DNA from: Candidatus Binataceae bacterium | Lineage (GTDB): Bacteria > Desulfobacterota > Binatia > Binatales > Binataceae | Direction: 5' to 3' | Assembly: GCA_035295545.1 (NCBI GenBank) | Contig: DATGIT010000009.1 | Coordinates: forward strand, 140,823-204,822 | DNA length: 64,000 bases | In this document: one piece after another, positions 1-64,000 of the stretch | Position numbering within the stretch: the stretch's first letter is position 1 | How the letters are laid out: each line of letters starts with the position of its first letter | The notes under the pieces: generated by a model | What the model was told of the DNA's origin: nothing | The model's database searches: none | The model's input: the letters and a program-made list of their open reading frames with translations, nothing else | Program-made: the position numbers and the translations under genes

Positions 1-722
1 CGCGCTCGTAGTCCGCGGGATGCGTGCGGTTGGTGGTGCCGACCTCGCGCAGCTGCGCGCCGCTGTGCTGCATCAGGTCGGGCAGGCGAAACGAGCCGCC
101 GATCTCGATCAGCTCGCCGCGCGACACCACGACCTCGCGGCCGGCGGCGAGCGAATTGAGCGCGAGCAGCACGGCGGCGGCGTTGTTGTTGACCACGGTC
201 GCGGCCTCGGCGCCGGTCAGCGCGCACAGCGCCTCCTCGACCAGCGAATCGCGCTCGCCGCGCCCGCCGGCGTCGAGGTCGTATTCGAGATTGACCGGCG
301 CGCGCGCCGCCGCGGCCATCGCTTCGATCGCCGGCTCGGCCAGCGGCGCACGCCCCAGATTGGTATGCAGCACCACGCCGGTCGCATTGACCACCGCGCG
401 CAGCGCCGGCTCGTCGGCCGCGATGGCGGCGCGCGCGCGGCGCACGATTTCATCCACCAGCCGCGCGCGCGCGGGCGCCGGGCTATGCGCCGCCTGCGCG
501 ATCAGCCCGGAGCGCACTTCGGCCTGCGCCCGCCGCAGCATCAGCCTGACATACGCATGTCCGAGCCGATCGCACTCGGCATCGCCGGCGAAGGCGCGCA
601 GGCATTCGTCGATCGACGGCATCGCGCGCAGCGCTTCGGTGCGCAGCTGCGTCGTCGCGTGCGCGCCCGCCGCGCGGCCGCGCGGCGTTTTTTTCGACTG
701 TCCCGAGTCCATTTTCGTCCGG
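1..722 (-). CDS. selA: L-seryl-tRNA(Sec) selenium transferase SelA, N-terminal ~240 codons; gene runs off the window start
   Basis: Reverse-strand translation from ATG at 722 gives [12 protein letters not shown]...[21 protein letters not shown]...[16 protein letters not shown]...[73 protein letters not shown]. This matches the conserved SelA core (E. coli ...[16 protein letters not shown]...EYDLD..GRG.RD...[18 protein letters not shown]...[24 protein letters not shown]...EVGTTNRTH). It is not in the six-frame track because it has no stop inside the window. Confidence 0.85.
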
Positions 723-774
723 CTCGATCCGTTCGCTCCGATTATCCGCGCGCGCGCGCCCTCAGGCCAGGCGC

Positions 775-2142
775 TCACGCCGCGCGCTCGCGCGACTCCT
801 GGGCATCGGCGATTACGCCAAGCCGCGCCATCAGGATTAACCCGCACACCAGCGCCGCCGCGGCCGAGAGCGCAACCGCGGTCTGCGGATTTGCGCGCTC
901 GCCGACAAAGCCGACCTCGAGGCTGCCGAGCGGGGCGAGGCCGATGAATGACAGCGTGTACATGCTCATCACGCGGCCGCGCAATTCGTCCGAGACGAAC
1001 AACTGCAGCATCGTGTTGCTGGTCGCGGTGTGATTGAGCAGCCCCGCGCCGATCAGCATCTGCGCGAGCAGCGAGAGCCACATCGCCGAGGACAGGCCGA
1101 AGACGAAAATGCCGACCGCCGAGCCGAACAGGCCGAAGATGAGATTGAGCCGCAGGCCGCGCGGGGTGCGGCTCGAGGCGAGTACCAGCGCGCCGGCCAG
1201 CGCGCCCACGCCCTGCACCGCGAGCAGGAAGCCATAGGCGCGCGGGCCGCCGTGCAGCACGTCGCGCGCGAACACCGGGATCAGCACCGAGTACTGCATG
1301 CCGAAGCCGGCGTTGATCGCGATCAGCAGCAGCAGGTAGAAGGTCGCGCGATGGCGCCGGACGTAGGCCAGGCCTTCGCCCAGGCGCGTGAACATCGCTC
1401 CGCCCATCGGCGGCACCGCGCGCGCCACGATGTGCATCGCGAGCAGGCTCCAGATGACCGCGACGTAGCTGAGCGCGTTCAGAAAAAAGCAGCCGGCAAG
1501 CCCGATCGCGCTGATCAGCACGCCGGCCACGGCCGGGCCAACCACGCGCGCGCCGTTGAAGATCATCGAGTTGAGCGCGATCGCGTTGGGCAGGTCCTCG
1601 CGCCCGACCATCTCGACCACGAACGCCTGGCGCGCCGGCATGTCGAACGCGGTCACCAGCCCGTTGAGCGCGGCCAGCGCGATCACGTGCTCGACCTTCA
1701 CGATGCCGGTCCAGGTCAGCGCCGCGAGGATGAACGCGCTCACCATCAGCAGCGCCTGGGTGGCGACGATCAGTTTGCGGCGATCGGCATGATCGACGAT
1801 CACGCCCGCGAACAGCGTCACCAGCAGCACCGGAAGATAGCCGGCGAAGCTCACGATGCCGAGCATCAGGGCCGAATTGGTCAGCCGCAGCACCAGCCAT
1901 CCCTGCGCCACCGACTGCATCCAGGTGCCGATGAGCGAGGTGAACTGGCCGCCGAAGAACAGGCGGAAATTGCGATGGCGCAGGGCGCGAAACGCGCCCA
2001 GCCGCCGCCCGAGCGGCGCCGCCGCCGCGGCCGCGCCCTCGGCGCCGGCGCCCCGGTCATCGATGGCGGGCGTATCGGCGGATGTCTCGATGGAAGCGCT
2101 CACGTGGGAATGCGGCCAGTCTGGCAAACTCCGGGCCGGCAA
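775..2142 (-). CDS. MFS transporter (EntS/enterobactin-exporter-like family)
   Basis: 455-aa ORF with multiple hydrophobic helices and MFS-type loops ([20 protein letters not shown]; [20 protein letters not shown]). The true start may be an internal Met. Confidence 0.75.
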
Positions 2143-2221
2143 GCGAGCGTGCGCGGCTGAAATCCACCGGCGATTTTCCTGTCGCCAGCGGGATTAACGC
2201 GAGCGGCGGGGTTGGTGTAAG

Positions 2222-3421
2222 ATGGCTCGTATGTTCGGCGAACTGATCCCGCGCGAGAAGACCAAGGCCCCGTTCATCGCGATCGAAGAGGCGCTCGAGG
2301 AAATCCGGCGCGGCCGCATGCTCATCCTGATGGATGACGAGCAGCGCGAGAACGAAGGCGACCTGTGCATGGCGGCCGAACTCGCCACCACCGAGGCGAT
2401 CAATTTCATGGCCAAGCACGGGCGCGGCCTGATCTGCCTGCCGATGGCGCCGGAGCGAATCGATCAGCTCGGCCTGAGCATGATGGTGGGCGACAACCAG
2501 GCCCCGCTGGGCACCGCCTTCACCGTGCCCATCACGGCGCGGCGCGCCACCGGCTCCGGCATCTCGGCGCGCGATCGCGCGACCACCATCCTGCAGGCCG
2601 TGCGCGAGGACGCGACCGGCGCCGAATTCGTCAGTCCCGGCTACGTCTATCCGCTGCGCGCGCGCGAGGGCGGCGTGCTGGTGCGCACCGGCCAGACCGA
2701 GGGCGGCGTCGACCTGGCGCGGCTGGCCGGGCTCAAGCCGGCGAGCGTGATCTGCGAGATCCTCAAGGAAGACGGCACCATGGCGCGGCGCGACGACCTG
2801 ATCGTCTTCGCGCGCGCGCACGGACTCAAGATCGTCACCGTCGCCGACATCATCGAGTACCGGCTGCGCAACGAGACCATGGTGCAGCGGGTCGCCGAGG
2901 CGCGCCTGCCGACGCAGTATGGCGAGTTCCGCGCCTTCGTCTATCGCAACCGGGTCGATTCGACCGAGCACCTGGTGCTGGTGATGGGCACGATCGATCC
3001 GGAACGGCCGGTGCGCGTCCGCGCGCATCGCGAATATCTGCCGGGCGACGTGTTCGGCTACACTCCGCGCAACACGCGAAGCCTCCTGCAGGCGGCGATG
3101 GCGCGTATTGCCGCGCTGGGCGAAGGCGTCGTGCTCTACCTCAAGCGCGAGTCCGACGCGATCGCGAGCGACATCGACACCAACGGCCGCGGCATCGTCG
3201 CGCGCCGCAACTGGAACCTGCGCGCGAGCACTCACCTGAGCCCGCCCGAGGCCGACTTCCGCGACTACGGGATCGGCGCGCAGATTCTGCGCGACGTCGG
3301 CGTGCGCAAGATGATCCTGCTCTCGGACCAGGCGCCGCGCCTGGCCAACCTGCCCGGCTATGGGCTCGAGATTATCGGCAACGAGCCGCTCTCCGAGGGC
3401 GAGGCGGTGCCCGGAAGTTAA
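2222..3421 (+). CDS. ribBA: Bifunctional-type RibBA: 3,4-dihydroxy-2-butanone-4-phosphate synthase fused to a degenerate GTP cyclohydrolase II-like domain
   Basis: The N-terminal half has the DHBP synthase signature (MILMDDEQRENEGDLCMAAE). The C-terminal half aligns to GCHII (VRVRAHREYLPGDVFGYTPRNTRSLL...DYGIGAQILRDVGVRKMILLSD), but all three zinc-ligand cysteines of the ECLTGD...RCDCG motif are replaced (EYL...PRNTR). Confidence 0.85.
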   Translation: MARMFGELIPREKTKAPFIAIEEALEEIRRGRMLILMDDEQRENEGDLCMAAELATTEAINFMAKHGRGLICLPMAPERIDQLGLSMMVGDNQAPLGTAFTVPITARRATGSGISARDRATTILQAVREDATGAEFVSPGYVYPLRAREGGVLVRTGQTEGGVDLARLAGLKPASVICEILKEDGTMARRDDLIVFARAHGLKIVTVADIIEYRLRNETMVQRVAEARLPTQYGEFRAFVYRNRVDSTEHLVLVMGTIDPERPVRVRAHREYLPGDVFGYTPRNTRSLLQAAMARIAALGEGVVLYLKRESDAIASDIDTNGRGIVARRNWNLRASTHLSPPEADFRDYGIGAQILRDVGVRKMILLSDQAPRLANLPGYGLEIIGNEPLSEGEAVPGS

Positions 3422-3485
3422 GCGCCTGGCGATGATTACCCAGTCGCGGAACCGGGAACGGACCCGCGGAATTTTTCTGCAATAG

Positions 3486-5528
3486 ATGAATCGATATTGC
3501 CGGCCGAGTTCGCCAACCGAGCATGTTACGCGAGTGACCGCGGCAGCCGCCGTCGGGCGGCGCCTGGAGGCTGCGGCGGCGGCCGTCGTCGCCGCGATCG
3601 CGCTTGCGGCCGTGGCGGCGTGGGCGGGCGCCGCGCGTGCGCAGGGCTCGCCGCAGCTGCCGGATCCGTCTGAAGTCGTAAAAATCAATTCGCTCAAGCT
3701 CGATGTTCCGCTCAAAGCGGGAGCGACCAGCACGCTCGAGGTCGGGGCCAGGGTGATTTCCGGGTGGCATATCAACTCGGACCATCCGAATTCCGCCGAC
3801 TTCATCCGCACCCGGCTGCTGGTCACGCCGCCGCCTGCGGTCAGTGCGGGCGCAGTGAAATATCCGCCCGCCGAGGAGATCGCACCGGCGTTTTCGGGTG
3901 GCGAGAAGCTCTCGGTGTTCAGCGGCGCGATGCACTTTTCCGTGCCGCTGAGCGCGGCGGCGGCTTTTCGCCCCATTGCGGCCGAGAAGGTCGCTGTCAC
4001 GCTCGAATATCAGCCGTGCAACGACAATATCTGCATGCCGCCCGCCAAGGTGAGCGCGAGCGCAAGCCTGGGCGCGATTGAGCCCGCCAGGGCGGGGCCG
4101 CGCACCTCGGCCGAGCGCGCAAGCGTAATCCTCGCGGCATTCGGCGGCGGCGGGGGTTCTTCCGCCAGCGCGCCGGGCGCTTCGGACGATCCGTCGAGCG
4201 ATTCAGGCGCCGGCACGTCCGGCCAGGGCCAGGGGGCCGGGGCGCCAGGTTCGCAGCTGGCGGACGTATTTCTTGCCCATGGGATGCTGCTCGGCTTTCT
4301 TGCGGTCCTGCTCGGAGGGTTCGCGCTCAATCTCACGCCCTGCGTTTACCCGCTAATCGGTGTAACCGTTGCTTACTTCGGCCATCAGGGCGGCGGGCCG
4401 CGCAATATCGCCGTGCTCGCCTCGGTCTACGTGCTCGGTATCGCGCTCACGTTTTCGCTGGCCGGCGTGGCGGTGGCGCTGTCGGGCGGCCTGTTCGGCG
4501 CGGCGCTGCAGAATCCGATCGTGCTGATCGCGATCGCTGCGATGCTGCTTGCGCTCGCGGCTTCGAGCTTCGGCCTCTTCTCGCTGCAGCCGCCGCAATG
4601 GCTGATGAGCCGTGCGGGCGTGGCCCGCCCGGGCTACGTCGGTGCACTGGTGATGGGGCTCGGGATGGGCATTGTCGCGGCGCCGTGCATCGGGCCAATC
4701 GTGCTCGGGCTGTTGCTGATGGTCGAGCGCAGCGCAAGCCCGCTGTTCGGCTTTGCGCTGTTCTTCACGCTTGCGATCGGGCTCGGCCTGCCCTATATCG
4801 CGCTGGCGCTGGCGGCCGGGCATATCCGGGCGTTGCCGCGCTCGGGCGAATGGCTCGCATGGATCGAGCAGCTCTTCGGGTTCGTGCTGATCGGGCTGGC
4901 GTTGTATTTTCTCGATCCGGTGGTGGAGGGTTGGGCGATGCGCTTGATGCCGTACTACGCAGCCGCGGCCGGCATCTTCCTCGGATTCGTGACGCCGGCG
5001 GGGCGCGGCTGGCGTCCGTTCCTGGTCTTCCGTTCCGCGCTCGGGGCGCTCGCGACCGGCGCGTTTGCCTGGATGCTGTTCATGGCGCCGGCGAAGTCGC
5101 CGGCGCAGCTCACCTTCGATCCCTACGACGCGGCGCTGCTCAAAGCGGCGCGCGCGGCGCAAAAGCCGGTGCTGATCGATTTCAGTGCGAGCTGGTGCGT
5201 GCCGTGTCGCGAGATGGCGCGCACGACCTTTCGCGATCCGGCGGTGATCGAGGCGGCGGCGCATTTTGTGCGCCTGCAGGCCGACATCACCGAGCACAGC
5301 ACGCGCAACGCGCAGCTCGCGATGCTTTACGAGGTCAGAGGCGTGCCGACCACCGTTTTCATCGACAAGCACGGGCGCATCTTCAAGCGCGAGGTCGGCT
5401 ACCTGAACTCGCGCCGTTTCCTGAGCGATTTGCGCGAAGTGGACGAGATCGACGGCCTGCCCGAGGTGCGCAGGCCGGTGGCGGGCTCCGCCTACGCGAG
5501 CTTCGACCGGCGTCGGCCACGCGGCTGA
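3486..5528 (+). CDS. dsbD: Thiol:disulfide interchange protein DsbD (N-terminal DsbD-alpha domain, CcdA-like membrane core, C-terminal thioredoxin domain)
   Basis: Signal-peptide-like N-terminus. Membrane core with paired Cys motifs (LTPCVYPLIG and APCIGPIV). C-terminal thioredoxin domain with SWCVPCREM. Start codon uncertain (alternative GTG downstream). Confidence 0.8.
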   Translation: MNRYCRPSSPTEHVTRVTAAAAVGRRLEAAAAAVVAAIALAAVAAWAGAARAQGSPQLPDPSEVVKINSLKLDVPLKAGATSTLEVGARVISGWHINSDHPNSADFIRTRLLVTPPPAVSAGAVKYPPAEEIAPAFSGGEKLSVFSGAMHFSVPLSAAAAFRPIAAEKVAVTLEYQPCNDNICMPPAKVSASASLGAIEPARAGPRTSAERASVILAAFGGGGGSSASAPGASDDPSSDSGAGTSGQGQGAGAPGSQLADVFLAHGMLLGFLAVLLGGFALNLTPCVYPLIGVTVAYFGHQGGGPRNIAVLASVYVLGIALTFSLAGVAVALSGGLFGAALQNPIVLIAIAAMLLALAASSFGLFSLQPPQWLMSRAGVARPGYVGALVMGLGMGIVAAPCIGPIVLGLLLMVERSASPLFGFALFFTLAIGLGLPYIALALAAGHIRALPRSGEWLAWIEQLFGFVLIGLALYFLDPVVEGWAMRLMPYYAAAAGIFLGFVTPAGRGWRPFLVFRSALGALATGAFAWMLFMAPAKSPAQLTFDPYDAALLKAARAAQKPVLIDFSASWCVPCREMARTTFRDPAVIEAAAHFVRLQADITEHSTRNAQLAMLYEVRGVPTTVFIDKHGRIFKREVGYLNSRRFLSDLREVDEIDGLPEVRRPVAGSAYASFDRRRPRG

Positions 5529-5529
5529 G

Positions 5530-8408
<2,879 letters not shown>

Positions 8409-8435
8409 CGCTCCCAAGGGGCGAAGACATAATCA

Positions 8436-10988
<2,553 letters not shown>

Positions 10989-11048
10989 CGCCGAGGCGTT
11001 CGGGTCGGGCCGTTGGGCCGCGCGCAAAGAATGACGCGGTCGAGGAAA

Positions 11049-11121
11049 CGGGCGGCTTCCGGGACTTGGTAATCTCTCCCGGTCCCCGTGACTGCAGGAC
11101 CGATTCAACGGAAGCCGCCCG
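11049..11121 (+). other. Long perfect inverted repeat / structured RNA candidate downstream of gyrA
   Basis: CGGGCGGCTTCCG (11049-11061) pairs perfectly with CGGAAGCCGCCCG (11109-11121). The 47-nt interior contains a nested GGTCC...GGACC stem. No U-tract follows. Confidence 0.35.
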
Positions 11122-11454
11122 ATCTCATCTCCAGCACGAGGGATGCCAAAGAAAAATCGAGGTTGCGCTTCGCTCCGCGCAAGTCCTTGTAAGCAGGAAA
11201 TTATAAAAAGCTCCGGCGGAGAGAATTTCACTCCTCTCGCTGGCAAGCGAAATTCCGGTGCGATCGCTGCCTCGCGCGTGATCTTGCGCGACCCTCTCGA
11301 TCGGCTCGAACCGGCCGTACGGCCGAATCGTGTCCGCTATATCGACTGAGAAAGGCGGTGGACGCCGCGTCCGGGCGCACGGACACGGATGCCGCGATAG
11401 TGCGCGGCTGCGCGGCGATGGACACAGGGCGTTCGCCGGGCGTAAGAAACTTCC

Positions 11455-12366
11455 ATGCCCCTCGATTCATCCCTGGTCGGCACCGCATCGGAGCTGATCG
11501 AGTCCGAGGTCGACGTCGCCTGGACCATGGCGTACGCGGCCGGGGTGGGCGACGCCCTTGCGTGTTATCTCGACACCACCCGCGCCGACGGCATCATCGC
11601 GCATCCGATGTTCACGGTGGGAATCGAATGGCGCGCGATGACGCAGATAATCCGCGTGCTGAGCGAGGCAGGTTTTCCGCGCGCCGAGATGCTGCGGCGC
11701 GTGCATGCGACCGACGACGTGACCGTGCATCGCCCGATCCGGCCGCCCGAGCGCCTGTTCACGCGCGCGACACTTGCCGGAATCGAGCGGCGCAAGGCCG
11801 GCGCATACCAGCTAACCCGCTTCGATACGACGGACGAAAAAGGCGCGCCGGTCTGCACCACCTGGTACGGCAATCTCTACCGCGGGGTGGAAGTCGCGGG
11901 ACCCGACCGGCCGCCTCCGAATGCGCCGGCGACGCGCGGCGCGCCGGCCGATGCGACCGCGGCGCACGCGAGCTTCGCGATTCCGATCTCGCCGGTGGCG
12001 GCGCATATCTACGGTGCGTGCGCGCGCCTTGGCAATCCGGTCAATATCCATACGGATCTCGCGACCGCGAAGAAGGCGGGCCTGCCCGGAACGATCCTGC
12101 ACGGCACTGCGACGCTGGCGATGGCGGTTTCGCGCGTGATTGCGGCCGAGGCCGGCGGCGATCCGGCCCAGGTCGCGCGAATTCATGGACGGTTCGGCGC
12201 GATGGTGCTCATGCCGTCCGAGATCGAGGTGCGGATCGCCGCTGCGGAGCGCGGCGCCCGTACCGGCATCGAGGGCGGAAGTCAGGGCAGGACCGTGTTC
12301 TTCGAGGTGTTGAGCGCCGACGGAGGGCATGCAATCCGCGACGGATTTGTCGCCCTGCGCGGATAA
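11455..12366 (+). CDS. MaoC-family dehydratase, double hotdog fold
   Basis: C-terminal MaoC signature (NPVNIHTDLATAKKAGLPGTILHGTATLAMAV). 303 aa. Confidence 0.7.
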   Translation: MPLDSSLVGTASELIESEVDVAWTMAYAAGVGDALACYLDTTRADGIIAHPMFTVGIEWRAMTQIIRVLSEAGFPRAEMLRRVHATDDVTVHRPIRPPERLFTRATLAGIERRKAGAYQLTRFDTTDEKGAPVCTTWYGNLYRGVEVAGPDRPPPNAPATRGAPADATAAHASFAIPISPVAAHIYGACARLGNPVNIHTDLATAKKAGLPGTILHGTATLAMAVSRVIAAEAGGDPAQVARIHGRFGAMVLMPSEIEVRIAAAERGARTGIEGGSQGRTVFFEVLSADGGHAIRDGFVALRG

Positions 12367-12452
12367 TGCGCTGAGGGGCGCAGCGCGCCGTGCCGCGCGC
12401 CGGCCGCGTCGCGCGATGGACATCCGGCGCCCGCGCTTTGTAGAAATATCCC

Positions 12453-13331
12453 ATGCCACTTGAATCATCGCTGGTTGGAACGAAGATTGGCCCCGTGACG
12501 GCCGAAGTCGATGCGCGTTGGACGATGGCGTACGCGGCGGGGCTGGAAGACTACCTGCCGTGTTATCTGGACACGCGGCGCAGCGACGGAATCGTCGCGC
12601 ATCCGGTCTTCCCGGTATGTATCGAATGGCCGCTGGCGATCGCGCTGCATGAAAAGATGCGCGCCTCGAGGCTGGCGCAGCCGGAAGCGGCGCGCGGCGT
12701 TCATGCGACCTATGACGTCACGATCCATCGGCTGGTGCGTCCGCCGGAGCGTCTTACCACGACGCTGGTGCTGGCCGGCGTGCAGCGGCTCAAGCCCGGC
12801 GCATACGAACTGATGCGTTTCGATACCGTGGACGCGCAGGGCCGGCCGGTATGCACGACCTGGTACGGCACGATCTATCGCGCTGTCGAGGTCAGCGGCG
12901 AGGATCGTCCCGCCGCCGATGCGCCGGCGATGCTGCGCGGCCAGGAAAACGGCGCGCGCGCGGAGGTTCCGCTTGCGATTTCAACCGGCGCCGCTCACGT
13001 GTACACCGAATGCGCGCGCATCTGGAATCCTGTGCACACGGACAGCGCCGTGGCCGCGGCCGCGGGGCTGCCCGCAATCATCCTGCACGGCACGGCGACG
13101 CTGGCGATGGCGGTGTCGAAAATCGTCGGCGCCGTGGCCGGGTGCAATCCCGAACGCGTGCGGCGGATTCATGGGCGCTTCGCCGCGATGGTGCTGATGC
13201 CGTCGATGGTGAATGTGCGGATCGCCTCGCGCGCGGCGGCGCATGGCGGAGGCGAAGCGGTACCGTTCGAGGTGCTGAACGCCGACGGCGGTCGTGCGAT
13301 TCGCGACGGGATGGTGCTGCTGGCGAACTAG
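12453..13331 (+). CDS. MaoC-family dehydratase, double hotdog fold; paralog of the preceding gene
   Basis: MPLESSLVGT... is ~55% identical to the upstream paralog over its full length. NPVHTDSAVAAAAGLPAIILHGTATLAMAV motif. Confidence 0.7.
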   Translation: MPLESSLVGTKIGPVTAEVDARWTMAYAAGLEDYLPCYLDTRRSDGIVAHPVFPVCIEWPLAIALHEKMRASRLAQPEAARGVHATYDVTIHRLVRPPERLTTTLVLAGVQRLKPGAYELMRFDTVDAQGRPVCTTWYGTIYRAVEVSGEDRPAADAPAMLRGQENGARAEVPLAISTGAAHVYTECARIWNPVHTDSAVAAAAGLPAIILHGTATLAMAVSKIVGAVAGCNPERVRRIHGRFAAMVLMPSMVNVRIASRAAAHGGGEAVPFEVLNADGGRAIRDGMVLLAN

Positions 13332-13387
13332 CCGCGCAGGGGGGCTGCGATTGAAATCGTCAGCGAAAAACAACCGGGAGCATTGGC

Positions 13388-14497
13388 ATGAAGGTCAAAG
13401 CGGCTGTCGCGCATCGGGCCGACGCGCCGCTCGAGATTGAAACCGTCGATCTCGAGGGGCCGCGCCAGGGCGAAGTGCTGGTCGAGATCAAGGCGACGGG
13501 CGTGTGCCATACGGACGCCTACACCCTTTCCGGCAAAGACCCGGAAGGGCTGTTTCCGGCAATCCTGGGCCATGAGGGCGCAGGCGTGGTGGCCGAGACC
13601 GGCGCCGGTGTGACCACGCTGCGTGCGGGCGATCACGTGATCCCGCTCTACATTCCGGAATGCCGCCAATGCCCCGCGTGTCTCTCCGGCAGAACCAATC
13701 TGTGCGTCGCGATCCGCGAGACCCAGGGGCGCGGCGTGATGCCTGACGGCAGCAGCCGCTTCTCGATCGGCGGCAAGCCGATCCATCACTATATGGGCAC
13801 CTCGACCTTCGCCAACTTCACCGTGGTGCCGGAGATCGCGCTGGCCAAAGTGCGGGTGGATGCCCCTTTCGATCGCATCTGTTACATCGGCTGCGGCGTT
13901 ACGACCGGCGTGGGCGCGGTGATCAACACGGCCAAAGTGCAGGTCGGCGACACGGTGGTGGTTTTCGGCCTCGGCGGCATCGGCCTCAACGTCGTGCAGG
14001 GAGCGCGGCTGGCGGGCGCGCGCATGATCGTGGGGATCGATCTCAATCCCGGGCGGCGCGCGATGGCCGAGAAATTCGGCATGACGCATTTCGTCAACCC
14101 GGCCGAAGTGCGCGGCGAAATGGTGCCGTACCTGGTGGACCTGACCGGCGGCGGCGCCGATTTCGCCTTCGAATGCGTCGGCAACGTCAAGCTCATGCGC
14201 CAGGCGCTCGAATGCTGCCATCGCGGATGGGGTACGTGCGTGATTATCGGCGTTGCCGGCGCGGGCGAGGAGATCGCGACGCGTCCGTTTCAGCTCGTCA
14301 CGGGCCGGACCTGGAAAGGCACCGCGTTCGGCGGCGCCAGGGGCCGGCGTGACGTGCCGAAAATCGTCGATTGGTACATGGAAGGCAAAATCAACATCGA
14401 CGACTTGATCACGCACACGATGCCGCTCGCGCGGATCAACGAGGCCTTCGACCTGATGCATCGCGGCGAATCGATCCGCACCGTGGTCACATTCTGA
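13388..14497 (+). CDS. frmA: Class III alcohol dehydrogenase / S-(hydroxymethyl)glutathione dehydrogenase
   Basis: MKVKAAVAHRADAPLEIETVDLEGP...VLVEIKATGVCHTDAYTLSGKDPEGLFPAILGHEGAGVV...CRQCPACLSGRTNLC. Zinc-ADH motifs and GxGxxG Rossmann fold. 369 aa. Confidence 0.85.
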   Translation: MKVKAAVAHRADAPLEIETVDLEGPRQGEVLVEIKATGVCHTDAYTLSGKDPEGLFPAILGHEGAGVVAETGAGVTTLRAGDHVIPLYIPECRQCPACLSGRTNLCVAIRETQGRGVMPDGSSRFSIGGKPIHHYMGTSTFANFTVVPEIALAKVRVDAPFDRICYIGCGVTTGVGAVINTAKVQVGDTVVVFGLGGIGLNVVQGARLAGARMIVGIDLNPGRRAMAEKFGMTHFVNPAEVRGEMVPYLVDLTGGGADFAFECVGNVKLMRQALECCHRGWGTCVIIGVAGAGEEIATRPFQLVTGRTWKGTAFGGARGRRDVPKIVDWYMEGKINIDDLITHTMPLARINEAFDLMHRGESIRTVVTF

Positions 14498-14525
14498 AGC
14501 GGAGCGCTCGCGCTCCCGCGGCGCC

Positions 14526-15252
14526 TCAGGCCCGCGCCGGGACGACGTGGCCGGCGATCATGCTTGCCAGCGATGCGACTGCCCATCCCGCCGCCGGCGC
14601 CGCTATCGCGCCGACCGTGGTGCCGAGAAACACCAGCCAGTCCATGCTCATTGGATGACGCACGATCGAGAGCGTGAGGCCGGCCGCACCGGCAAGCGCC
14701 GGAATGCCCCACCATGCGATCTCGGCGATAACGACCGCGCCTATCACCCGGCGCAATCCCGGCCGCAGCATCGTCCCGCCGACCGCCGCGAGCATCACGG
14801 CCAGTGAAAAATCCGCGGCGAAGGTGCCGAGCCACAGGCGCGGCGGAGGCCACAGAAGCATCGGCAGGCCCTTGGAAGTCGTGAACTGCAGCAGCGCGCC
14901 GATGCCGAGCGCGCCGAGGGCCGCCATCACTGCGGCCGCCGCGTCCGGATTGCCGTAGATCAGGGCGATGACGATAGCGATCACCAGAATGCCCGCGGCA
15001 ATGAGAAAACCCGCGGCATACTGCTGGCGCCGGCGCTCGATGACTTGAGGCGAGGGAGCGATGGTTTCGGCAAGGGCGTCGGCCGCCTCAGCATCATCCG
15101 CAACGTAAATGACGCGGGCCCTGGCCGAGCGCCAGGATTCGTCCGGCGAGGTCGTGGGCTTTGTCGGGTACGCCGGCGCGCCTCGTGCCATGCCCATCAG
15201 CACCGCCATCGTCAGCACCGCCATAGCCGCTTTAAGCGCGTCACGCGACATA
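14526..15252 (-). CDS. Hypothetical membrane protein (signal peptide plus several TM helices)
   Basis: The real start is probably MSRDALKAAMAVLTMAVLMGMA (ATG at 15252). The upstream part of the tracked 430-aa ORF looks like non-coding high-GC read-through. Confidence 0.5.
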
Positions 15253-15377
15253 GCGGCAACTATCCGCCAGCTTCGAGGCCGAGGCAATGACCCCTGCAAC
15301 GACCCGCATGGACTTGCACGCTGGGCGGGGTGTAGCTTTTGAGGGCGTGGCGCGAGCGTCATGCGGGAGCCGGGGCG

Positions 15378-15989
15378 ATGGCGTGGATTCGGACGATCTC
15401 GGAGCAGGCGGCGGACGGGCCGCTGGCCGAACTTTTCGCGAAACTCCGGCGCAATCCGCACTTTGCCGGGGTGCCCAATATAATCAAGGCCTTCAGTCTG
15501 CGGCCGGAAATCGCAGCAGCGGTGACCCGGCTCTCGACCGCGGCAACCTTCGGCGGCTCGCATCTCACCCGCGTGCAGGAGGAGATGATTGCCACGGCAG
15601 TGTCGGCGGCGAATCGATGCCATTATTGAACGAATGCGCACGCGGAGGTGCTCCGCGTCGAATCGGGCGGAGAACACGCGCTGGTGCAGGCGATTAAGGA
15701 GAACTGGCGCGGTGCGGCACTGGGCGAGGCCGATCGCGCGATGCTGGCGTATGCCGAGAAGCTCACGCGCACGCCCTGGGCGATGACCCGCGCCGACCTG
15801 GACGAACTGCGCCGCCATTTCACCGAGGAGCAGGCCTACGACATCGTCGTGATCGCATGCCTGTTCAATTTCATGGACCGCGCGGCGGACGCATTCGGCG
15901 TCGAGCTTGATGCGACGCTGCGCGCGCGCGCACGTTCGGCCCCCGAGGGCGAGGCGCTGGGCGAGGCCGCAGCCGGGAAGCGGAGTTGA
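15378..15989 (+). CDS. Putative selenoprotein: AhpD-like / carboxymuconolactone-decarboxylase-family peroxidase-related enzyme with in-frame TGA (Sec) at 15627-15629
   Basis: The tracked ORFs 15339-15629 and 15648-15989 are in the same frame and separated by a single TGA. The read-through product is ...MIATAVSAANRCHY[U]TNAHAEVLRVESGGEHALVQAIKENWRG..., so the TGA sits exactly at the second Cys of the family motif N-x-C-x-Y-C-x-x-x-H. The N-terminus (MAWIRTISEQAADGPLAELFAKLRRNPHFAGVPNIIKAFSLRPEIAAAV) matches this family. A hairpin follows 10 nt downstream. Confidence 0.75.
15640..15658 (+). promoter_or_regulatory. Candidate bacterial SECIS hairpin for the AhpD-like selenoprotein
   Basis: ACGCGGAG-GUG-CUCCGCGU is a perfect 8-bp stem (or a 6-bp stem with a 7-nt AGGUGCU loop containing GGU). 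It starts 10 nt after the UGA at 15627-15629. Confidence 0.55.
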
Positions 15990-16387
15990 CGATGAAGATC
16001 GCTCGTCGCAAGCGCGTCATCGTGCTGTCGGCCGCATTCGGACTGGTGGCGGGCGGATGCTCGCTCTTTCACAGGACGCCGCCGCAGCAGCAGTACCTCG
16101 ATGCGCTCAAGATGGGCAATGCGGCGCAGGCGAGTCAGGTCTGGCTGCAGATGTCGCCGGAGCAGCGCGTCCAGTTTCAACGCGGCGAAGGTATGCGTCC
16201 GACGGTCTCGCACAACGCGGTGCAGCAGGCGATCGACGACCATTACTCCGATCGGGGCGAAGACGGCGCGACGCCCAGCCAGGTCCAGGTGAATCCGGAT
16301 CTCGGCGGCAGCTTGCAGGACCTGCCTTCGTACCTCGACTCCCAGGACATCGGCGGGACTCCGCAGATTGCGCCGTCCAGCCAGTAA
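15986..16387 (+). CDS. Hypothetical lipoprotein
   Basis: Lipobox-type signal peptide (LVAGGCS). Start overlaps the upstream stop (ATGA), suggesting translational coupling with the AhpD-like gene. Confidence 0.55.
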   Translation: MTMKIARRKRVIVLSAAFGLVAGGCSLFHRTPPQQQYLDALKMGNAAQASQVWLQMSPEQRVQFQRGEGMRPTVSHNAVQQAIDDHYSDRGEDGATPSQVQVNPDLGGSLQDLPSYLDSQDIGGTPQIAPSSQ

Positions 16388-16453
16388 ACGCGCGCCGCGA
16401 CTCGCGACGCCATCGCGTCGATAAAAGTTCACCGGAAAGGATACCGACCCACG

Positions 16454-17608
16454 ATGGAGTTTGCCTTCAATCCTGACCAGGAGATGCTGCGCCGCACGCT
16501 GGCCGATTTCGCCGCGCGCGAACTCGCTCCCGCCTACGCCGGGCGCGACAAGGATGAAGACCTGCCGCGCACCGTGGTGGACAAGCTCGGCGGGATGGGA
16601 TTGCTCGCGCCGATGGTCGAGCAGCGATACGGCGGGCAGGCGCTGGACTACGTATCGCTCGGCATCGCACATGAAGAGGTCGGCCGTGCCGATTTCAACG
16701 CCGCCTACGTGCTGCTGCTCTCGGCGCTGGTCGGCGCGATCATCGGCTCGCGCGGCGACGATCGTCAGCGCGCCGCGTATCTGCCGCCGATCTGCAGCGG
16801 CGAAGCGGTCACCGCGCTCGCCGTCACCGAGCCCGCGGGCGGTTCGGATGCGGCGCACGTTCGGCTGCAGGCGCGGCGCGACGGCGATACCTACGTGCTC
16901 AACGGGGAGAAAACCTCGATCTCGCTCGGCTCGTGGGCCGACACGGCGCTGGTGATGGCGCGCACGGGCACGCTCGAGCAGGGCGCGCGTGGGGTGAGCG
17001 CGTTTTACGTCGATCTCCACGCGCCGGGAGTGAGCCGCGCGCGCTTTCGCGACCTGGGGACGCGAGCGATCGGACGCGGCCAGCTCTTTTTCGACGAGGT
17101 GCGCGTTCCCGCCGCCGCCCGGGTCGGCGAGGAGGGCGCCGGTTTCGTGCAGGTGATGCAGGGCTTTGACTTCAGCCGCTCGTTAATCGGGCTCATGTGT
17201 ATCGGCGCGGCGCAGCAGAGCGTGGATGAGACCGTCAAGTACGTGGCTGAGCGCCAGGCGTTCGGCGGCGCGCTCGCCCGCTTCGAGGGCGTCTCGTTCC
17301 CGCTGGCCGAGGCTGCGGTCAAGCTGCGCGCGGCGCGGCTGCTCTGCTACGAGGCGCTATGGCTGCGCGATCGGCAGCAGCCGCACGGATGGCTCGCGGC
17401 CGGATGCAAATGGTGGGCGCCCGAGCTTGCGGTGCAGGTCATCCATCAATGCCTGCTCCTGCACGGCCACCTCGGCTTCAGCATGGACCTGCCGCATCAG
17501 CAGCGGCTGCGCGACGTGATCGGGCTCGAGATCGGCGATGGCACAGCGCAGATCATGAAGACGCTGGTCGCGCGCGAGATTATCGGCAAGACGGCGCGGC
17601 CCTACTGA
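16454..17608 (+). CDS. Acyl-CoA dehydrogenase family protein
   Basis: 384 aa. ACAD N/M/C domain pattern (GGMGLLAPMVEQRYGG...AVTEPAGGSDAA...QLFFDEVRVP...GDGTAQIMKTLVAREI). Confidence 0.85.
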   Translation: MEFAFNPDQEMLRRTLADFAARELAPAYAGRDKDEDLPRTVVDKLGGMGLLAPMVEQRYGGQALDYVSLGIAHEEVGRADFNAAYVLLLSALVGAIIGSRGDDRQRAAYLPPICSGEAVTALAVTEPAGGSDAAHVRLQARRDGDTYVLNGEKTSISLGSWADTALVMARTGTLEQGARGVSAFYVDLHAPGVSRARFRDLGTRAIGRGQLFFDEVRVPAAARVGEEGAGFVQVMQGFDFSRSLIGLMCIGAAQQSVDETVKYVAERQAFGGALARFEGVSFPLAEAAVKLRAARLLCYEALWLRDRQQPHGWLAAGCKWWAPELAVQVIHQCLLLHGHLGFSMDLPHQQRLRDVIGLEIGDGTAQIMKTLVAREIIGKTARPY

Positions 17609-18387
17609 GTAAGCCGCGCGAGAAAGCGCAGACGCATGTAGTCCGCGGTCCATCGCCCGGCCTCGTCGCACAGCACCGGCCGCAGCATCGCGATCGCCTC
17701 GTCGCGCGCCGCGGCGCGCTCGCCCGCGGGCAATCGGCCCAGCATCGGCGCCGCGAACGTATCGAGCCATCCGGCCATGTCGGTCGGCAGCGGCGTCGGC
17801 CGCGGAATAAGCTCGATGTACTCAAGGTTGAAGCCGCCGCGCTCCAGGCGCGCGCGGTAGTCGGCGACCGTCGGGAAATACCATGGGCTTTCGAGGCTGC
17901 CGCTTGCGCCGCGGCGCACGAGCACCGCGAAGAGCGCGACCGTAATCGCCGCGACGCAGCCGTGGCCGCCCATCTCGCCCGCGAAACGGCCGCCGGGTTT
18001 GAGTGCGCGCGCGACGCCGGCGATGACCGCGTCGGGGTCGCGCTTCATCCAGTGCAGCGCAGCGTTGGAGAAGACCGCGTCGAATTCGCGCGCGAACTCG
18101 AGCTGCGCGCCATCGCCGAGGCGCGCGTCGAGTCCGCGCCGGCGCGCGGCGTCGATCATCTCGGCCGAAGCATCCACGCCGACCACCGCTGCGCCTGCGG
18201 CGACGATCTTTTCCGTGAGCACGCCGTCGCCGCATCCGAGGTCGAGGATACGCTCGCCCGGTTGCGGATTGAGCAGCTCGAGCACCGGCTGTCCGAGGGC
18301 TGGCACGAAATGAGCATGCTGTGCATAGCGATCCGCCTGCCATTTCTGGGCCGGCGGCGCCGTGGTCGAGGCTCGTGAATTTGCCAT
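17602..18387 (-). CDS. Class I SAM-dependent methyltransferase (trans-aconitate methyltransferase-like)
   Basis: ILDLGCGDGVLTEKI...VVGVDASAEMIDAARRRG...FDAVFSNAALHWM. Start taken at MANSRASTT (ATG at 18387). Confidence 0.75.
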   Translation of the reverse strand: MANSRASTTAPPAQKWQADRYAQHAHFVPALGQPVLELLNPQPGERILDLGCGDGVLTEKIVAAGAAVVGVDASAEMIDAARRRGLDARLGDGAQLEFAREFDAVFSNAALHWMKRDPDAVIAGVARALKPGGRFAGEMGGHGCVAAITVALFAVLVRRGASGSLESPWYFPTVADYRARLERGGFNLEYIELIPRPTPLPTDMAGWLDTFAAPMLGRLPAGERAAARDEAIAMLRPVLCDEAGRWTADYMRLRFLARLTQ

Positions 18388-19051
18388 CGCCCGGAGGATA
18401 TACTGGAAGCGTAGGAAAGTGGACACGCCCGAAGGCATTCAACTGGCGAACGCGCCGCGGCCGGGAATATCGCCGGCATGGCGTGGCGTCGCTTTTCTGG
18501 CTATCGCCGCGGCGGTGGTGCTGGCGCTGCTGGCGAGCAAGTATGCGGCGGCGCTGAGATACGAACAGATCGCGCAATCCGCCGCGCGCGCCGCGCTCAG
18601 CGATCGAATCACGAGCCTCGAACACGACGTTCTGGATGCTCGTAAACAGGAGACCGCACTACGCCAGCAGCTTGAAGTGAGAGGTCAGAGCGTCAGCGCG
18701 GCGCTGGCGCCGGACTCCCGCATCATCCACCTGGCGCCGCTCGGCGCGCTGCCCAACGCCAGTGCCGTGCTCACCGAAAGCCCGATCAAGAGCCGTGCCG
18801 TGCTGCTGATCAGCGGGCTTCCGCCCCCACCGGCAGGACAGATTTACCAGCTATGGTGGATCGGTCCGCACGGCGAAGCAAAGAAGGCGGCACTGGTTCA
18901 GGTGGACGCGCAGGGCGACGCGATCGAAGCGCTGACCACGCCGCCGGCCGAAGCGCACGTCGTGGCCGGCGAGGTCACACTTCAGCCGAGCAACGATGAC
19001 AATGCGCCGGGCGGCACCATCTATTTTCGCGGCGCGACCGACGAGCGCTGA
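18362..19051 (+). CDS. Anti-sigma-K factor RskA C-terminal-domain-like membrane protein
   Basis: Single TM helix (VAFLAIAAAVVLALLASKYAAAL) followed by an extracytoplasmic domain with the YQLWWIGPHG motif. It lacks an N-terminal sigma-binding domain. Start uncertain: GTG at 18362 overlaps the convergent methyltransferase start. Confidence 0.5.
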   Translation: MVEAREFAIARRIYWKRRKVDTPEGIQLANAPRPGISPAWRGVAFLAIAAAVVLALLASKYAAALRYEQIAQSAARAALSDRITSLEHDVLDARKQETALRQQLEVRGQSVSAALAPDSRIIHLAPLGALPNASAVLTESPIKSRAVLLISGLPPPPAGQIYQLWWIGPHGEAKKAALVQVDAQGDAIEALTTPPAEAHVVAGEVTLQPSNDDNAPGGTIYFRGATDER

Positions 19052-19081
19052 CCGGCCGGCGGCGGCTCGGCGGCGATTGCG

Positions 19082-20479
19082 ATGAGCGCGCTCTCAAGGC
19101 CACGGCTGATGATTGCGGCGACCGGCAGCGGCGTGGGCAAGACCACGGTCACGATCGCATTGATCGGCGCGCTGCGCGCGCGCGGCATGCGCGTCGCGGC
19201 CTTCAAATGCGGGCCCGACTACCTCGACCCGAGTTATCATCGGCGCGCGGCGGGCGCTCCCTCGCACAACCTGGATAGCTGGATGATGGACCGCGCGTCG
19301 GTGCTCGCGACTTTCGCGCGCGCAGCCGCCGATGCCGACGTGGCGGTGATCGAGGGCATGATGGGGCTGTTTGACGGCGCGAGCGCGACCGCCGACGAGG
19401 GTTCGTCGGCGCAAATCGCGAGGTGGCTGGGCGCGCCGGTCGTGCTCGTGGTCGATGCGTCGGGGATGGCGCGCACGGTAGCCGCAGTCGCGCACGGCTT
19501 TGCGCATTTCGATCCTTCGCTGCACCTGGCCGGCCTCATCTGCAATCGCGTCGGCAGCCGCGGACATCTCGAGCTGCTGCGCAGCGCGTCGGTCGAGGTG
19601 CCGGTCCTCGGCGGATTTCCCGGCGATGCGGCTTTGTCGTTTCCCGAGCGTCATCTCGGGCTCATCAGCGCCGACGACGAGCGCGTGGCGCAGCCGCTGT
19701 TCGAGGAGTGGACGGCGATGGCAGCCCAATGGCTCGACCTCGACGCGATTGTCGCGATCGCCCGTGGCGCTCCGGCGCTCGAGGGCGTCGCGGCGGCTGA
19801 GTTGTGGCCGCGCAACTCGCACAGCGCACCGCGATGCCGCATCGGGGTGGCGCATGACGACGCCTTTCACTTCTATTACGAGGACAACCTGCGGCGGCTC
19901 GAACAGGCCGGTGCGCAGATCGTGCGATTTTCGCCGATGCGCGACGCGCAGCTGCCCGCGGTGGACGGACTCTACCTTGGCGGCGGCTACCCGGAGGCCG
20001 CGGCCGCGGTGCTTTCGAACAATCGCGCGATGATCGACGCGATCCGCCGTTTCGCGCGCGAGGGCGGTCCGATCTACGGCGAGTGCGGCGGCCTGATGTA
20101 CCTGAGCGAACGAATTCGCACGCTCGACGGCAGGAGCTGGCCGATGGCCGCGCTGGTCGCCGGCGAGGCCGTCATGGCGCCGCGGCTGCAGGCGCTCGGC
20201 TATGTCGAGGTCGAAACGCGCGTCGACTCGATCCTGGGAGCGGCCGGGATGCTGATGCGCGGCCATCAATTCCGTTACTCGACGCTGACGCAGGCGGCGG
20301 AGCGGAACGAGAAAATCTACGATGTTCGTCCGCGCTGGGGCGATCCCTTCATCGAGGGCTATCGATCCGGCAACGTGCTCGCGTCCTATGTGCATGTGCA
20401 TTGGGCGTCGAATCCGCGCGTCGCGGAAGGGTTCGTCGATTCGTGTGCGAATTGGCGCGCGCGGCGTGGTGAATCGTAA
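19082..20479 (+). CDS. cbiA: Cobyrinate a,c-diamide synthase
   Basis: MIAATGSGVGKTTVTIALIGALRARGMRVAAFKCGPDYLDPSYH... with C-terminal glutamine amidotransferase domain. 465 aa. Confidence 0.85.
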   Translation: MSALSRPRLMIAATGSGVGKTTVTIALIGALRARGMRVAAFKCGPDYLDPSYHRRAAGAPSHNLDSWMMDRASVLATFARAAADADVAVIEGMMGLFDGASATADEGSSAQIARWLGAPVVLVVDASGMARTVAAVAHGFAHFDPSLHLAGLICNRVGSRGHLELLRSASVEVPVLGGFPGDAALSFPERHLGLISADDERVAQPLFEEWTAMAAQWLDLDAIVAIARGAPALEGVAAAELWPRNSHSAPRCRIGVAHDDAFHFYYEDNLRRLEQAGAQIVRFSPMRDAQLPAVDGLYLGGGYPEAAAAVLSNNRAMIDAIRRFAREGGPIYGECGGLMYLSERIRTLDGRSWPMAALVAGEAVMAPRLQALGYVEVETRVDSILGAAGMLMRGHQFRYSTLTQAAERNEKIYDVRPRWGDPFIEGYRSGNVLASYVHVHWASNPRVAEGFVDSCANWRARRGES

Positions 20480-20505
20480 TTAGGGCCGCGGCGGCAGGAG
20501 CGGCG

Positions 20506-22050
20506 TTGAGCACACGGCGCAAATCCGCGCGGACGCTGATGATACAGGGTACGGCGTCCTCCGTCGGCAAGAGCCTGATCGTCGCGGCACTCTGCCGCAT
20601 TTTTCACCGGGCGGGATTGAATGCGGCGCCGTTCAAGGCGCAGAACATGGCGCTCAATTCTTTCGTCACTCCCCAGGGCGGCGAAATCGGACGCGCCCAG
20701 GCGGTGCAGGCGGAAGCGGCCGGCATTGCGCCGCATGTGGATATGAATCCGATCCTGATAAAGCCCGAGGGCGGGATGCGCTCGCAGGTGGTCGTGCTGG
20801 GCAAGCCGGCCGGCAGCATGACCTGGAGTGCATACCAGGACCGCCGCGCCGAGTTCGCCGGCGTCGTCGCCGAGTCCCTCGCGCGCCTGCGTGCGCGCCA
20901 TGACCTGGTGGTAATCGAGGGCGCGGGATCGCCGGCCGAGGTCAATCTTGCCGCCCACGACATCGTGAACATGCACGTTGCCGCCATCGCGGACGCACCC
21001 GTGTTGCTGGTGGGCGACATCGACCGCGGCGGCGTGTTCGCACATCTGACCGGCACGATGGAATTGCTTGCCCCGCCGGATCGCGCGCGTGTCGCGGGAT
21101 TTCTGATCAACAAATTTCGCGGCGACCCCGCGCTCCTCGCGCCGGGACTGGATTTTTTGCGCGCGCGTTTCGACCTGCCCGTGCTCGGCGTGATCCCTTA
21201 CGTCCCGCACCTGCGGATCGCCGACGAGGATTCGGTGGGCCTGGAGGATCGCGCCCGCCGGCGCGCGCCCGCTGCCGACCAGGTCGACATCGCGGTGATC
21301 AGATTGCCGCACATCTCGAACTATGACGACTTCCTGGCGCTCGAGCACGAAGACGGCGTGAGCGTGCGCTTCGTCGAAGAGCCCGATGAAATCGCCGGCG
21401 CCGACCTGGCGATCATCCCCGGTTCGAAGAGCACGGTCGCCGATCTGCGATGGCTGCGCGAGCGGGGAGCGGCGCGCGCGATCGCGGCGCGTGCGCGAGA
21501 GGGCGGGCTGATCGTCGGAATCTGCGGCGGATGCCAGATGCTGGGCGAGCGCATCGCGGATCCTCATAGGGTCGAATCCGAGGAAACTGCGACCAGCGGG
21601 CTTGGTCTGCTGCCGATCGCGACGCGCTTCGCGCGGACCAAGCTCACCACCCAGGTGCGCGCGAGGATCGATGCTCCCTCGATTTTCAGCGGAGGCGAGC
21701 GCGAGCCGTACGAACTTAGCGGCTACGAAATTCACATGGGCCGTAGCGAACGCGGAGCCGGGGTCGCGGCGCCGTTTCGGATTATCGCGCGCAACGGGGT
21801 TGCCCTCGAGGCGCTCGACGGCGCGATCAACCGCGAGGGCAACGTTGCGGGAACGATGCTGCACGGGATCTTCGAAAATCACGCGCTGCGCGCCGCATTT
21901 ATCCGCGCGCTGCGCAGGCGCAAGGGGCTCGAGGCAAGCGGCAGCGCGCGCCCGATCGCCTCGCGCGAACAGGAGTACGATCGCTTCGCCGCCGCGGTCG
22001 CGGAGACTCTCGATCTGCCGGCGCTCAGGCGCATCATCGGGCTCGATTGA
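20506..22050 (+). CDS. cobQ: Cobyric acid synthase
   Basis: LMIQGTASSVGKSLIVAALCRIFHRAGLNAAPFKAQNMALNSFVTPQGGEIGRAQAVQAEAAG... 514 aa, CobQ/CbiP family. Confidence 0.85.
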   Translation: MSTRRKSARTLMIQGTASSVGKSLIVAALCRIFHRAGLNAAPFKAQNMALNSFVTPQGGEIGRAQAVQAEAAGIAPHVDMNPILIKPEGGMRSQVVVLGKPAGSMTWSAYQDRRAEFAGVVAESLARLRARHDLVVIEGAGSPAEVNLAAHDIVNMHVAAIADAPVLLVGDIDRGGVFAHLTGTMELLAPPDRARVAGFLINKFRGDPALLAPGLDFLRARFDLPVLGVIPYVPHLRIADEDSVGLEDRARRRAPAADQVDIAVIRLPHISNYDDFLALEHEDGVSVRFVEEPDEIAGADLAIIPGSKSTVADLRWLRERGAARAIAARAREGGLIVGICGGCQMLGERIADPHRVESEETATSGLGLLPIATRFARTKLTTQVRARIDAPSIFSGGEREPYELSGYEIHMGRSERGAGVAAPFRIIARNGVALEALDGAINREGNVAGTMLHGIFENHALRAAFIRALRRRKGLEASGSARPIASREQEYDRFAAAVAETLDLPALRRIIGLD

Positions 22051-22110
22051 ACGACCGAGGCCGCCCGGCCCCTCAAGACATCGCGCGCGCCACGTTCTAG
22101 AATTGCGCCC

Positions 22111-22989
22111 ATGAGCGAGCATCCGGAAAACCGCGGCCGACCGCCCGCGCCCGGCGCCGACGCGCTGAGTCACGAAGCGCCCAATACGCTTGAAGGCTGG
22201 TGCGTCCTGCACCAGATGTTCCGCGTGCAGCGCGGAAAATTCGGCGCAGTGGATGAGGCGCGGCGCGACCGAATCTTACGCCAGGCGGTTGAAGCGATTT
22301 CGAGCATGGAACGGCGCGAGGACGGCGCGAGCGCGCTATTTTCAACCATCGGGCACAAGGGCGATCTGCTGGCGCTGCACTTCCGCCGCAGCCTCGACGA
22401 TCTCGAGCGGGCGCAGGCGAACGTCGCCGCGCTCGAGTTGAGCGCCTTTCTCGAACCGGCCGCATCCTACGTCTCGATGGTGGAAATCGGGCTCTACGAG
22501 GCCACCGTCGCGCTCAACTCCCGTCTGGCCGCGGCGGGGGTGCGTCCGCATTCGCCGGAGTGGAAGCGCGCGGTCGAAGCGGAGCTTGCGTCCCAGCGCG
22601 AAAAGCTCGCGTCGCGGCTCTGGCCCGAAATTCCCAGGCGCCGCTATCTCAGCTTTTATCCGATGAACAAGCGGCGCGCCGGCGCCGACAACTGGTACCA
22701 GCTCCCGATCGACGAGCGCCGCCGCCTCATGCACGAGCACGGGATGATCGGCCGGCGCTACGCCGGTCAGGTCACGCAGATAATCTCGGGATCGATCGGC
22801 TTCGACGACTGGGAATGGGGCGTCGATTTGTTCGCGGACGATCCGCTGGTGTTCAAGAAGCTGGTGTACGAGATGCGCTTCGACGAATCGAGCGCCCGCT
22901 ATGCCGAGTTCGGTCCGTTCATTGTCGCGCTCAGAATCGACGCCGCCGACCTGGGCAGGGTCGTTTTCGGCCACGCCGCGGCCGGCTGA
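22111..22989 (+). CDS. Chlorite dismutase family protein (HemQ/ChdC-like coproheme decarboxylase candidate)
   Basis: 292 aa with ...SFYPMNKRRAGADNWYQLPIDERRRLMHEHGMIGRRYAGQVTQIISGSIGFDDWEWGVDLFADDP..., typical of the HemQ/Cld family. Confidence 0.65.
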   Translation: MSEHPENRGRPPAPGADALSHEAPNTLEGWCVLHQMFRVQRGKFGAVDEARRDRILRQAVEAISSMERREDGASALFSTIGHKGDLLALHFRRSLDDLERAQANVAALELSAFLEPAASYVSMVEIGLYEATVALNSRLAAAGVRPHSPEWKRAVEAELASQREKLASRLWPEIPRRRYLSFYPMNKRRAGADNWYQLPIDERRRLMHEHGMIGRRYAGQVTQIISGSIGFDDWEWGVDLFADDPLVFKKLVYEMRFDESSARYAEFGPFIVALRIDAADLGRVVFGHAAAG

Positions 22990-23053
22990 ATCGATCGAAT
23001 CTCACGCTGGTTCTCCAGCGGGGTTCTAGTCGCCACTGAGGCGAGGTGGCTAC

Positions 23054-23503
23054 ATGACTCCGCACGAATTCGCGCGCAGCCTTAACGGTCTGTCTGCCGG
23101 AACCCTGATCGAGAATATGGAGATGCTGGAGGCAGGCGAGGGCCGCGCGCGGTGCCGCATGGAGTTAAAGCCGCATCTGCGCCAGCTCACCGGTTTGTTT
23201 CATGCCGGCGCGGTCGTGGGGCTCGCGGACACGGCCGCCACCGCGGCTGCGATGTGGGAATTGAATCCGACCGGCGAATTTCGCCCGGAGCTGTTTCCGC
23301 TTTCGATCCAGGTCTCGGCCAACCTCATTCGTAATACGAATCGTGGCGCACTGACCGCCGCTGCCCAACTGATTCATCGCGGCAAAAGCACGATGGTTGC
23401 CGAGGTGCGGGTGATCGACGATCAAGGGCGGCTGATCGCCAAGGTTACGGTGACCCTGATGGTGCCGAAAGCATCGGCGCAAAAGGGCCGCGCGCAAGTT
23501 TAG
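23054..23503 (+). CDS. PaaI-family hotdog thioesterase
   Basis: 149 aa. LFHAGAVVGLADTAA motif and hotdog-fold length. Confidence 0.65.
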   Translation: MTPHEFARSLNGLSAGTLIENMEMLEAGEGRARCRMELKPHLRQLTGLFHAGAVVGLADTAATAAAMWELNPTGEFRPELFPLSIQVSANLIRNTNRGALTAAAQLIHRGKSTMVAEVRVIDDQGRLIAKVTVTLMVPKASAQKGRAQV

Positions 23504-23835
23504 TTGCGAAACCGGTCGCTCAGGCGCCGCAGCATCCCGGCGCTCGCGTTGCGCTTCCGTCCCTCGTCCGACTCGTGCGCTGAAGCCGTGCCGCCGGGGG
23601 CGACGCCTGATGTTTTGAGGTTGGCGATCAGGTCTTCGACCTCGCCCTCGGCCGGAAAGCGGCCGGCCTCGGCCTTGGAGAAGATCAATTTTCCATCGAC
23701 CAGAATATCGAACTGGCCGGTTTTGCCGACCTTTATGTCGGCCTGCTCGCCGAACCGTTTATGTATCGACGCGGCCAGACTGGCCGCGCGCGGCTTGTAG
23801 CCTCAAGCGGAACAGTAGAGGATTTCCGTAGCCAT
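23500..23835 (-). CDS. selW: Putative selenoprotein: SelW/Rdx-family protein with in-frame TGA (Sec) at 23805-23803
   Basis: Minus-strand translation from ATG (23835): MATEILYCSA[U]GYKPRAASLAASIHKRFGEQADIKVGKTGQFDILVDGKLIFSKAEAGRFPAEGEVEDLIANL... It aligns to the SelW CxxU motif (VVYCGAUGYKSKYLQL ... FEVMVAGKLIHSKKKGDGY). Only the post-TGA part is in the ORF track. A SECIS-like hairpin lies 12 nt downstream. Confidence 0.8.
23769..23789 (-). promoter_or_regulatory. Candidate bacterial SECIS hairpin for the SelW-like selenoprotein
   Basis: The mRNA after the UGA reads GGCUACAAGCC then GCGCGGCC-AGUCU-GGCCGCGU, a 7-8 bp stem with a 5-nt loop containing G and U. Confidence 0.55.
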
Positions 23836-23861
23836 TGTCTTCTCCAGATTGCGTCGACCGC

Positions 23862-24425
23862 CTACCGGGTTTCCGGCAGATCGACGAACACCGCCGCGGC
23901 GACGACCGAGGTCCACAGCCCGTCGCGGTCGCCGATCGCGGATTGCGTGATGTTGCGCGTGGTGACGATTTTGTCCGACACGCGCCAGACGTCCTTGCGC
24001 ACGTCGTAGCTGGCGTTGGGATCGAAGTCGACGCCGAGGATCGTGGCCAGCATCATCGCGGCCAAATCCTCAGCATAGTCGCCGGCCTTCTGGTCGGTCT
24101 CGCCGAAGCTGTGATGCTCGGAGAGATAGCCGTAATAGCTCGAGTTGGCCGGGATCGCCAGGCCGACCGACGCGGCGATCAGGCGATGGGGCTCGTCGGT
24201 TGCGTTGTCGCTGACGACCGCATACACGATCTGGCCCGGGGCGAGGCGCTTCAGCCCCTCCTGCGGCGTAATCAGCTTGCAGTAGGGCGGGAAAATCGAT
24301 TGCACGCGCACCAGGTTGTACTCGGCGATATTGGCCGAACGCAGCGCCAGCTCAAAGGCAGTGAGTTTCTCGCGGTGCTTGCCGACTCCCTTGGTCAGGA
24401 ACACGCCCTTTGGCAGCGGCCCCAT
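23862..24425 (-). CDS. pdaD: Pyruvoyl-dependent arginine decarboxylase (PvlArgDC family)
   Basis: MGPLPKGVFLTKGVGKHREKLTAFELALRSANIAEYNLVRVQSIFPP matches the PvlArgDC N-terminal signature (FFLTSGxG...SFDxALLxAGIGNxNLVxVSSIxPP), including the serine that becomes the pyruvoyl group. 187 aa. Confidence 0.65.
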   Translation of the reverse strand: MGPLPKGVFLTKGVGKHREKLTAFELALRSANIAEYNLVRVQSIFPPYCKLITPQEGLKRLAPGQIVYAVVSDNATDEPHRLIAASVGLAIPANSSYYGYLSEHHSFGETDQKAGDYAEDLAAMMLATILGVDFDPNASYDVRKDVWRVSDKIVTTRNITQSAIGDRDGLWTSVVAAAVFVDLPETR

Positions 24426-24543
24426 TCAATGCTCTCCCTGTAGCGGCCGATCCCGGCAAGCTGCTCGGGACCGCTCGGCCAGCCTACGCCGTTCAGGGTA
24501 GCAGCAAGCGGGCGCGCGATACATCACGGCGCGGCCGAAGGCG

Positions 24544-26208
24544 CTAGACGACGTTTAGCGGCTGATACTCGCCGAACACGCGGCGCATCGCGTCCGAGAT
24601 TTCACCCAGCGTCGCCCAGTTGCGCACGGCGTCGATTATCGGCGGCATCAGGTTGCTGCCGTCGCGCGCGGCCGACTCGACGCGGGCCAGCGCGGTCTGC
24701 GCCGCCTCGCAGTTGCGCTCGGCGCGCAGGCGGCCGAGCCGCTCGCGCTGCTGCTGTTCGATCTCTGGCTTGACGCGCAGCAGATCCATCGGCGGCTGCT
24801 CGGCGCCGGTGAATTGATTGAGGCCGACGATGATCCGCTCCCTGGCTTCGATCTCGCGCTGATAAAGATAGGCTGCGGACTGAATCTCGCGCTGCATGTA
24901 GCCGCGCTCGATGGCCGCCACCGCGCCGCCGATATCGTCGATCTTTCCCAGGTATTCGAGCGCCTTCTGCTCCAGTTCGCGCGTCAGGCTTTCCACGTAG
25001 TACGAGCCGCCGAGCGGATCGACCGTATCGGCGACGTCGGATTCGTTGGCGATTATCTGCTGAGTGCGCAGCGCGAGCAGCGCGGATTGCTCGGTCGGCA
25101 GGGCAAGCGCCTCGTCGCGGGAGTTGGTATGCAGCGATTGCGCGCCGCCCAGCACCGCGGCCAGGGCCTGCAGCGTCACCCGCACTACGTTGTTGTCCAC
25201 CTGCTGCGCGGTGAGCGTCGAGCCCGCCGTCTGCGCGTGAAAGCGCAGCATCATCGAGCGCTCGTCGGCGGCGCCGAAGCGTTGTTTCATGATCCGCGCC
25301 CACAGGCGGCGCGCGGCGCGAAACTTGGCGATCTCCTCGAAAAAGTTGTTGTGCACGTTGAAGAAGAAAGACAGGCGGCTTGCGAAAGCGTCGACCTTGA
25401 GTCCCGCCTTGAGCGCCGCCTCGACATACGCGATGCCGTCGGCGAGCGTGAACGCGAGCTCCTGCGCCGCGGTCGAGCCGGCCTCGCGGATGTGATAGCC
25501 GGAGATGGAGATCGTGTTCCAGTTGGGAACCTCGGCGGTCGCGAAGGCGAAAATGTCGGTGATGATGCGCATCGAGCCGCGCGGCGGATAGATATAGGTT
25601 CCGCGCGCGACGTATTCCTTGAGCACGTCGTTCTGGATAGTGCCGTTGAGCTGATTCCAGGCGACGCCGCGCCGCTCGGCCGCGACGAGGTAGAGCGCGA
25701 GCAGGATCGAAGCGGTCGCGTTGATGGTCATCGAGGTCGAAATTTTGTCCAGCGGGAGCTGATCGAGCAGCGTCTCCATGTCGTGGAGCGCGCAGATCGA
25801 CACGCCGACGCGGCCCACCTCGCCGCGCGCGAGCTGATGGTCGGCGTCGCGGCCCATCTGCGTCGGCAGGTCGAACGCGACCGAAAGCCCGGTCTGCCCG
25901 TGCTCGAACAGGTAGCGGTAGCGGCGGTTGGATTCCTCGGCCGTGCCGAACCCGGCATACTGCCGCATCGTCCACAGGCGCCCGCGGTACATCGTGGGCT
26001 GCACTCCGCGGGTGAAGGGGTACTCGCCGGCAAAGCCGAGGTCGCGCAGGTAGTCGAACCCGTCAAGGTCGGTCGGGTCGTACTCGCGCTCGATCTCGAC
26101 ACCGGAGCTGGTGGTGAAGCGTTCGCGGCGTTCGCGCCCGCGCTTCAGCGCGGGCGCGACCTTGCGCTGTTCCCAGTTCTTGCGTGCGTCTGCGATGCCA
26201 TTGGACAT
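24544..26208 (-). CDS. Methylmalonyl-CoA mutase family, catalytic (large) subunit only; no B12-binding domain
   Basis: 554 aa. [62 protein letters not shown]... is the acyl-CoA mutase TIM-barrel substrate domain. It ends before where a B12-binding domain would begin, so a separate small subunit must be encoded elsewhere. Confidence 0.8.
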
Positions 26209-26231
26209 GATAATGGCCTCCGGCCCCCGGT

Positions 26232-26732
26232 TTATTCGATGATCGCCAGGATCTCGCCCTTCTCGACCGTCTGTCCCGGCGTGACCCGCACTTCGACCAC
26301 CTTGCCGGCCTTGGGCGCTCTGATCTCGTTTTCCATCTTCATCGCTTCGACCGTGAGCACGCCGTGCTCGGCCTCGATCTGATCGCCCGGGTTGACCAGC
26401 ACGCTTACGACTCGTCCGGGCATCATGGCCTTCAGCTCGACCCGGCCGCTCAGTTGGCGACCGAGGCTCGCGCGCGCGGCGCGCCGCTTTTCATCGACCA
26501 GGTTGAGCCGCCATGTCCCTGAGCGCGAACTCAGGATCAAATCCTCGCCCTCAGGCGTGACGTCGAAATCGAAGACGCGATCGCCGATCAGCACCGAGAA
26601 GGAATGCGTACCGACGCGGCGCACGTCGAGCTGGAAGCTCTGCTCGCCCAGCCGTACCACGCAGCCGTTGGCTTTCAGATCCTCGAATTCGAATTCGTGC
26701 TCGTGGTCGAGCACGGTCGCCAGATAGCGCAT
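26232..26732 (-). CDS. Biotin carboxyl carrier protein (biotin/lipoyl attachment domain)
   Basis: C-terminal EAMKMENEI biotinylation motif. 166 aa. Confidence 0.8.
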
Positions 26733-26740
26733 GGTTCGCT

Positions 26741-28279
26741 TCAGCGCCTCAGCACGTCGAGTCGGCCGAGCGTTTTCCAGGCGGAGCCCGCGCGGCCCGC
26801 GGCGCGGCCCTGGTCCGTACTGGAGGCGAGGCCGTTACCCGGGTTTTGAGCCGCGGCGGCTACGGCGAGCATCGCCGCGGTGAATTCCCGGTCGTGGCTC
26901 CGAGAGTCGCCGTCCTGCTCCGCCTTGACCTTGCGCGGATGAAACTGCTGTCCGATGAAATTGGTGTCGTAGTCGCCGCTGAGGAACACCGGATGGTCCA
27001 TCAGCCAGCGATGGAAATCGAGATTGGTCGTCAACTCGCCCGCGATCACCACTTCGCTGAGCGCACGGCGCATCCGCGCGATCGCTTCGGCGCGATCGCG
27101 GCCCCAGACCGCGAGCTTCGAGATCATCGGATCGTAAAAAATCGGGACCTCGGCGCCCGCGTACACGCCCGCGTCGTTGCGCACGCCGGGCCCGCTCGGC
27201 CATTTCAGTGCGTCGATGCGGCCGGGCGCGGGCACGAAACCGGCGGCGGGGTCTTCGGCATAGATGCGGCATTCAACCGCCCATCCGCGCTGGCTCAAGT
27301 CCTTCTGCTTGAACGGCAGTGGTGCGCCGGCGGCAACCTCGATTTGCGTCTTGACCAGGTCCACGCCGGTAACGAGTTCGGTTATCGGGTGTTCGACCTG
27401 GATGCGCGTGTTCATTTCGAGAAAGTAGAAATTGCGGTCGGCGTCGGCGAGGAACTCGATCGTGCCCGCGCCGCAGTACTTAACCGCCTGCGCCGCCTTG
27501 ACCGCGACTTCGCCCATCGCCCGGCGCATCTCGGGCGTGATGAACGGCGAAGGCGATTCCTCGACCACCTTCTGATGCCGCCGCTGGATGGAGCATTCGC
27601 GTTCGAAAACGTGCACCGTACGGCCCTGCTGATCCGCAAAAACCTGGAACTCGATATGGCGCGGACGGCTCAGGTACTTTTCCACGTACAGCCGCGCGTC
27701 GCCGAACGACGACTTCGCTTCGCCGCCCACTGCGCGGATGGCCGAGGCCAATTCCGATTCCTTTTCGACGAAGCGCAAGCCCTTGCCGCCGCCGCCGGCC
27801 GCGGCCTTGAGCATCACCGGATAGCCTATACGCGCCGCGGTTTCGCGCACCTCGGCTTCACCCGAAAGCGTCCCCGGCGAGCCGGGGACCACGGGCACGC
27901 CGGCCTGGGACATCGCCTTGCGCGCCTCGACCTTGTCCCCCATGGCCTTGATGGCTTCAGGGGACGGGCCGATGAAGACCAGACCCGCGCTGTTCACGGC
28001 ACGGGCAAAGCCGGCGTTTTCGGAGAAGAAGCCGTAACCGGGATGGATCGCTTCGGCGCCGGTGCTGCGGGCAGCTTCGAGGATGCGTTCGGTGTTGAGG
28101 TAGCTTTCAGCGGCGGGCGGCGGACCGACCGCGACGGCATAATCGGCCTCGCGCACATGCAGCGCGGCGCGATCGGCATCCGAGTAGATCGCGACCGACT
28201 GGATGCCCAGATCGCGGCAGGCGCGGATCACGCGTACGGCGATCTCGCCGCGGTTGGCTATCAGGATACGTTTGAACAT
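26741..28279 (-). CDS. accC: Biotin carboxylase subunit of acyl-CoA carboxylase
   Basis: MFKRILIANRGEIAVRVIRACRDLGIQSVAIYSDADRAALHV... ATP-grasp biotin carboxylase. 512 aa. Confidence 0.9.
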   Translation of the reverse strand: MFKRILIANRGEIAVRVIRACRDLGIQSVAIYSDADRAALHVREADYAVAVGPPPAAESYLNTERILEAARSTGAEAIHPGYGFFSENAGFARAVNSAGLVFIGPSPEAIKAMGDKVEARKAMSQAGVPVVPGSPGTLSGEAEVRETAARIGYPVMLKAAAGGGGKGLRFVEKESELASAIRAVGGEAKSSFGDARLYVEKYLSRPRHIEFQVFADQQGRTVHVFERECSIQRRHQKVVEESPSPFITPEMRRAMGEVAVKAAQAVKYCGAGTIEFLADADRNFYFLEMNTRIQVEHPITELVTGVDLVKTQIEVAAGAPLPFKQKDLSQRGWAVECRIYAEDPAAGFVPAPGRIDALKWPSGPGVRNDAGVYAGAEVPIFYDPMISKLAVWGRDRAEAIARMRRALSEVVIAGELTTNLDFHRWLMDHPVFLSGDYDTNFIGQQFHPRKVKAEQDGDSRSHDREFTAAMLAVAAAAQNPGNGLASSTDQGRAAGRAGSAWKTLGRLDVLRR

Positions 28280-28415
28280 CTCGTGCGCCGCCGGCCGTCG
28301 GGGCGACCGATATGCAGCCCTCTTTTACCCATAAATTTTATCGCGTACGCCGCCGCGCAGGCGAGAGCGAATTTTTCAGGTCTCCGCACCCGCTCGATCG
28401 GAGAACGCGTCAGGC

Positions 28416-29966
<1,551 letters not shown>

Positions 29967-30115
29967 CGCTAAATCCCGCGCAAGCGAGCATGATATGGTG
30001 GGTCGGCTGGGCCGCGCAAGCGATTCGCAAGCGCGGTTTCGTGCCGGCTTGAAAGCGCCTCGCGCCTTACACAGCGGGCGCGCGGGGCGGCTGCGAGGCA
30101 AGGCCAAGTGGCATC

Positions 30116-30466
30116 ATGATCGACGACACGATGGCGCAACGGATGGTGGTCTGCGGGTGGATTGCCGCGGCCGGCGCAGGCGTCGTAATGCTGGCGCTCG
30201 GGGCGACAGTGGGGTTCGGCGGCATGCCGTATTTTGTCGCCGCCGCCGCGCTGTTTGCGCTCGCCTATGGCGTCTACCGGCGAAGCCGGGTCTGCGCGGT
30301 GCTCGTGCTGCTCAACCATTTGCTCGGAGCCGCGGCAATCCTGCTGCACGCCGGCACCGTGCAGCCGGTCGAGGTCGCGGCCACGCTGGTCCTCGCGGTG
30401 CTCTACCTCATGGGCGTGATCGGCACATTCGCGCACCACGCGCGCCGCGATGTCGCGCCGGCTTAG
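30116..30466 (+). CDS. Hypothetical small membrane protein
   Basis: 116 aa with three predicted hydrophobic helices. No recognisable motifs. Confidence 0.4.
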   Translation: MIDDTMAQRMVVCGWIAAAGAGVVMLALGATVGFGGMPYFVAAAALFALAYGVYRRSRVCAVLVLLNHLLGAAAILLHAGTVQPVEVAATLVLAVLYLMGVIGTFAHHARRDVAPA

Positions 30467-30486
30467 GCGGCCGCCGGCGGCGAGTC

Positions 30487-30957
30487 CTACTGGCGCGTAT
30501 GCGGCTCGAACCCGGCGAAACTCATGCGATCGCCCTTGCGCACGCCATGGCGGGCGCAGAATCCTCCGTTGACCTCGAGCACATAGAGCGCGGGCGTGTC
30601 CGGACCGACCGGCTGCTCCGAGTAGGGAGTCGCGTCGGCGACGATGCCCACGATCCGGCCGTTGGCGTCGGCGAAAATCATGTCGAGCGGGATTTCCGTG
30701 TGCTTCATCCAGAACTTGAGCGGCTCAGCGGCGGGAAAAATGAACAGCATTCCCGCGTCCTCGTCGAGATGCGCGCGATACATCAGGCCGAACTCGCGCT
30801 GTCCGGGAGTAAGTGCAAGCTCCACCTTCACTGCGGCACGCCGCGCGCCATCGGCGGCGCTCAGCATGACCTGCGGCTGTCGCGCCGCGCCCAGTGCGAG
30901 CGCGGCCAGCGCGAGCATGACGAAATATCGGGCGGAAACGAGACGGCGGGGACACAT
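30487..30957 (-). CDS. DUF192 domain protein
   Basis: GLMYRAHLDEDAGMLFIFPAAEPLKFWMKHTEIPLDMIFADANGRIVGI...ALYVLEVNGG matches the DUF192 consensus. Signal-peptide-like N-terminus. Start uncertain. Confidence 0.6.
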   Translation of the reverse strand: MCPRRLVSARYFVMLALAALALGAARQPQVMLSAADGARRAAVKVELALTPGQREFGLMYRAHLDEDAGMLFIFPAAEPLKFWMKHTEIPLDMIFADANGRIVGIVADATPYSEQPVGPDTPALYVLEVNGGFCARHGVRKGDRMSFAGFEPHTRQ

Positions 30958-31011
30958 CGGAGGCGCCGCCGCCATCATCCGGCTTCCAGGGATTCCCGGC
31001 GGGACCATCGC

Positions 31012-32217
31012 CTAGCTGACGGTGAGCGGCAGCGCTGCCAGGCCGCGCAGAAAAAACGATCCTTTGTATTTGAGCGGCGCCTCGGGCGCGGCGGCCCGGA
31101 TATTTCGATACCGCCCGAGCAGCGCGCTCATCGCAATCGCTCCTTCCATGCGCGCCAGCGGCGCGCCTATGCAGAAATGGATGCCCTCGCCGAACGCCAG
31201 ATGATCGTTCGGCGCGCGCGCAATGTCGAACGTCTCGGGTTCGACAAAGGCCGCCGGATCGCGATTGGCGGCCGCCAGCAGGACGAAAATGAGCGTGCCG
31301 GCGGGAATCCGCGCCCCGGCGATTTCGGCGTCCTGGCGGATGTAGCGCATGGTTGCCTGTACCGGTCCGTCGTAACGCAGCATCTCCTCGATCGCCGAGC
31401 GTATCAGCTCGGGCTCGCGCCGCAGCCGTTCCAGCTGCTCCGGATTGCGCATCAGCGCGAGCGTGCCATTGCCGATCAGGTTGGTTGTGGTCTCGTTGCC
31501 GGCGAGCAGCAGGAGCACGACGAACGCGACCAGCTCACTTTCGCTTAGCACCTCCTCGGAGCCCTCGTGCGCGGCGACCAGCACGCTCACCAGGTCGTCG
31601 CCCGGGTCGCGCCTGCGCCGTTCGATCTCCGCCACGAAGTACTCGCGCAAGGCCGTGAACGCGTCGCGCACCTTCTGCGGCAGAGGCATGCCGGGCGGCG
31701 TGTTGTCCGACTCGATCACGATATCGGACCATTGCTTGAACATCGCGTAGTGCTCGGTCGGTACGCCCAGCATGTGCGCGATAACCATCACCGGGAGCGG
31801 ATTGGCCAAATCGGCCATCACGTCGATCCGGTCGCGATGGGCCGCGCGGTCGAGCAGCAGCTCGGTGAATTCGCGGATTTTGCCTTCGAGCTCGCGGATC
31901 CGGCGCGGCGTGAAAGCGCGGCTCACCAGCCGGCGCAGCCGCGTGTGCACCGGCGGATCGGAGAAAACCACCCGCGGCGCGTCACCGAACACGCTGATGC
32001 GTTCTTCGAGAAAGGGCGAACGCGGCGGTACGCTCGAGAAATGCTCATGGTCGCGCAGCACGGCGGCGCAATCGGCATAGCGGGCCACCAGCGCCATCGG
32101 CAGGAAAACCTTGAGCAGCCGCGGCGGGCCGCTCATCAGCGGCTTGTAATACGGATAGGGATTGGCGCGGAACGCGTCGTCCCACGGGTTGAAATAGATT
32201 TGCTCGGCCTCGCTCAT
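31012..32217 (-). CDS. Cytochrome P450
   Basis: Heme-binding loop FGEGIHFCIGAPLARMEG, plus EXXR and the I-helix region. 401 aa. Confidence 0.85.
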   Translation of the reverse strand: MSEAEQIYFNPWDDAFRANPYPYYKPLMSGPPRLLKVFLPMALVARYADCAAVLRDHEHFSSVPPRSPFLEERISVFGDAPRVVFSDPPVHTRLRRLVSRAFTPRRIRELEGKIREFTELLLDRAAHRDRIDVMADLANPLPVMVIAHMLGVPTEHYAMFKQWSDIVIESDNTPPGMPLPQKVRDAFTALREYFVAEIERRRRDPGDDLVSVLVAAHEGSEEVLSESELVAFVVLLLLAGNETTTNLIGNGTLALMRNPEQLERLRREPELIRSAIEEMLRYDGPVQATMRYIRQDAEIAGARIPAGTLIFVLLAAANRDPAAFVEPETFDIARAPNDHLAFGEGIHFCIGAPLARMEGAIAMSALLGRYRNIRAAAPEAPLKYKGSFFLRGLAALPLTVS

Positions 32218-32299
32218 CCGGCGGCTTCATCCTCGTGCCCGGCGGCGGGCGCCTCGCAGAGTGTAGCGCGACCGCGGCCGCGTGCGACAGTCGGGCGCA

Positions 32300-33115
32300 C
32301 TATCGACCGGCAAAGCGCGGCGGGCGCTTCTCCATGAATGCGCGCACGCCTTCGCGATAATCCTCGCTGTCGAAGCAGCGCGCGACCATCTCCGCGATGG
32401 TCTTGAGATCGCGATCGGCGCCGTCCTTGAGCCCTTCGCGAATCGCGGCCTTGGCGGCGGCCATCGTGAGCGGCGCGTTGGTAGCCATCCGCATCGCGTA
32501 CTCGCGGACGTATTCCTCGAGCTGCGCGGGTTCGACGAGCTGGTTCACCAGGCCCATGGCGTATGCCTCGTCGGCGTCGAAAATGCGCGCCGACATGAGG
32601 ATATCGCGCGCGTTTGCGGCGCCGCAGACGCTTACCAGCGACATCACGCCGTCGAGCGGGTAAGCCAGTCCGAGACGCGCCGCCGGGATACCCATACGCG
32701 TACCGCGCGCCGCGATGCGCACGTCGCAGGCGAGCGCGACCTGCACGCCCCCGCCGATACAGATGCCTGCGATCATCGCGATGACCGGCTTGGGACAGTT
32801 GACGATCGCGTTCGTCGTATTGCCGGGCGCCTCGCGATAAATGCGCGCCTGTTCGGCATTGGCGCGCAGGCTGGGGAATTCGGAGATGTCGGCGCCGGAG
32901 ATAAAGGCCTCGGGTGTCGCGCCGCGCATCACGATCACGCGCACTTCGGGATCGGCGGCGAGTTCGCCGACGCCGCTCGCGATCATCTGCCACGTGCGCA
33001 GATTGAGCGCGTTGCGCAGCTGCGGACGGTTGAGGATAAGCCATCCCAGCGGCGCCTCGCGGCGCACCAAAAGCGGTTCGGACTCCGCAGCCGGCCTGGT
33101 TGTCTGCTCGTTCAT
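32300..33115 (-). CDS. Enoyl-CoA hydratase/isomerase (crotonase) family protein
   Basis: MNEQTTRPAA...LGWLILNRPQLRNALNLRTWQMIASGVGELAADPEVRVIVMRGATPEAFISGADISEF...IAMIAGICIGGGVQVALACDVRIAA. The tracked 616-aa ORF is an artefactual fusion with antisense sequence of the downstream gene. Confidence 0.8.
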   Translation of the reverse strand: MNEQTTRPAAESEPLLVRREAPLGWLILNRPQLRNALNLRTWQMIASGVGELAADPEVRVIVMRGATPEAFISGADISEFPSLRANAEQARIYREAPGNTTNAIVNCPKPVIAMIAGICIGGGVQVALACDVRIAARGTRMGIPAARLGLAYPLDGVMSLVSVCGAANARDILMSARIFDADEAYAMGLVNQLVEPAQLEEYVREYAMRMATNAPLTMAAAKAAIREGLKDGADRDLKTIAEMVARCFDSEDYREGVRAFMEKRPPRFAGR

Positions 33116-33334
33116 GTATGCCCACCTTCTCGGGCCTTCTCGGGCGCAGTTCGCGCTGCATGCTTCGCGTCCGATTCCGCGCTCGCGCGGGGACCGACCA
33201 TGAACCCGCGGCGCGCCCGCGACGTCGTGCGACGATTCACTTGTAACCCAGCGGGCGCGATGCCGTAAACCGCGCGCGCCGCGGCCTCGGCCGTGAGCGC
33301 CGCGCTTGTCCGCGGCACGCGAGCAGATTAGTAA

Positions 33335-34216
33335 TTGGTCATGGACATCACCAAATACGGCGTCTGGTTCTTCTATGATGGGATGACGGCGCGGCAGAGC
33401 GCGGACTTTGCGCGCCTGGTCGAAAGGCTGGGTTATGGCGCGTTGTGGATTCCCGAAGCGGTCGGACGCGAACCCTTTGCGCACGCCGCGTTCATGGCGG
33501 CGCGGACCGAGCGGCTGGTCTTCGCCACCGGCATCGCCAACATTTACGCCCGTGACGCGCTGACCATGGCGGCGGCGGCCAAGACCGTGGGTGAACTTTC
33601 CGACGGCCGTTTTCTGCTCGGTATCGGCGTCAGCCACAAGCCACTGGTCGCGAATCTCCGCGGCCACAGCTACGACAAGCCGTACAGCTACATGCGCGAA
33701 TATCTGCCCAAAATGAAAAGCGCGCTCTATCGCGCCCCGGAGCCCAAAGAGCGGGTGCCGGTGGTGCTCGCCGCCCTGCATCCGAAGATGCTGGCGCTGT
33801 GCGCGGCCGAGGCCGACGGCACGCATACCTATTTCGTACCGCCCGAGCATACCGCGAAGGTGCGCGCCGCCATCGGACCGAAGCCGCTCATCTGCGTCGA
33901 GCAGGCGATCGTTCTGGATACGGACGCGGCCCGGGCGCGCAAGACCGCCCGCGAGTACATGAAGACTTACGTTCCGCGGCTGCCCAACTACACCAACGCG
34001 CTCAAGTCTTTGGGATGGGAAGACAAGGATTTTGAGAACGGATGCAGCGACCGGCTCGTGGATACCATCGTCGCGTGGGGGACCGAGTCGCAGATACGCG
34101 ATCGAGTCGAGGCGCATCTCAAGGCCGGCGCCAGCCATGTCTGTATTCAACCGCTGAGCACGGCGAATCCGCTTATGCCCGATGAGCGGGCCCTGCAGGC
34201 GCTGGCTCCGCGCTAG
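33335..34216 (+). CDS. LLM-class (luciferase-like) flavin/F420-dependent oxidoreductase
   Basis: 293 aa, TIM-barrel luciferase-like family (WFFYDGMTARQSADFARLVERLGYGALWIPEAVGREPFAH...). The cofactor (F420 versus FMN) cannot be decided from sequence by eye. Confidence 0.7.
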   Translation: MVMDITKYGVWFFYDGMTARQSADFARLVERLGYGALWIPEAVGREPFAHAAFMAARTERLVFATGIANIYARDALTMAAAAKTVGELSDGRFLLGIGVSHKPLVANLRGHSYDKPYSYMREYLPKMKSALYRAPEPKERVPVVLAALHPKMLALCAAEADGTHTYFVPPEHTAKVRAAIGPKPLICVEQAIVLDTDAARARKTAREYMKTYVPRLPNYTNALKSLGWEDKDFENGCSDRLVDTIVAWGTESQIRDRVEAHLKAGASHVCIQPLSTANPLMPDERALQALAPR

Positions 34217-34224
34217 GCGCGACC

Positions 34225-34554
34225 ATGCGCGCGCGCGCGCCGGGTTTGGCCTGGGCGGCGGCTGTAATTGCGGCCGCCGCGCTGATGGCGAGCGGATGCG
34301 GCCCGTCGGCGGAACAAAGCGCGGAGCAGGCGCAGGCCGCGGCGGCGCAGGCCCGCGCCGCGTCCGAGCGCGCGCAGGCCGCAGCCGCGCTCGCGCAGCA
34401 GGAAGCGGCTGACGCGCAACGTCGCGCCGATCACGCGGCTCAGCTGTTTGAAGCTGCTGCGGCCGAGTTCAACGATGCCGCCAATCGCATCGAGCGGGCG
34501 CAGCGCAGGCGCCGGGAGAAAGATTCGGAAAACGACGCGAGCGACGCTCAGTGA
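34225..34554 (+). CDS. Hypothetical Ala/Gln-rich coiled-coil lipoprotein
   Basis: Lipobox LMASGC followed by a low-complexity AQAAAAQARAASERAQAAAALAQQEAADAQRR region. Confidence 0.4.
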   Translation: MRARAPGLAWAAAVIAAAALMASGCGPSAEQSAEQAQAAAAQARAASERAQAAAALAQQEAADAQRRADHAAQLFEAAAAEFNDAANRIERAQRRRREKDSENDASDAQ

Positions 34555-34654
34555 GCGGCGAGGTGACCCGGGACAACGCGCGCGCAGGCCCCTCTCGCGG
34601 CTTGGCTGCGTAACGGTGCTTCTCGGATAAGGACGACGCGAAAGAGGGACAACG

Positions 34655-35299
34655 ATGAAACTTTACAACATGAACCTTTCGAATTTCGCCACCAAGTCGC
34701 GAATCGCCATCTATGACAAGGGGCTGAATATCGAGATCGTTCCGATTCCCGGCAACAACCTGAAGTCACCGGAATTTCTCAAGATCAATCCGCTCGGCAA
34801 AACTCCCGCGCTCGAGGCCGACGGCGCGATTATCGCGGAATCCGAGATCATAAACGAATACCTCGAAGACAGATTTCCCACTCCGCCGCTGCTGCCGGCC
34901 TCGCCCGAAGGTCGGGCGCGCGTGCGGTCCTTCACCCGTTTCCATGATCTGTATCTCGAGCCGCCGTTGCGGGCGCTGTTCGGCCAGCTCAATCCAAAAA
35001 ATCGGGACGAGAAGCTGGTCAACGAGCGGCTGACCGAATTCAACCAGCGTTTGGACCAGCTCGAAGCGATGCTTGCGCCGTCCGGTTTCGCGGCGGGATC
35101 GGAGTTCACGCTTGCCGACTGCGCGCTCGCTCCGACGATGTTCTTTGCGACCAACATGCTGCCCGGGTTCGGCGCCAAACCCGCGCTCGAGGGGCGCCCC
35201 AAACTGGGAGCGTGGTGGAAGCAGGTGCAGACGCGGCCGTCGGTGAAGAAGGCTCTGGCCGAGATGAGCGAGGCGCTGGCGGCGATGACGAAGCGCTAG
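34655..35299 (+). CDS. Glutathione S-transferase
   Basis: MKLYNMNLSNFATKSRIAIYDKGLNIEIVPIP...GKTPALEADGAIIAESEIINEYLEDRFP. GST N- and C-terminal domains. Noticeably lower GC than its neighbours. Confidence 0.8.
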   Translation: MKLYNMNLSNFATKSRIAIYDKGLNIEIVPIPGNNLKSPEFLKINPLGKTPALEADGAIIAESEIINEYLEDRFPTPPLLPASPEGRARVRSFTRFHDLYLEPPLRALFGQLNPKNRDEKLVNERLTEFNQRLDQLEAMLAPSGFAAGSEFTLADCALAPTMFFATNMLPGFGAKPALEGRPKLGAWWKQVQTRPSVKKALAEMSEALAAMTKR

Positions 35300-35393
35300 C
35301 GCCATTTCGCGGCGCGCGCGCACGAGTCATCCGCCCGCTCACGCGAGCGTGGATTGCGAAGCGAAGCTGGCCGGACCTGCGGAACCATCGGCG

Positions 35394-36419
35394 TTGAAGC
35401 TGTCGATTATCGATCAATCTCCGGTGCCCGCCGGCGCTACGCCGGCGCAGGCGCTGCAAAACTCCATCGAACTTGCGCGCCTGGCCGACCGGCTCGGGTA
35501 CGAGCGCTACTGGATCGCCGAGCATCATGCGATTTCGGCCCTGGCCAGTCCGGCGCCGGAGATTCTGATGACCCGGATAGCGGCGGAAACCTCCGCCATC
35601 CGGGTTGGCTCCGGCGGCGTGATGCTGCCGCACTACAGTTCGCTCAAGGTCGCGGAAGTCTTCCGCATGCTGCACGCGCTCTATCCGGGGCGTATCGACC
35701 TCGGCGTCGGACGAGCGCCCGGCGGCACTCCGCTCGACAGTTTCGCGTTGCAGCGCTATCGGGGCGCGCGGCTGTCCAGCGATGATTTTCCCGACCAGCT
35801 GCTCGAGCTGATCGCGTTTTTGAGGCGCGATTTTCCCTCGCAGCATCCGTTCAGCCGGCTCACGGTCTCTCCCGACATGCCCGGAGCTCCCGAAATCTGG
35901 CTGCTCGGCTCGAGCCTGTGGAGCGCTGCCGCGGCGGCCCGCTTGGGCTTGCCTTACGCATTTGCCCATTTCATCGATCCGAATCCCACACGCGCCGCGC
36001 TCGAGCACTACCTCGCGCATTTCACTCCGTCCGCGGCCTTGGCGGCTCCGCGAGTGATGATCGCGCCCGGCGCTGTGTGCGCCGATACGCAGGAGGAAGC
36101 CGAACGCCTGCTGAGCAGCGCGCGCCTGTTCCGTCGCCGCATCCGTCAGGGCGACGTGCGGCCGATTCCCTCGCCCGAAGAGGCACTGGCCGAATTGGGC
36201 GGCAGCGGAGGTGGTCCGGCCATCGACGAGCGCTTGGGCGATTGGCCGCGCTATTTCGTGGGAACGGCCGAGCGGGTGCGCGATCAACTGATCGACATGG
36301 CAGGCGTGCTGCACGCGGACGAGCTGATGATCGTGACCGTCGTGCACGATCATCGGGCGCGGATGCGTTCCTACGAGCTGCTGGCGCAGGCTTTCAATCT
36401 CGCGCGCCGCGCTTTATAG
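35394..36419 (+). CDS. LLM-class flavin-dependent oxidoreductase (luciferase family group 1-like)
   Basis: KLSIIDQSPVPAGATPAQALQNSIELARLADRLGYERYWIAEHHA...GVMLPHYSSLKVAEVFRMLHALYPGRIDLGVGRAPG. Start probably the TTG at 35394. Confidence 0.75.
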   Translation: MKLSIIDQSPVPAGATPAQALQNSIELARLADRLGYERYWIAEHHAISALASPAPEILMTRIAAETSAIRVGSGGVMLPHYSSLKVAEVFRMLHALYPGRIDLGVGRAPGGTPLDSFALQRYRGARLSSDDFPDQLLELIAFLRRDFPSQHPFSRLTVSPDMPGAPEIWLLGSSLWSAAAAARLGLPYAFAHFIDPNPTRAALEHYLAHFTPSAALAAPRVMIAPGAVCADTQEEAERLLSSARLFRRRIRQGDVRPIPSPEEALAELGGSGGGPAIDERLGDWPRYFVGTAERVRDQLIDMAGVLHADELMIVTVVHDHRARMRSYELLAQAFNLARRAL

Positions 36420-36467
36420 CGGTGTGCGAGCGTCGGCGTCCGGACCAGCGCGCGGGTTTCGCCGGTC

Positions 36468-37247
36468 ATGACCATGGAGGAAATCGACATGGCGCAGGCA
36501 GCCAGAGTGGCAATCGTAACCGGCGCGGGAACCGGGATCGGCAAGCATAGCGCGCTAGCGTTGCTGCGCGAAGGCTACTCGGTGGTTCTGGCCGGGCGCC
36601 GCAGGGAGCCGTTGGAAGCGGCCGCCGCCGAGGGGGCGCCATCGGGCTCGCGGGCGTTGGTTGTTGCGACCGATGTCGGCAATCCGGAGTCGGTGAAGGC
36701 TCTTTTCGCGCGCACCAGGGAGACCTTCGGCCGGCTCGACCTGCTGTTCAACAATGCCGGTGTGGGCGCGCCCGGCATTCCGCTTGAAGATCTGAGCTAC
36801 GAGCAATGGAAGGCGGTGGTCGATATCAACCTGACCGGCGCGTTCCTGTGCACACAGGAAGCCTTTCGCATGATGAAGAGTCAGGACCCGCGAGGCGGGC
36901 GCATCATCAATAACGGCTCCATTTCCGCGCACGCGCCGCGGCCGAACTCCGCTCCCTACACGGCGACGAAGCATGGGATGACCGGACTGACCAGGGCGAC
37001 CGCGCTCGACGGCCGCAAATACGACATCGCCTGCGGTCAGATTGATATCGGCAACGCGGCGACCGAGATGACGGCGCGAATGTCGCGCGGCGTGCCGCAA
37101 GCCAACGGTGCGCTCGCAGTCGAGCCGACCTTTGATGCGCAGCAGGTCGCGCGCGCGGTCGTTTACATGGCGAGCCTGCCGCTGGAGGCCAACGTCCTGT
37201 TCATGACGGTGATGGCTACCAAGATGCCATTTGTCGGTCGCGGATGA
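36468..37247 (+). CDS. SDR-family oxidoreductase
   Basis: [16 protein letters not shown]...NNAGV...[16 protein letters not shown] (TGxxxGxG, NNAG, YxxxK). Confidence 0.85.
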
Positions 37248-37282
37248 TTTCGGTCTTCGCCCCGGCGTTTGTCTGAGGCGGC

Positions 37283-38143
37283 TCAGAAATAGACATTCTG
37301 CATCGTGCGCACGCCTGCGCGCCGCTCTCTGATTCGAGGATGGTCGAACAGGTGCAGGAGAAAAATCTGATCTATCCAGCGCGCGTCTTTGAAGAGCCGC
37401 CGCGAGCGCAGAAAACGGTACTGCTCGATTTTGCGCATTTCATGTTCGGCGTTGAATTCGTTGATTGCGAGCAGTTCGCCGGCCCAGTTGCTGTAGGTCG
37501 GCAGCACGATGTCGTCAAAATACAGAATCGGCAGGAACAAATACTTGGCCGCGTTGGGATCGGCCAGCAGACCCAGGGCCGGTTTGGTTGATGAATAGTA
37601 ATCCAGATCGAAGGCGGCGAACCCCAGTGGTGCGTCGGTGCTGAGCGAGTTGCCGACGAACGCCGGCACGGTCTGGTGAACCGGCCCGAGCACCAACTCG
37701 CAATTGGACGGCAGACTCGTTCGCAAGCGCTCGTGCTCCATCGGAAAATCGCCTGCCTGAAATTCCTCCGGATGGTCGCGGTAGTCGGACGGCGGCGGCA
37801 TTCCCGCTCCGCTGTCGAAGCCGACGATTCTGACGCCGACCCCGGTCGTGCGGCTTACGCGGCTCGCGATCGCGCACAGGTTGAGCAGGCCTTCGCCGGC
37901 GGCGACGCCGAATTCCACCGCCGTGAAGCACTTTACGCCCGCCTCGCGCGCCTGGTCCGCCGCAGCCAGAAGCCCATACGCGTAGTGCGGTCGGCTGATG
38001 AGATCGCACGCGACCTTCGCGCGGAAAGTTCCCAGCAACGCGACCGCTGCCGAGGCTGCATTCAGATGCAATGGCTCGGTGAGCCGCTCGCGCAGAATGC
38101 GGTAACGAGCGCTGCGCTGCCGGCGTAGCTTGCGGAGCAACAT
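37283..38143 (-). CDS. TylF/MycF-like class I SAM-dependent O-methyltransferase candidate
   Basis: VKCFTAVEFGVAAGEGLLNL and FAAFDLDYYSSTKPAL...LYFDDIV resemble the macrocin-O-methyltransferase family (IVECGVxRGGS...LDGDLYEST...DDY). Lower GC than the chromosome average. Confidence 0.45.
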   Translation of the reverse strand: MLLRKLRRQRSARYRILRERLTEPLHLNAASAAVALLGTFRAKVACDLISRPHYAYGLLAAADQAREAGVKCFTAVEFGVAAGEGLLNLCAIASRVSRTTGVGVRIVGFDSGAGMPPPSDYRDHPEEFQAGDFPMEHERLRTSLPSNCELVLGPVHQTVPAFVGNSLSTDAPLGFAAFDLDYYSSTKPALGLLADPNAAKYLFLPILYFDDIVLPTYSNWAGELLAINEFNAEHEMRKIEQYRFLRSRRLFKDARWIDQIFLLHLFDHPRIRERRAGVRTMQNVYF

Positions 38144-38157
38144 CGCTTCGGTCCTCC

Positions 38158-39948
38158 TCAGACGCGGATGCGGCGCGCGAATTGTCTGGCCAGCGCCAGC
38201 ATGCGCTCGTTGCCGGCGAGATGATTGTCGCGAAATTCCGACAGCCAGCGGCGCAATGCGACACGGGCCTCGTGGGCCACACGGCTGCGCGCATCGAGCG
38301 GCGCGCGCTCATTCGTCCGGCTCACTTCGACCGTCGCCTGCTCGCCGGGATCGAGTTCGAGTTCGGCTGCGAGCCGCCCGTGCGCTCTTCGATGCTCCAG
38401 AGGCGAACCGTTGAGCAACAGCCCCGCGTCCGGATCTTCGTCAGCGACAGGTCGCGAGATCGTGAAGACGGTTCGCGAGCCGTATGGATTACGCATCCGG
38501 AAGCGTCGGGTATAGAATTTCGCTTCGGCCGCGGCCGGCCCGGTTTTCCTGTACAGCGCCGTTTCCGTCAGACTGGTCTCGAGCGGCGCCCACGAGATGC
38601 GCGGCTCCATTTCATTGATCGAACGCACAAATTCACAGGCGGCTGTATAGCCATTTTTGAAATAGTCGTGATGCTCGACGATCAGAGCCGGCTTGCCCAT
38701 GAACAGATCGAAGGCAAACGGAAACGACGCAATCGGATATCTTCGGCCGAACAAGGGCAATCCGCCGTCGCCGACCACGGCCACGTCCAGCAGGTCGCGA
38801 ATGGTCAGTTGCCGGCGGAAGGAGCCGGACGCCAGGACCGATGTATTCACCGCGGCGAGGTAGCCTTCGGCCGCCAGCGCCCGCAACGCGGCGCCTGAGA
38901 AGCCGCCTTGCGGGAAAATCATGATTGGCTCGCATGGAAGCCCGCTGCTTGCCGCATGCGCCCGCATCCGGCTGATTGCGGTGCGCGCCTTGTCGCGAAG
39001 CATCGCTTCGTCTTCGTCGGCAAATTCGGCGGCCGTATGATCGCAACCGTGGATGCATAGCGAGAAGCGGTTGCCGTGCGTGCGCAGCAGATCGGCAACC
39101 TGGGGATCGGTCCGGCGATAATTCCACGGAATGAATGCCAGCGTGGTCGCGAATCGATGAGCTTCCATCTCGGCGACGAGCCGATCGAAGCGCAGAAATC
39201 CGTAACGCGGGCGCAGCAGCGGGTCATCGATGGTGAGCGTCGCGTGCGGCGCCGGGTTGCTCCAGCAGTATTCGCTGAACGCGCTGCGCAGAAACAGCAG
39301 CGGCGGCAGCAGGCTCGCGTAGTGCCGCGCGTCCAGGCCGCCGGCCTCGGCTTTCTCATCGAGATCCGCCATCTCGCCTTCGGCGCAGAGGAAAATCCGG
39401 CACCCGCGGAGTTTCGCCAGCGCCAGGCATGGGCGTTGCTCGAGCGTTACAATCTGACTGACTGCGCCGCCGCGCAAATCCGCCTGTCCGACGGCAAAGC
39501 CGCGCGCGTCCGCGCTTGGTGGGAACTTCAGCCCGGCCAGCGGTCCCGCGATCTCGCGCGCCGCCGGCGAGATCGCGTAAGCTCCGGAGTTACCGTGGCT
39601 GTCAGCGGAGCGGAACAGCGCGCGATCGGTGAGCCATGCGGCCACATCGTCGCCCTCGTTCGGCCGGAACCCATAGATGAAAGCATGATCGAAACCGGCC
39701 AGCAGCGCGTCCGGCGAAGCGGGTGGGATGCGGGCCTGATCTTTGAGCCGCGCCAACGCGTTGCTGCTGGCCGCGATAGCACTGCATCCTCGCATCTTCG
39801 CCGAATCCAACAGGTCCTCGCCGGCGCCATCTCCGCATACCTTCAGCGTCAGCGCCTCGACGCCCATCATTTCGACGAGCTTCGCGAGTCTCAGGTCCGA
39901 AGCGCGGCTGGCCGCGCATGAGAGCAAGGCGAGTCGTGAAGCGGCCAC
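38158..39948 (-). CDS. Hypothetical 596-aa protein with a CE4 (polysaccharide deacetylase)-like central region
   Basis: LTIDDPLL (resembling TFDDG) is followed ~65 aa later by LCIHGCDHT (HxxxH-like). The N-terminal ~200 aa and the C-terminal region have no recognisable motif. Confidence 0.4.
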   Translation of the reverse strand: MAASRLALLSCAASRASDLRLAKLVEMMGVEALTLKVCGDGAGEDLLDSAKMRGCSAIAASSNALARLKDQARIPPASPDALLAGFDHAFIYGFRPNEGDDVAAWLTDRALFRSADSHGNSGAYAISPAAREIAGPLAGLKFPPSADARGFAVGQADLRGGAVSQIVTLEQRPCLALAKLRGCRIFLCAEGEMADLDEKAEAGGLDARHYASLLPPLLFLRSAFSEYCWSNPAPHATLTIDDPLLRPRYGFLRFDRLVAEMEAHRFATTLAFIPWNYRRTDPQVADLLRTHGNRFSLCIHGCDHTAAEFADEDEAMLRDKARTAISRMRAHAASSGLPCEPIMIFPQGGFSGAALRALAAEGYLAAVNTSVLASGSFRRQLTIRDLLDVAVVGDGGLPLFGRRYPIASFPFAFDLFMGKPALIVEHHDYFKNGYTAACEFVRSINEMEPRISWAPLETSLTETALYRKTGPAAAEAKFYTRRFRMRNPYGSRTVFTISRPVADEDPDAGLLLNGSPLEHRRAHGRLAAELELDPGEQATVEVSRTNERAPLDARSRVAHEARVALRRWLSEFRDNHLAGNERMLALARQFARRIRV

Positions 39949-39951
39949 GGG

Positions 39952-40275
39952 TCAAGGCGCCGGATTCGCCAGCAGGTTGCGCAGCGCGTCGATCAGGCTA
40001 CCCAGGGTTTTAAGGTCGTCGCTGTTCAACGGACTTTCCCCTTCTTCGGCGGCGAGAACGATTTCACGTCCCAGGGAGTCGCGAATTCCGTCCTCGATGA
40101 ACACCAGCAGATTGATCACGGCCAGCGAGTCGAACGCGCTTCCGTCATCGAGCAGCGGGACCGCGCGGCTCTTAGGCAGCCGCTGAGCGCCGGACAAGAG
40201 CTCGTTTACGCTATCGATCGCGCGAAAGACGATCGCTTCAACCGCTGCTCCGGCATTGCCATTCGACTCCGGCAT
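39952..40275 (-). CDS. Acyl carrier protein
   Basis: 107 aa. Phosphopantetheine-attachment motif DDGSAFDSLAVINLLVFIE (DSL). Confidence 0.65.
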   Translation of the reverse strand: MPESNGNAGAAVEAIVFRAIDSVNELLSGAQRLPKSRAVPLLDDGSAFDSLAVINLLVFIEDGIRDSLGREIVLAAEEGESPLNSDDLKTLGSLIDALRNLLANPAP

Positions 40276-40324
40276 CGACTTCCCTCACTTCACGGATTTT
40301 GCGGGCGGATGCGCCGACCGCGCA

Positions 40325-40870
40325 CTACGTAACGGTCCGCGACGCGGACCCGTTTCCGGTTTCGCGGGGCGGACGCGCGGGCCGCAGCCCGCGAAGGAAC
40401 GATACGTACGAAGGCGCCGTCGCCAGCGGGACCGCCACCGTGGCCACGACCTGGGGAGCCGCAGGCTTGACGAAGGTGAAAGGGGCCACGTCACTCGTGA
40501 TAATCGAGCCAGCGCCCACCACCGCACCTTCGCCAATAGTAAGAATGCGCCCCTTGGCGCTGCTGATCAGGCAGCAGGCGCCGATCCAAGCGCCTTTTTT
40601 TATGACCACCTTACCGGGGCCGCGCAGGTGGGCGATAATCACGGATCGGAGTCCGATCTCGACGTCGTCTTCGATCTCGATACAGGTCGGATACTCATTC
40701 TCCAGATAGACATCGTCGCCGATGAAGACATTGCGTCCCAGGCGCACGCCTCTCAGGCGATGGAGAAAGGGCCGCAGGCTTCGGCTGCCGGGCAAAGCGC
40801 GCGCCATCAAATGGAGCACGCGGTTCACCGCCCCGCGAGGAAGAGAATTGCGCTCGACCTGGTTTGCCAT
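40325..40870 (-). CDS. Hexapeptide-repeat (left-handed beta-helix) acyl/acetyltransferase
   Basis: Imperfect hexapeptide repeats (IGDDVYLE...IEIEDDVEIGLRSVII...KGAWIGACCLISSAKGRILTIGEGAVVGAGSIITSDV). Start taken at MANQVERNS; the longer 213-aa version is also possible. Confidence 0.65.
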   Translation of the reverse strand: MANQVERNSLPRGAVNRVLHLMARALPGSRSLRPFLHRLRGVRLGRNVFIGDDVYLENEYPTCIEIEDDVEIGLRSVIIAHLRGPGKVVIKKGAWIGACCLISSAKGRILTIGEGAVVGAGSIITSDVAPFTFVKPAAPQVVATVAVPLATAPSYVSFLRGLRPARPPRETGNGSASRTVT

Positions 40871-40874
40871 CCAG

Positions 40875-42704
40875 TCAGTCAACCGCTTGCGTGGCCGGTC
40901 GGATATGCCGGTGCGCACGCGGCGGGCGTGCCGCTTGATCGATCGCCGGCCAATCCGCCGCATCATTCGCCAACGATACGCACCCGGGAAGCGGGTAATC
41001 CCGATCCAGGCTCCAATCGAAGACCCGCGACTCGGTTGAGTTGCCGGAGGTTTCGGTCATGCCGCTGCCGCAAAAAAAGCGCAGGCAGGGCTGGTTTCTT
41101 GCCGTGGGCAGATACCCGGCGCGGAGCGACGACGAGCCGGCGCGCCGTGCCTGCGCGGCGAGCGTGTGGAGCATCGCTTCTTCAATTCTTCGCCCCATCA
41201 CTCGGCAGCTGAGGACGAAATCTTCTATATTTGCCGTTGCCGCCGGGCGGTCCAGGCTGAGCGAGCCGATGCCGACCAATCCGTAGTCGCCGAACCTGTC
41301 GGCCACGCGAAAGACCAGCACGCGACGATCGGGCGCGGACGCCCACGCCAGCATTTCCGACGCCGGCAGCCTCCGCGTGCGCAGATTCATCTGGTTGGTC
41401 TTGTTCAGGAGCTGCGCGGCGCGTTCCAGGTTGGCGGCGCTCAATTCCTCGACCTGGACGCGCAGCTCGAGCGTGGCGAGCCAGGCATCCAGCGACGGCA
41501 CGGTTTGCTGCAGCTGTTTGCGCCGGCGCTCGGACAGGTACATCGCGCCGCGCGCGCGATCCTCCGCGCTCACCGCGGGCGCGTCAAAGCAGTCGAGCGC
41601 GCGCAACGCCGAGGCGAACTCGAGCGGGTTTTGCGGCCACTGCGGCACCAGCAGCGCGGGCAGCGCTTCGGCGACCCGCGCCCGCTCCACCGGATGGTCG
41701 TCGATCAACACGGCCGCGTCGAGTCCGAGATTCAGCTCGGCGACCAGCTCCGCGATGTTGCGCGCCTTGTCGTTCCAGTCGATGCGCCAGCCGGCGAAAT
41801 CGTCCAGCTTCAACACCATCTCCGGATGGTTGGCGATGGCCTCGAGCGCGGTGCGCTCTTCGTTCTTGCTCGCGATTGCGAGCAGGACGCCGCGCCGCGC
41901 GAGCGCTTTGAGCGCGAGCTGAAAATCCCGAAAGGCTTCGCCGACCGCGTCATGTCCGCCCAAGCGCAGCGCGCGCCAGCCGACGTCGCCGACCACCCCG
42001 CCCCACAGCGTGTCGTCGAGGTCGAGAATCACGAGCTTGCGCGCGCCGCCCGCGATTCCTGTGAGCGCAGCGCTCAGGTCGCGCGCCGCCGATTTGAACA
42101 CGTCGAGCGAGAAGGGAATCTTCGCCAGGTACCACATCCGGGCGTCGCAGGCGCGCGTGCCGGCCTGTGCGATCCAGCGCGCGGCATCGAACAGATGGAT
42201 CCGCGGGTCGCCGCTCACGGCCTCGGCCAACGCCAGGTTCATGCGCATCAGCGTCGCGCTCGGGCCGATGGTCGGATGCATGTCGAGCAGTCCGCGGCGG
42301 CCTTCGAACGCGTGCATCGGCGCCCAGGTCGGCACCAGGATCGACTTGACGTGCGGCGGTATCGCGGCGAGCGCGCGCGCGTACGCGCGCACTTCCTCCA
42401 TCATCTGTTCCAGCACCAGTGGCTCGTATGCCAGCACGCCGGCGTATGCCTTCGAGATCGCCTGCGGCGACGTCCATACGACGGCCGCGTCGAGGTCCGC
42501 CTGCCACACGGCGGAATGCGCGGCGAGCAGCAGCTGCATCACCTGTCCGAACGGAGCAGCGGTCGCGCGAAGTCGCGCTCCGTTTGCGCTCCAGTTGGAA
42601 AGCAACGAGGCCAGGTTCTGCGCGTTGAAATCCGAGACTATGAGGATATTCCTCGTGTGCAGAGCGGCGCCGTCCGCCCGAATGACCGTGTCCACCTTGT
42701 CCAT
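40875..42704 (-). CDS. FkbH-like HAD-superfamily (subfamily IIIC) protein with C-terminal GNAT-like domain
   Basis: KLVILDLDDTLWGGVVGD (HAD DxDxT motif) with the FkbH-like domain architecture and a C-terminal VFRVADRFGDYGLVGIGSLSL...FVLSCRVMGRRIEE domain. 609 aa. Confidence 0.65.
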   Translation of the reverse strand: MDKVDTVIRADGAALHTRNILIVSDFNAQNLASLLSNWSANGARLRATAAPFGQVMQLLLAAHSAVWQADLDAAVVWTSPQAISKAYAGVLAYEPLVLEQMMEEVRAYARALAAIPPHVKSILVPTWAPMHAFEGRRGLLDMHPTIGPSATLMRMNLALAEAVSGDPRIHLFDAARWIAQAGTRACDARMWYLAKIPFSLDVFKSAARDLSAALTGIAGGARKLVILDLDDTLWGGVVGDVGWRALRLGGHDAVGEAFRDFQLALKALARRGVLLAIASKNEERTALEAIANHPEMVLKLDDFAGWRIDWNDKARNIAELVAELNLGLDAAVLIDDHPVERARVAEALPALLVPQWPQNPLEFASALRALDCFDAPAVSAEDRARGAMYLSERRRKQLQQTVPSLDAWLATLELRVQVEELSAANLERAAQLLNKTNQMNLRTRRLPASEMLAWASAPDRRVLVFRVADRFGDYGLVGIGSLSLDRPAATANIEDFVLSCRVMGRRIEEAMLHTLAAQARRAGSSSLRAGYLPTARNQPCLRFFCGSGMTETSGNSTESRVFDWSLDRDYPLPGCVSLANDAADWPAIDQAARPPRAHRHIRPATQAVD

Positions 42705-42710
42705 CCCCGC

Positions 42711-43673
42711 CTAGCGCGAAGAGCTCCGCGCCATCTTCAAAGAAGTCCCGATCTGCCTGCGCGCGTCGGAGCCCGGAGCTGCACGCGTGACCGTCGCCCG
42801 CGCCTGCGGCGCGCGCCGCACGCGCAGCGCCAGGAAAATGCGCCGTTTGAGTTCCGCTGCCCACGGCACCCAGTCATACGCGCCGACCAGCTTGAGATGA
42901 AACTCGATCATCCAATCATCGGGATCGACGCGCACTCTGCCAATCAGGAATTCGCACGGGTCCTCAAGCGCCCGCGCCGGCATGCCGTCGAACGCCCGCT
43001 GGTAGCCCGCCATCCGGCACAGCGCGAGCGTCTGCGGGGTGTGGACTCCGAACGGGAAACAGAACAACACCACTTCCTGTCCGAGCACCTGTTTGAGCCG
43101 TTCGCGCGAGTCGATGAGTTCGCGCAAAGCCTCGCGCCGGCCGGTCGCGACCAGGCGCCGGTGCGAGCAGGTATGCGACCCGATCATGACCAGTCCGGCC
43201 GCAATGTCCGGCTGCAACGCGCGCAATTCCGTCTCGGAAACGATCCGATCGCGTTGCCCGCCCAGATGCTCACCCATGCAATCGGAGATGACGAAGATCG
43301 CGACCGGAATGCGTCGCTGCTTGAGCTCCGGCAGAGCATTTTCGACAAAGCTGGTCCATCCGTCGTCCGCGGTGACCATGGCGTAACGTCGCCCAGGAGG
43401 AAGGGGTGCTCTGTGATCTGCGCTAATCGGCACGGCCCAACGCAGCAGATGATCCATTTGCCTGGCGAATCGGTCGCGCTGTTCGGGCAAAACCTGATGA
43501 TAGTAGATGCCCGTCGCGTGCCCGGGACGCCTGGAGCCGAGCACCCGCGTCAATCCATCGACCAGCGACCGCAGCAGCCAGAAGCTCATCGACAGCAGAA
43601 ACTTCACCAAGCGAAGGAGCGGATTGGGTGCGAAGGGGGGCATCGCAGCATCGTGTGCTTTGAGTCTGGACAT
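42711..43673 (-). CDS. Polysaccharide deacetylase (CE4/NodB-homology) family protein
   Basis: RRYAMVTADDGW (TFDDG-type motif) and MIGSHTCSHRRL (HxxxH). N-terminal hydrophobic segment. Confidence 0.7.
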   Translation of the reverse strand: MSRLKAHDAAMPPFAPNPLLRLVKFLLSMSFWLLRSLVDGLTRVLGSRRPGHATGIYYHQVLPEQRDRFARQMDHLLRWAVPISADHRAPLPPGRRYAMVTADDGWTSFVENALPELKQRRIPVAIFVISDCMGEHLGGQRDRIVSETELRALQPDIAAGLVMIGSHTCSHRRLVATGRREALRELIDSRERLKQVLGQEVVLFCFPFGVHTPQTLALCRMAGYQRAFDGMPARALEDPCEFLIGRVRVDPDDWMIEFHLKLVGAYDWVPWAAELKRRIFLALRVRRAPQARATVTRAAPGSDARRQIGTSLKMARSSSR

Positions 43674-44089
43674 ACCGACACGTCAGGCTGGCGGAGCGCT
43701 CTTGAGGCAGGGAGCAACTTTTATGCCCTGCGTTTCGTGCTCTTTGGACTAAAAAAGTGCGAAATCGTTACTTGGATTCACCAGGCGCGTCTGCAAAATC
43801 GAATCAGCCTCTTGCAATTCTTGCCGACTCGATTTCTATAAAAGCAATCTACCGCCGAGGACCTGAGCAGGCGATGTCTGGCGCGAATCGGCTTGCAAGC
43901 GCACCGTACGGTGCTGCGCAAGGTGCCGCGTACCAGCCAGCACCGGGTTTATGTTGAGACTCAAGGACCACGTCGCACGCCCAAGTCGATGCGTGCGCGT
44001 AACCAAAATGACGCCGCCAGCTCCGGAGAGATTTGTAGCGCCCGATAAATGAAGACTAATATGCGGGTATCTGTCGCAGGAAAACCGCG

Positions 44090-47000
44090 ATGGCTGACGA
44101 CAGTCGGGACCAGCAGGCAAAGCAGCGGCGCGTTCCCGTCTGCGGGATAGGAGCCTCTGCCGGAGGCCTCGAAGCACTGCAGAAGCTGTTCGGCGCTTTG
44201 CCGAACGATCTGGGTCTGGCCTACGTGGTCATTGTCCACCTTGCTCCGGATCGCAAGAGCGATCTGCCGGCCATCATCGGCCGCTGGACGCAGATGCCGG
44301 TGACGCAGGTGGGCGACCACGACAGGGCCGCGCTGGCGGGCAATCACGTCTACGTGATTGCGCCGGACCGCCGGCTCGAAATCACGGATACCTCGGTCGC
44401 TGCGGCAAATTTCGAGCAGGTGCGCGGTCAGCGGGCGGCGATCGATCTGTTTTTCCGCTCGCTCGCTTCGGCGCGCGGTGACGGGTTCGCGATCATTCTT
44501 TCAGGCAGCGGTTCAGACGGCGCGCTGGGCGCGCGCGCGGTCAAAGAGAGTGGCGGGGTGGTCCTGGTGCAGGATCCGCAGGAAGCGGCTCACAGCGATA
44601 TGCCGCAGGCGGTCATTGCCACGGGGGTTGCGGATGTTGTGTTGCCGGTGAAGGAACTGGTCGCGCGACTGGCCGATTTAGCGCGCACCAAGGACAGCGT
44701 TAACTCGCTCGCCAACGCGGAGGAATCCCAGCGCTTCGATGAACGCGAGGAGCGCGCGCTGCGCGGTATCTTCGACCTGCTACGACGCCGCACCGGCCAT
44801 GATTTCTCCAAGTACAAGCGCAACACGGTGTTGCGGCGGCTCGCCAGGCGCATGCAGCTTTCCCACCAGCTGACGATCGAGGATTACCTGCACTTTCTCC
44901 GCCGCGATGCCGGGGAGGTGGGTTCGCTTTTCGACGATCTGCTGATCTCGGTCACCTCGTTTTTTCGCGATGCGGACGCCTGGGACGCGCTGCAGGCGCA
45001 GGTCATTGTTCCGCTGCTCGATCGCACGGCGGTTGAAGAGCAGCTGAGGGTATGGGTCCCGGCGTGCGCCACCGGAGAGGAGGCATACACGCTCGCGATC
45101 CTGTTCCATGAGGTGTTCGAACGTCTCGGCGTTCAGCGCGATCTGGTTATTTTCGCCTCGGACGTGGACGAGCCCGCGCTGGCGGTCGCTCGGGAGGGAT
45201 TGTATCCGCGGGCAATCGCCGCCGATGTGACGGAGCTGCGACTGGACCGGTATTTCCGGCTCGAAGGCGACCATTACCGGGTGGCAAGTACCATCCGCGA
45301 CCATGTGGTTTTCGCCGCGCACAATCTGCTGCGCGATCCGCCGTTCTCACGGCTCCACCTCGTCTCGTGCCGCAATTTGCTGATCTATCTCGATCGCGAG
45401 CTGCAGGAGCAGGCGATGGCGGTGTTCCGGTACGCGTGCCGCGACGAGGCTTTTCTGTTCCTGGGAGCTTCGGAAGTGGCCGACGCGGAAATGTTCCAGG
45501 ACGTTGACAAGAAGCACCGCATCTTTGTGATCCGCCCGCGAACCGACGGCAACCGCACTCCCTTGCCGGATGTTCTGGCGACGCAGACCGGACCGATGGT
45601 TCGGCGCGAAGCCCAGGCGCCCATGCGTACCAACCTGGCGGAGATCCACCTCGCGGCGCTCGAGGAGGCGGCGCCGCCGACGGTGGTCATCGATGAGCGC
45701 TGGAACGTGCTCCACCTGTCGCCGAGCGCATCGCGCTTTTTCCAGCAGAGCGGGGGACCGCTGGCGCAACGCATCACAGACCTGATCAGGCCGGAACTAC
45801 GCGACGATTTGCACGCCCTGCTGCACCGCGCCGCGGAGGCGCGCGGGCCGCAACTCTCGGCCTTCATCTCGGTGACTTTCAACGGCGCGCTCCATCGCGT
45901 CGCCATGTTGATCCAGCAGCCGCGCAACGCGGACGGAATCGCGGCCCACGCCCTGATCACTTTTCTCGACGCCGGCGAGGCCAGCGAGCAGCCGGCACCC
46001 GACCAGGAGCCGACCAGTGAAATGGTGCGCGCGTTGCGCGAAAAGCTGCGCCAGGCCGAGCAGCGCATCGAAAACATGCGCGACGACTACTATCTCACTA
46101 ACGAAGATCTGCGCGCCGCCAACGAGGAGTTGCAAAGCCTCAACGAGGAGTATCGCTCGACCACCGGGGAACTTCAGACCAGCAAGGAAGAGCTGCAGAG
46201 CATCAACGAGGAGCTGCAGACCGTCAACCAGGAACTCAAGCAGAAACTCGAGGAGGTTTCGCGCGCGAACAGCGACCTGGAAAACCTGATGGCCGCTGTT
46301 GACGTGGCGACGCTGTTTCTCGATCGCCAGTGCCGCATCAGCCGCTTCACTCCGCGTCTGGGCGAGATCTTCAACGTCAAGGCCCGGGATCGCGAACGCC
46401 CCATCAGCGATATCACGCACGTGCTCGATTACGCCGCGCTGGAGAGCGATGCGCGGCGGATGATTGCCGGCTCCAGGCCGTTCCAGCACGAAGTCAGGAG
46501 CCGCGATGGACGGGTCTTCGTCGCGCGCCTCAATCCCTACCGCCAGATCGGCAAGGATGAGATTGACGGCGTGGTTATCACGTTCATCGACGTGACCGAG
46601 ATCAAGGCGGCCGAGGCGGCCTTGCGCGACAGCGAACGCAGGCTCGAGGCGGAACTCGACGTGATGCGGAAGCTCCATCGGATGACGATGGCGATGGCCA
46701 CGGCGCCGACGCTGGTGCAGGCTCTGAACGAGAGTCTGAACTCGGCGATTAGCCTGCTCGGGGCGCAATTCGGCAGCGTCCAAGTGCTCGATGCGGATTC
46801 GCACAAGCTGAAAGTCATAGCGCAGCGCGGTTTTCAGCCGGAATTCCTGAAAACCTTCGACTCGATCGGAACCGAGGACAATTCCTCTTGCGGTCGCGCC
46901 CTGCGCTCGCATGCCTCGGTGCTGATCGAGGACGTGGCCTCAGAGCCCGACTATACGCCGTATCGCGCGACCGCTGCTGCCGCCGGCTACCGCGCGGTCC

Positions 47001-48295
47001 AATCCGAGCCGATGCTGGGAAAGGACGGCAAGCTGGTCGGCGTGCTCTCGGTCCATTTTCGCGAGCCGCACCGCTTCACCGATCGCGAACGGCAGATTGG
47101 CGCGCTCATCGCCCGGCAGGCGGCTGACCTGGTAATGGCTCATCGCACGGCCGCCCTCGAGGCGAGCGAGAAGGAACTCTCCACAAGGGCGGCCCAGCTG
47201 GTCGAATACGATCGCAACAAGGACCGTTTTCTCGCCGGGCTCGGGCATGAACTGCGCAACCCGATGGCCGCCATCCAGTACAGTCTCGAACGGCTGTTGC
47301 CCAGCGGCGAACCGTCCAAAACCGCCATCGCTCTTATCCGGCGCCAGGCGGAGCACATGGTGCGCCTCATCGACGACCTGCTCGACCACACGCGAATCAA
47401 TCGCGGGACGTTGCGCGTCGTGCGCAGCGCGGTCAATCTCAACCAGACCGTGCTTGCCGCCGTCGAAGCGGTGCGCGCGCGCGCGCGGTCCAAGGGACTC
47501 ACGGCCGAGGCGAAATTGCCCGATAACCCGATCTTTGTTCACGCCGACCAGGAACGTCTCACGCAGATCCTCGACAATCTGCTGAACAATGCCCTGGCGT
47601 TCACCGAACACGGAAGCATCACCGTCAGCGTCGAGCGTAGCGAAGCGCTGGCTCGAATCACGGTCCGCGATACCGGCGTGGGCGTCGACCCGGCTCGGGC
47701 CCAGACGCTCTTCGAGCCGTTCAGGGTCGCTGACTTGCCTGCTCGTGGCGATGACTTGGGGATGGGTCTGGGGCTGTCGCTGGTCAAGCGTCTGGTGGAG
47801 ATGCATGAGGGGACCGTGGCATTGCATAGCGAGGGGCGCGGGAGCGGGAGTGAAATCACCTTCACGATTCCGCTCGCCCGCGGCGAAATTCCTCCCGCCC
47901 CCGCACCTCCCGACCTGCCGCCCCCGCGCCGGGTGCTTGTGGTCGACGATCAGCGCGACGTCGCGGAGATGTTCGGTCGCCTGCTCGAGGGCATGGGACA
48001 AGACGTGCGCGTGGCATATAGCGGTGAAGCCGCGCTCGCGGTCGCACGCGCTTATCGACCGCACGTCGCTTTCGTGGACTTGGCCATGCCCGGCATGGAT
48101 GGTGAAGAGTTGGCGCGGCGGCTGCGCGAGGAATTTGCGCCCGAACAGCTTGCGCTGGTTGCGACCAGCGGCTATCCGCGCAACGAAGAATTGGACAGCG
48201 CCACACTCTTCGAGCATCACCTGCTAAAGCCCATTGCAGCCGAGCAACTGATCGCGCTGCTGAACTCCCTGGCTCCTGGCATGTCTTCGAAATAG
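44090..48295 (+). CDS. Multidomain sensor: CheB methylesterase + CheR methyltransferase + coiled-coil linker + PAS/GAF + histidine kinase + C-terminal receiver domain
   Basis: - CheB-like: VCGIGASAGGLEALQKLF...VVIVHLAPDRKS.
- CheR-like: LRVWVPACATGEEAYTLAILF...FSRLHLVSCRNLLIYLD.
- Heptad coiled coil: ANEELQSLNEEYRSTTGELQTSKEELQSINEELQTVNQELKQK.
- HisKA: LGHELRNPMAAIQYSLE.
- HATPase_c: RDTGVGVD...GMGLGLSLVKRLVEMHEG.
- REC: VLVVDDQRDVAEM...VAFVDLAMPGMDGEEL. Confidence 0.85.
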   Translation: MADDSRDQQAKQRRVPVCGIGASAGGLEALQKLFGALPNDLGLAYVVIVHLAPDRKSDLPAIIGRWTQMPVTQVGDHDRAALAGNHVYVIAPDRRLEITDTSVAAANFEQVRGQRAAIDLFFRSLASARGDGFAIILSGSGSDGALGARAVKESGGVVLVQDPQEAAHSDMPQAVIATGVADVVLPVKELVARLADLARTKDSVNSLANAEESQRFDEREERALRGIFDLLRRRTGHDFSKYKRNTVLRRLARRMQLSHQLTIEDYLHFLRRDAGEVGSLFDDLLISVTSFFRDADAWDALQAQVIVPLLDRTAVEEQLRVWVPACATGEEAYTLAILFHEVFERLGVQRDLVIFASDVDEPALAVAREGLYPRAIAADVTELRLDRYFRLEGDHYRVASTIRDHVVFAAHNLLRDPPFSRLHLVSCRNLLIYLDRELQEQAMAVFRYACRDEAFLFLGASEVADAEMFQDVDKKHRIFVIRPRTDGNRTPLPDVLATQTGPMVRREAQAPMRTNLAEIHLAALEEAAPPTVVIDERWNVLHLSPSASRFFQQSGGPLAQRITDLIRPELRDDLHALLHRAAEARGPQLSAFISVTFNGALHRVAMLIQQPRNADGIAAHALITFLDAGEASEQPAPDQEPTSEMVRALREKLRQAEQRIENMRDDYYLTNEDLRAANEELQSLNEEYRSTTGELQTSKEELQSINEELQTVNQELKQKLEEVSRANSDLENLMAAVDVATLFLDRQCRISRFTPRLGEIFNVKARDRERPISDITHVLDYAALESDARRMIAGSRPFQHEVRSRDGRVFVARLNPYRQIGKDEIDGVVITFIDVTEIKAAEAALRDSERRLEAELDVMRKLHRMTMAMATAPTLVQALNESLNSAISLLGAQFGSVQVLDADSHKLKVIAQRGFQPEFLKTFDSIGTEDNSSCGRALRSHASVLIEDVASEPDYTPYRATAAAAGYRAVQSEPMLGKDGKLVGVLSVHFREPHRFTDRERQIGALIARQAADLVMAHRTAALEASEKELSTRAAQLVEYDRNKDRFLAGLGHELRNPMAAIQYSLERLLPSGEPSKTAIALIRRQAEHMVRLIDDLLDHTRINRGTLRVVRSAVNLNQTVLAAVEAVRARARSKGLTAEAKLPDNPIFVHADQERLTQILDNLLNNALAFTEHGSITVSVERSEALARITVRDTGVGVDPARAQTLFEPFRVADLPARGDDLGMGLGLSLVKRLVEMHEGTVALHSEGRGSGSEITFTIPLARGEIPPAPAPPDLPPPRRVLVVDDQRDVAEMFGRLLEGMGQDVRVAYSGEAALAVARAYRPHVAFVDLAMPGMDGEELARRLREEFAPEQLALVATSGYPRNEELDSATLFEHHLLKPIAAEQLIALLNSLAPGMSSK

Positions 48296-48311
48296 CGGCG
48301 AGACCTCATGT

Positions 48312-48334
48312 CGGCCTCGCCAGAGGGGCGAGGC
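48312..48334 (+). terminator. Candidate terminator hairpin after the sensor kinase gene
   Basis: GGCCTCGCC-AGAGG-GGCGAGGCC 9-bp GC stem 16 nt after the stop. No clear U-tract. Confidence 0.3.
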
Positions 48335-48599
48335 CCGGTCTCCAGTCGGTCGCCGTTTCGCTTCAAATCCCTTCGTTCAGCATTCTTGAGCGAACAGCGA
48401 CGATCTAAAGCGAGCGCTCTAGAAAAGGCAGGGGAGCTATTCCGCGTTCCACCCGCTTCTCAACCTGAGCACTCTCGCCATCGTCATCCTTGGCCAGGAC
48501 AGCCAATGCTTGTCGCTCGTGCGGCAAATCGGTAGTCGAGTAACGTGATGGCACACCTGGTCTGGCCAGGGGCTCTTTGACCGTGCCCTCGGAGGCCGT

Positions 48600-49253
48600 A
48601 TGGAACGCAAGTACTTCTCAGTGTCGTGCGATCCCGGCCGGTCGCTTCTTGGCGGAAAAGTCGTCTGCGGATATGGCAGGCGGCTGCGCAAGGCCGCCAT
48701 CGCTGGTTTTCTGGTCGTCGGGGTCGCGCTCCGTACCGGCGCCGCAGCAGCGGGTGCCGACGCAGGCGCTTCGGGGCCAGCCCTTGGATCGGCCCGCGAC
48801 TACGTACAGACCGAACCCGGCTATTACGCTCCCAACTCGGTGGATTCCTACGAGAGCGCCGCGTTGGGCATTGCGGTCCAGGCGGAGACGGTGTGGTCCG
48901 GGCGGGGGCGATGGGTTGATGGACTGAGGATCGTGCGGATACTCCCCGGCAGTCGGGCGGGCGCGGCAGGTCTGCAGGGGAGCAGTCCGGGAAGCCTGAG
49001 TACCAGTCTGCTTTTCTTCGGCATGATTGCAAGCGCGGCGATATGCCCGCCGATGATGTTCGGGATGATTGCGCTCAGCAAGGCTGTCCAGCCGCATGAA
49101 ACCATCATCGCCGTGGATGGCGAGCGGACGCGCAACATTTTCGATTTCGAGAACGCCATCGAGGAAGGGCAGGCGGGGGAAATCGCCTACCTGACTGTCC
49201 TTAGCCATGGCCGCCGCGAACAGATTCCAGTGCTTCTGGCGCCGGGAGGTTGA
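48600..49253 (+). CDS. Hypothetical PDZ-domain-like protein
   Basis: GLRIVRILPGSRAGAAGLQ ... ETIIAVDGERTRNIFDFENAIEEGQAGEIAYLTVLSHGRREQIPVLL resembles a PDZ fold interrupted by a hydrophobic insert. Start uncertain. Confidence 0.35.
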   Translation: MERKYFSVSCDPGRSLLGGKVVCGYGRRLRKAAIAGFLVVGVALRTGAAAAGADAGASGPALGSARDYVQTEPGYYAPNSVDSYESAALGIAVQAETVWSGRGRWVDGLRIVRILPGSRAGAAGLQGSSPGSLSTSLLFFGMIASAAICPPMMFGMIALSKAVQPHETIIAVDGERTRNIFDFENAIEEGQAGEIAYLTVLSHGRREQIPVLLAPGG

Positions 49254-49370
49254 TGGAATCACGGCGCGCGCGCCGCCGCCGCGAGCGCATGCACCGAGCC
49301 GTACCGGCATCGGCAGTCAGGCAGGGCGTCGCCATGAACGGATTGCACAGTCGCGTGTGGCACGGTGCGA

Positions 49371-49631
49371 CTAGGTGCCGCGCAATTTCGGCACGTTGTA
49401 GGCATCGAAGGCAATCAGCGTTTTGGTTTCACGCAGGTGGGGCACGCGCTGGATTCGATCCACCACCAGGCGCGCCAGCTGATCGAAGTCCGCCACCCTG
49501 ATCTTCACGATGAGGTCGTAGTCGCCCGCGAGCGAATGCATCTCCTCGACGATCTCCATTTCGACCAGCGCCTTGACTACATCGTCGAGATGCGCAGGTT
49601 CGGTTTTCATCAGCACGAACGCTACGAGCAT
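49371..49631 (-). CDS. Stand-alone Lrp/AsnC C-terminal (RAM/ligand-binding) domain protein
   Basis: 86 aa. MLVAFVLMKTEPAHLDDVVKALVEMEIVEEMHSLAGDYDLIVKIRVADFDQLARLVVDRIQRVPHLRETKTLIAFDAY matches the AsnC_trans_reg domain and has no N-terminal HTH. Confidence 0.6.
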   Translation of the reverse strand: MLVAFVLMKTEPAHLDDVVKALVEMEIVEEMHSLAGDYDLIVKIRVADFDQLARLVVDRIQRVPHLRETKTLIAFDAYNVPKLRGT

Positions 49632-50005
49632 CGGTCTATCCTCCGGATTGAAACGATTCGCGCGCGATACAAATCCAGCCGAACCATGTTGCAGAACTCA
49701 GCCGCTTCGCGAAACGGCCGATCGCGCGGTCTGCTCAGCCCCGGCCTCCGCACTGCAAGGATAATTGACCGCCGAATTCAGGTAACACCCAAGACGTCAC
49801 GCCGCCCGCAAGGCACAGAAAATAGACGTTCGTCTTGAATCGATGTCAGCCTCTTATTATGTCTCTTTATTCTCAAAAGATGGAAATGCACGTCTTGAAG
49901 TAAAACCGGTCAGAGCGTTCTCGACATTGTCCCGCATTAGCGTTCCTTGAATCGAGGACGGTTTTTTGTAGAAATTGTGGCAAACAGATAAGACGAAGCT
50001 GGAGC

Positions 50006-50335
50006 ATGCGAAAATACATTACTCCAGGATCGGTTCGGATTTACGGCCTTCCCGGCACGGACGAGAATTTCGGCCTGCGTGACAATGGCGCCGGGCAGAT
50101 GTGGTCGATGACCAGGAGGGTCGGCACGATCAACTACTGGACGGGCGAGGTCGTTCTGGACAAGAAGTACGTCCCGAAGTTTGGCTTCTGGTACGAGCTG
50201 AAATCCATGTTCAAGCTGAGGCGGGGTGATTCTGCCGATATCAGCTGTGAGTATGAGGTCTCGGTGCTTGATATTGAAGGCAAGCAGGAGCCCGCTTTCA
50301 CCGGACTCAAGTACCCGTTCGTGACAGGACGCTAG
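50006..50335 (+). CDS. Hypothetical protein (109 aa) in a low-GC island
   Basis: Intact ORF with coding-like composition. No recognisable motif. Confidence 0.35.
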   Translation: MRKYITPGSVRIYGLPGTDENFGLRDNGAGQMWSMTRRVGTINYWTGEVVLDKKYVPKFGFWYELKSMFKLRRGDSADISCEYEVSVLDIEGKQEPAFTGLKYPFVTGR

Positions 50336-50420
50336 AGCGGCGAGCGGCTGCCCTAGCCAGCATTACTCGCCGGTTCGCGCTGAGGATTTCGAGCGCTTCC
50401 GCGCAGCGCCGGCAGCCCGG

Positions 50421-52028
50421 TCAGTGCGCCGCCGGTCCGGCCGCGCGCGTCGGGCGAAGCAACAGAAAGGCCGGCACGAATACCGCCGCCATCATCGCGA
50501 GCATGCGGTAGATATCATTGTAGGCCAGCAACGATGCCTGCTGCTGCACGCCTCTGTAGAGCACTCCGAATCCTTGCGCATGATTCGTGATCAGTCCGTG
50601 CATCAGGTTGAAGTGCGGCGCGCCCGGCAGCTGCGTTGGCGCCCGGTCGATGCGCCAGATGTCGAACGCGGTGACATGCTGCGTGAGGTAGGCCTGATGT
50701 GTCTGTTCGCGGCTGTTCAGTAGATTGGTCACCAGCGATATTCCAATCGCCGAGCCGGTGTTGCGCATCATGTTGTAGAGACTGGCGGCGTAGCCCATAC
50801 GCTCCTTCTCAACGCAGGCCAGCGTCGCAGCCGACATCGCCGGGAAAATAAGGCCCGATCCCAGACCCGAGAGAATCATCGCGAAGCGCACGCTGCTCAT
50901 GCTGATGCCGAGCGTCCACCGGCTCATCGACCACAGCGCGATCGCCAACAGGGCGAACCCCAGACCGACAAACCCTCGCGTGTCGATGCCGCGGCGCGAA
51001 ATCTGTCCAATCAGGAACATTCCGAACAAGGTTCCGAAGCCGCGCGGCAGCACGGCCAACCCGGATTTCCACGGCGAGTAGTCCAGCAGCTCCTGGAAGA
51101 AGAGCGGATTGAGCAGATTGAGGCCGAACACGACCAGGATCATCACCAGCACGATCGTTACCGAGACGTCGAACAGCGGGATTTCCAGGATGCGCAGGTC
51201 CAGAATGGGTTCGGGAAAGCGCAATTCCCGGAACACGAGCAGGATCAGAGAAATCACCGCTGCGGCGGTGAACGCGCATACCCACCACGAGTCGAACCAG
51301 TCGGCGCGCTGGCCGCGGTCCAGGACGATCTGCAGCAGCCCCAGACCGAGCGCCAGGTAAGCGATGCCCAGGTAGTCGACCCGTCGCGCGCTCGCCTGCG
51401 ATTTGCGTATGTGCTCGGGATCGTGAACGAAGACGATCACCATCAGCGTTGCCACGATTCCGATCGGCAGGTTGATATAAAAATTCCAGCGCCAGCTCCA
51501 GTTATAGGTGATCCAGCCGCCGAGCGTCGGTCCCAGCATTGGCGAAGTCAGCAGCCCCATGCCCCAGACCGACATCGCGAGGCCCTGCTCCTCGGGCGGG
51601 AAAGTCTCCATCAGGATGGCCTGCGAAGATGGAATCATGGCCGCGCCCGCTCCGCCCTGAATCACCCGGAACACGACCATCTGCGCGAGCGATTGCGCGG
51701 CCCCGCAGAGCCCGGACGAGATCATGAAAACCACCACGGACAGCAGAAAATAGCGTTTGCGCCCGAACCGGGCGGAGATCCATCCGGTCAGCGGAATCAT
51801 TATTCCGTTGGCGACGATATAGCTGGTCAGAATCCAGGTGACTTCGTCCCGGCTCGCCGAGAAACTTCCCTGCATGTGCGGCAGTGAGACGTTGACGATT
51901 GAAGTGTCGAGAACCTCGAGCGTCGCGCCGAGCATGACCGCGACCGCCACCAGCCACTTGTGACTCGCGGACGGGCTCGCGGCCCGAGAGGCTCTCGCGT
52001 GAGCGTCGTCAGCTATTCCTGCGGCCAA
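50421..52028 (-). CDS. MFS transporter, DHA2 (EmrB/QacA-like, 14-TMS) family
   Basis: LEVLDTSIVNVSLPHMQGSFSASRDEVTWILTSYIVANGIMIPLTGWISARFGRKRYFLLSVVVFMISSGLCGAA is the canonical EmrB-family N-terminal region. 535 aa. Confidence 0.8.
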   Translation of the reverse strand: MAAGIADDAHARASRAASPSASHKWLVAVAVMLGATLEVLDTSIVNVSLPHMQGSFSASRDEVTWILTSYIVANGIMIPLTGWISARFGRKRYFLLSVVVFMISSGLCGAAQSLAQMVVFRVIQGGAGAAMIPSSQAILMETFPPEEQGLAMSVWGMGLLTSPMLGPTLGGWITYNWSWRWNFYINLPIGIVATLMVIVFVHDPEHIRKSQASARRVDYLGIAYLALGLGLLQIVLDRGQRADWFDSWWVCAFTAAAVISLILLVFRELRFPEPILDLRILEIPLFDVSVTIVLVMILVVFGLNLLNPLFFQELLDYSPWKSGLAVLPRGFGTLFGMFLIGQISRRGIDTRGFVGLGFALLAIALWSMSRWTLGISMSSVRFAMILSGLGSGLIFPAMSAATLACVEKERMGYAASLYNMMRNTGSAIGISLVTNLLNSREQTHQAYLTQHVTAFDIWRIDRAPTQLPGAPHFNLMHGLITNHAQGFGVLYRGVQQQASLLAYNDIYRMLAMMAAVFVPAFLLLRPTRAAGPAAH

Positions 52029-52088
52029 TGACTGTCTCTCCAGGTGCGGCGAGTCGAGCGGCTGTCGTGCAGCAACATGCAGGCCCGC

Positions 52089-52829
52089 CTAACTTGTGCG
52101 GCGCGGATGCGGCGCCGCCGCGCGTCCGCGTTCGTATGCGTCTGCGGCGTCGCAGATTCCCTGGTAGAAAAGTTTGACCGCGTTAAGCGCGGAGACCAGG
52201 CCGGTCAGTATCTCCTCCCGGTCGGCGTGGTTTCTGACGTGCCTGAGGATAGGTTCCCAGACTTCCTGGCCGGCGTGTTCCTCGTCGGCTTTCAGATGAT
52301 AACTGAAGAAAAAGACCTGCTCGTCGTCGAGACCGAAGGTCCTCTTCCAGACCTCCGGATGAAAGTTGTTCTCGGGCAGCGTACTGAGGATGAATTCGTC
52401 GGTCGAGGTGGTCAGCCATCCCACGATCCAGCTGCGCGCCCGGCAGAGATTCTCCCAGACGTGGAAGGCGGCATCGACCAGCGGCAGCGGCGCGACGGAA
52501 TTCATTTCGTCGTCGGTCAGCCCGATGTTTCGTCCCATCTGCCATAAAATCGCGGTATGGCCGGTGCCGATTTGATCGTCCATCACCAGTTCCTGCCGGA
52601 TCTGGCCGATGGTCTTTCTCACCACCTCCAGGTCAGGACATCGGCTCATCCACGCGGGCCGGAGCACGGAACTCAACAGGCGGTTTCGCAGGATATGTTG
52701 CAGCAGGTACATCCGTCCGCGTGCCGGCGTGAGCGGATCGCGAAACCAGCTGATTTCCCTGCCCGCCTCGAGCGTAGATTGGGCGATGTCGTCGATCAGC
52801 GTTCGCGCCTGCCGGTCATCTGCTTTCAT
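52089..52829 (-). CDS. Hypothetical protein, possibly heme-oxygenase-like fold (TenA/PqqC/iron-containing redox enzyme superfamily)
   Basis: MKADDRQARTLIDDIAQSTLEAGREISWFRDPL...FFFSYHLKADEEHAGQEVWEPILRHV. The 5' part of the tracked 592-aa ORF is antisense to the phosphotriesterase gene and was trimmed. Confidence 0.45.
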   Translation of the reverse strand: MKADDRQARTLIDDIAQSTLEAGREISWFRDPLTPARGRMYLLQHILRNRLLSSVLRPAWMSRCPDLEVVRKTIGQIRQELVMDDQIGTGHTAILWQMGRNIGLTDDEMNSVAPLPLVDAAFHVWENLCRARSWIVGWLTTSTDEFILSTLPENNFHPEVWKRTFGLDDEQVFFFSYHLKADEEHAGQEVWEPILRHVRNHADREEILTGLVSALNAVKLFYQGICDAADAYERGRAAAPHPRRTS

Positions 52830-53015
52830 ATGCTTTCCTGGCTGCCTTTCGCAGAGCATCGATCTGCGGCGAGGTTTGCGCAAGCGCGCCGTGCGCTTTG
52901 CCGCCCGTTCAGCGATGTCGCGCTCGCGCGCATTTGACGCACAGGCGGCGCCGGCGCTAGCTTTCCGCTTATCCTTTGCGGCATGCGTGCCGCGTGCGGA
53001 GCGGAGGCGCGCTTC

Positions 53016-53969
53016 ATGAGAACGATCAACACCGTTACCGGTACGGTTACTCCCGAGAAGCTTGGCACCACGCTGATGCACGAGCATCTGATGGTCGGAT
53101 GGGGCGGCTGGGAACTCGACTGCACGGCGCCGCGGTTCGAGCGCAGACAGGCGCTCAAGTTCGCGACCGATCGGCTCAAGGAGTTGCGCGATCTCGGGCT
53201 TGGAACCTTCCTCGACCCGTGCCCGATGGACATCGGACGCGACGTGAACTTCATGGCCGAGGCGGCGAGTTCGGCCAATGTCCAGTTGATTTGCGCCACC
53301 GGACTGTACAAGGAGGACCTCGGCAATACCGCTTACTTCAAACAGCGGCCGGTGGATGAAATCGCCGGGGTCTATGTGGCCGAATTGACGGAAGGCATTG
53401 CACGCACCGGCGTCAAGGCCGGTGTGATCAAGTGCGCGACGTCCAAGGGCAAGATTACCGAGTACGAAGAAAAGTGCCTGCGGGCCGCCGCGCGCGCCCA
53501 CCTGAAAACCGGTGCGCCCATTACGACGCACACCGATGACGGCACCATGGGTCGCGAGCAACTCGACATTTTCGCCTCCGAAGGGGTGGATCTTAAGCAC
53601 GTGATCGTGGGCCACAGCTGCGGCGCTTCGGACCTCCGCTATCACACCGACATGCTCGACCGCGGTTGCTATCTCGGGTTCGACCGCTTCGGATTGGACT
53701 TTCTGCATCCCGACCGTCTGCGACTGGCCGCTTTGATCGGCCTGCTGGGCATCGGTTTCGAGAAACAGCTCGTGCTGTCGCACGACTCCGTCGCATGCTG
53801 GCTGGGACGCGGCCTCGATCTCACGCCGGAGATCGAAAAAGGCATCCGCAACTGGGAGCCGACGCACATCTTCAGGAATATTCTGCCGGCGTTGCGCAAG
53901 GCCGGCGTCGGCGAAGAGAAGATCCAGACGTTGATGGTCGAAAATCCGCGACGTTACTTCGAGCAGTAA
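53016..53969 (+). CDS. Phosphotriesterase-related protein (PTE/PHP family amidohydrolase)
   Basis: MRTINTVTGTVTPEKLGTTLMHEHLMVGWGGWELD... with HxH metal motif, ...GVIKCATSKGKITEYEEKCLRAAARAHLKTGAPITTHTDDG...VIVGHSCG. Confidence 0.8.
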   Translation: MRTINTVTGTVTPEKLGTTLMHEHLMVGWGGWELDCTAPRFERRQALKFATDRLKELRDLGLGTFLDPCPMDIGRDVNFMAEAASSANVQLICATGLYKEDLGNTAYFKQRPVDEIAGVYVAELTEGIARTGVKAGVIKCATSKGKITEYEEKCLRAAARAHLKTGAPITTHTDDGTMGREQLDIFASEGVDLKHVIVGHSCGASDLRYHTDMLDRGCYLGFDRFGLDFLHPDRLRLAALIGLLGIGFEKQLVLSHDSVACWLGRGLDLTPEIEKGIRNWEPTHIFRNILPALRKAGVGEEKIQTLMVENPRRYFEQ

Positions 53970-53990
53970 GTCGACATCGTTCCAGTAAAC

Positions 53991-54023
53991 GAACGGGCCG
54001 GGAAGCGTCTTCCCGGCCCGTTC
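53991..54023. terminator. Bidirectional terminator hairpin between convergent genes
   Basis: GAACGGGCCGGGAAG-CGT-CTTCCCGGCCCGTTC is a perfect 15-bp stem followed by ACTTTG. It lies between the PTE stop (53969) and the minus-strand HTH gene stop (54047). Confidence 0.6.
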
Positions 54024-54046
54024 ACTTTGCGGCTCACCGACTTGGA

Positions 54047-54292
54047 TTATTTGGCGAGCACCTGCGCGCCGGCCTCCATCCGCGAGCGCCAGAGATCGAT
54101 CGCCTCGACGTTGAAGCGCCAGTCGCTACCGACGCGAAATGCGGGCAACTCGTTACGTTTGAGCAGCCGATAGACCGTCGATGGATGCACCCGCAGATAA
54201 TTGGATACGTCCTGTACGGTCATGACGCGCTGCGCGACCGTATCGAAGCCCGACGCCGCCTCTCGACTAACCTCATAATTGTTCATCTCCAA
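54047..54292 (-). CDS. Excisionase/MerR-type helix-turn-helix DNA-binding protein
   Basis: 81 aa. MTVQDVSNYLRVHPSTVYRLLKRNELPAFRVGSDWRFNVEAIDLWR is a typical Xis-family HTH. Confidence 0.6.
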   Translation of the reverse strand: MEMNNYEVSREAASGFDTVAQRVMTVQDVSNYLRVHPSTVYRLLKRNELPAFRVGSDWRFNVEAIDLWRSRMEAGAQVLAK

Positions 54293-54576
54293 CCCCCTGT
54301 TAGGCTTCGTGGTGCCGACGCCTCAAGCGAAAGTCGGGATGTCGCCGAAAAGACCAGACAGATACCCTCATCCACCCCAGCGTCATCAACCTCTAGCTGA
54401 CGCCCGATATTTTAGGCATTATTTCGCCAATGTGAACGCACGCGGCGATTGCCTATCAACAGCGGACAAATCCTGTTGATAACTTTGCCGATCCCGACGC
54501 TGACAGAGTCAGCATCACAGAAAGACGCCGCGACCCTGTTCTCGCCCTTGCGCAACCGCTTGGTTAGGAGAACCGC

Positions 54577-55593
54577 ATGAACTCTCATCGCTCCGACCCC
54601 AGCCCCTCACTGATGCAGGCGCTGAATGACATGATGTACGCTAGTTGGAGAGGGCTCGCCCTGGCCGCGGCGCTCGAGCTCGATTTCTTCGGCCATATCG
54701 CTGACGGAAAACACGGCGCGGAGCAGATCGCCGCCGCCGCGTCCGCATCCGAGCATGGCGTCCGGCGGCTGCTCGATGCTCTTTGCGGCATGGGCTATCT
54801 GAAGAAAACCGGGCGCGAATACCGGTTGCGGCCCATCGCGGCGGAACATCTCGTCCGCGGCAAGCCGCTTTACATGGGTGAAGCCGCCGGCATCGGTAAG
54901 ATGATGCTCGGCCCATGGTCGAGGTTGGCTGAGGCGGTGCAAACCGGGCGTCAGCTCAACACCGGGATTTCGCTCGCGGAGCGAGAGGCGTTTTTCTCCA
55001 AGCTGGTGCCCGCAATATTCCCGGCGAGCTTCGTGGCCGCAAGCGCCGCGGTCAAAAAAATTCCCGCCCGGCAGTTGAAGACGATGCGTCGTATTCTCGA
55101 TATCGGCGCCGGCGCCGCGGCGTGGTCTATACCCTTTGCCAAAGCGCTCAGGCAGGCCCGGGTCACAGTGGTCGATTACCCAGCCGTCACACAGGTCACC
55201 CGCGAGTATGCCGAAAAATTCGGCGTGGCGAGCCGCTACGATTACAAACAAGGAGATTTTCACGAGATCGATTTCGGATCCGGATTCGACCTGGCGCTAC
55301 TCGGTCACATCGTACACGGTGCCGGAGCGGCTCTGGGCAGGAAGCTGCTCAGGAAAACCTGTCAGGCGCTGAGAAAAGGCGGCATGCTGCTGATCGGCGA
55401 GTTCGTTCCCAACAACGATCGCAACGGTCCCGCGCTGCCATTGCTTTTTGGATTGAACATGCTGCTGGCCACTCCATCGGGGGACGTATTCACCATGGCC
55501 GAGTATCGCGCATGGCTCAAGGAGGCTGGTTTCAGCAAAGCTGCCACGCTGGCGGTGCCGCACGTATCACCGTTGATCCTCGCCACCAAATGA
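54577..55593 (+). CDS. Class I SAM-dependent O-methyltransferase (with N-terminal dimerisation/winged-helix domain)
   Basis: RILDIGAGAAAWSIPFA...VTVVDYPAV...GDFHEIDFGSGFDLALLGHIVHG. 338 aa. Confidence 0.75.
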   Translation: MNSHRSDPSPSLMQALNDMMYASWRGLALAAALELDFFGHIADGKHGAEQIAAAASASEHGVRRLLDALCGMGYLKKTGREYRLRPIAAEHLVRGKPLYMGEAAGIGKMMLGPWSRLAEAVQTGRQLNTGISLAEREAFFSKLVPAIFPASFVAASAAVKKIPARQLKTMRRILDIGAGAAAWSIPFAKALRQARVTVVDYPAVTQVTREYAEKFGVASRYDYKQGDFHEIDFGSGFDLALLGHIVHGAGAALGRKLLRKTCQALRKGGMLLIGEFVPNNDRNGPALPLLFGLNMLLATPSGDVFTMAEYRAWLKEAGFSKAATLAVPHVSPLILATK

Positions 55594-55681
55594 ACTTGCC
55601 CGGCGAACAAGATCGCGGCGCGCGAGTCTCCGTTCCGTCGAACGGACAGTAATCACCGAAGACTCGCTCGCTGCGAATGCT

Positions 55682-56620
55682 TCAACGCCAGTCGTCCAGA
55701 AGATAGACGCCCGGACGGTTGTAACCCTCGTTGTTCGCGCGCTGCATCGCGATGCCGTGCATCTCGGTCCTGAACCCTCGACCAAGCAGATGCTTATAGC
55801 TTTCGATTCGACCGAGGTTGACACCTGCTCGGATTGTTCGAAGCTCGCGCGCGTCCGCGAATGATTCGCAAGCGTCGAGCAAATTTCCGAAGTGGTGCGA
55901 AGTTTGTACGCCTGGCCGCGCCGCGCCGAACTTGACATAACAATTGCCGCTCCCGGCTTCGGTGCCGGCGCCGACGTGACAAACGGCGAATGCCGTCACT
56001 TCCAAATCCTGCACGACCAGCAACGTATCGCCCAAATTCTGCGCCTCAACTGCCCGGACTTCCCGACCCACATCGAGCCCCGGATAAATCGCGTTCGTCA
56101 GGCTTGCGCATTGAGAAATCAACTTCTGCTGTTCGTCCCCGCTCGCTTCCGAATACAGCAAGAACTCCGTGCCGGCGGATTGGACTGGCGCTTTGGACAT
56201 AATCGCGGTGACGAAGCGTGGCCAAAAATCGAAATGCTGATACAGCGCCGCGTGCCCGGGACTGTTTGCGAACGTGAAAAGCCCGGTATGGCGGCTTCGC
56301 CATTGCGCGAACTGTGTCATCGCGGATTCCAGCAGCCGCTGCCCGATGCCTCGATTCCAGAATTTCGGATCCACCGAAAGCGGGCCAAAATAAGATACGC
56401 TGCCCCAACGGGTCGTGAAATTCGATCCGACGAGTCGGCCGTCCAGTTCAGCCCCAAAGGCGCCCTTCGGGTCTGTTCGCCACCTGGTCCGAACCAAATC
56501 GCGGTCGCCGAAATTCGAGTGAGGCTCCTTTAGTCCGAGATATGTGTCAAATGCGAGCCGCAGGATCCTGTCGGCCTCATCCAAATCCTTTTCCTCGAGC
56601 GGGCGGATTCGAAGCGTCAC
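55682..56620 (-). CDS. GNAT-family N-acetyltransferase (tandem GNAT-like halves)
   Basis: MTLRIRPLEEKDLDEADRILRLAF...GRLVGSNFTTRWGSVSYFGPLSVDPKFWNRGIGQRLLE (acetyl-CoA-binding R/Q-x-x-G-x-G/A motif). 312 aa. Confidence 0.65.
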   Translation of the reverse strand: MTLRIRPLEEKDLDEADRILRLAFDTYLGLKEPHSNFGDRDLVRTRWRTDPKGAFGAELDGRLVGSNFTTRWGSVSYFGPLSVDPKFWNRGIGQRLLESAMTQFAQWRSRHTGLFTFANSPGHAALYQHFDFWPRFVTAIMSKAPVQSAGTEFLLYSEASGDEQQKLISQCASLTNAIYPGLDVGREVRAVEAQNLGDTLLVVQDLEVTAFAVCHVGAGTEAGSGNCYVKFGAARPGVQTSHHFGNLLDACESFADARELRTIRAGVNLGRIESYKHLLGRGFRTEMHGIAMQRANNEGYNRPGVYLLDDWR

Positions 56621-56896
56621 GCCAAGCCTCGTTACAGCGGCGCCGAATAAAATGATCGCGCGGGGACCCGATGAGCCCGATCCCGGCCATACAAGTCCTC
56701 AAGCGCGGACAATATCGGTCGTGGGGGCCGGAAGCCAACCGAAATCGACCTGCGCGAACCCAAAACTGCGATCCGGGCAGGGCTGAGTGCGTTGTGCCGG
56801 GTCTTGAGCGGATTTCCCGGCGGTGGTTGGCCGGGTCTATCCGGTAAAACGAGCCCCGCGATAAGCGCCGAGGGCTCTTATCGCGCGGCTTGAGAA

Positions 56897-57223
56897 TTAT
56901 TCCGCATTTCCCGACGGCTTGTAATATGCAACCAGGTCCGCCTTTTTGGACTTTCTCGAGGTCTTGTCGCCGTCGAGATGAACGCAGACGTGGATCGCAG
57001 GTTTGCCTCGCATCACCGGCGACGCTTTCTGGCGCGGGATTTCGATTCCCAGCTTGTCGGTTTCTCCGACGTACAGAGGCTGGTGCTGGCCCTTGTCGTT
57101 TTCCGCGGCAAACACGTATACCGCGGCTACCTCGTCCTTGAAGACGCTGTTCGGGCTAAACACGCCGAAATTGTAAATCGTTCGGCTATCGCCGAAAAAA
57201 GTAGTATCTCCGATCTTGGCCAT
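56897..57223 (-). CDS. Hypothetical small protein with GIY-YIG-like motif
   Basis: AAVYVFAAENDKGQHQPLYVGETDKLGIEIPRQ...H resembles GIY-(10-11 aa)-YIG-x-T...R...H. Lies in a low-GC patch. Confidence 0.3.
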   Translation of the reverse strand: MAKIGDTTFFGDSRTIYNFGVFSPNSVFKDEVAAVYVFAAENDKGQHQPLYVGETDKLGIEIPRQKASPVMRGKPAIHVCVHLDGDKTSRKSKKADLVAYYKPSGNAE

Positions 57224-57482
57224 GATGCTACAACTCTCACGTGGGCATTGCTCACACATCTCGGACGAAAAACTTTGACGAGCCCACCGCGTGAACTATT
57301 CACAGCAGACGTTTCGCCTTGCTTAGAACTCGCTGCCCGTCCTTCAACATCTCGAGCTCGATCTGTTTCAAAAAGCACGGCCTCGTTCACCAACGGAGTT
57401 CGACAGGCTTGCCCATCGACGCTGTGGGTGATTCGCGAGCAGTCCAGAACGTCGGATACGGAAATCAGCGGCCGCATTCGGT

Positions 57483-58160
57483 TCAGGCGTGGACACTTGC
57501 CTTGTCGGTCACGTGATTCGTGGGATGAATGCGCCGGATCCGCTCCATCTCGTCGTGCTCCGCTCTGTCGCGGACGGCAGCAGACTCGCCGAGCGGCATA
57601 TCCTCGTAGAGACTGGTGGCGTTATAGATAGCGGCGAAAGACGCGTAGGCCGCAATGAGTCCGGATATTATCGCCCCGATACCTGCGATGATGGTCAGGA
57701 CGTCGACGCCGGTGAACATCGCAATGCCCCTTAACCCGAAAGCGATCCACAAGAACAAGAGGGCCAAATTGAAGGCGATGAATTCATAGAACGAGGCGAT
57801 CCAGAGATAAAGCGTGACAACGCCAGTAACGATGAATATAAGCGCTATGCCATCCGCGGTGGCCGCCGTCGCTGCAGTCAGGCCGAGCAACCGCATATGC
57901 GCCAATCCCCACCATCCGAAGAACACGCCGAGAAACGAAAACGCCGTGGCAGCCAACGCGTCGCCGTACGCGAACGCCCACATACCAGCGAGCAGCTCAG
58001 CCAGGCCTCCAAACAGCAATGCTTGCAGGAGATATGGCGACCACGATGAAAGGGGCTGAAAAATAAAAGCCACGCCCATGAGAAAAGTAGTAGTTGCCAG
58101 GGCGGCTAATCCGAGAGGAATTGGGCTCGCAAGTCCTTTATCTTTCCCGGGTCTCAGCAT
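57483..58160 (-). CDS. GPR1/FUN34/YaaH (SatP) family acetate/succinate-proton symporter
   Basis: LASPIPLGLAALATTTFLMG matches the family signature NPAPLGL. Six predicted TM helices. 225 aa. Confidence 0.75.
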   Translation of the reverse strand: MLRPGKDKGLASPIPLGLAALATTTFLMGVAFIFQPLSSWSPYLLQALLFGGLAELLAGMWAFAYGDALAATAFSFLGVFFGWWGLAHMRLLGLTAATAATADGIALIFIVTGVVTLYLWIASFYEFIAFNLALLFLWIAFGLRGIAMFTGVDVLTIIAGIGAIISGLIAAYASFAAIYNATSLYEDMPLGESAAVRDRAEHDEMERIRRIHPTNHVTDKASVHA

Positions 58161-58290
58161 TTTAATACTCCTAAGCTAGGTTGCACTTGTCCGCTTGCGT
58201 TCGCGCACCAATACCTTCCCTTGCCCACCTGCTGCCAAACACGGTCTCTAGCGGGCGCGGTCTGCAGCTCGCCGGTCATCATCACTATTC

Positions 58291-58306
58291 TGCAAAAATC
58301 CTGCCG
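58291..58306 (-). promoter_or_regulatory. Candidate sigma-54 (-24/-12) promoter reading toward the SatP-like gene
   Basis: The minus strand reads CGGCAG-GATTT-TTGCA (GG-N10-GC with TTGCA). It lies ~130 nt upstream of the SatP start. A sigma-54 activator is encoded 1.3 kb away. Confidence 0.3.
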
Positions 58307-58558
58307 CTTCGAAGTGTCCAGCCAAACGGACGGTTTGAATCGATACCGCATCTGAATTCCGGTGCGGCTGTGGCGCTTTCTCCACAGTTGGCGCCGTCAC
58401 TCGTCAGGCCAAATCTCCACAGTCCCTCGCGATCGTTTGCCGCATACACTGTCTCAAGCTTCGCGTTCGACTGGCAGCGTACTTGCTCCGGGCTCAATTT
58501 TTCTCGGTGAGCGCGACGAAGATCGTTCAGTCAACCTGCGGTTTGGAAGTTAGTCAGT

Positions 58559-59494
58559 ATGAATTCAGAAGATCGTCTGGCGATTATTCTGGCGAGCAGC
58601 GATCGGAAGAAACGGCGATTATCAGCAGCCCGCATTGGCGCTGCCTATGCGCCTGACCAGTTCCGCCGTTCGGTCGGCGGGTCTACGGTCTTTGAGCAGA
58701 CTCGCCGGCGAGTCGCGCTCGCGTTCTCTGCCGAACAAACCATGATTGTGGTCACCCGCTCTCATACGCACCTGTACGAGGATCTGCTTTCGGATGTGCC
58801 GCCGAGCAGACTGGTAGTGCAGCCGCGAAACCGTGGAACGGCCGCGGCAACGCTGTACGCGCTGTTGCACGCGGAGAAAATGGTTCCGAATCCGACGGTT
58901 GCGGTGTTTCCATCGCATCACTACGTGGGCGACGACGCGGCCTTCATGCGGCATGTGGATCTCGCGTTTGAAGGAGTCAGGGTGCGTCCTGATCTTTCGA
59001 TTCTGCTGGGTGCGAGCCCTGGCGCTCCCGGAGATGATTATTGCTGGATTGAGATGGGAGAACGAGTCTACGAGTATTTACAGCTATTTCAAATTCGCAA
59101 CTTTTGGCAAAAGCCTTCTCATGCGCTGGCGATGCGATTGTGGCAGGCAGGATGCCTGTGGAACAGTTCAATAGTAGTGGCTCGCCTGCCGGTGCTGTTA
59201 GCATTGATGAGGAAGTTGCTGCCGCAACTGGCGGCGTCATTCGATGAACTGCTCCCGACTATCGGTACGGAAAAGGAAACCGGCGCAGTCGAGGCGGTAT
59301 ATGACACAATCATCGATCGCGATTTTTCGCATGAGGTCTCGGCGAAACATCCTCAGAACCTGGCGGTGCTTCCCGTCTCTGGAATTGAATGGAAGGATCT
59401 CGAAAAATCCCACCCTGCGATCGTGGCTTCGCTTCCCGCCGGAACTCGCGCCCGTCGGCAGGGCAGCGCGTGGTCTCGCCGCCGTCGCAAGTGA
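58559..59494 (+). CDS. Sugar-phosphate nucleotidyltransferase-like protein (mannose-1-phosphate guanylyltransferase-like) with degenerate glycine-rich loop
   Basis: IILASSDRKKRRLSAARIGAAYAPDQF...VQPRNRGTAAATLYALL...VFPSHHYVGDDAAF follows the ManC/GT-A NTP-transferase pattern, but LAGGxGTRL is replaced by LASSDRKKRRL. Confidence 0.5.
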   Translation: MNSEDRLAIILASSDRKKRRLSAARIGAAYAPDQFRRSVGGSTVFEQTRRRVALAFSAEQTMIVVTRSHTHLYEDLLSDVPPSRLVVQPRNRGTAAATLYALLHAEKMVPNPTVAVFPSHHYVGDDAAFMRHVDLAFEGVRVRPDLSILLGASPGAPGDDYCWIEMGERVYEYLQLFQIRNFWQKPSHALAMRLWQAGCLWNSSIVVARLPVLLALMRKLLPQLAASFDELLPTIGTEKETGAVEAVYDTIIDRDFSHEVSAKHPQNLAVLPVSGIEWKDLEKSHPAIVASLPAGTRARRQGSAWSRRRRK

Positions 59495-59617
59495 AGCAGG
59501 ATACTCGCGAGGGCGCGCTTCGATCCGTCGCCGCTTAATGAACGACTCGACTACCTAGCCGATTGCGCCTTAGTGCCTCGTGCGGAGGCTCCGCGACTCG
59601 CCGCGTCAGAAACGACG

Positions 59618-60991
59618 ATGGCATCAGACATTCTGGTTCTCGATCCCGATCAAGTCGCGCTCGAAGCTTTGGCGAGAGACCTGAGATCTCTGGGGCACCG
59701 AATCTTCGCCACGCCGGATTCCGAGCAAGCTCGCGCGATTGCGGAATCCAGGCATCCTGAATTGCTCCTGTGTGACGCTCGCGCGCTGTCTGGCCGCGGC
59801 TCGAAGTTGATATTGGTTTTTCGCGACGTCGATGCGGACCTGCCGATCGTCGTGCTGACCACCCTCGACACGGTAGAAGCAGCCGCACAGGCCGTGCGAG
59901 ATGGCGCGTTGTTTTATCTGCTCAGGCCATTCACGCCTGACAATCTCAGGGTGGCCGTGGAGAGGAGCTTCAGACGGCGGCAGCGCGATTGCGAGGCGCC
60001 CGCCTTCGACCGCTCGCCAGGGCAGGTAAACTCGGCCGAAGTCATCGTGGGCGCGAGCCACGCGTTGCAGCGGGTGCTGGAGTTGGCCGGTACGGTAGCA
60101 AGGTCCGATGCGAATATTCTGATTTTCGGAGAGTCGGGGACGGGCAAAGAGTTGTTCGCGAGAGTGATCCACACGTGCAGCCTGCGATCGGCGGGCGTTT
60201 TCATTCCTGTGGACTGCGCGTCTCTGCCCGAGAATCTACTCGAGGCGGAATTGTTCGGTTACGAAAAAGGGGCGTTCACCGGCGCCGCGCATACCAAACC
60301 AGGTTTGATGGAACTGGCTAATCGAGGCACCTTGTTCTTCGACGAGATAGCGGAACTTCCGATGAACTTGCAGCCCAAATTGCTGCGCGCGCTTCAGGAG
60401 CGTCGGCATCGCAGGCTCGGAGGTACGAGAATCGTCGAGTTCGACGTGCGCGTGGTCTCGGCGACGAACCGCGATTTGCGCGCGCAGGTGGCGCAGCGGC
60501 TCTTTCGCCAGGACCTCTTTTATCGCTTGAACGTCGTTCCGTTGCATCTGCCGCCGCTGCGCATGCGCGACAAGGACGTCGTTCTGCTGGCGAATCACTT
60601 TCTACAGCAATGCAGCCGTAAAAACCTTTCGGCTCCGAAACGCTTTGCTCCCGAGGTGCTCGGATTGTTCGAGCACTGCCCGTGGCCGGGCAATGTCCGC
60701 GAACTGCAGAATGTCGTCGAATACAGTTGTGCCGTGGCTCGCACGGAAACCATCACCCTGCAGGATCTTCCCGCCGAGCTGCAGATGTACGATCCGCAAA
60801 CGATCGACGAGCCGCCAAGTCTGCCGGCTCCGACCTTCAAGCTGGCCAAGGCGCGCTTCGAAGCGGGCTATGTCGCTGAGTTGTTGAAGCGGCACGACAA
60901 CAATGTCAGCCAGGCTGCCAAAGCCGCCGGCGTCGACCGGAAAACGTTTTACGCCCTTCTTCAAAAGCATCATATTTCCCCTCGCCAGTAA
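59618..60991 (+). CDS. Sigma-54-dependent response regulator (NtrC family: REC + AAA+ sigma-54 activator + Fis-type HTH)
   Basis: - REC: ILVLDPDQVALEALARDL.
- AAA+: ILIFGESGTGKELFARVIH.
- GAFTGA motif: ELFGYEKGAFTGA.
- HTH: NVSQAAKAAGVDRKTFYALLQKH. Confidence 0.9.
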   Translation: MASDILVLDPDQVALEALARDLRSLGHRIFATPDSEQARAIAESRHPELLLCDARALSGRGSKLILVFRDVDADLPIVVLTTLDTVEAAAQAVRDGALFYLLRPFTPDNLRVAVERSFRRRQRDCEAPAFDRSPGQVNSAEVIVGASHALQRVLELAGTVARSDANILIFGESGTGKELFARVIHTCSLRSAGVFIPVDCASLPENLLEAELFGYEKGAFTGAAHTKPGLMELANRGTLFFDEIAELPMNLQPKLLRALQERRHRRLGGTRIVEFDVRVVSATNRDLRAQVAQRLFRQDLFYRLNVVPLHLPPLRMRDKDVVLLANHFLQQCSRKNLSAPKRFAPEVLGLFEHCPWPGNVRELQNVVEYSCAVARTETITLQDLPAELQMYDPQTIDEPPSLPAPTFKLAKARFEAGYVAELLKRHDNNVSQAAKAAGVDRKTFYALLQKHHISPRQ

Positions 60992-61064
60992 TCGTTATGG
61001 CGCGTGCATTCACGACTGGTCCGAGCTACGATGCAGGTTTATTCGGCGCGGAGACGCGGCAGCT

Positions 61065-61445
61065 ATGATCGAACACGTATCGGTTCCGGTAAGCGATTAC
61101 AAAAAATCCAAGCGATTCTACCTGGCGGCGCTCAAGCCTCTGGACTACGTCCTGCAGCGCGACTACCCGGCTGAAGCTGCGGGTTTTTGCGAAGGCGATT
61201 CGACCAGCTTCTGGATCGTCGTCAAGCAGAGAAAAGTACAGCCCATTCACGTCGCCCTGCGAGGGCCCAGCAAAAGGTCTGTGCAACGATTTTATGCGCA
61301 AGCCCTGAAAGCCGGCGGCAAGGACAACGGCGGCCCCGGTTTTCGCCGACAGTACGGCGATGACTACTACGCCGCTTTCGTGCTCGATCCCGACGGCAAT
61401 AATATAGAAGCGTGCTTTTTCGGCGAGACGGCGCCGCCCGAGTAA
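61065..61445 (+). CDS. VOC (glyoxalase/bleomycin-resistance/dioxygenase) family protein
   Basis: MIEHVSVPVSDYKKSKRFYLAALKP...YAAFVLDPDGNNIEACF. 126 aa. Confidence 0.7.
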   Translation: MIEHVSVPVSDYKKSKRFYLAALKPLDYVLQRDYPAEAAGFCEGDSTSFWIVVKQRKVQPIHVALRGPSKRSVQRFYAQALKAGGKDNGGPGFRRQYGDDYYAAFVLDPDGNNIEACFFGETAPPE

Positions 61446-62060
61446 AAGGATGGCGCCAATATGGGTGTCAACGCGATAGATTGTGTGCGCGCCAGTTGAA
61501 TCACGTCGATCGCCGGCCCGAATTCCGGTCTGCGGCGGCCAGTCTCGCAAACGTTGTCGACCATATGCCCAATGATATGCGATACCAGCATCGCCGTGCT
61601 CAATGCCGGGTAAACCGCCATAACGCGGGTGGTAAAGGCATAATGTCCGAAAACGCCGACCGCAGCCGCCTGCATCGGACCGAAACCGACCGGCTTAATA
61701 GGCACTCCGCCCGAGGCAATGATCGCCGGAGTGGTCGCACAGACGATCGACAGCGGAACGAAAAGGCGCGCATGCTCACATAGTAAATCAAGGCTGTGGC
61801 GCGAAAATGCATCAGTTCGAAATAGTCAGTCGGAGCATGAAAATAGGAGAGCATCCTGCTGAACAGCAGGTTTCGCCGAAGAACCAGGTCGCAAACGAAG
61901 CCAGTGTGGCTGGAAAAAGCCAGGCGAGATTGGCCCAGGCCAGCACGCTTATCAGCCTATAAAACGGAATCCCGCCCAGCTCGTACCAGACGATTGCACT
62001 GGCCAGGCAACAGGGCAGACCGCGCTTAGCGACTCCTCGTGCCGTTTCCGCCAGGGGATT
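61440..62060 (-). pseudogene. Probable frameshifted remnant of a membrane transporter gene
   Basis: Minus-strand translations in three different frames give consecutive hydrophobic transporter-like pieces (VWYELGGIPFYRLISVLAWANLAWLFPATLASFATWFF; LSYFHAPTDYFELMHFRATALIY; LFVPLSIVCATTPAIIASGGVPIKPVGFGPMQAAAVGVFGHYAFTT...). No single intact ORF spans them. Confidence 0.35.
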
Positions 62061-62935
62061 AGTTGATCGCGCCGATTACGTGATGAGTCGGCATTGTTCC
62101 CAATGGCGACCGGGCTTCCACTTCGCTGCCTGGCTCGCCCGTCGGGTACCGCGCGATGCCTGCGAATTTGGCCCATCGTATGAAACGGCTATCGATTGCG
62201 GTCGTAATCTGGCGGAAGTATGCGGGGAGACCGGCGCCCGCAGCAGGCAAGAAGTGCGTGGCTAAGGTCCATTCGCTCGGAGTAGCGATGACCTTCAACC
62301 GGCCGCTGGGCACACGTGCGGCCGAAGCCGAACCCTGTTTATAACCGCGGAGTTTTGGCTGTAAAATTCAAAGGACTCCTTGCAATTGCAGCGATTTTTC
62401 TACTATCGTCCTGCATCTGTGTTGCCGGCATACGAGACCAACAATCGGCATTGGCGTCGACGCGACTGATGGGGTCAAGGTTGTCAGCATATTCATCGAT
62501 AGACGGCGTGCGGGTGAGCAGGACACGGCTCGGCGGCGACGCGGAGAACCCTACGAGGCCGAGTTACGCTTGATTCGATGCTTCGAGACGCCTGTGTCGA
62601 TCGCGGCTGGGCGCGAGGTGCGCCCTTATGCGAGCGGCGGCTGCCTTAATGGGCGCCGGGCCGCGGGAAAATGGTGGGCATCGTTTCGATGCCAGTGGAA
62701 CACGCGCTACCGGTCTCTTCACGATGCCTAGCGCCGGCAGGCATAATCGGCTGCGCAGAACTGAAGTCTTCGGCTATGCGGAGGTCGCTTGCGATGCGAC
62801 CTCATTATACGACTGCTGAATGATTGCTGCCCTTCGAGCGGGCCATGCAGCCGCCGCTCCAGGCGTGGACAAATCTGGAGCCGCGTCAGCGGGGATGTGG
62901 AGAGAGCCAACGCCTGGTGTGACTCGATGCGTCAG

Positions 62936-64000
62936 ATGACCTCATTTTTTGCGCGACGTACGCGGCTCCTGATCGGCCTTGCGGGAATGCTCGGGTTGCT
63001 CCTCCATGGCGCGGACGTTCAGGCGGGTCCAAAAGCGCAGCAGCCGAAGATGCCAACGGAGCAACAGTTTTTGCAGAACCAGTTGCGCACGCTGCGTCCT
63101 CAGCGCAAAACGACCTCTCTTCCGGTGAACATCGAGGGGCAGAGCCTGGTTCATGACGCGAAAACCGACACTTATATCGTTACCGGAGCAGCCAGGCTGG
63201 AACAGGGACCGACGACCATCACCGCAGACCAGATCACGCTGCAGCATCGTTATCTCGGCACGGCGACCGGCAACGTTCACGTGGTCGATCCGAGTTCCGA
63301 CATACATTCGAGCAAAGCCTGGTTCAACTTGCGGGAGGAAACGGCGAGACTGGCCGACGCGCGAATACTCGCGCTCGGCAACAACTACTACTTGACGGCC
63401 AAGGATCTGCACAAATCGACCGGTCAGCGCTATCACGCGAGCGATGCATCGATCACAACGTGCACCGGCGACACGGCACGGCCCGATTGGAGCATTTCCG
63501 CGCGGCAGATAGACGTCCATCTGAACGGCATGGCCAAGGCGCGTGACGCCTACTTCGACGTGCTCGGACGTCCTGTGGTCCCCGTCCCGTTCGTTGAGAT
63601 TAACACCAATAACGAGCGGCACAGCGGGTTTTTGACGCCGCGCTACGGCTATTCGAGCCTGAACGGCGGAGTCTACGAGCAGCCGTACTTTCTCGACATC
63701 AATCGAAGCCAGGACATGACCGCGCAACTCGACGTCGAGACTTCGACGCGCGTCGGCGGACAGCTCGAGTACCGCCTGGTCAACGGCGAAGAGGACCATA
63801 TCTTCGTCACCGGCAGCTACTTCAACGAAGCTATCCGATCGGAGGCGAACCGGCAGAGCGACCTGGTTGATCCGCAAATTGCCAATCCGAACATTCCCAT
63901 CAATCGCTGGGGCTTCGTCGGCCTCGCGCAGCAGTATCTGACGCCGAGCCTCTTCGCCTATGCGAATCTGTTCTACGGCAGCGACAGCTTATTCTTCAGG
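62936..64000 (+). CDS. lptD: LPS-assembly protein LptD (OstA family), N-terminal part; gene continues beyond the window
   Basis: Forward translation from ATG at 62936: MTSFFARRTRLLIGLAGMLGLLLHG (signal peptide) ...VHDAKTDTYIVTGAARLEQGPTTITADQITLQHRYLGTATGNVHVVDPSSDIHSSKAWFNLREETARL (OstA-like N-domain) ...YFDVLGRPVVPVPFVEINTNNERHSGFLTPRYGYSSLNGGVYEQPYFLDIN (start of the beta-barrel). No stop before position 64000, so it is absent from the ORF track. Confidence 0.8.
   Translation, partial: MTSFFARRTRLLIGLAGMLGLLLHGADVQAGPKAQQPKMPTEQQFLQNQLRTLRPQRKTTSLPVNIEGQSLVHDAKTDTYIVTGAARLEQGPTTITADQITLQHRYLGTATGNVHVVDPSSDIHSSKAWFNLREETARLADARILALGNNYYLTAKDLHKSTGQRYHASDASITTCTGDTARPDWSISARQIDVHLNGMAKARDAYFDVLGRPVVPVPFVEINTNNERHSGFLTPRYGYSSLNGGVYEQPYFLDINRSQDMTAQLDVETSTRVGGQLEYRLVNGEEDHIFVTGSYFNEAIRSEANRQSDLVDPQIANPNIPINRWGFVGLAQQYLTPSLFAYANLFYGSDSLFFR

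Follow-up and report, generated by a model that had tools for sequence, protein, structure and literature searches.

An AhpD-like gene of Candidatus Binataceae with an in-frame UGA that very probably encodes selenocysteine

We analysed a 64-kb stretch of DNA (the window) from a Candidatus Binataceae metagenome-assembled genome (MAG) and found in it an AhpD-like gene whose reading frame is crossed by one TGA. From comparative sequence analysis, we consider it very probable that this is a single gene for a 203-residue protein and that the in-frame UGA encodes selenocysteine (Sec). The two halves of the gene belong to one protein family and both are under purifying selection. The TGA is conserved across distant relatives and is followed by a hairpin that is itself conserved and shows covariation. 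The insertion of Sec at codon 84 is what these observations together would imply.

The listing of open reading frames (ORFs) for this region contains two ORFs in one frame, 15339-15629 (TTG start, 96 aa) and 15648-15989 (GTG start, 113 aa), with the TGA and six sense codons (TNAHAE) between them, as a preliminary description of the region had reported. Read through the TGA, the translation runs ...SAANRCHY*TNAHAEVLRVESGG..., with the motif in the context ...NRCHY*TNAHAEVLRV... and 119 codons remaining open downstream. The TTG at 15339, taken as the start in the preliminary description, is replaced here by the ATG at 15378. The latter has a GGGAG 10 nt upstream and opens the MAWIRTISEQ... N-terminus common to all homologues, and on these grounds it is assigned as the biological start; the public 83-aa gene call uses the same ATG. 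Counting from this ATG gives 203 codons and places the TGA at codon 84 (Table 1).

Table 1. Features of the AhpD-like gene and of a second predicted selenoprotein gene in the window
Feature	Position	Strand	Remarks
AhpD-like (TIGR01926) predicted selenoprotein gene, complete	15378..15989	+	203 codons; ATG start; putative Sec-TGA at codon 84
Shine-Dalgarno-like GGGAG	15363..15367	+	10 nt 5' of the ATG; putative, from direct reading of the sequence
Glu69 codon (proton-relay Glu)	15582..15584	+	12 residues ahead of Cys81; invariant in 22 Sec and 5 Cys forms
Redox motif Cys81-His82-Tyr83-Sec84 (TGC CAT TAT TGA)	15618..15629	+
In-frame TGA taken as selenocysteine, codon 84	15627..15629	+	homologous codon TGA in 21 of 23 loci, TGC in 2
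Spacer between UGA and predicted SECIS stem, 10 nt	15630..15639	+	codons Thr85, Asn86 and Ala87 and first base of His88
His88 codon CAC, catalytic His of CxxU-x3-H	15639..15641	+	invariant in 27/27 forms
Predicted bSECIS hairpin, 8-bp stem ACGCGGAG/CUCCGCGU, apical loop GUG	15640..15658	+	bSECIS constraints, synonymous conservation, compensatory pairs in homologues
GTG (Val91), apical loop of the predicted SECIS	15648..15650	+	false start of the 113-aa fragment in gene calls
Terminal stop of the AhpD-like gene, TGA	15987-15989	+
SelW-like predicted selenoprotein gene	23500-23835	-	8 kb from the AhpD-like gene; CxxU

Profile searches were made with Cys put in at codon 84. The product scores 111.3 bits against the NCBIfam model TIGR01926 "peroxidase-related enzyme" (curated cut-off 81.8), residues 3-175 matching profile positions 2-173 of 178 co-linearly over the TGA, which bears out the earlier view that read-through yields one AhpD-like protein. 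The scores against Pfam CMD (PF02627; 44 bits, cut-off 23) and the core-domain model TIGR00778 (37.4 bits, cut-off 27.8) also lie above their thresholds. The product is not an AhpD orthologue, because its score against TIGR00777 (canonical AhpD) is 21 bits, far below the cut-off of 191.95. Membership in the two-domain family NF041238 (AhpD_rel_CFYUT, "alkylhydroperoxidase-related (seleno)protein") was considered and rejected, as the score of 94.5 bits is below the cut-off (175) and only model positions 151-342 are matched. The nearest solved structures are 6k40, 3c1l, 2oyo, 2pfx and 2prr (E-values 1e-22 to 1e-18 over ~165 residues), and the AhpD-like fold is assigned from the sequence matches to these five (E ~1e-20).

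A protein search returned 37 homologues, 27 of which are C-terminal fragments of ~113 aa with 62-99% identity to the Binataceae sequence; one further homologue is an N-terminal fragment that ends ...NRCHY. Fragments broken at the same place indicate that the gene has been split identically in many assemblies. The homologue P0001 (61% identical, with the motif NRCHYCANAH) and remoter matches are full-length, single-chain Cys forms. P0001 and P0030-P0033, aligned as the preliminary description had proposed, run across the position of the TGA and carry Cys in its column. One 203-aa match of seemingly full length (P0019, 47% identity) was set aside; its middle is scrambled (NQRPCGGPPHAIAGQ), and it is likely a frameshifted gene call.

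The placement of the TGA at the second Cys of the motif is confirmed by the alignment of CHY-U with the CxYC of the homologues and of 6k40, 3c1l and 2oyo. The positions Glu69, Cys81, Tyr83, Sec84/Cys and His88 are invariant among 22 Sec and 5 Cys forms. Proton relays have been described for Mycobacterium tuberculosis AhpD (Glu118/Cys130/His132/Cys133/His137) and for Pseudomonas aeruginosa PA0269 (Glu36/Cys48/Tyr50/Cys51/His55; PMC3141380). The spacings of Glu69, Cys81, Tyr83, Sec84 and His88 are identical to those of both published relays, with Glu69 corresponding to Glu118 or Glu36 and His88 to His137. Downstream of the motif, the Sec forms hold the peptide H-[AG]-E-x-L-R far more strictly than do the Cys forms.

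We scanned for related loci in one genome per GTDB species using peptide patterns such as MAWIRTIS and obtained 23 loci, which sample one subfamily because they were found by such patterns. The homologous codon is TGA in 21 of the 23 loci, TGC in two, and TAA or TAG in none. The TGA loci come from approximately eight phyla (Binataceae, Nitrospinota, Cytophagia, Gemmatimonadota, Planctomycetota, Acidobacteriota, Terriglobia and Multivoradales) and include five Binataceae species at 81-82% identity; the two TGC loci (L021 and L022) are alphaproteobacterial. Five Cys homologues (L024-L028) have TGC or TGT at the codon. Between the window and five Binataceae relatives, dN/dS is 0.09-0.16 on either side of the TGA at pS of 0.44-0.60, and the six codons from the TGA to the GTG show two or three synonymous and no non-synonymous differences. 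The GTG codon is GTC in L005 and GCT, GAT, GCG, GAC or TTT in other loci; because this position varies, there is no conserved restart.

The hairpin that the preliminary description placed 10 nt past the TGA, ACGCGGAG-GUG-CUCCGCGU, is present, and the last two bases of the His88 codon begin its stem. Published constraints for the bacterial SECIS (bSECIS) specify an apical loop of 3-9 nt, an upper stem of 4-16 bp, a G at loop position 1 or 2, a distance of 16-37 nt between the UGA and the apical loop, and a minimum free energy (MFE) of -7.5 kcal/mol or lower (PMC13188914). The window hairpin, with its 3-nt GUG loop, 8-bp stem, 18 nt from the UGA to the loop and -12.3 kcal/mol, falls within all of the four published constraints, as do 20 of the 21 related TGA loci and none of the seven Cys-form loci, in agreement with the earlier proposal of a bacterial SECIS. 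The one exception among the TGA loci (L011) has a strong hairpin whose loop lacks a G at both position 1 and position 2.

Taken alone, the window hairpin is not significant. Against dinucleotide shuffles it reaches a z-score of only -1.5 to -2.1; compared with synonymous recodings that keep the peptide, its MFE is no better (z = -0.93), and such recodings give a perfect stem of 8 bp or more at this position with P = 0.18. This is because the peptide H-A-E-x-L-R is nearly palindromic at the codon level: GCN-GAG (Ala-Glu) is the reverse complement of CTC-NGC (Leu-Arg), so the peptide tends to encode an inverted repeat. Folding of the single sequence was therefore dropped as a means of proving the SECIS. 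In L024, the closest Cys homologue, the same peptide, HAE-L-LR, is encoded as GCC GAG TTG CTT CGC, and the longest stem is 4 bp.

Comparison across loci supports selection on the hairpin structure. In tests by lineage, each lineage was represented once. The combined recoding P-value is 0.0013 over 12 Sec lineages versus 0.94 over the Cys lineages, Sec lineages have longer stems than Cys lineages (P = 0.0014), and the hairpin lies within the bSECIS constraints in 11/12 Sec lineages versus 0/4 Cys lineages (P = 0.003). Among six Binataceae genomes, 0/6 stem codons vary synonymously, versus 95/138 of the other degenerate codons whose amino acid is invariant (P = 0.0013); variation is seen in the loop codon, in the codon just 3' of the stem and in all three codons just 5' of it.

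The hairpins fall into at least three classes. In class A (Binataceae), the 3' arm has moved 2 nt relative to orthologues of other phyla (HAE-V-LRV register). Class B, with the consensus ACG[CG]NGA-GNN-UCU[GC]CGU, comprises 11 non-Binataceae loci in one register, in which 77/77 cells pair. Two of its pairs are compensatory, one changing from C-G to G-C (7:4) and the other from A-U to C-G (10:1); the former links the second position of the Ala/Gly codon with the wobble base of the Leu codon. The class B covariation score was reached by 0/500 shuffles and by no slid register. Class C has a later stem and a 6-nt loop, CGUGYN or CGGGCC. Every class retains, at SECIS distance, a stem-loop that has a G in its loop.

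These observations are consistent with the following mechanism. The UGA at codon 84 would be recoded co-translationally to selenocysteine, with the mRNA hairpin 10 nt 3' of the UGA, formed from the codons for His88-Ala-Glu-Val-Leu-Arg-Val, acting as a bacterial SECIS that brings SelB-GTP-Sec-tRNA(Sec) to the ribosome. The product would be a thiol/selenol oxidoreductase of the carboxymuconolactone-decarboxylase/AhpD fold, in which Cys81-x-x-Sec84 is the predicted redox pair within an AhpD proton relay (Glu69, Cys81, Tyr83, Sec84, His88). Cycling between the selenol/thiol and selenenylsulfide states, the enzyme may reduce a peroxide or re-reduce a peroxiredoxin or another oxidised partner, these being its presumed substrates.

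Other accounts of the TGA have to be weighed. The source is a MAG, and an error of sequencing or assembly could have turned a true TGC or TGT into TGA, a doubt raised in the preliminary description; we give it next to no probability, as the independent ENA contig k141_177716 of ERZ27279679 is identical to the window (0 mismatches over 6,342 bp), other samples have yielded two shorter contigs with the same split into 83 aa and 113 aa and an identical 113-aa fragment, and TGA is found in 21 other assemblies. A real TGA could still mark a pseudogene, that is, a Cys-type gene struck by a TGC/TGT-to-TGA nonsense change with its downstream half decaying. Gene callers do split the gene, as had been predicted: the public calls are an 83-aa protein and a 113-aa "hypothetical protein" (the latter entered at NCBI under a Candidatus Binataceae bacterium MAG), and such a fragmentary annotation would suit a pseudogene, as would a 64-kb window in which Sec machinery is not seen. 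Decay is nevertheless extremely unlikely, given the same TGA in 21 independent loci of approximately eight phyla, 119 open downstream codons with dN/dS ~0.1 at pS ~0.5, and conservation of the catalytic His88 and the C-terminal domain. It is also very unlikely that two genes are present, an 83-aa protein ending at the TGA and a 113-aa protein starting at the GTG, making up a naturally split AhpD-like enzyme. That GTG, 18 nt past the TGA, is used by gene callers for this locus and for many relatives, but it is replaced by other codons elsewhere (GTC in L005, GCT/GAT/GCG/GAC/TTT in others), sits inside the loop of a stable hairpin and has no Shine-Dalgarno sequence ahead of it. The six intervening codons show no non-synonymous change, the invariant His88, which lies 5' of the GTG, would go untranslated, and the Cys homologues are single chains. 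The independent downstream gene that the preliminary description had named as contrary evidence is thus not what we find.

Read-through with an amino acid other than Sec would leave the unity of the gene intact: the UGA might be reassigned to Trp or Gly, or be suppressed by a near-cognate tRNA or tRNA-Cys with help from the hairpin. Sequence decides the inserted amino acid only together with sel genes, and the window holds none. Against a reassigned code, TGA closes 13 of the 30 Pfam-supported genes of the window, the AhpD-like gene included, and this use as an ordinary stop indicates the standard genetic code. The codon, moreover, aligns with a redox Cys in the classic Sec/Cys pairing, the loop G and the spacing of the hairpin agree with the SelB-type bSECIS model, and the window holds a second gene with CxxU and a hairpin, from a family known to use Sec. 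We regard non-Sec read-through as unlikely and favour selenocysteine at codon 84.

The second gene is SelW-like. The ORF at 23500-23802 (minus strand) matches Pfam Rdx, but the match begins only at profile position 11. Extension over the upstream TGA (23805-23803) to the ATG at 23835 gives MATEILYCSAUGYKPRAASL..., and with Cys at the TGA the product scores 55 bits against TIGR02174 "SelT/SelW/SelH" (cut-off 34.2), matching profile positions 2-73 of 74. A hairpin, GCGCGGCCA-GUC-UGGCCGCGU, lies at 23789-23769 (minus strand), with 9 bp, its loop 22 nt past the UGA and -16.4 kcal/mol, all within the bSECIS constraints. The TGA is kept in 80/80 related metagenome loci, with the same hairpin. This gene was found via the truncated Rdx match; a GC3 scan for more genes with in-frame TGA was too noisy in DNA of 64% GC.

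With two conserved UGA/SECIS genes, each from a different established selenoprotein family, lying within the same 64 kb, it is very likely that the Binataceae organism decodes UGA as Sec, and SelA, SelB, SelC and SelD would then be expected in the host genome. Within the 64-kb window, we found no tRNA-Sec or any other tRNA (ARAGORN), no Rfam family at gathering thresholds, and no SelA, SelB or SelD by Pfam on essentially every plausible ORF; ARAGORN on 108 fetched loci returned no tRNA-Sec and a single tRNA-Ser.

The AhpD-like gene is flanked by two MaoC hydratases, a Zn-dependent alcohol dehydrogenase and a divergent unknown gene, together with a small gene that starts 2 nt past the stop and has a signal-peptide-like N-terminus, an acyl-CoA dehydrogenase and a methyltransferase. 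This order is kept in 5/5 Binataceae relatives. No ahpC or peroxiredoxin gene adjoins the AhpD-like gene, the neighbours being genes of acyl-CoA metabolism.

Binataceae is a family of the phylum Candidatus Binatota. A literature search for Sec in Binatota returned nothing relevant, and the present genes are a first indication of selenocysteine use by Binataceae, which thereby join the lineages with very probable decoding of UGA as Sec. Two wider proposals go beyond this, and we give them an even chance. One is that Binatota may be an unrecognised Sec-using phylum of aerobic soils, given that 64 kb contain two mis-split selenoprotein genes and that the searched literature is silent on Sec in this phylum. 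The other is that, within this one orthologous family, the SECIS has been remade at three or more registers or positions, always inside the codons of the catalytic His and the A-E/L-R codon palindrome. If the SECIS has been remade in this way, the peptide H-[AG]-E-x-L-R and the RNA element would constrain each other. The comparative set (22 Sec forms, 5 Cys forms and three hairpin classes) offers a case for the co-evolution of a coding-region SECIS with an active-site peptide. For annotation, the gene, split into 83 and 113 aa in the MAG and in dozens of related assemblies, should be merged and flagged as a selenoprotein, and the likewise mis-split SelW-like gene 8 kb away is due for the same. 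The findings pose no new biological question: in prokaryotic selenoproteomics the mechanism is textbook matter, and so are the family and its CxxU motif.

The Binataceae protein can be placed among several known systems. The structures 2oyo, 2pfx, 2prr and 3c1l, products of structural genomics labelled "uncharacterized peroxidase-related proteins", and D. radiodurans AhpD (6k40) have NRCxYC where the Binataceae protein has NRCHYU, and all five are Cys forms. M. tuberculosis AhpD and PA0269 share its relay spacing, Glu-x11-Cys-x-[His/Tyr]-Cys-x3-His, with Tyr as the third residue as in PA0269; unlike both, the Binataceae protein has a predicted Sec in place of the second Cys, and its gene has no adjacent ahpC. 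With NF041238 (the Sargasso "hypothetical protein 1") it has in common the motif C-[FH]-Y-U-T and a homologous AhpD-like domain, but that model spans 357 positions and the Binataceae protein is without its N-terminal domain. The E. coli fdhF-type SECIS is likewise an intragenic hairpin just 3' of the UGA, with a loop G followed by U at a similar distance; there is no sequence similarity, and the Binataceae stem is perfect, without the bulged U.

The closest comparison is with the AhpD-like selenoproteins themselves, whose standing as a known prokaryotic family, asserted in the preliminary description, agrees with the literature (PMC1088965; PMC2398784; PMC13188914). AhpD-like CxxU proteins entered the list of selenoprotein families with the Sargasso Sea study, which had 27 sequences of them under COG2128 (PMC1088965). 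In the GOS data, AhpD-like 1 was among the most abundant families, with 299 Sec and 902 Cys sequences (PMC2398784), a 2026 review lists "AhpD-like protein, TIGR01926, CxxU" (PMC13188914), and BSepDB has an AhpD-like family page (PMC13326102). The Binataceae gene shares with this family the same HMM family, CxxU with predicted Sec for the second Cys, a bSECIS that follows directly on the UGA and has a G in its small loop, and widespread Cys homologues. The Binataceae copy differs in being unannotated, in its source, a soil bacterium not yet in culture, and in the 2-nt shift of the 3' SECIS arm, but in nothing that defines the family. It is an unannotated member of a selenoprotein family known since 2005, and no new kind.

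Among the AhpD-like orthologues of the 23 related genome loci (L001-L023), the first 60 nt 3' of the TGA hold at least three SECIS hairpin solutions, which differ in register or position. Every one of them is built from the His-[Ala/Gly]-Glu-x-Leu-Arg codons, and the second position of the Ala/Gly codon covaries with the wobble base of the Leu codon (GCA with CUG, GGR with CUC). The hairpin of one locus, L011, has a 9-bp stem and a loop that does not start with G.

The database homologue P0019 (203 aa), nominally "full-length" and not encoded in the window, is probably no real Cys form. In the middle of the protein, the stretch that surrounds the CxxU site has a scrambled sequence (NQRPCGGPPHAIAGQ), which looks like the product of a frameshifted gene call over the TGA region.

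Neither of the ORFs flanking the AhpD-like gene (131 and 241 aa) gave a match in the Pfam search. The 131-aa ORF, with an N-terminus that resembles a signal peptide or lipoprotein sequence (MKIARRKRVIVLSAAFGLVAGGCS), is kept 3' of the AhpD-like gene in 5/5 Binataceae relatives at 55-59% identity, and because this downstream placement is kept it may be co-transcribed with the selenoprotein gene. Conservation of the 241-aa ORF in Binataceae relatives is limited to its C-terminal part (aa 122-211).

Features of the window (aa, length of the encoded product)
Feature	Position	Strand	Remarks
Small ORF	15992-16387	+	131 aa; starts 2 nt past the selenoprotein stop
ORF	14526-15251	-	241 aa; divergent orientation
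Second selenoprotein gene	23500-23835	-	SelW/SelT/SelH (Rdx) family; not annotated
TGA of this gene	23805-23803	-	
Hairpin of this gene	23789-23769	-	9-bp stem, GUC loop
Run of four ORFs	37283-42710	-	341, 597, 110, 611 aa; GC3 0.73-0.84
Polysaccharide deacetylase	42711-43682		adjoins the four-ORF run
Multidomain signalling protein	44060-48295	+	single ORF, 1,411 aa
Recognised genes	48000-64000		among them MFS transporter, phosphotriesterase, O-methyltransferase, GNAT, YaaH-family protein, sigma-54 activator

Elsewhere in the window, the run of four ORFs is likely coding and has no Pfam match at E<=1e-5. The signalling protein combines CheB methylesterase, CheR methyltransferase, PAS, GAF, HisKA, HATPase and receiver domains (Pfam). 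Several ORFs within the final 16 kb have no Pfam match; GC content there is 0.58-0.61, vs 0.64-0.70 before.

The product of the second selenoprotein gene carries a CxxU motif (MATEILYCSAUGYKPRAASL...), and the TGA is retained in 80/80 related metagenome loci. With Cys placed at the TGA, the product exceeds the TIGR02174 cut-off (profile score of 55 vs 34.2 bits), and its hairpin satisfies the bSECIS constraints on loop, stem, loop G, UGA-to-loop spacing and MFE quoted in PMC13188914.

Follow-up and report, generated by a model that had tools for sequence, protein, structure and literature searches.

A probable SelW-like selenoprotein gene in Binataceae, with an in-frame UGA codon followed by a SECIS-type hairpin

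The Binataceae (Candidatus Binatota) are abundant uncultured soil bacteria. We analyzed a 64-kb stretch of DNA from one member of this family (64,000 nucleotides, hereafter the window) and found, at positions 23500..23835 of the minus strand, a complete gene of the SelW-like (Rdx) family that is very probably functional, with a product of 111 residues in which the UGA at codon 11 is read as selenocysteine (Sec); the decoding, redox, tail and pdaD parts of this reading are predicted. The gene belongs to a long-known family of bacterial SelW-like selenoproteins, and gene callers routinely truncate it. At the level of sequence, the locus shows every feature expected of the Rdx/SelW family and of bacterial Sec recoding.

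On the minus strand, the reading frame from the ATG at 23835-23833 to the TAA at 23502-23500 was interrupted by one TGA only (23805-23803), at codon 11. The translation, MATEILYCSA-[TGA]-GYKPRAASLAAS...MLRRLSDRFRN, matched exactly that of the preliminary description, in which the TGA had been placed at the CxxU position; the cysteine that pairs with U11 in this motif is Cys8, encoded by the TGT at 23814-23812. A Shine-Dalgarno sequence, GGAG, lies 6 nt 5' of the ATG (23842..23845, minus strand) and was kept in the nine closest relatives (L001-L009), in which the proteins encoded around the SelW-like gene were 90-95% identical to those of the window. As had been remarked earlier, a list of open reading frames gives only the piece that follows the TGA (23500-23688, 62 aa, TTG start), and the public gene calls on the same contig likewise contain this 62-aa piece instead of the full gene.

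With U read as C, the protein matched the Pfam Rdx family PF10262 with an E value of 4e-17 (62.6 bits; cutoff 22.6) over residues 4-71 (23623..23826), which correspond to profile positions 3-73 of 74, and it scored 55 bits against the NCBIfam model TIGR02174 for SelT/SelW/SelH (cutoff 34.2) and 79.5 bits against NF041051, under the equivalog cutoff of 88. The 62-aa open reading frame alone matched no family in the profile search and lacks the redox motif. The best sequence matches among solved structures were MIEN1 (2LJK, E = 1.9e-9) and mouse SelW (2NPB, E = 3e-5); the motif C8-S-A-U11 aligned with those of SelW (2NPB), MIEN1 (2LJK) and Atu0228 (2FA8), and residue 11 fell on the active-site position in the alignments with both 2NPB and 2LJK. 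Hence the SelW/Rdx identity proposed at the outset held when the N-terminal 11 codons were included. An AlphaFold2 model of a relative (P0002) contained a helix, three strands and a helix in the expected order, at a mean pLDDT of 60.8 and with the first strand unmodelled because the alignment lacked N-termini. Published bacterial SelW-like sequences were directly similar, for example that of Alkaliphilus, MKKLSIEYCTGUGYLPKA...IFSKKEVGRFP.

The reading of the TGA was addressed by comparison with 76 related loci from species-representative genomes. These were retrieved by the peptide pattern GRFP[AV][DE]GEV, which is C-terminal, far from the TGA and independent of it. Sixty-one of the 76 loci came from Binataceae or from similarly placed "delta proteobacterium" metagenome-assembled genomes (MAGs), giving 62 Binataceae sequences with the window, and the other 15 came mainly from Obscuribacterales, Gaiellaceae and Desulfobulbaceae. 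TGA occupied the CxxU position in all 77 sequences (the window and the 76 loci), that is, across the Binataceae, Obscuribacterales, Gaiellaceae and Desulfobulbaceae. Among the 62 Binataceae sequences, the amino acids encoded by the 10 codons 5' of the TGA were kept (M, A, T, E, I, L, Y, C ...) while the third positions of these codons varied (variability of up to 0.55), which indicates that the codons before the TGA are translated. In addition, six relatives (P0125, P0140, P0143, P0146, P0171 and P0173) carry CxxC at the Sec position, as in MATQILYCGICGHKPR of P0125, and the solved bacterial Rdx proteins likewise have CxxC there. Nearly all relatives in protein databases were called in truncated form, and the remaining letters at the Sec position include G (P0002) and W (P0130, P0135, P0136 and P0169). 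Truncated calls of this kind are a known artefact for selenoprotein genes.

Downstream of the UGA, a bacterial SECIS-type hairpin was found at 23769..23789 on the minus strand, with the 5' arm GCGCGGCCA (23789-23781), the loop GUC (23780-23778) and the 3' arm UGGCCGCGU (23777-23769). Its stem of 9 pairs, with a G-U at the base and the loop closed by an A-U, begins 13 nt 3' of the UGA, and the loop lies 22 nt 3' of it. The hairpin itself had been recognized in the preliminary description and stands, whereas the spacing of 12 nt given there was corrected to 13 nt. Folded alone, the window hairpin had a z score of -2.1, and 3 of 200 shuffled sequences folded as well; the single-sequence fold beat the shuffles by a modest margin, and the strength of the case lies in the comparison with the other loci. 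The helix was present in all 77 sequences, with 7-9 pairs, and was thus kept with covariation in 76 of the 76 related loci; the loop was GUC or GUU in 72 of the 77, and the distance from UGA to loop was 22 nt in 70. Covariation was counted in an alignment of 42 distinct sequences, with 500 column shuffles and slid registers as the control. In this alignment, 89.9% of cells were paired, and four pairs showed compensatory changes, with 22 cells altered on both sides; the covariation score was reached by none of the 500 shuffles, and pairing dropped to 27-48% when the partner was slid by 1-3 columns. RNAalifold independently recovered the core six pairs. The helix was also formed from other bases and under another peptide in Obscuribacterales (GCUGUCA/UGGCAGC) and in Desulfofustis (GCUUCC/GGAAGC), and in Gaiellaceae it was displaced by one codon (GGCCGCGA/UCGCGGCC). 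Moreover, third-position variability in the Binataceae was 0.02, 0.00, 0.00, 0.00 and 0.13 at the five hairpin codons, compared with 0.45-0.69 at the codons adjoining the hairpin, which indicated that the RNA is constrained here in addition to the protein.

A stem-loop directly 3' of the UGA, with a small apical loop that includes G, has been described as the bacterial SECIS feature (PMC1088965). A search of the whole window against Rfam at gathering score returned nothing relevant, and in a search of 23650-23900 at E values up to 10 the sole match (E = 0.34) was unrelated. Models of the bacterial SECIS allow about 16-37 nt to the loop and a loop of 3-14 nt. For comparison, the E. coli fdhF element was fetched and folded. 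In fdhF, as here, the hairpin follows closely on the UGA and is itself part of the coding sequence, and its apical loop presents G-U closed by A-U (CAGGUCUG in fdhF, CAGUCUG in the window). However, the loop has 4 nt in fdhF and 3 nt in the window, the G-U lies at +23/24 in fdhF and at +26/27 in the window, and the fdhF stem carries a bulged U, whereas the window stem is a continuous, GC-rich helix of 9 bp with no bulge. The window hairpin is thus a putative element that would work like a SECIS and is not of the fdhF subtype. By analogy with fdhF, the mRNA hairpin 13 nt after the UGA would present G-U in its apical loop and would recruit SelB-GTP-Sec-tRNA(Sec), and the UGA would then be read as selenocysteine and not as a stop. 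As expected for the family, the product would be a thiol/selenol oxidoreductase built on a thioredoxin-like domain, in which an exposed redox centre, C8-x-x-U11, would cycle between the selenol/thiol and selenenylsulfide forms.

The machinery for Sec insertion was sought with tblastn, using the SelA and SelB sequences from the supplement of PMC1794560 as queries. At the left edge of the window, the SelA of Anaeromyxobacter matched positions 5-634 of the minus strand (46% identity, E = 1e-24), and the fragment concerned, the 5' part of a selA gene (1..712, minus strand, start at about 712) cut by the edge, scored 263.8 bits against the equivalog model TIGR00474 over profile positions 1-205 of 455. 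The genome therefore carries a Sec synthase gene, 23 kb from the SelW-like gene, and is not devoid of Sec-insertion machinery, a point on which the first reading of this gene had been made to depend. No selB, selC or selD was found in the 64-kb window; a tRNA scan detected no tRNA in the window and no tRNA(Sec) near the SelW-like gene in 60 related loci. In one related MAG (L061), the SelW-like gene has selA and selB at a distance of 4-6 kb.

Mapping of the public gene calls onto the window yielded a second candidate selenoprotein gene, of the AhpD-like/peroxidase-related kind (15378..15989, plus strand), in which two adjacent small "genes" of the public annotation are joined across a TGA. The plus-strand translation contains the motif C-H-Y-[TGA], with the TGA at 15627-15629, and with U read as C the protein scored 111.3 bits against TIGR01926 (cutoff 81.8) over residues 3-175, a match that spans the TGA. 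A scan of the window for TGA codons followed by hairpins found an 8-bp hairpin, ACGCGGAG-GUG-CUCCGCGU, 10 nt after this TGA; the minimum free energy fold chose another pairing there. AhpD-like CxxU proteins are a published family of bacterial selenoproteins (PMC1088965). Two further candidates were set aside: the in-frame TGA at 39952-39954 (minus strand), between coding-like segments, is an ordinary stop after a carrier-protein-like open reading frame, and the TGA with hairpin at 45347-45349 (minus strand) is antisense to an open reading frame of 1411 codons. The scan is not a complete search for selenoproteins, as it missed the SelW-like gene itself, which has only 10 codons before its TGA. 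Judged from their sequences, the SelW-like locus, selA and the AhpD-like candidate together show that Binataceae decode Sec.

Other explanations of the TGA and of the hairpin were weighed against this evidence. If the TGA were a true stop, the locus would be a pseudogene, or its real product would be a shorter protein started at the internal TTG (23688), as the open reading frame list, the public calls and the nearly always truncated database relatives suggest at face value. The 62-aa protein, however, has neither a family match nor the redox motif, the 10 codons before the invariant TGA are conserved as protein with varying third positions, GGAG precedes the ATG at 23835, and truncation is what gene callers are known to do to selenoprotein genes; we therefore consider a true stop extremely improbable. 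Reassignment of the code or near-cognate suppression could instead place Trp, Gly or Cys at the UGA, and such read-through would account for the database entries with G or W, but these letters stem from the translation tables of the depositors. UGA is also the ordinary stop of gyrB, dsbD, cobQ, an acyl-CoA dehydrogenase gene and others in the window, and the true stop of many related SelW-like genes, so that a general reassignment of UGA is excluded. Together with the conserved SECIS-type hairpin, the presence of selA in the window and the occurrence of either Sec or Cys at the corresponding site in the family, this makes decoding as another amino acid highly improbable. Alternatively, the hairpin might have no function as RNA and be a by-product that arises because the peptide R-A-A-S-L-A-A is conserved and the genome is GC-rich. 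The same peptide was also kept in some Cys-form relatives (P0140 and P0143), and part of the sequence conservation there is therefore at the protein level; the modest advantage of the window fold over shuffles also fits a by-product. Yet lineages with AVSLAAD, ASGLEAE or, with a shift of one codon, TRAASLAAE retain the helix through compensatory changes, the peptide is RMENLAA in the closest Cys-form found, and neither the suppression of third-position variability at the five hairpin codons nor the double-sided changes, absent from all shuffles and lost in slid registers, would be expected of a by-product, which we consider very unlikely. The preliminary reading of this TGA as Sec is thus upheld by its invariance in 77 of 77 sequences, the Cys-forms, the covariation of the hairpin and selA in the window.

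A further explanation concerns the upstream gene pdaD, for a pyruvoyl-dependent arginine decarboxylase (23862..24425, minus strand; PF01862, E = 3e-56; TIGR00286, 120 bits), with which the SelW-like gene might form a functional unit, the selenoprotein being dedicated to arginine decarboxylase or polyamine metabolism. The two genes are on the same strand, with 26 nt between the pdaD stop and the SelW-like ATG, as first described, and their adjacency, with gaps of tens of nucleotides, was found in the majority of the 61 related loci from Binataceae. In the window, the gap holds no site that resembles a promoter or a terminator. However, about 1 kb separates the two genes in five loci, pdaD is absent there in two, and no locus outside the Binataceae among those retrieved has pdaD near the SelW-like gene. 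The adjacency is also part of a larger order in the Binataceae, in which carboxylase subunits and methylmalonyl-CoA mutase precede pdaD and the SelW-like gene, followed in many loci by a convergent thioesterase, a chlorite dismutase-like gene and cobQ; synteny extends over this whole block, and the pdaD/selW pair is thus not singled out by its adjacency. No chemistry is known to connect a pyruvoyl enzyme with a CxxU protein. We propose that the linkage is probably positional rather than functional, and a dedicated functional link between the SelW-like gene and arginine decarboxylase is unlikely.

The earlier suggestion of a pdaD-selW transcript stood in part. In the clade of the window, the conserved adjacency, the GGAG site that the window shares with L001-L009 and the lack of a terminator- or promoter-like site in the gap of the window make co-transcription reasonable, and the SelW-like gene is probably transcribed together with pdaD there. 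In contrast, 49 of the 62 Binataceae sequences carry an element of the form TTGnnn-N16-18-TAnnnT that ends 6-8 nt before the ATG. These 49 sequences have no GGAG-type ribosome-binding site, and the second hexamer often holds an in-frame TAG. An element of this form 6-8 nt before the ATG is arranged like a promoter that gives rise to a leaderless mRNA, and the SelW-like gene therefore probably has its own start in most Binataceae, which also argues against a dedicated unit with pdaD. A search of the literature on leaderless bacterial selenoprotein mRNAs, and on Binatia and selenocysteine, found nothing relevant. A conserved stretch 3' of the stop codon in the Binatus loci was considered as a possible RNA gene; there is no tRNA there, and the stretch is taken to be the end of a convergent gene on the reverse strand.

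Beyond the Rdx domain, the window protein continues for 37 residues (residues 75-111; 23503..23613), which bears out the C-terminal tail noted in the preliminary description. This extension consists of a variable linker of Ala, Pro, Ser, Gly and charged residues and of the terminal segment MLRRLSDRFRN (23503-23535), which is conserved, basic and amphipathic. Beyond the domain, about 45 of the 62 Binataceae proteins run on for 24-42 residues, while 16 other Binataceae proteins and nearly all of those from outside the Binataceae stop within 0-8 residues of it. In the roughly 45 tailed loci, the linker varied in length and sequence and the end was conserved in frame despite these changes, reading GMLRRL(S/T)D(K/R)FRN in the clade of the window and GFVGR(M/I)L(G/D)KLRN in Binatus. 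In nearly every tail, the terminal 11-mer had the highest helical hydrophobic moment; that of the window was 0.80, and in a weak test 80 of 2000 shuffled tails attained this value. The AlphaFold2 model of P0002, a full-length relative, placed a helix at residues 89-99, the tail end, at low confidence (pLDDT 60.8). Among 1.84 billion representative proteins, only two clusters matched through the tail, and amphipathic C-terminal ends unrelated to this one were seen in other Rdx proteins (P0171 and L074).

We speculate that the flexible linker and the short basic amphipathic helix would tether the domain to a membrane surface or to a partner, since prenylation at the C-terminus anchors the closest solved relative, MIEN1, to the membrane (PMC3527542). 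MIEN1 (C17orf37; 2LJK) has the Rdx fold and a redox-active motif, which is CxxC in MIEN1 and CxxU in the window protein; its anchoring uses CAAX prenylation, which the window protein cannot use, whereas an amphipathic helix is proposed here. A short, basic, amphipathic terminal segment after a flexible linker, as in the ...KKPEGFVGRMLGKLRN of relatives of the window protein, also recalls the membrane-targeting helices of MinD-type proteins, a likeness that implies no homology, and the hydrophobic face of the window tail comprises about four residues only. The C-terminal end of E. coli MinD reads ...KKGFLKRLFGG. Although speculative, tethering of the redox domain to a membrane surface or partner is probably the role of the tail. 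The wider proposal, of a tethered subclass in the Binataceae in which a tail of the form GMLRRLxDKFRN or GFVGRMLGKLRN holds the Sec centre to the membrane, on its cytoplasmic face, or to a fixed partner and in which the mRNA is mostly leaderless, is possible but doubtful. A ribosome that starts on the 5' end of such a leaderless mRNA would encounter the UGA as its eleventh codon, and the SECIS would lie only about 45-65 nt from that end. If the proposal were true, the tethered SelW-like proteins of the Binataceae would be a bacterial counterpart of prenylated MIEN1.

Bacterial CxxU SelW-like selenoproteins were reported in 2005, and in the Sargasso Sea data they outnumbered every other selenoprotein family (PMC1088965). 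They have also been catalogued in bacterial genomes (PMC1794560), and both NCBI and JGI have models and names for the SelW-like family. The window protein shares with the examples of Zhang, Gladyshev and co-workers (2005-2006) the single small domain, the N-terminal C-x-x-U and the ...FSK...GRFP... motif, as well as a UGA near codon 10-13 with a hairpin directly downstream. It differs from these examples, which have 74-81 residues and no extension, in its tail of 37 residues with the basic amphipathic end, and its host belongs to a lineage outside the published surveys, the Binataceae. Mammalian SelW (2NPB), with a thioredoxin-like fold, aligns with the window protein in the CxxU, in the GYKP(K/R) that follows Sec directly and in the core strands; the sequence likeness is modest, at the E value of 3e-5, and mammalian SelW has no tail of this kind. 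In eukaryotes, the SECIS is an element of another type, located in the 3' UTR (PMC1088965).

The main value of these results lies in the annotation of the SelW-like genes of this clade. Its close relatives are truncated at the TGA or given G or W in its place, and as a result public protein data do not show the redox motif of the clade. The features worth recording are the conserved amphipathic tail, the bulge-less SECIS with a fixed register and the leaderless-type promoters of the sister clades. The comparative set is a clean natural example of an RNA element that constrains synonymous sites within a coding sequence, and it also yields a SECIS variant whose register is fixed. Neither the tail nor the leaderless-type promoters alter the classification; both may serve as modest leads on the function of bacterial SelW.

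Genes of the selenocysteine (Sec) machinery were observed on the same stretch of DNA as a SelW-like gene both in the window and in a related locus. The 5' part of selA, encoding L-seryl-tRNA(Sec) selenium transferase, occupies positions 1-712 of the minus strand; although the gene is cut by the left window edge, this fragment matched the NCBIfam profile TIGR00474 with 263.8 bits over positions 1-205 of the 455-position profile alone. In the unclassified MAG L061, the SelW-like gene is followed 4-6 kb further downstream by homologues of selA and selB, which lie on the minus strand at about 10208-12141 in locus coordinates and are 59% and 51% identical, respectively, to their Anaeromyxobacter counterparts. 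In addition, an AhpD-like, peroxidase-related gene on the plus strand (15378-15989; TGA at 15627-15629) carries a C-H-Y-U motif followed, 10 nt after the UGA, by the hairpin ACGCGGAG-GUG-CUCCGCGU, and we propose it as a candidate second selenoprotein of the window; public gene calls present it as two genes of 83 and 113 aa.

SelW-like genes with an in-frame TGA and a matching hairpin were also found outside Binataceae, in three Gaiellaceae loci (L063, L064, and L076) and in MAGs of Obscuribacterales and other Cyanobacteriota/Melainabacteria (L062, L065-L070, L073, and L074). The Sec-decoding trait was reported to be absent from Cyanobacteria in a 2006 survey (PMC1794560), and these non-photosynthetic cyanobacterial relatives appear to have it. 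In the large protein collections, nearly all close relatives (P0001-P0124 and P0130-P0169) are either cut short on their N-terminal side at the TGA or, owing to the translation table applied, show G or W in place of Sec; thus, the redox motif of this clade is missing from public protein data.

Elsewhere in the window, a run of coding-like ORFs on the minus strand (37286-42710), which includes a small carrier-protein-like ORF (39952-40284, minus strand), adjoins a polysaccharide deacetylase gene (42714-43682); its ORFs of 341, 597, and 611 codons gave zero Pfam matches at 1e-5.

At its 3' end, the minus-strand SelW-like gene converges on a plus-strand hotdog-fold thioesterase gene (23054-23503), and the SelW-like TAA and the thioesterase stop codon overlap by 4 nt (23500-23503), which leaves no space for an intervening terminator. 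At the other end, loci L010-L060 and L075 stood out by the 40 nt preceding the SelW-like ATG. A ribosome-binding site was absent in 49 of the 62 Binataceae loci, and the same 49 share a conserved TTGnnn-N16-18-TAnnnT element that ends 6-8 nt before the ATG. Judged from sequence, this placement is the layout of a putative promoter for a leaderless mRNA. Such an arrangement would place a Sec-UGA at codon 11 of a leaderless transcript; our literature search for bacterial selenoprotein mRNAs of the leaderless type gave no relevant paper.

Follow-up and report, generated by a model that had tools for sequence, protein, structure and literature searches.

A six-gene operon of a Binataceae bacterium that may exchange the N-acyl group of an amino-sugar surface polysaccharide

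A compact operon of a Candidatus Binataceae bacterium, located in the 64-kb stretch of DNA analysed here (the window), very probably constitutes a six-gene glycan-tailoring cassette. We propose, with a probability of about one half, that it acts at the cytoplasmic face of the membrane and swaps the N-acyl group of an amino-sugar surface polysaccharide of the EPS or O-antigen type.

Operon organization

The six open reading frames (ORFs), all on the minus strand between positions 37283 and 43673 (Table 1), show the GC3 coding signal typical for a 64% GC genome, and on metagenome contigs identical to this DNA public gene callers predict these six genes as well. A first-pass annotation had described six co-directional genes with short gaps and partly reduced GC content. 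The gaps are indeed short (6, 4, 49, 3 and 14 nt in operon order, i.e., 3–49 nt); the GC content is not distinctive, its value of 0.648 ranking at the 46th percentile of windows of the same size, and the window as a whole having 0.643. All six family assignments made at that stage were upheld by Pfam, NCBIfam, profile and Foldseek searches.

Table 1 Features of the operon and its upstream region.
Feature	Position	Strand	Remarks
CE4 polysaccharide deacetylase	42711..43673	-	320 aa, first gene of the operon
FkbH-like HAD-IIIC loader	40875..42704	-	609 aa
LbH (left-handed beta-helix, hexapeptide) acyltransferase	40325..40870	-	181 aa
Acyl carrier protein (ACP)	39952..40275	-	107 aa, dedicated
P596, probable Agd3/NDST1-like metal-dependent deacetylase	38158..39948	-	596 aa; from predicted structure and motifs
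MT286, CalS11/TylF-type metal-dependent SAM O-methyltransferase	37283..38143	-	286 aa, last gene of the operon
Divergent intergenic region	43674..44089	.	416 bp, presumed promoter region

Three gene starts required attention. The public call for CE4 begins at Met11, giving 310 aa. The longest ORF for LbH (40325–40966) runs 92 nt into the FkbH gene, and both the public call and homologues point to the ATG at 40870 as the true start. An ATG 26 codons downstream was rejected as the start of P596; since homologues align from residues 1–6 and residues 5–10 form a confidently predicted strand in the model, the start is the GTG at 39948. The intergenic region separates the operon from a gene for a 1401-aa CheB-CheR-PAS-GAF histidine kinase; a sigma-70 consensus scan of it revealed no convincing site and an Rfam search matched no family. 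Hydropathy analysis detected no signal peptide or transmembrane segment in any of the six proteins, all of which look soluble and cytoplasmic from their sequences. The N-terminal helix of CE4 is amphipathic or hydrophobic, with a Kyte-Doolittle maximum of 1.45 and no clear transmembrane segment.

Among the main ORFs of the window we found no PKS or NRPS, as first noted, and no glycosyltransferase (GT), Wzx or Wzy either, genes of the latter three kinds being present around relatives of the operon. That glycan assembly genes were not found in the window counts against our preferred reading.

Related loci

The same six genes occur in identical order in other Binatia MAGs (L008, L010, L011, L012/L004 and L013), with 40–79% identity per protein. 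MT286 is the best-conserved protein (67–79% identity across Binatia), and the CE4 gene, found in these six-gene cassettes, is missing from L007 and L014. Relatives of the operon also lie within or next to polysaccharide clusters: L027 reads Wzx-CE4-Wzy-P596-MT286-FkbH-LbH-ACP and adjoins GT2, GT4 and UGDH genes; L028 combines Wzy, a MurJ-like flippase and GT4s with FkbH-LbH-PMT_2-GT2-ACP-P596; L113 has Wzy_C 3 kb upstream; in L004, L005 and L114, genes for GT4, GT2, Wzx and UGDH follow downstream at a distance of about 5 kb; and L006 encodes a GT2-P596 fusion within a Wzy cluster. These settings, together with the fusion, point to a glycan acceptor. Of the "glycan or small metabolite" suggested initially, they favour the former and speak against the latter. 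It had also been envisaged that the locus might prove to be a common one with a known function; loci of this type are indeed common among soil metagenomes, and a literature search found no described function for it.

The tightest partner of P596 across 80 metagenomic loci is the LbH gene, a same-strand homologue of which lies within 1 kb of the P596 homologue in 42 of them. When only the 25 loci flanked by 3 kb or more on either side are counted, 13 have LbH within 1 kb of P596 and about a third have none nearby. FkbH occurs in 21 of the 80 loci (12 of the 25 well-flanked ones) and ACP in 16 of the 80. Loci without FkbH carry other carrier-type genes for acyl activation: AMP-binding, LuxE and LuxC genes immediately upstream of LbH-P596 in L052 and L044, an NRPS C-domain and a PPTase in L084, and adenylating enzymes in about ten further cases. 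The conserved core is thus the LbH-P596 pair, and FkbH plus ACP is one of several exchangeable acyl suppliers. Elsewhere, too, FkbH may serve sugar N-acylation, which favours our reading: on a Maritalea plasmid it forms a fusion with an aminoglycoside-type N-acetyltransferase domain near pseB, NeuB-like and DUF4910 genes, and in the Anaerolineales locus L026 an ACP-FkbH pair lies two genes from a GNAT, amid GT and CE4 genes.

Two predicted deacetylases

CE4 matches the Pfam family Polysacc_deac_1 (PF01522; 1.4e-18, 67.5 bits for a cut-off of 23.1), and its Asp103-Asp104 and His167/His171 are invariant among homologues. P596, which belongs to a family of 1573 clusters at 50% identity (E<=1e-30), had no sequence match in Pfam, NCBIfam or the PDB: a single-sequence phmmer search of the PDB was empty, a profile of 77 sequences found nothing there, and hhalign against the CE4 of the same operon gave E=0.056. 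Its AlphaFold2 model (pLDDT 90.1, pTM 0.90) comprises an alpha/beta domain (residues 1–230), a CE domain (about 235–460), a beta-sandwich (465–545) and a helical hairpin (554–593). Foldseek matched this model to Agd3 (6nwz, 2e-10, TMq 0.46, 750 columns) and NDST1 (8ccy, 2.4e-8, 508 columns), as well as to ArnD and CE4 enzymes. Asp241, His300, His304, Arg402 and His426/His427 are invariant, including the metal triad, and Asp242 is conserved in at least 90% of homologues; the Asp-Asp/His-x3-His/His set corresponds to D319/D320, H389/H393 and H529 of NDST1. Since sequence similarity to deacetylases is absent, predicted structure and motifs lead us to consider P596 most likely a three-domain Agd3/NDST1-like deacetylase. 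Its N-terminal domain, initially deemed unassignable, is by the same model a non-catalytic alpha/beta domain of the Agd3 CBM87/NDST1 NTD type.

P596 is predicted to share its domain order with Agd3, the CE18 deacetylase of Aspergillus galactosaminogalactan (GAG), and its alpha/beta domain, distorted (beta/alpha)7 CE domain, beta-sandwich and catalytic set with both Agd3 and the N-deacetylase half of NDST1. It differs from them in lacking detectable sequence similarity and a signal peptide and in its additional C-terminal helical hairpin. Human NDST1 not only removes the N-acetyl group but also re-derivatises the amine so exposed, by means of a fused sulfotransferase, whereas the re-derivatising enzyme of the operon would be the separate LbH. 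The bacterial Agd3 homologues described so far lie in operons with genes like those for GAG; GH114 is a consistent companion there, as are Pel-like outer-membrane components in Gram-negative bacteria (PMC7229062). Unlike P596, these homologues are not beside carrier-protein genes. Two observations count against our preferred reading: P596, without signal peptide and therefore probably cytoplasmic, would differ in location from Agd3 and NDST1, which act outside the cytoplasm, and the operon contains a second deacetylase, CE4.

Acyl loading onto a carrier protein

FkbH comprises an N-terminal domain, a HAD phosphatase domain and a C-terminal acyl-transfer domain with an active-site Cys. It matches TIGR01686 (FkbH domain; 1e-80, 271 bits for a cut-off of 146.65) and TIGR01681 (HAD-IIIC; 1.3e-13), and in the PDB it matches 3slr (BF1531, 4.6e-42). 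Asp228, Asp230, Ser279-Lys280-Asn281, Lys313 and Asp335-Asp336, as well as Ser499-Cys500-Arg501, are invariant in 29 homologues; an inactive HAD motif, raised initially as a possible objection, is not what we find, both HAD and Cys motifs being intact. Because of the above-cut-off TIGR01686 match and these invariant residues, FkbH probably puts a C3 hydroxyacyl unit onto the ACP. That this unit would be glyceryl is an extrapolation from FkbH enzymes of polyketide pathways, and 1,3-bisphosphoglycerate is the substrate of the characterised FkbH/OzmB enzymes. The ACP itself had no match in Pfam and NCBIfam searches at 0.01. A profile of nine orthologues retrieved from the PDB only carrier proteins, weakly (E 9e-4 to 0.8; 2lki 9e-4, ACP 2ehs 4e-3, DltC and PltL), with alignments centred on the DSL motif. 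Within this nine-sequence profile Asp49-Ser50 is invariant, and Ser50 is the predicted phosphopantetheine site.

Loader and carrier are familiar above all from the synthesis of polyketides and tetronates, and PKS contexts do surround FkbH homologues on megaplasmids of Ralstonia and plasmids of Streptomyces. L113 has an A-T-TE gene in its vicinity. Glyceryl-ACP might then feed a tetronate, methoxymalonyl-type or aminoglycoside-like metabolite. We regard this as very improbable. The glyceryl-ACP loaders of FK520 methoxymalonyl-ACP, oxazolomycin and tetronate synthesis belong to the same TIGR01686 family and have the HAD DxDxT motif, the C-terminal-domain Cys and a small dedicated ACP nearby in common with the operon; however, we found no FkbI/FkbK-type dehydrogenases beside the operon, which also lacks an FkbG-type partner, and no ketosynthase or FabH-like condensing gene in the window. 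The partner of FkbH is here LbH, and relatives of the operon sit repeatedly within Wzx/Wzy polysaccharide clusters.

Acyl transfer and methylation

LbH has a weak hexapeptide (Hexapep) match in Pfam and scores below the NCBIfam cut-offs for NeuD/PglB/VioB (1e-8) and WcaF (1.4e-8), and far below those for LpxA and LpxD. Its nearest solved structures are nucleotide-sugar N-acetyltransferases (7s43, 1.6e-6; WlbB 3mqg, 2e-4). We propose that it moves an acyl group from a carrier protein onto a sugar, the ACP of the operon being on balance a likelier donor than acyl-CoA. Since O-acetyltransferases resemble LbH at similarly weak scores, we give no more than even odds to N-acylation following deacetylation, as opposed to O-acylation. 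LbH could instead esterify a sugar hydroxyl with ACP-borne glyceryl, with the deacetylases acting separately, either by O-deacetylation or by freeing amines, which would give cationic GlcN/GalN residues of the kind seen in PNAG, Pel or GAG. WcaF and the galactoside/maltose and polysialic acid O-acetyltransferases score nearly like the N-acetyltransferases, and a free amine is the classical outcome of CE4/CE18 action. Nevertheless, this seems unlikely given the N-acetyltransferases that are the top solved relatives of LbH, the N-linked Pse5Am7Gra among the glyceric-acid sugar modifications cited below, and the same-strand P596-LbH adjacency in over half of the loci, as consecutive steps on one atom are simpler.

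MT286 scores below the Pfam cut-offs for TylF and Methyltransf_24. It matches CalS11 at 3e-4 by single sequence and 4e-8 by profile, and Foldseek with its AlphaFold2 model (pLDDT 93.1) ranked CalS11 first (2.8e-8), followed by MeT1, COMT, CmcI and MycE. Glu77-x-Gly79-x-x-x-Gly83, Asp110, Asp179-x-Asp181 and Asp210 are invariant. A 59%-identical homologue occurs in an rmlA-rmlB-[MT]-rmlC-rmlD-like operon and, because relatives sit in such dTDP-sugar operons, the methyl group may be unrelated to the glyceryl unit.

CalS11 is a TDP-rhamnose 3'-O-methyltransferase, the closest solved LbH relatives (7s43/WlbB-type) act on NDP-sugars, and a stand-alone operon of seemingly soluble proteins without nearby GT genes would suit a precursor pathway. 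The same chemistry might thus proceed from UDP-HexNAc through UDP-HexN to UDP-HexN-glyceroyl, with methylation also at the NDP-sugar stage, the finished monomer being used by glycosyltransferases encoded elsewhere. We consider this rather improbable, since P596 shares its extended three-domain build, with a cleft-extending domain, with the polymer-acting Agd3 and NDST1, and is also seen fused to GT2.

Proposed pathway

Under our preferred reading, an N-acyl swap on the glycan, P596, aided or preceded by CE4, would de-N-acetylate a HexNAc residue, either in a lipid-linked repeat unit or in a nascent chain, as its fold, invariant catalytic residues and context suggest; the modelled alpha/beta domain may lengthen the glycan-binding cleft, as in Agd3. 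FkbH, judging from its family and intact motifs, would take a glycolytic C3 acyl phosphate, dephosphorylate it with its HAD domain, hold the unit as glyceryl-S-Cys500 and hand it to the phosphopantetheine arm at ACP Ser50. Gene linkage suggests that LbH would then acylate the freed amine from glyceryl-ACP, yielding an N-glyceroyl hexosamine. Finally, MT286, given its predicted fold, may O-methylate a hydroxyl of the sugar or of the glyceroyl group. The operon being solitary here, glycan assembly genes would be elsewhere in the genome. The ACP-dependent acylation or glycerylation plus methylation put forward in the first-pass annotation is, in its central idea, supported.

Comparison with known systems

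De-N-acetylation followed by N-acylation from an ACP is known from LpxC and LpxD in lipid A synthesis and from NodB and NodA/NodF in Nod factor synthesis, where LpxD is an LbH enzyme, NodB a CE4 and NodF a dedicated ACP. The operon would follow the same logic, a metal-dependent de-N-acetylase and then an ACP-fed N-acyltransferase, but its enzymes lack homology to LpxC or NodA and the proposed acyl group is an FkbH-made C3 hydroxyacid rather than a fatty acid. In Vibrio cholerae O1, rfbK-O direct the N-acylation of perosamine with tetronate by means of an ACP, an acyl ligase, LuxC/E-like proteins and an LbH. As generally described, this system resembles the operon in using a carrier protein and an LbH to place a short hydroxyacid on an O-antigen amino sugar, and L052 and L044 recall its LuxC/E-like theme; however, the perosamine amine is made by an aminotransferase, not by de-N-acetylation, and we know of no FkbH or P596-like gene in rfb.

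The flagellin glycosylation locus of Campylobacter jejuni presumably contains genes for ACPs, a methyltransferase and an acetyltransferase. By description, its cj1295-cj1304 region resembles the operon in combining a glyceric-acid unit on an amino sugar with an fkbH-domain gene, a theme shared by the N-acetyltransferase-FkbH fusion near pseB in Maritalea. This gene is cj1302; in a strain carrying it, pseudaminic acid bears di-O-methylglyceric acid (PMC7099621, PMC3068675), and in strain 12664 it is a pseudogene and the di-O-methylglyceric-acid sugars are missing (PMC7099621). In contrast, nonulosonic-acid genes (pseB/C, neuB) are absent from the window, as is a homologue of Cj1295/DUF4910. The N-glyceroyl sugar Pse5Am7Gra occurs in Tannerella forsythia, for which "a candidate gene ... 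remains elusive" (PMC5378307, PMC6120980). If our reading is correct, the Binatia operon would represent a route to N-glyceroyl sugars.

A six-gene operon in an ordinary chromosomal setting

The operon at 37283-43673 comprises six minus-strand ORFs encoding, in order, a CE4 deacetylase, an FkbH-like protein (FkbH), a left-handed β-helix acyltransferase (LbH), a carrier protein (ACP), a 596-aa protein (P596) and a 286-aa methyltransferase (MT286). All six are enriched in GC at third codon positions, as genuine genes are in this 64% GC sequence, and the same six genes appear in public gene calls on identical metagenome contigs (ENA ERZ27279679, JGI 3300005529, Logan SRR5579871). With intergenic gaps of 3-49 nt, these observations agree with the tight co-directional cluster described in the first-pass annotation. 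The partly reduced GC content that it also reported does not distinguish the cassette (0.648 vs. 0.643 for the window), and we rejected horizontal transfer as argued from GC, since the cassette equals the window mean. We corrected the start of LbH to 40870, away from an upstream ATG that overlaps FkbH, and placed that of P596 at a GTG codon (39948) because alignments with its homologues begin at residues 1-6 and its structural model opens with a confident strand. Several 150-300-aa ORFs overlapping the operon, as well as a longer antisense ORF, are shadow ORFs of high-GC DNA (GC2 > GC1) and not genes. A promoter and terminator scan upstream and downstream of the operon revealed no informative site, and a sigma-54 promoter sought by eye in 43674-44089 yielded only mis-spaced GG/GC elements. 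Neither Rfam over the whole window nor the PADLOC defence models against the six operon proteins produced any match.

Coordinates of the operon genes and of other features in the window
Feature	Position	Strand	Remarks
ribBA	2222-3421		precedes gyrB/gyrA
DsbD-like protein	3486-5528		precedes gyrB/gyrA
gyrB + gyrA	5916-10988	+	directly adjacent
430-aa ORF	14526-15818	-	coding-like GC3; no Pfam family at E<=1e-5
Acyl-CoA dehydrogenase	16454-17608		only one in the window
Two CobB/CobQ-type amidotransferases	19082-22050
Chlorite-dismutase-like gene	22111-22989
MT286	37283-38143	-	286 aa
P596	38158-39948	-	596 aa; 14 nt to MT286
ACP		-	107 aa; 3 nt to P596
LbH	start 40870	-	181 aa; 49 nt to ACP
FkbH		-	4 nt to LbH
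CE4		-	320 aa; 6 nt to FkbH
891-aa shadow ORF	41166-43841	+	antisense to FkbH and CE4
CheB-CheR kinase	44090-48295	+	1401 aa; 416-bp gap to the operon
Phosphotriesterase-family protein	52983-53969
Plant-type O-methyltransferase	54577-55593		with dimerisation domain
GNAT	55682-56620
Sigma-54 activator	59573-60991
LptD_N-like protein	62789 to window end

The neighbours of the operon are housekeeping and catabolic genes, and ordinary housekeeping surroundings such as gyrB-gyrA show it to be chromosomal. To its left lies a convergent SDR gene. A divergent gene on the other side encodes a polypeptide with CheB methylesterase, CheR methyltransferase, PAS, GAF, HisKA, HATPase and receiver domains; public contigs of identical sequence also have it next to the cassette, whereas it is absent beside the other Binatia loci, which have a sigma-54 two-component pair downstream instead. 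Between ~49000 and 64000, GC drops from ~0.66 to 0.57-0.61 and the coding signal becomes sparser, so that this part may be a compositionally distinct segment. No GT, Wzx or Wzy occurs among the main ORFs of the window; the operon is here an accessory module and not a complete Wzx/Wzy locus.

An intact FkbH with its own carrier protein

FkbH matched the NCBIfam model TIGR01686 with 271.3 bits (cut-off 146.65) over positions 2-317 of 323, and scored below the threshold of Pfam FkbH_N (17.9 vs. 27 bits). The closest structure is BF1531, an uncharacterised Bacteroides fragilis protein. In 29 homologues, Asp228, Asp230, Ser279-Lys280-Asn281, Lys313, Asp335-Asp336 and Ser499-Cys500-Arg501 are invariant and Thr232 is conserved in at least 90%, so the HAD motifs (DxDxT, S/T, K, DD) and the cysteine of the C-terminal domain, which we take to be the counterpart of the acyl-accepting cysteine of OzmB, are all intact. 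The early assignment as an FkbH-like HAD loader is thus upheld, and the invariance of these motifs and of Ser499-Cys500-Arg501 dispels the concern that the HAD motif might be inactive. FkbH would load a glyceryl unit derived from 1,3-bisphosphoglycerate on a dedicated ACP, whose gene adjoins in the same operon. This ACP had no match in Pfam or NCBIfam at E<=0.01; a profile of nine orthologues retrieved only carrier proteins from the PDB, with weak matches (9e-4 to 0.8), and Asp49-Ser50, invariant in the nine orthologues, aligned to the DSL of the ACP 2ehs and of 2lki. CE4 is a recognizable deacetylase (Polysacc_deac_1, 67.5 vs. 23.1 bits) with Asp103/Asp104 and His167/His171 (His-x3-His) invariant in homologues; its motif 3 (FPFG/APYG) is devoid of the usual Arg.

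An FkbH protein accompanied by an ACP could also be read as part of a methoxymalonyl-ACP or tetronate polyketide pathway. We rejected this reading given the lack of any KS or PKS among the main ORFs and the glycan-synthesis setting of the relatives. The operon contains none of the FkbI/FkbK-type dehydrogenases, FabH-like enzymes or PKS modules, the main ORFs of the window include no FabH-like or PKS gene, and the acyl-CoA dehydrogenase lies ~20 kb away among housekeeping genes. Lacking their defining partners, the operon therefore falls outside the polyketide FkbH pathways; the initial remark that no PKS/NRPS module is present holds for the operon and, as regards PKS genes, for the main ORFs of the window. 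On Ralstonia megaplasmids, FkbH belongs to a PKS-type protein.

P596 resembles Agd3 and NDST1 in its predicted fold

P596 had no match in Pfam, in NCBIfam, in the PDB (phmmer and a 77-sequence profile) or, by tblastn, in 72,556 plasmids. From 77 homologues, AlphaFold2 produced a confident model (pLDDT 90.1, pTM 0.90) whose best PDB match in Foldseek was the CE18 galactosaminogalactan deacetylase Agd3 (E 2e-10, 750 aligned columns), followed by human NDST1 (2.4e-8, 508 columns); ranked lower were ArnD and ordinary CE4 enzymes (~230-290 columns). The model also matched the GATase1-like structures 3soz and 2gk3 and MetA, and GATase1-like matches have likewise been reported for the Agd3 N-domain (PMC7229062). 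The predicted layout (DSSP) consists of an α/β domain (1-230), a CE barrel (~235-460) and a β-sandwich (465-545), plus an extra C-terminal helical hairpin. Agd3 has the domain order α/β, CE, β-sandwich (PMC7229062), and in NDST1 a Rossmann-like non-catalytic N-terminal domain precedes the deacetylase domain (PMC10864358). The N-terminal domain of P596, at first deemed unassignable, is therefore, according to the model, of the Agd3 CBM87/NDST1 NTD type.

Asp241, His300, His304, His426 and His427 are invariant in the 77 sequences and Asp242 is present in at least 90%. By sequence-motif correspondence, these residues match D319/D320, H389/H393 and H529 of NDST1, which serve as base and metal aspartates, metal histidines and acid, respectively (PMC10864358). 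P596 probably works like the Agd3/NDST1 deacetylases, as judged from its modelled fold and these motifs. However, it differs from both by the lack of sequence homology and of a signal peptide and by its additional hairpin. Neither phmmer nor the 77-sequence profile against the PDB detected sequence homology to any deacetylase, and for this reason we describe its fold and likely activity by analogy and do not file it in CE18. An hhalign alignment of the P596 family with the profile of the operon's CE4 placed HGCDH over HTCSH and FPQG over FPFG, and we discarded it as evidence of homology given its E value (0.056).

P596 has neither a signal peptide nor a TM segment, and its homologues align from residue 1, so that it probably does not act outside the cytoplasm on an exported polymer. 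The family is large (1573 clusters at 50% identity, E<=1e-30) and nearly all members have ~600 aa. The only real fusion seen was with a GT2; apparent carrier-domain fusions in two longer homologues (P0404 and P0415) were rejected, as their N-terminal extensions look like mis-called starts. In the Binatia locus L011 (8202-9964, equal to 12717-13964 of locus L114), the P596 homologue is broken into two frames at ~9377 (public call, 415 aa). Either this gene is a frameshifted pseudogene or the assembly is wrong at this point; the six-gene cassette is otherwise intact.

A predicted sugar O-methyltransferase and a probable β-helix acyltransferase

MT286 exceeded no Pfam threshold (Methyltransf_24, 15.4 vs. 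26.3 bits), and TylF (PF05711) was found in just one of 17 relatives (E 0.17). Its profile matched CalS11, a TDP-rhamnose 3'-O-methyltransferase (4e-8), which was also the top Foldseek match (2.8e-8) of its model (pLDDT 93.1, class I SAM-MT fold), followed by the metal-dependent O-methyltransferases MeT1, COMT, CmcI and MycE. Glu77-x-Gly79-x-x-x-Gly83 (SAM motif I), Asp110, Asp179-Leu-Asp181, aligned with FDLDLY of CalS11, and Asp210 are invariant. MT286 is thus predicted to be a metal-dependent sugar O-methyltransferase of TylF/CalS11 type, within a distant unnamed family of 2299 matches that, wherever named, are called 'hypothetical'. In one homologous locus (L111, 5065-12883), rmlA/rmlB-like genes on one side and rmlC/rmlD-like genes on the other flank an MT286 homologue (59% identity), and Wza, Wzz and Wzx are also present; this position in an rml-like operon suggests that the family contains NDP-6-deoxyhexose O-methyltransferases. 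Our non-exhaustive literature search found no function described for either the MT286 or the P596 family.

Weak hexapeptide signals (Pfam/NCBIfam) suggest that LbH has the left-handed β-helix fold. Its best solved relatives are the nucleotide-sugar N-acetyltransferases 7s43 and WlbB, with O-acetyltransferases close behind, and it scored far below the cut-off of the LpxA and LpxD models. On grounds of gene linkage, its donor would be an acyl-ACP and its acceptor an amine.

Relatives of the operon lie in glycan clusters

The identical six-gene order occurs in Binatia/'Candidatus Binataceae' MAGs (L008, L010, L011, L012/L004 and L013), and a rearranged five-gene version without CE4 in two further loci (L007 and L014). 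In a homologous locus, L027, the order is Wzx-CE4-Wzy-P596-MT286-FkbH-LbH-ACP, beside GT2, GT4 and a UDP-glucose dehydrogenase; in another, L028, FkbH-LbH-PMT_2-GT2-ACP-P596 is found among Wzy, a MurJ-type flippase, GT4s, CE4s and a sulfotransferase. The closest relative (L113) has a Wzy_C 3 kb upstream of the cassette, three loci (L004, L005 and L114) have GT4, GT2, Wzx and UGDH ~5 kb downstream, and in L006 P596 is fused to the GT2 within a Wzy cluster. These Wzx/Wzy/GT surroundings settle to our satisfaction that the cassette acts on a glycan and not on a small metabolite, the two acceptors initially considered. The FkbH-ACP-LbH trio thus recurs (Binatia MAGs, L027 and L028), and polysaccharide genes, missing from the main ORFs of our window, are found beside or around the cassette of its relatives. 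The L113 cassette lies between a phage-type integrase (632-1849), situated further upstream than the Wzy_C, FemAB-like and methyltransferase genes, and a DDE transposase (15322-16404) that follows it directly and precedes an A-T-TE protein; the integrase and transposase hint at an island that moves as a whole.

The P596 profile picked out 80 loci in metagenomes, which we then searched with HMMs of the six proteins. As their GC content ranges from 0.35 to 0.67, these loci derive from many lineages.

Conservation of the operon proteins and their linkage to P596
Protein	Identity across Binatia cassettes	Near P596, all loci	Near P596, loci with both flanks at least 3 kb long
LbH (within 1 kb, same strand)	65-80%	42/80	13/25
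FkbH	58-72%	21/80	12/25
ACP	46-64%	16/80	7/25
CE4	45-57%	6/80	5/25
MT286	71-79%	1/80	0/25
P596	40-55%

LbH-P596 loci without FkbH often possess other acyl-activation genes. AMP-binding, LuxE and LuxC genes, reminiscent of the tetronate genes of Vibrio cholerae O1, lie directly upstream of LbH-P596 in two loci (L052, 4225-11707, and L044). In a third (L084, 1797-6833), an NRPS condensation-domain protein precedes the pair and a phosphopantetheinyl transferase follows it, then Wzz/BY-kinase, and ~10 further loci have adenylating enzymes. From the linkage counts and these varied acyl-activation genes, we conclude that the stable unit is the deacetylase plus the LbH acyltransferase, with interchangeable carrier-type acyl suppliers; in the Binatia operon the supplier is FkbH+ACP. 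FkbH in other glycan loci pairs with acyltransferases of other folds. A nonulosonic-acid-type locus on the Maritalea myrionectae plasmid pHL2708Y3 (L030, 4321-15098) contains pseB, UGDH, an epimerase, a MaoC-SDR protein, a DUF4910/DUF2172 protein, a NeuB-like synthase, a GT2 and an 819-aa fusion of an aminoglycoside-3-N-acetyltransferase domain with FkbH, and is a candidate for FkbH-dependent sugar N-acylation in a cultured organism. (Cj1295 of C. jejuni is, we assume, also a DUF4910 protein.) In an Anaerolineales GT/CE4 cluster (L026), a GNAT lies two genes away from ACP-FkbH.

A proposed exchange of N-acyl groups

Where a deacetylase is so closely linked with an acyltransferase and a loaded carrier protein, N-acyl exchange is the simplest interpretation. 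The amine of a HexNAc would be freed by P596 and/or CE4, FkbH would make glyceryl-ACP, LbH would move the glyceryl group onto the amine and MT286 would add a methyl group. The latter may act on a hydroxyl of the sugar and not on the glyceroyl group, because one family member lies in an rml-like operon and the nearest structure is a TDP-rhamnose methyltransferase. Since all six proteins lack signal peptides and TM helices, the chemistry should precede export and take place on a lipid-linked unit or nascent chain, possibly on an NDP-sugar. From gene order, family and fold assignments, motif integrity and linkage statistics, all established here, we infer every catalytic step, the acyl unit, its N- versus O-linkage and the acceptor, and with them the entire function of the operon in this uncultured organism. 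Family and fold assignments, motifs, linkage and the glycan setting of the relatives support and sharpen the overall interpretation of the first-pass annotation.

This logic is familiar from other systems. In lipid A synthesis, LpxC is followed by LpxD, an acyl-ACP-dependent LbH enzyme, and in that of Nod factors NodB is followed by NodA/NodF; both deacetylate and then N-acylate, as we propose for the operon. NDST1 also deacetylates and then re-derivatises the same nitrogen, a route that matches ours in outline. The operon is thus a new combination of known kinds of parts, in which P596 is no demonstrated CE18 member.

Related products are known from pathogens. Tannerella forsythia makes N-glyceroyl pseudaminic acid (PMC5378307), and the candidate gene for its Pse5Am7Gra 'remains elusive' (PMC6120980). 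Campylobacter jejuni 11168 carries di-O-methylglyceric-acid derivatives of pseudaminic acid, and Cj1295, to which the dimethylglyceric-acid modification has been linked, is entered as an 'aminopeptidase' (PMC3068675). The C. jejuni flagellin glycosylation locus includes the fkbH-domain gene cj1302, which in strain 12664 is a pseudogene, and there dimethylglyceric-acid sugars are absent (PMC7099621). Our literature search, which was not exhaustive, returned no FkbH-ACP-acyltransferase route to N-glyceroyl sugars, no report of FkbH together with O-antigen and nothing on cj1298-cj1302 beyond PMC7099621.

A broader idea, which we hold tentatively and at somewhat less than even odds, is that LbH and P596 form the core of a modular system for the 'N-acyl editing' of polysaccharides, widespread in bacteria, which would do there what NDST does in animals. 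An Agd3/NDST1-like enzyme in the cytoplasm would remove N-acetyl groups and LbH would install carrier-borne acyl groups, supplied by FkbH in the case of glyceryl and by adenylating/LuxE-type enzymes or NRPS C-domains in that of other acids; the Binatia operon would be its glyceryl/methyl version. If true, this would supply the missing genes for N-glyceroyl and related N-acyl sugars of pathogens.

Unusual N-acyl groups (glyceroyl, di-O-methylglyceroyl and others) on bacterial surface sugars shape antigenicity, phage recognition and immune evasion, and little is known about the genes and enzymes behind them. The operon and its relatives provide a testable pathway, in which FkbH would load the ACP, LbH would transfer the acyl group and an NDST1/Agd3-like deacetylase would prepare the acceptor. 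Such enzymes might be of use to re-acylate chitosan-, heparosan- or GalNAc-type polymers. The P596 model further suggests that the three-domain architecture of NDST1/Agd3 has a large cytoplasmic bacterial branch, and its hard-wiring to an acyltransferase and carrier-protein loaders would be unexpected in glycobiology. For P596 and MT286, two large unnamed families, this would be the first functional hypothesis.
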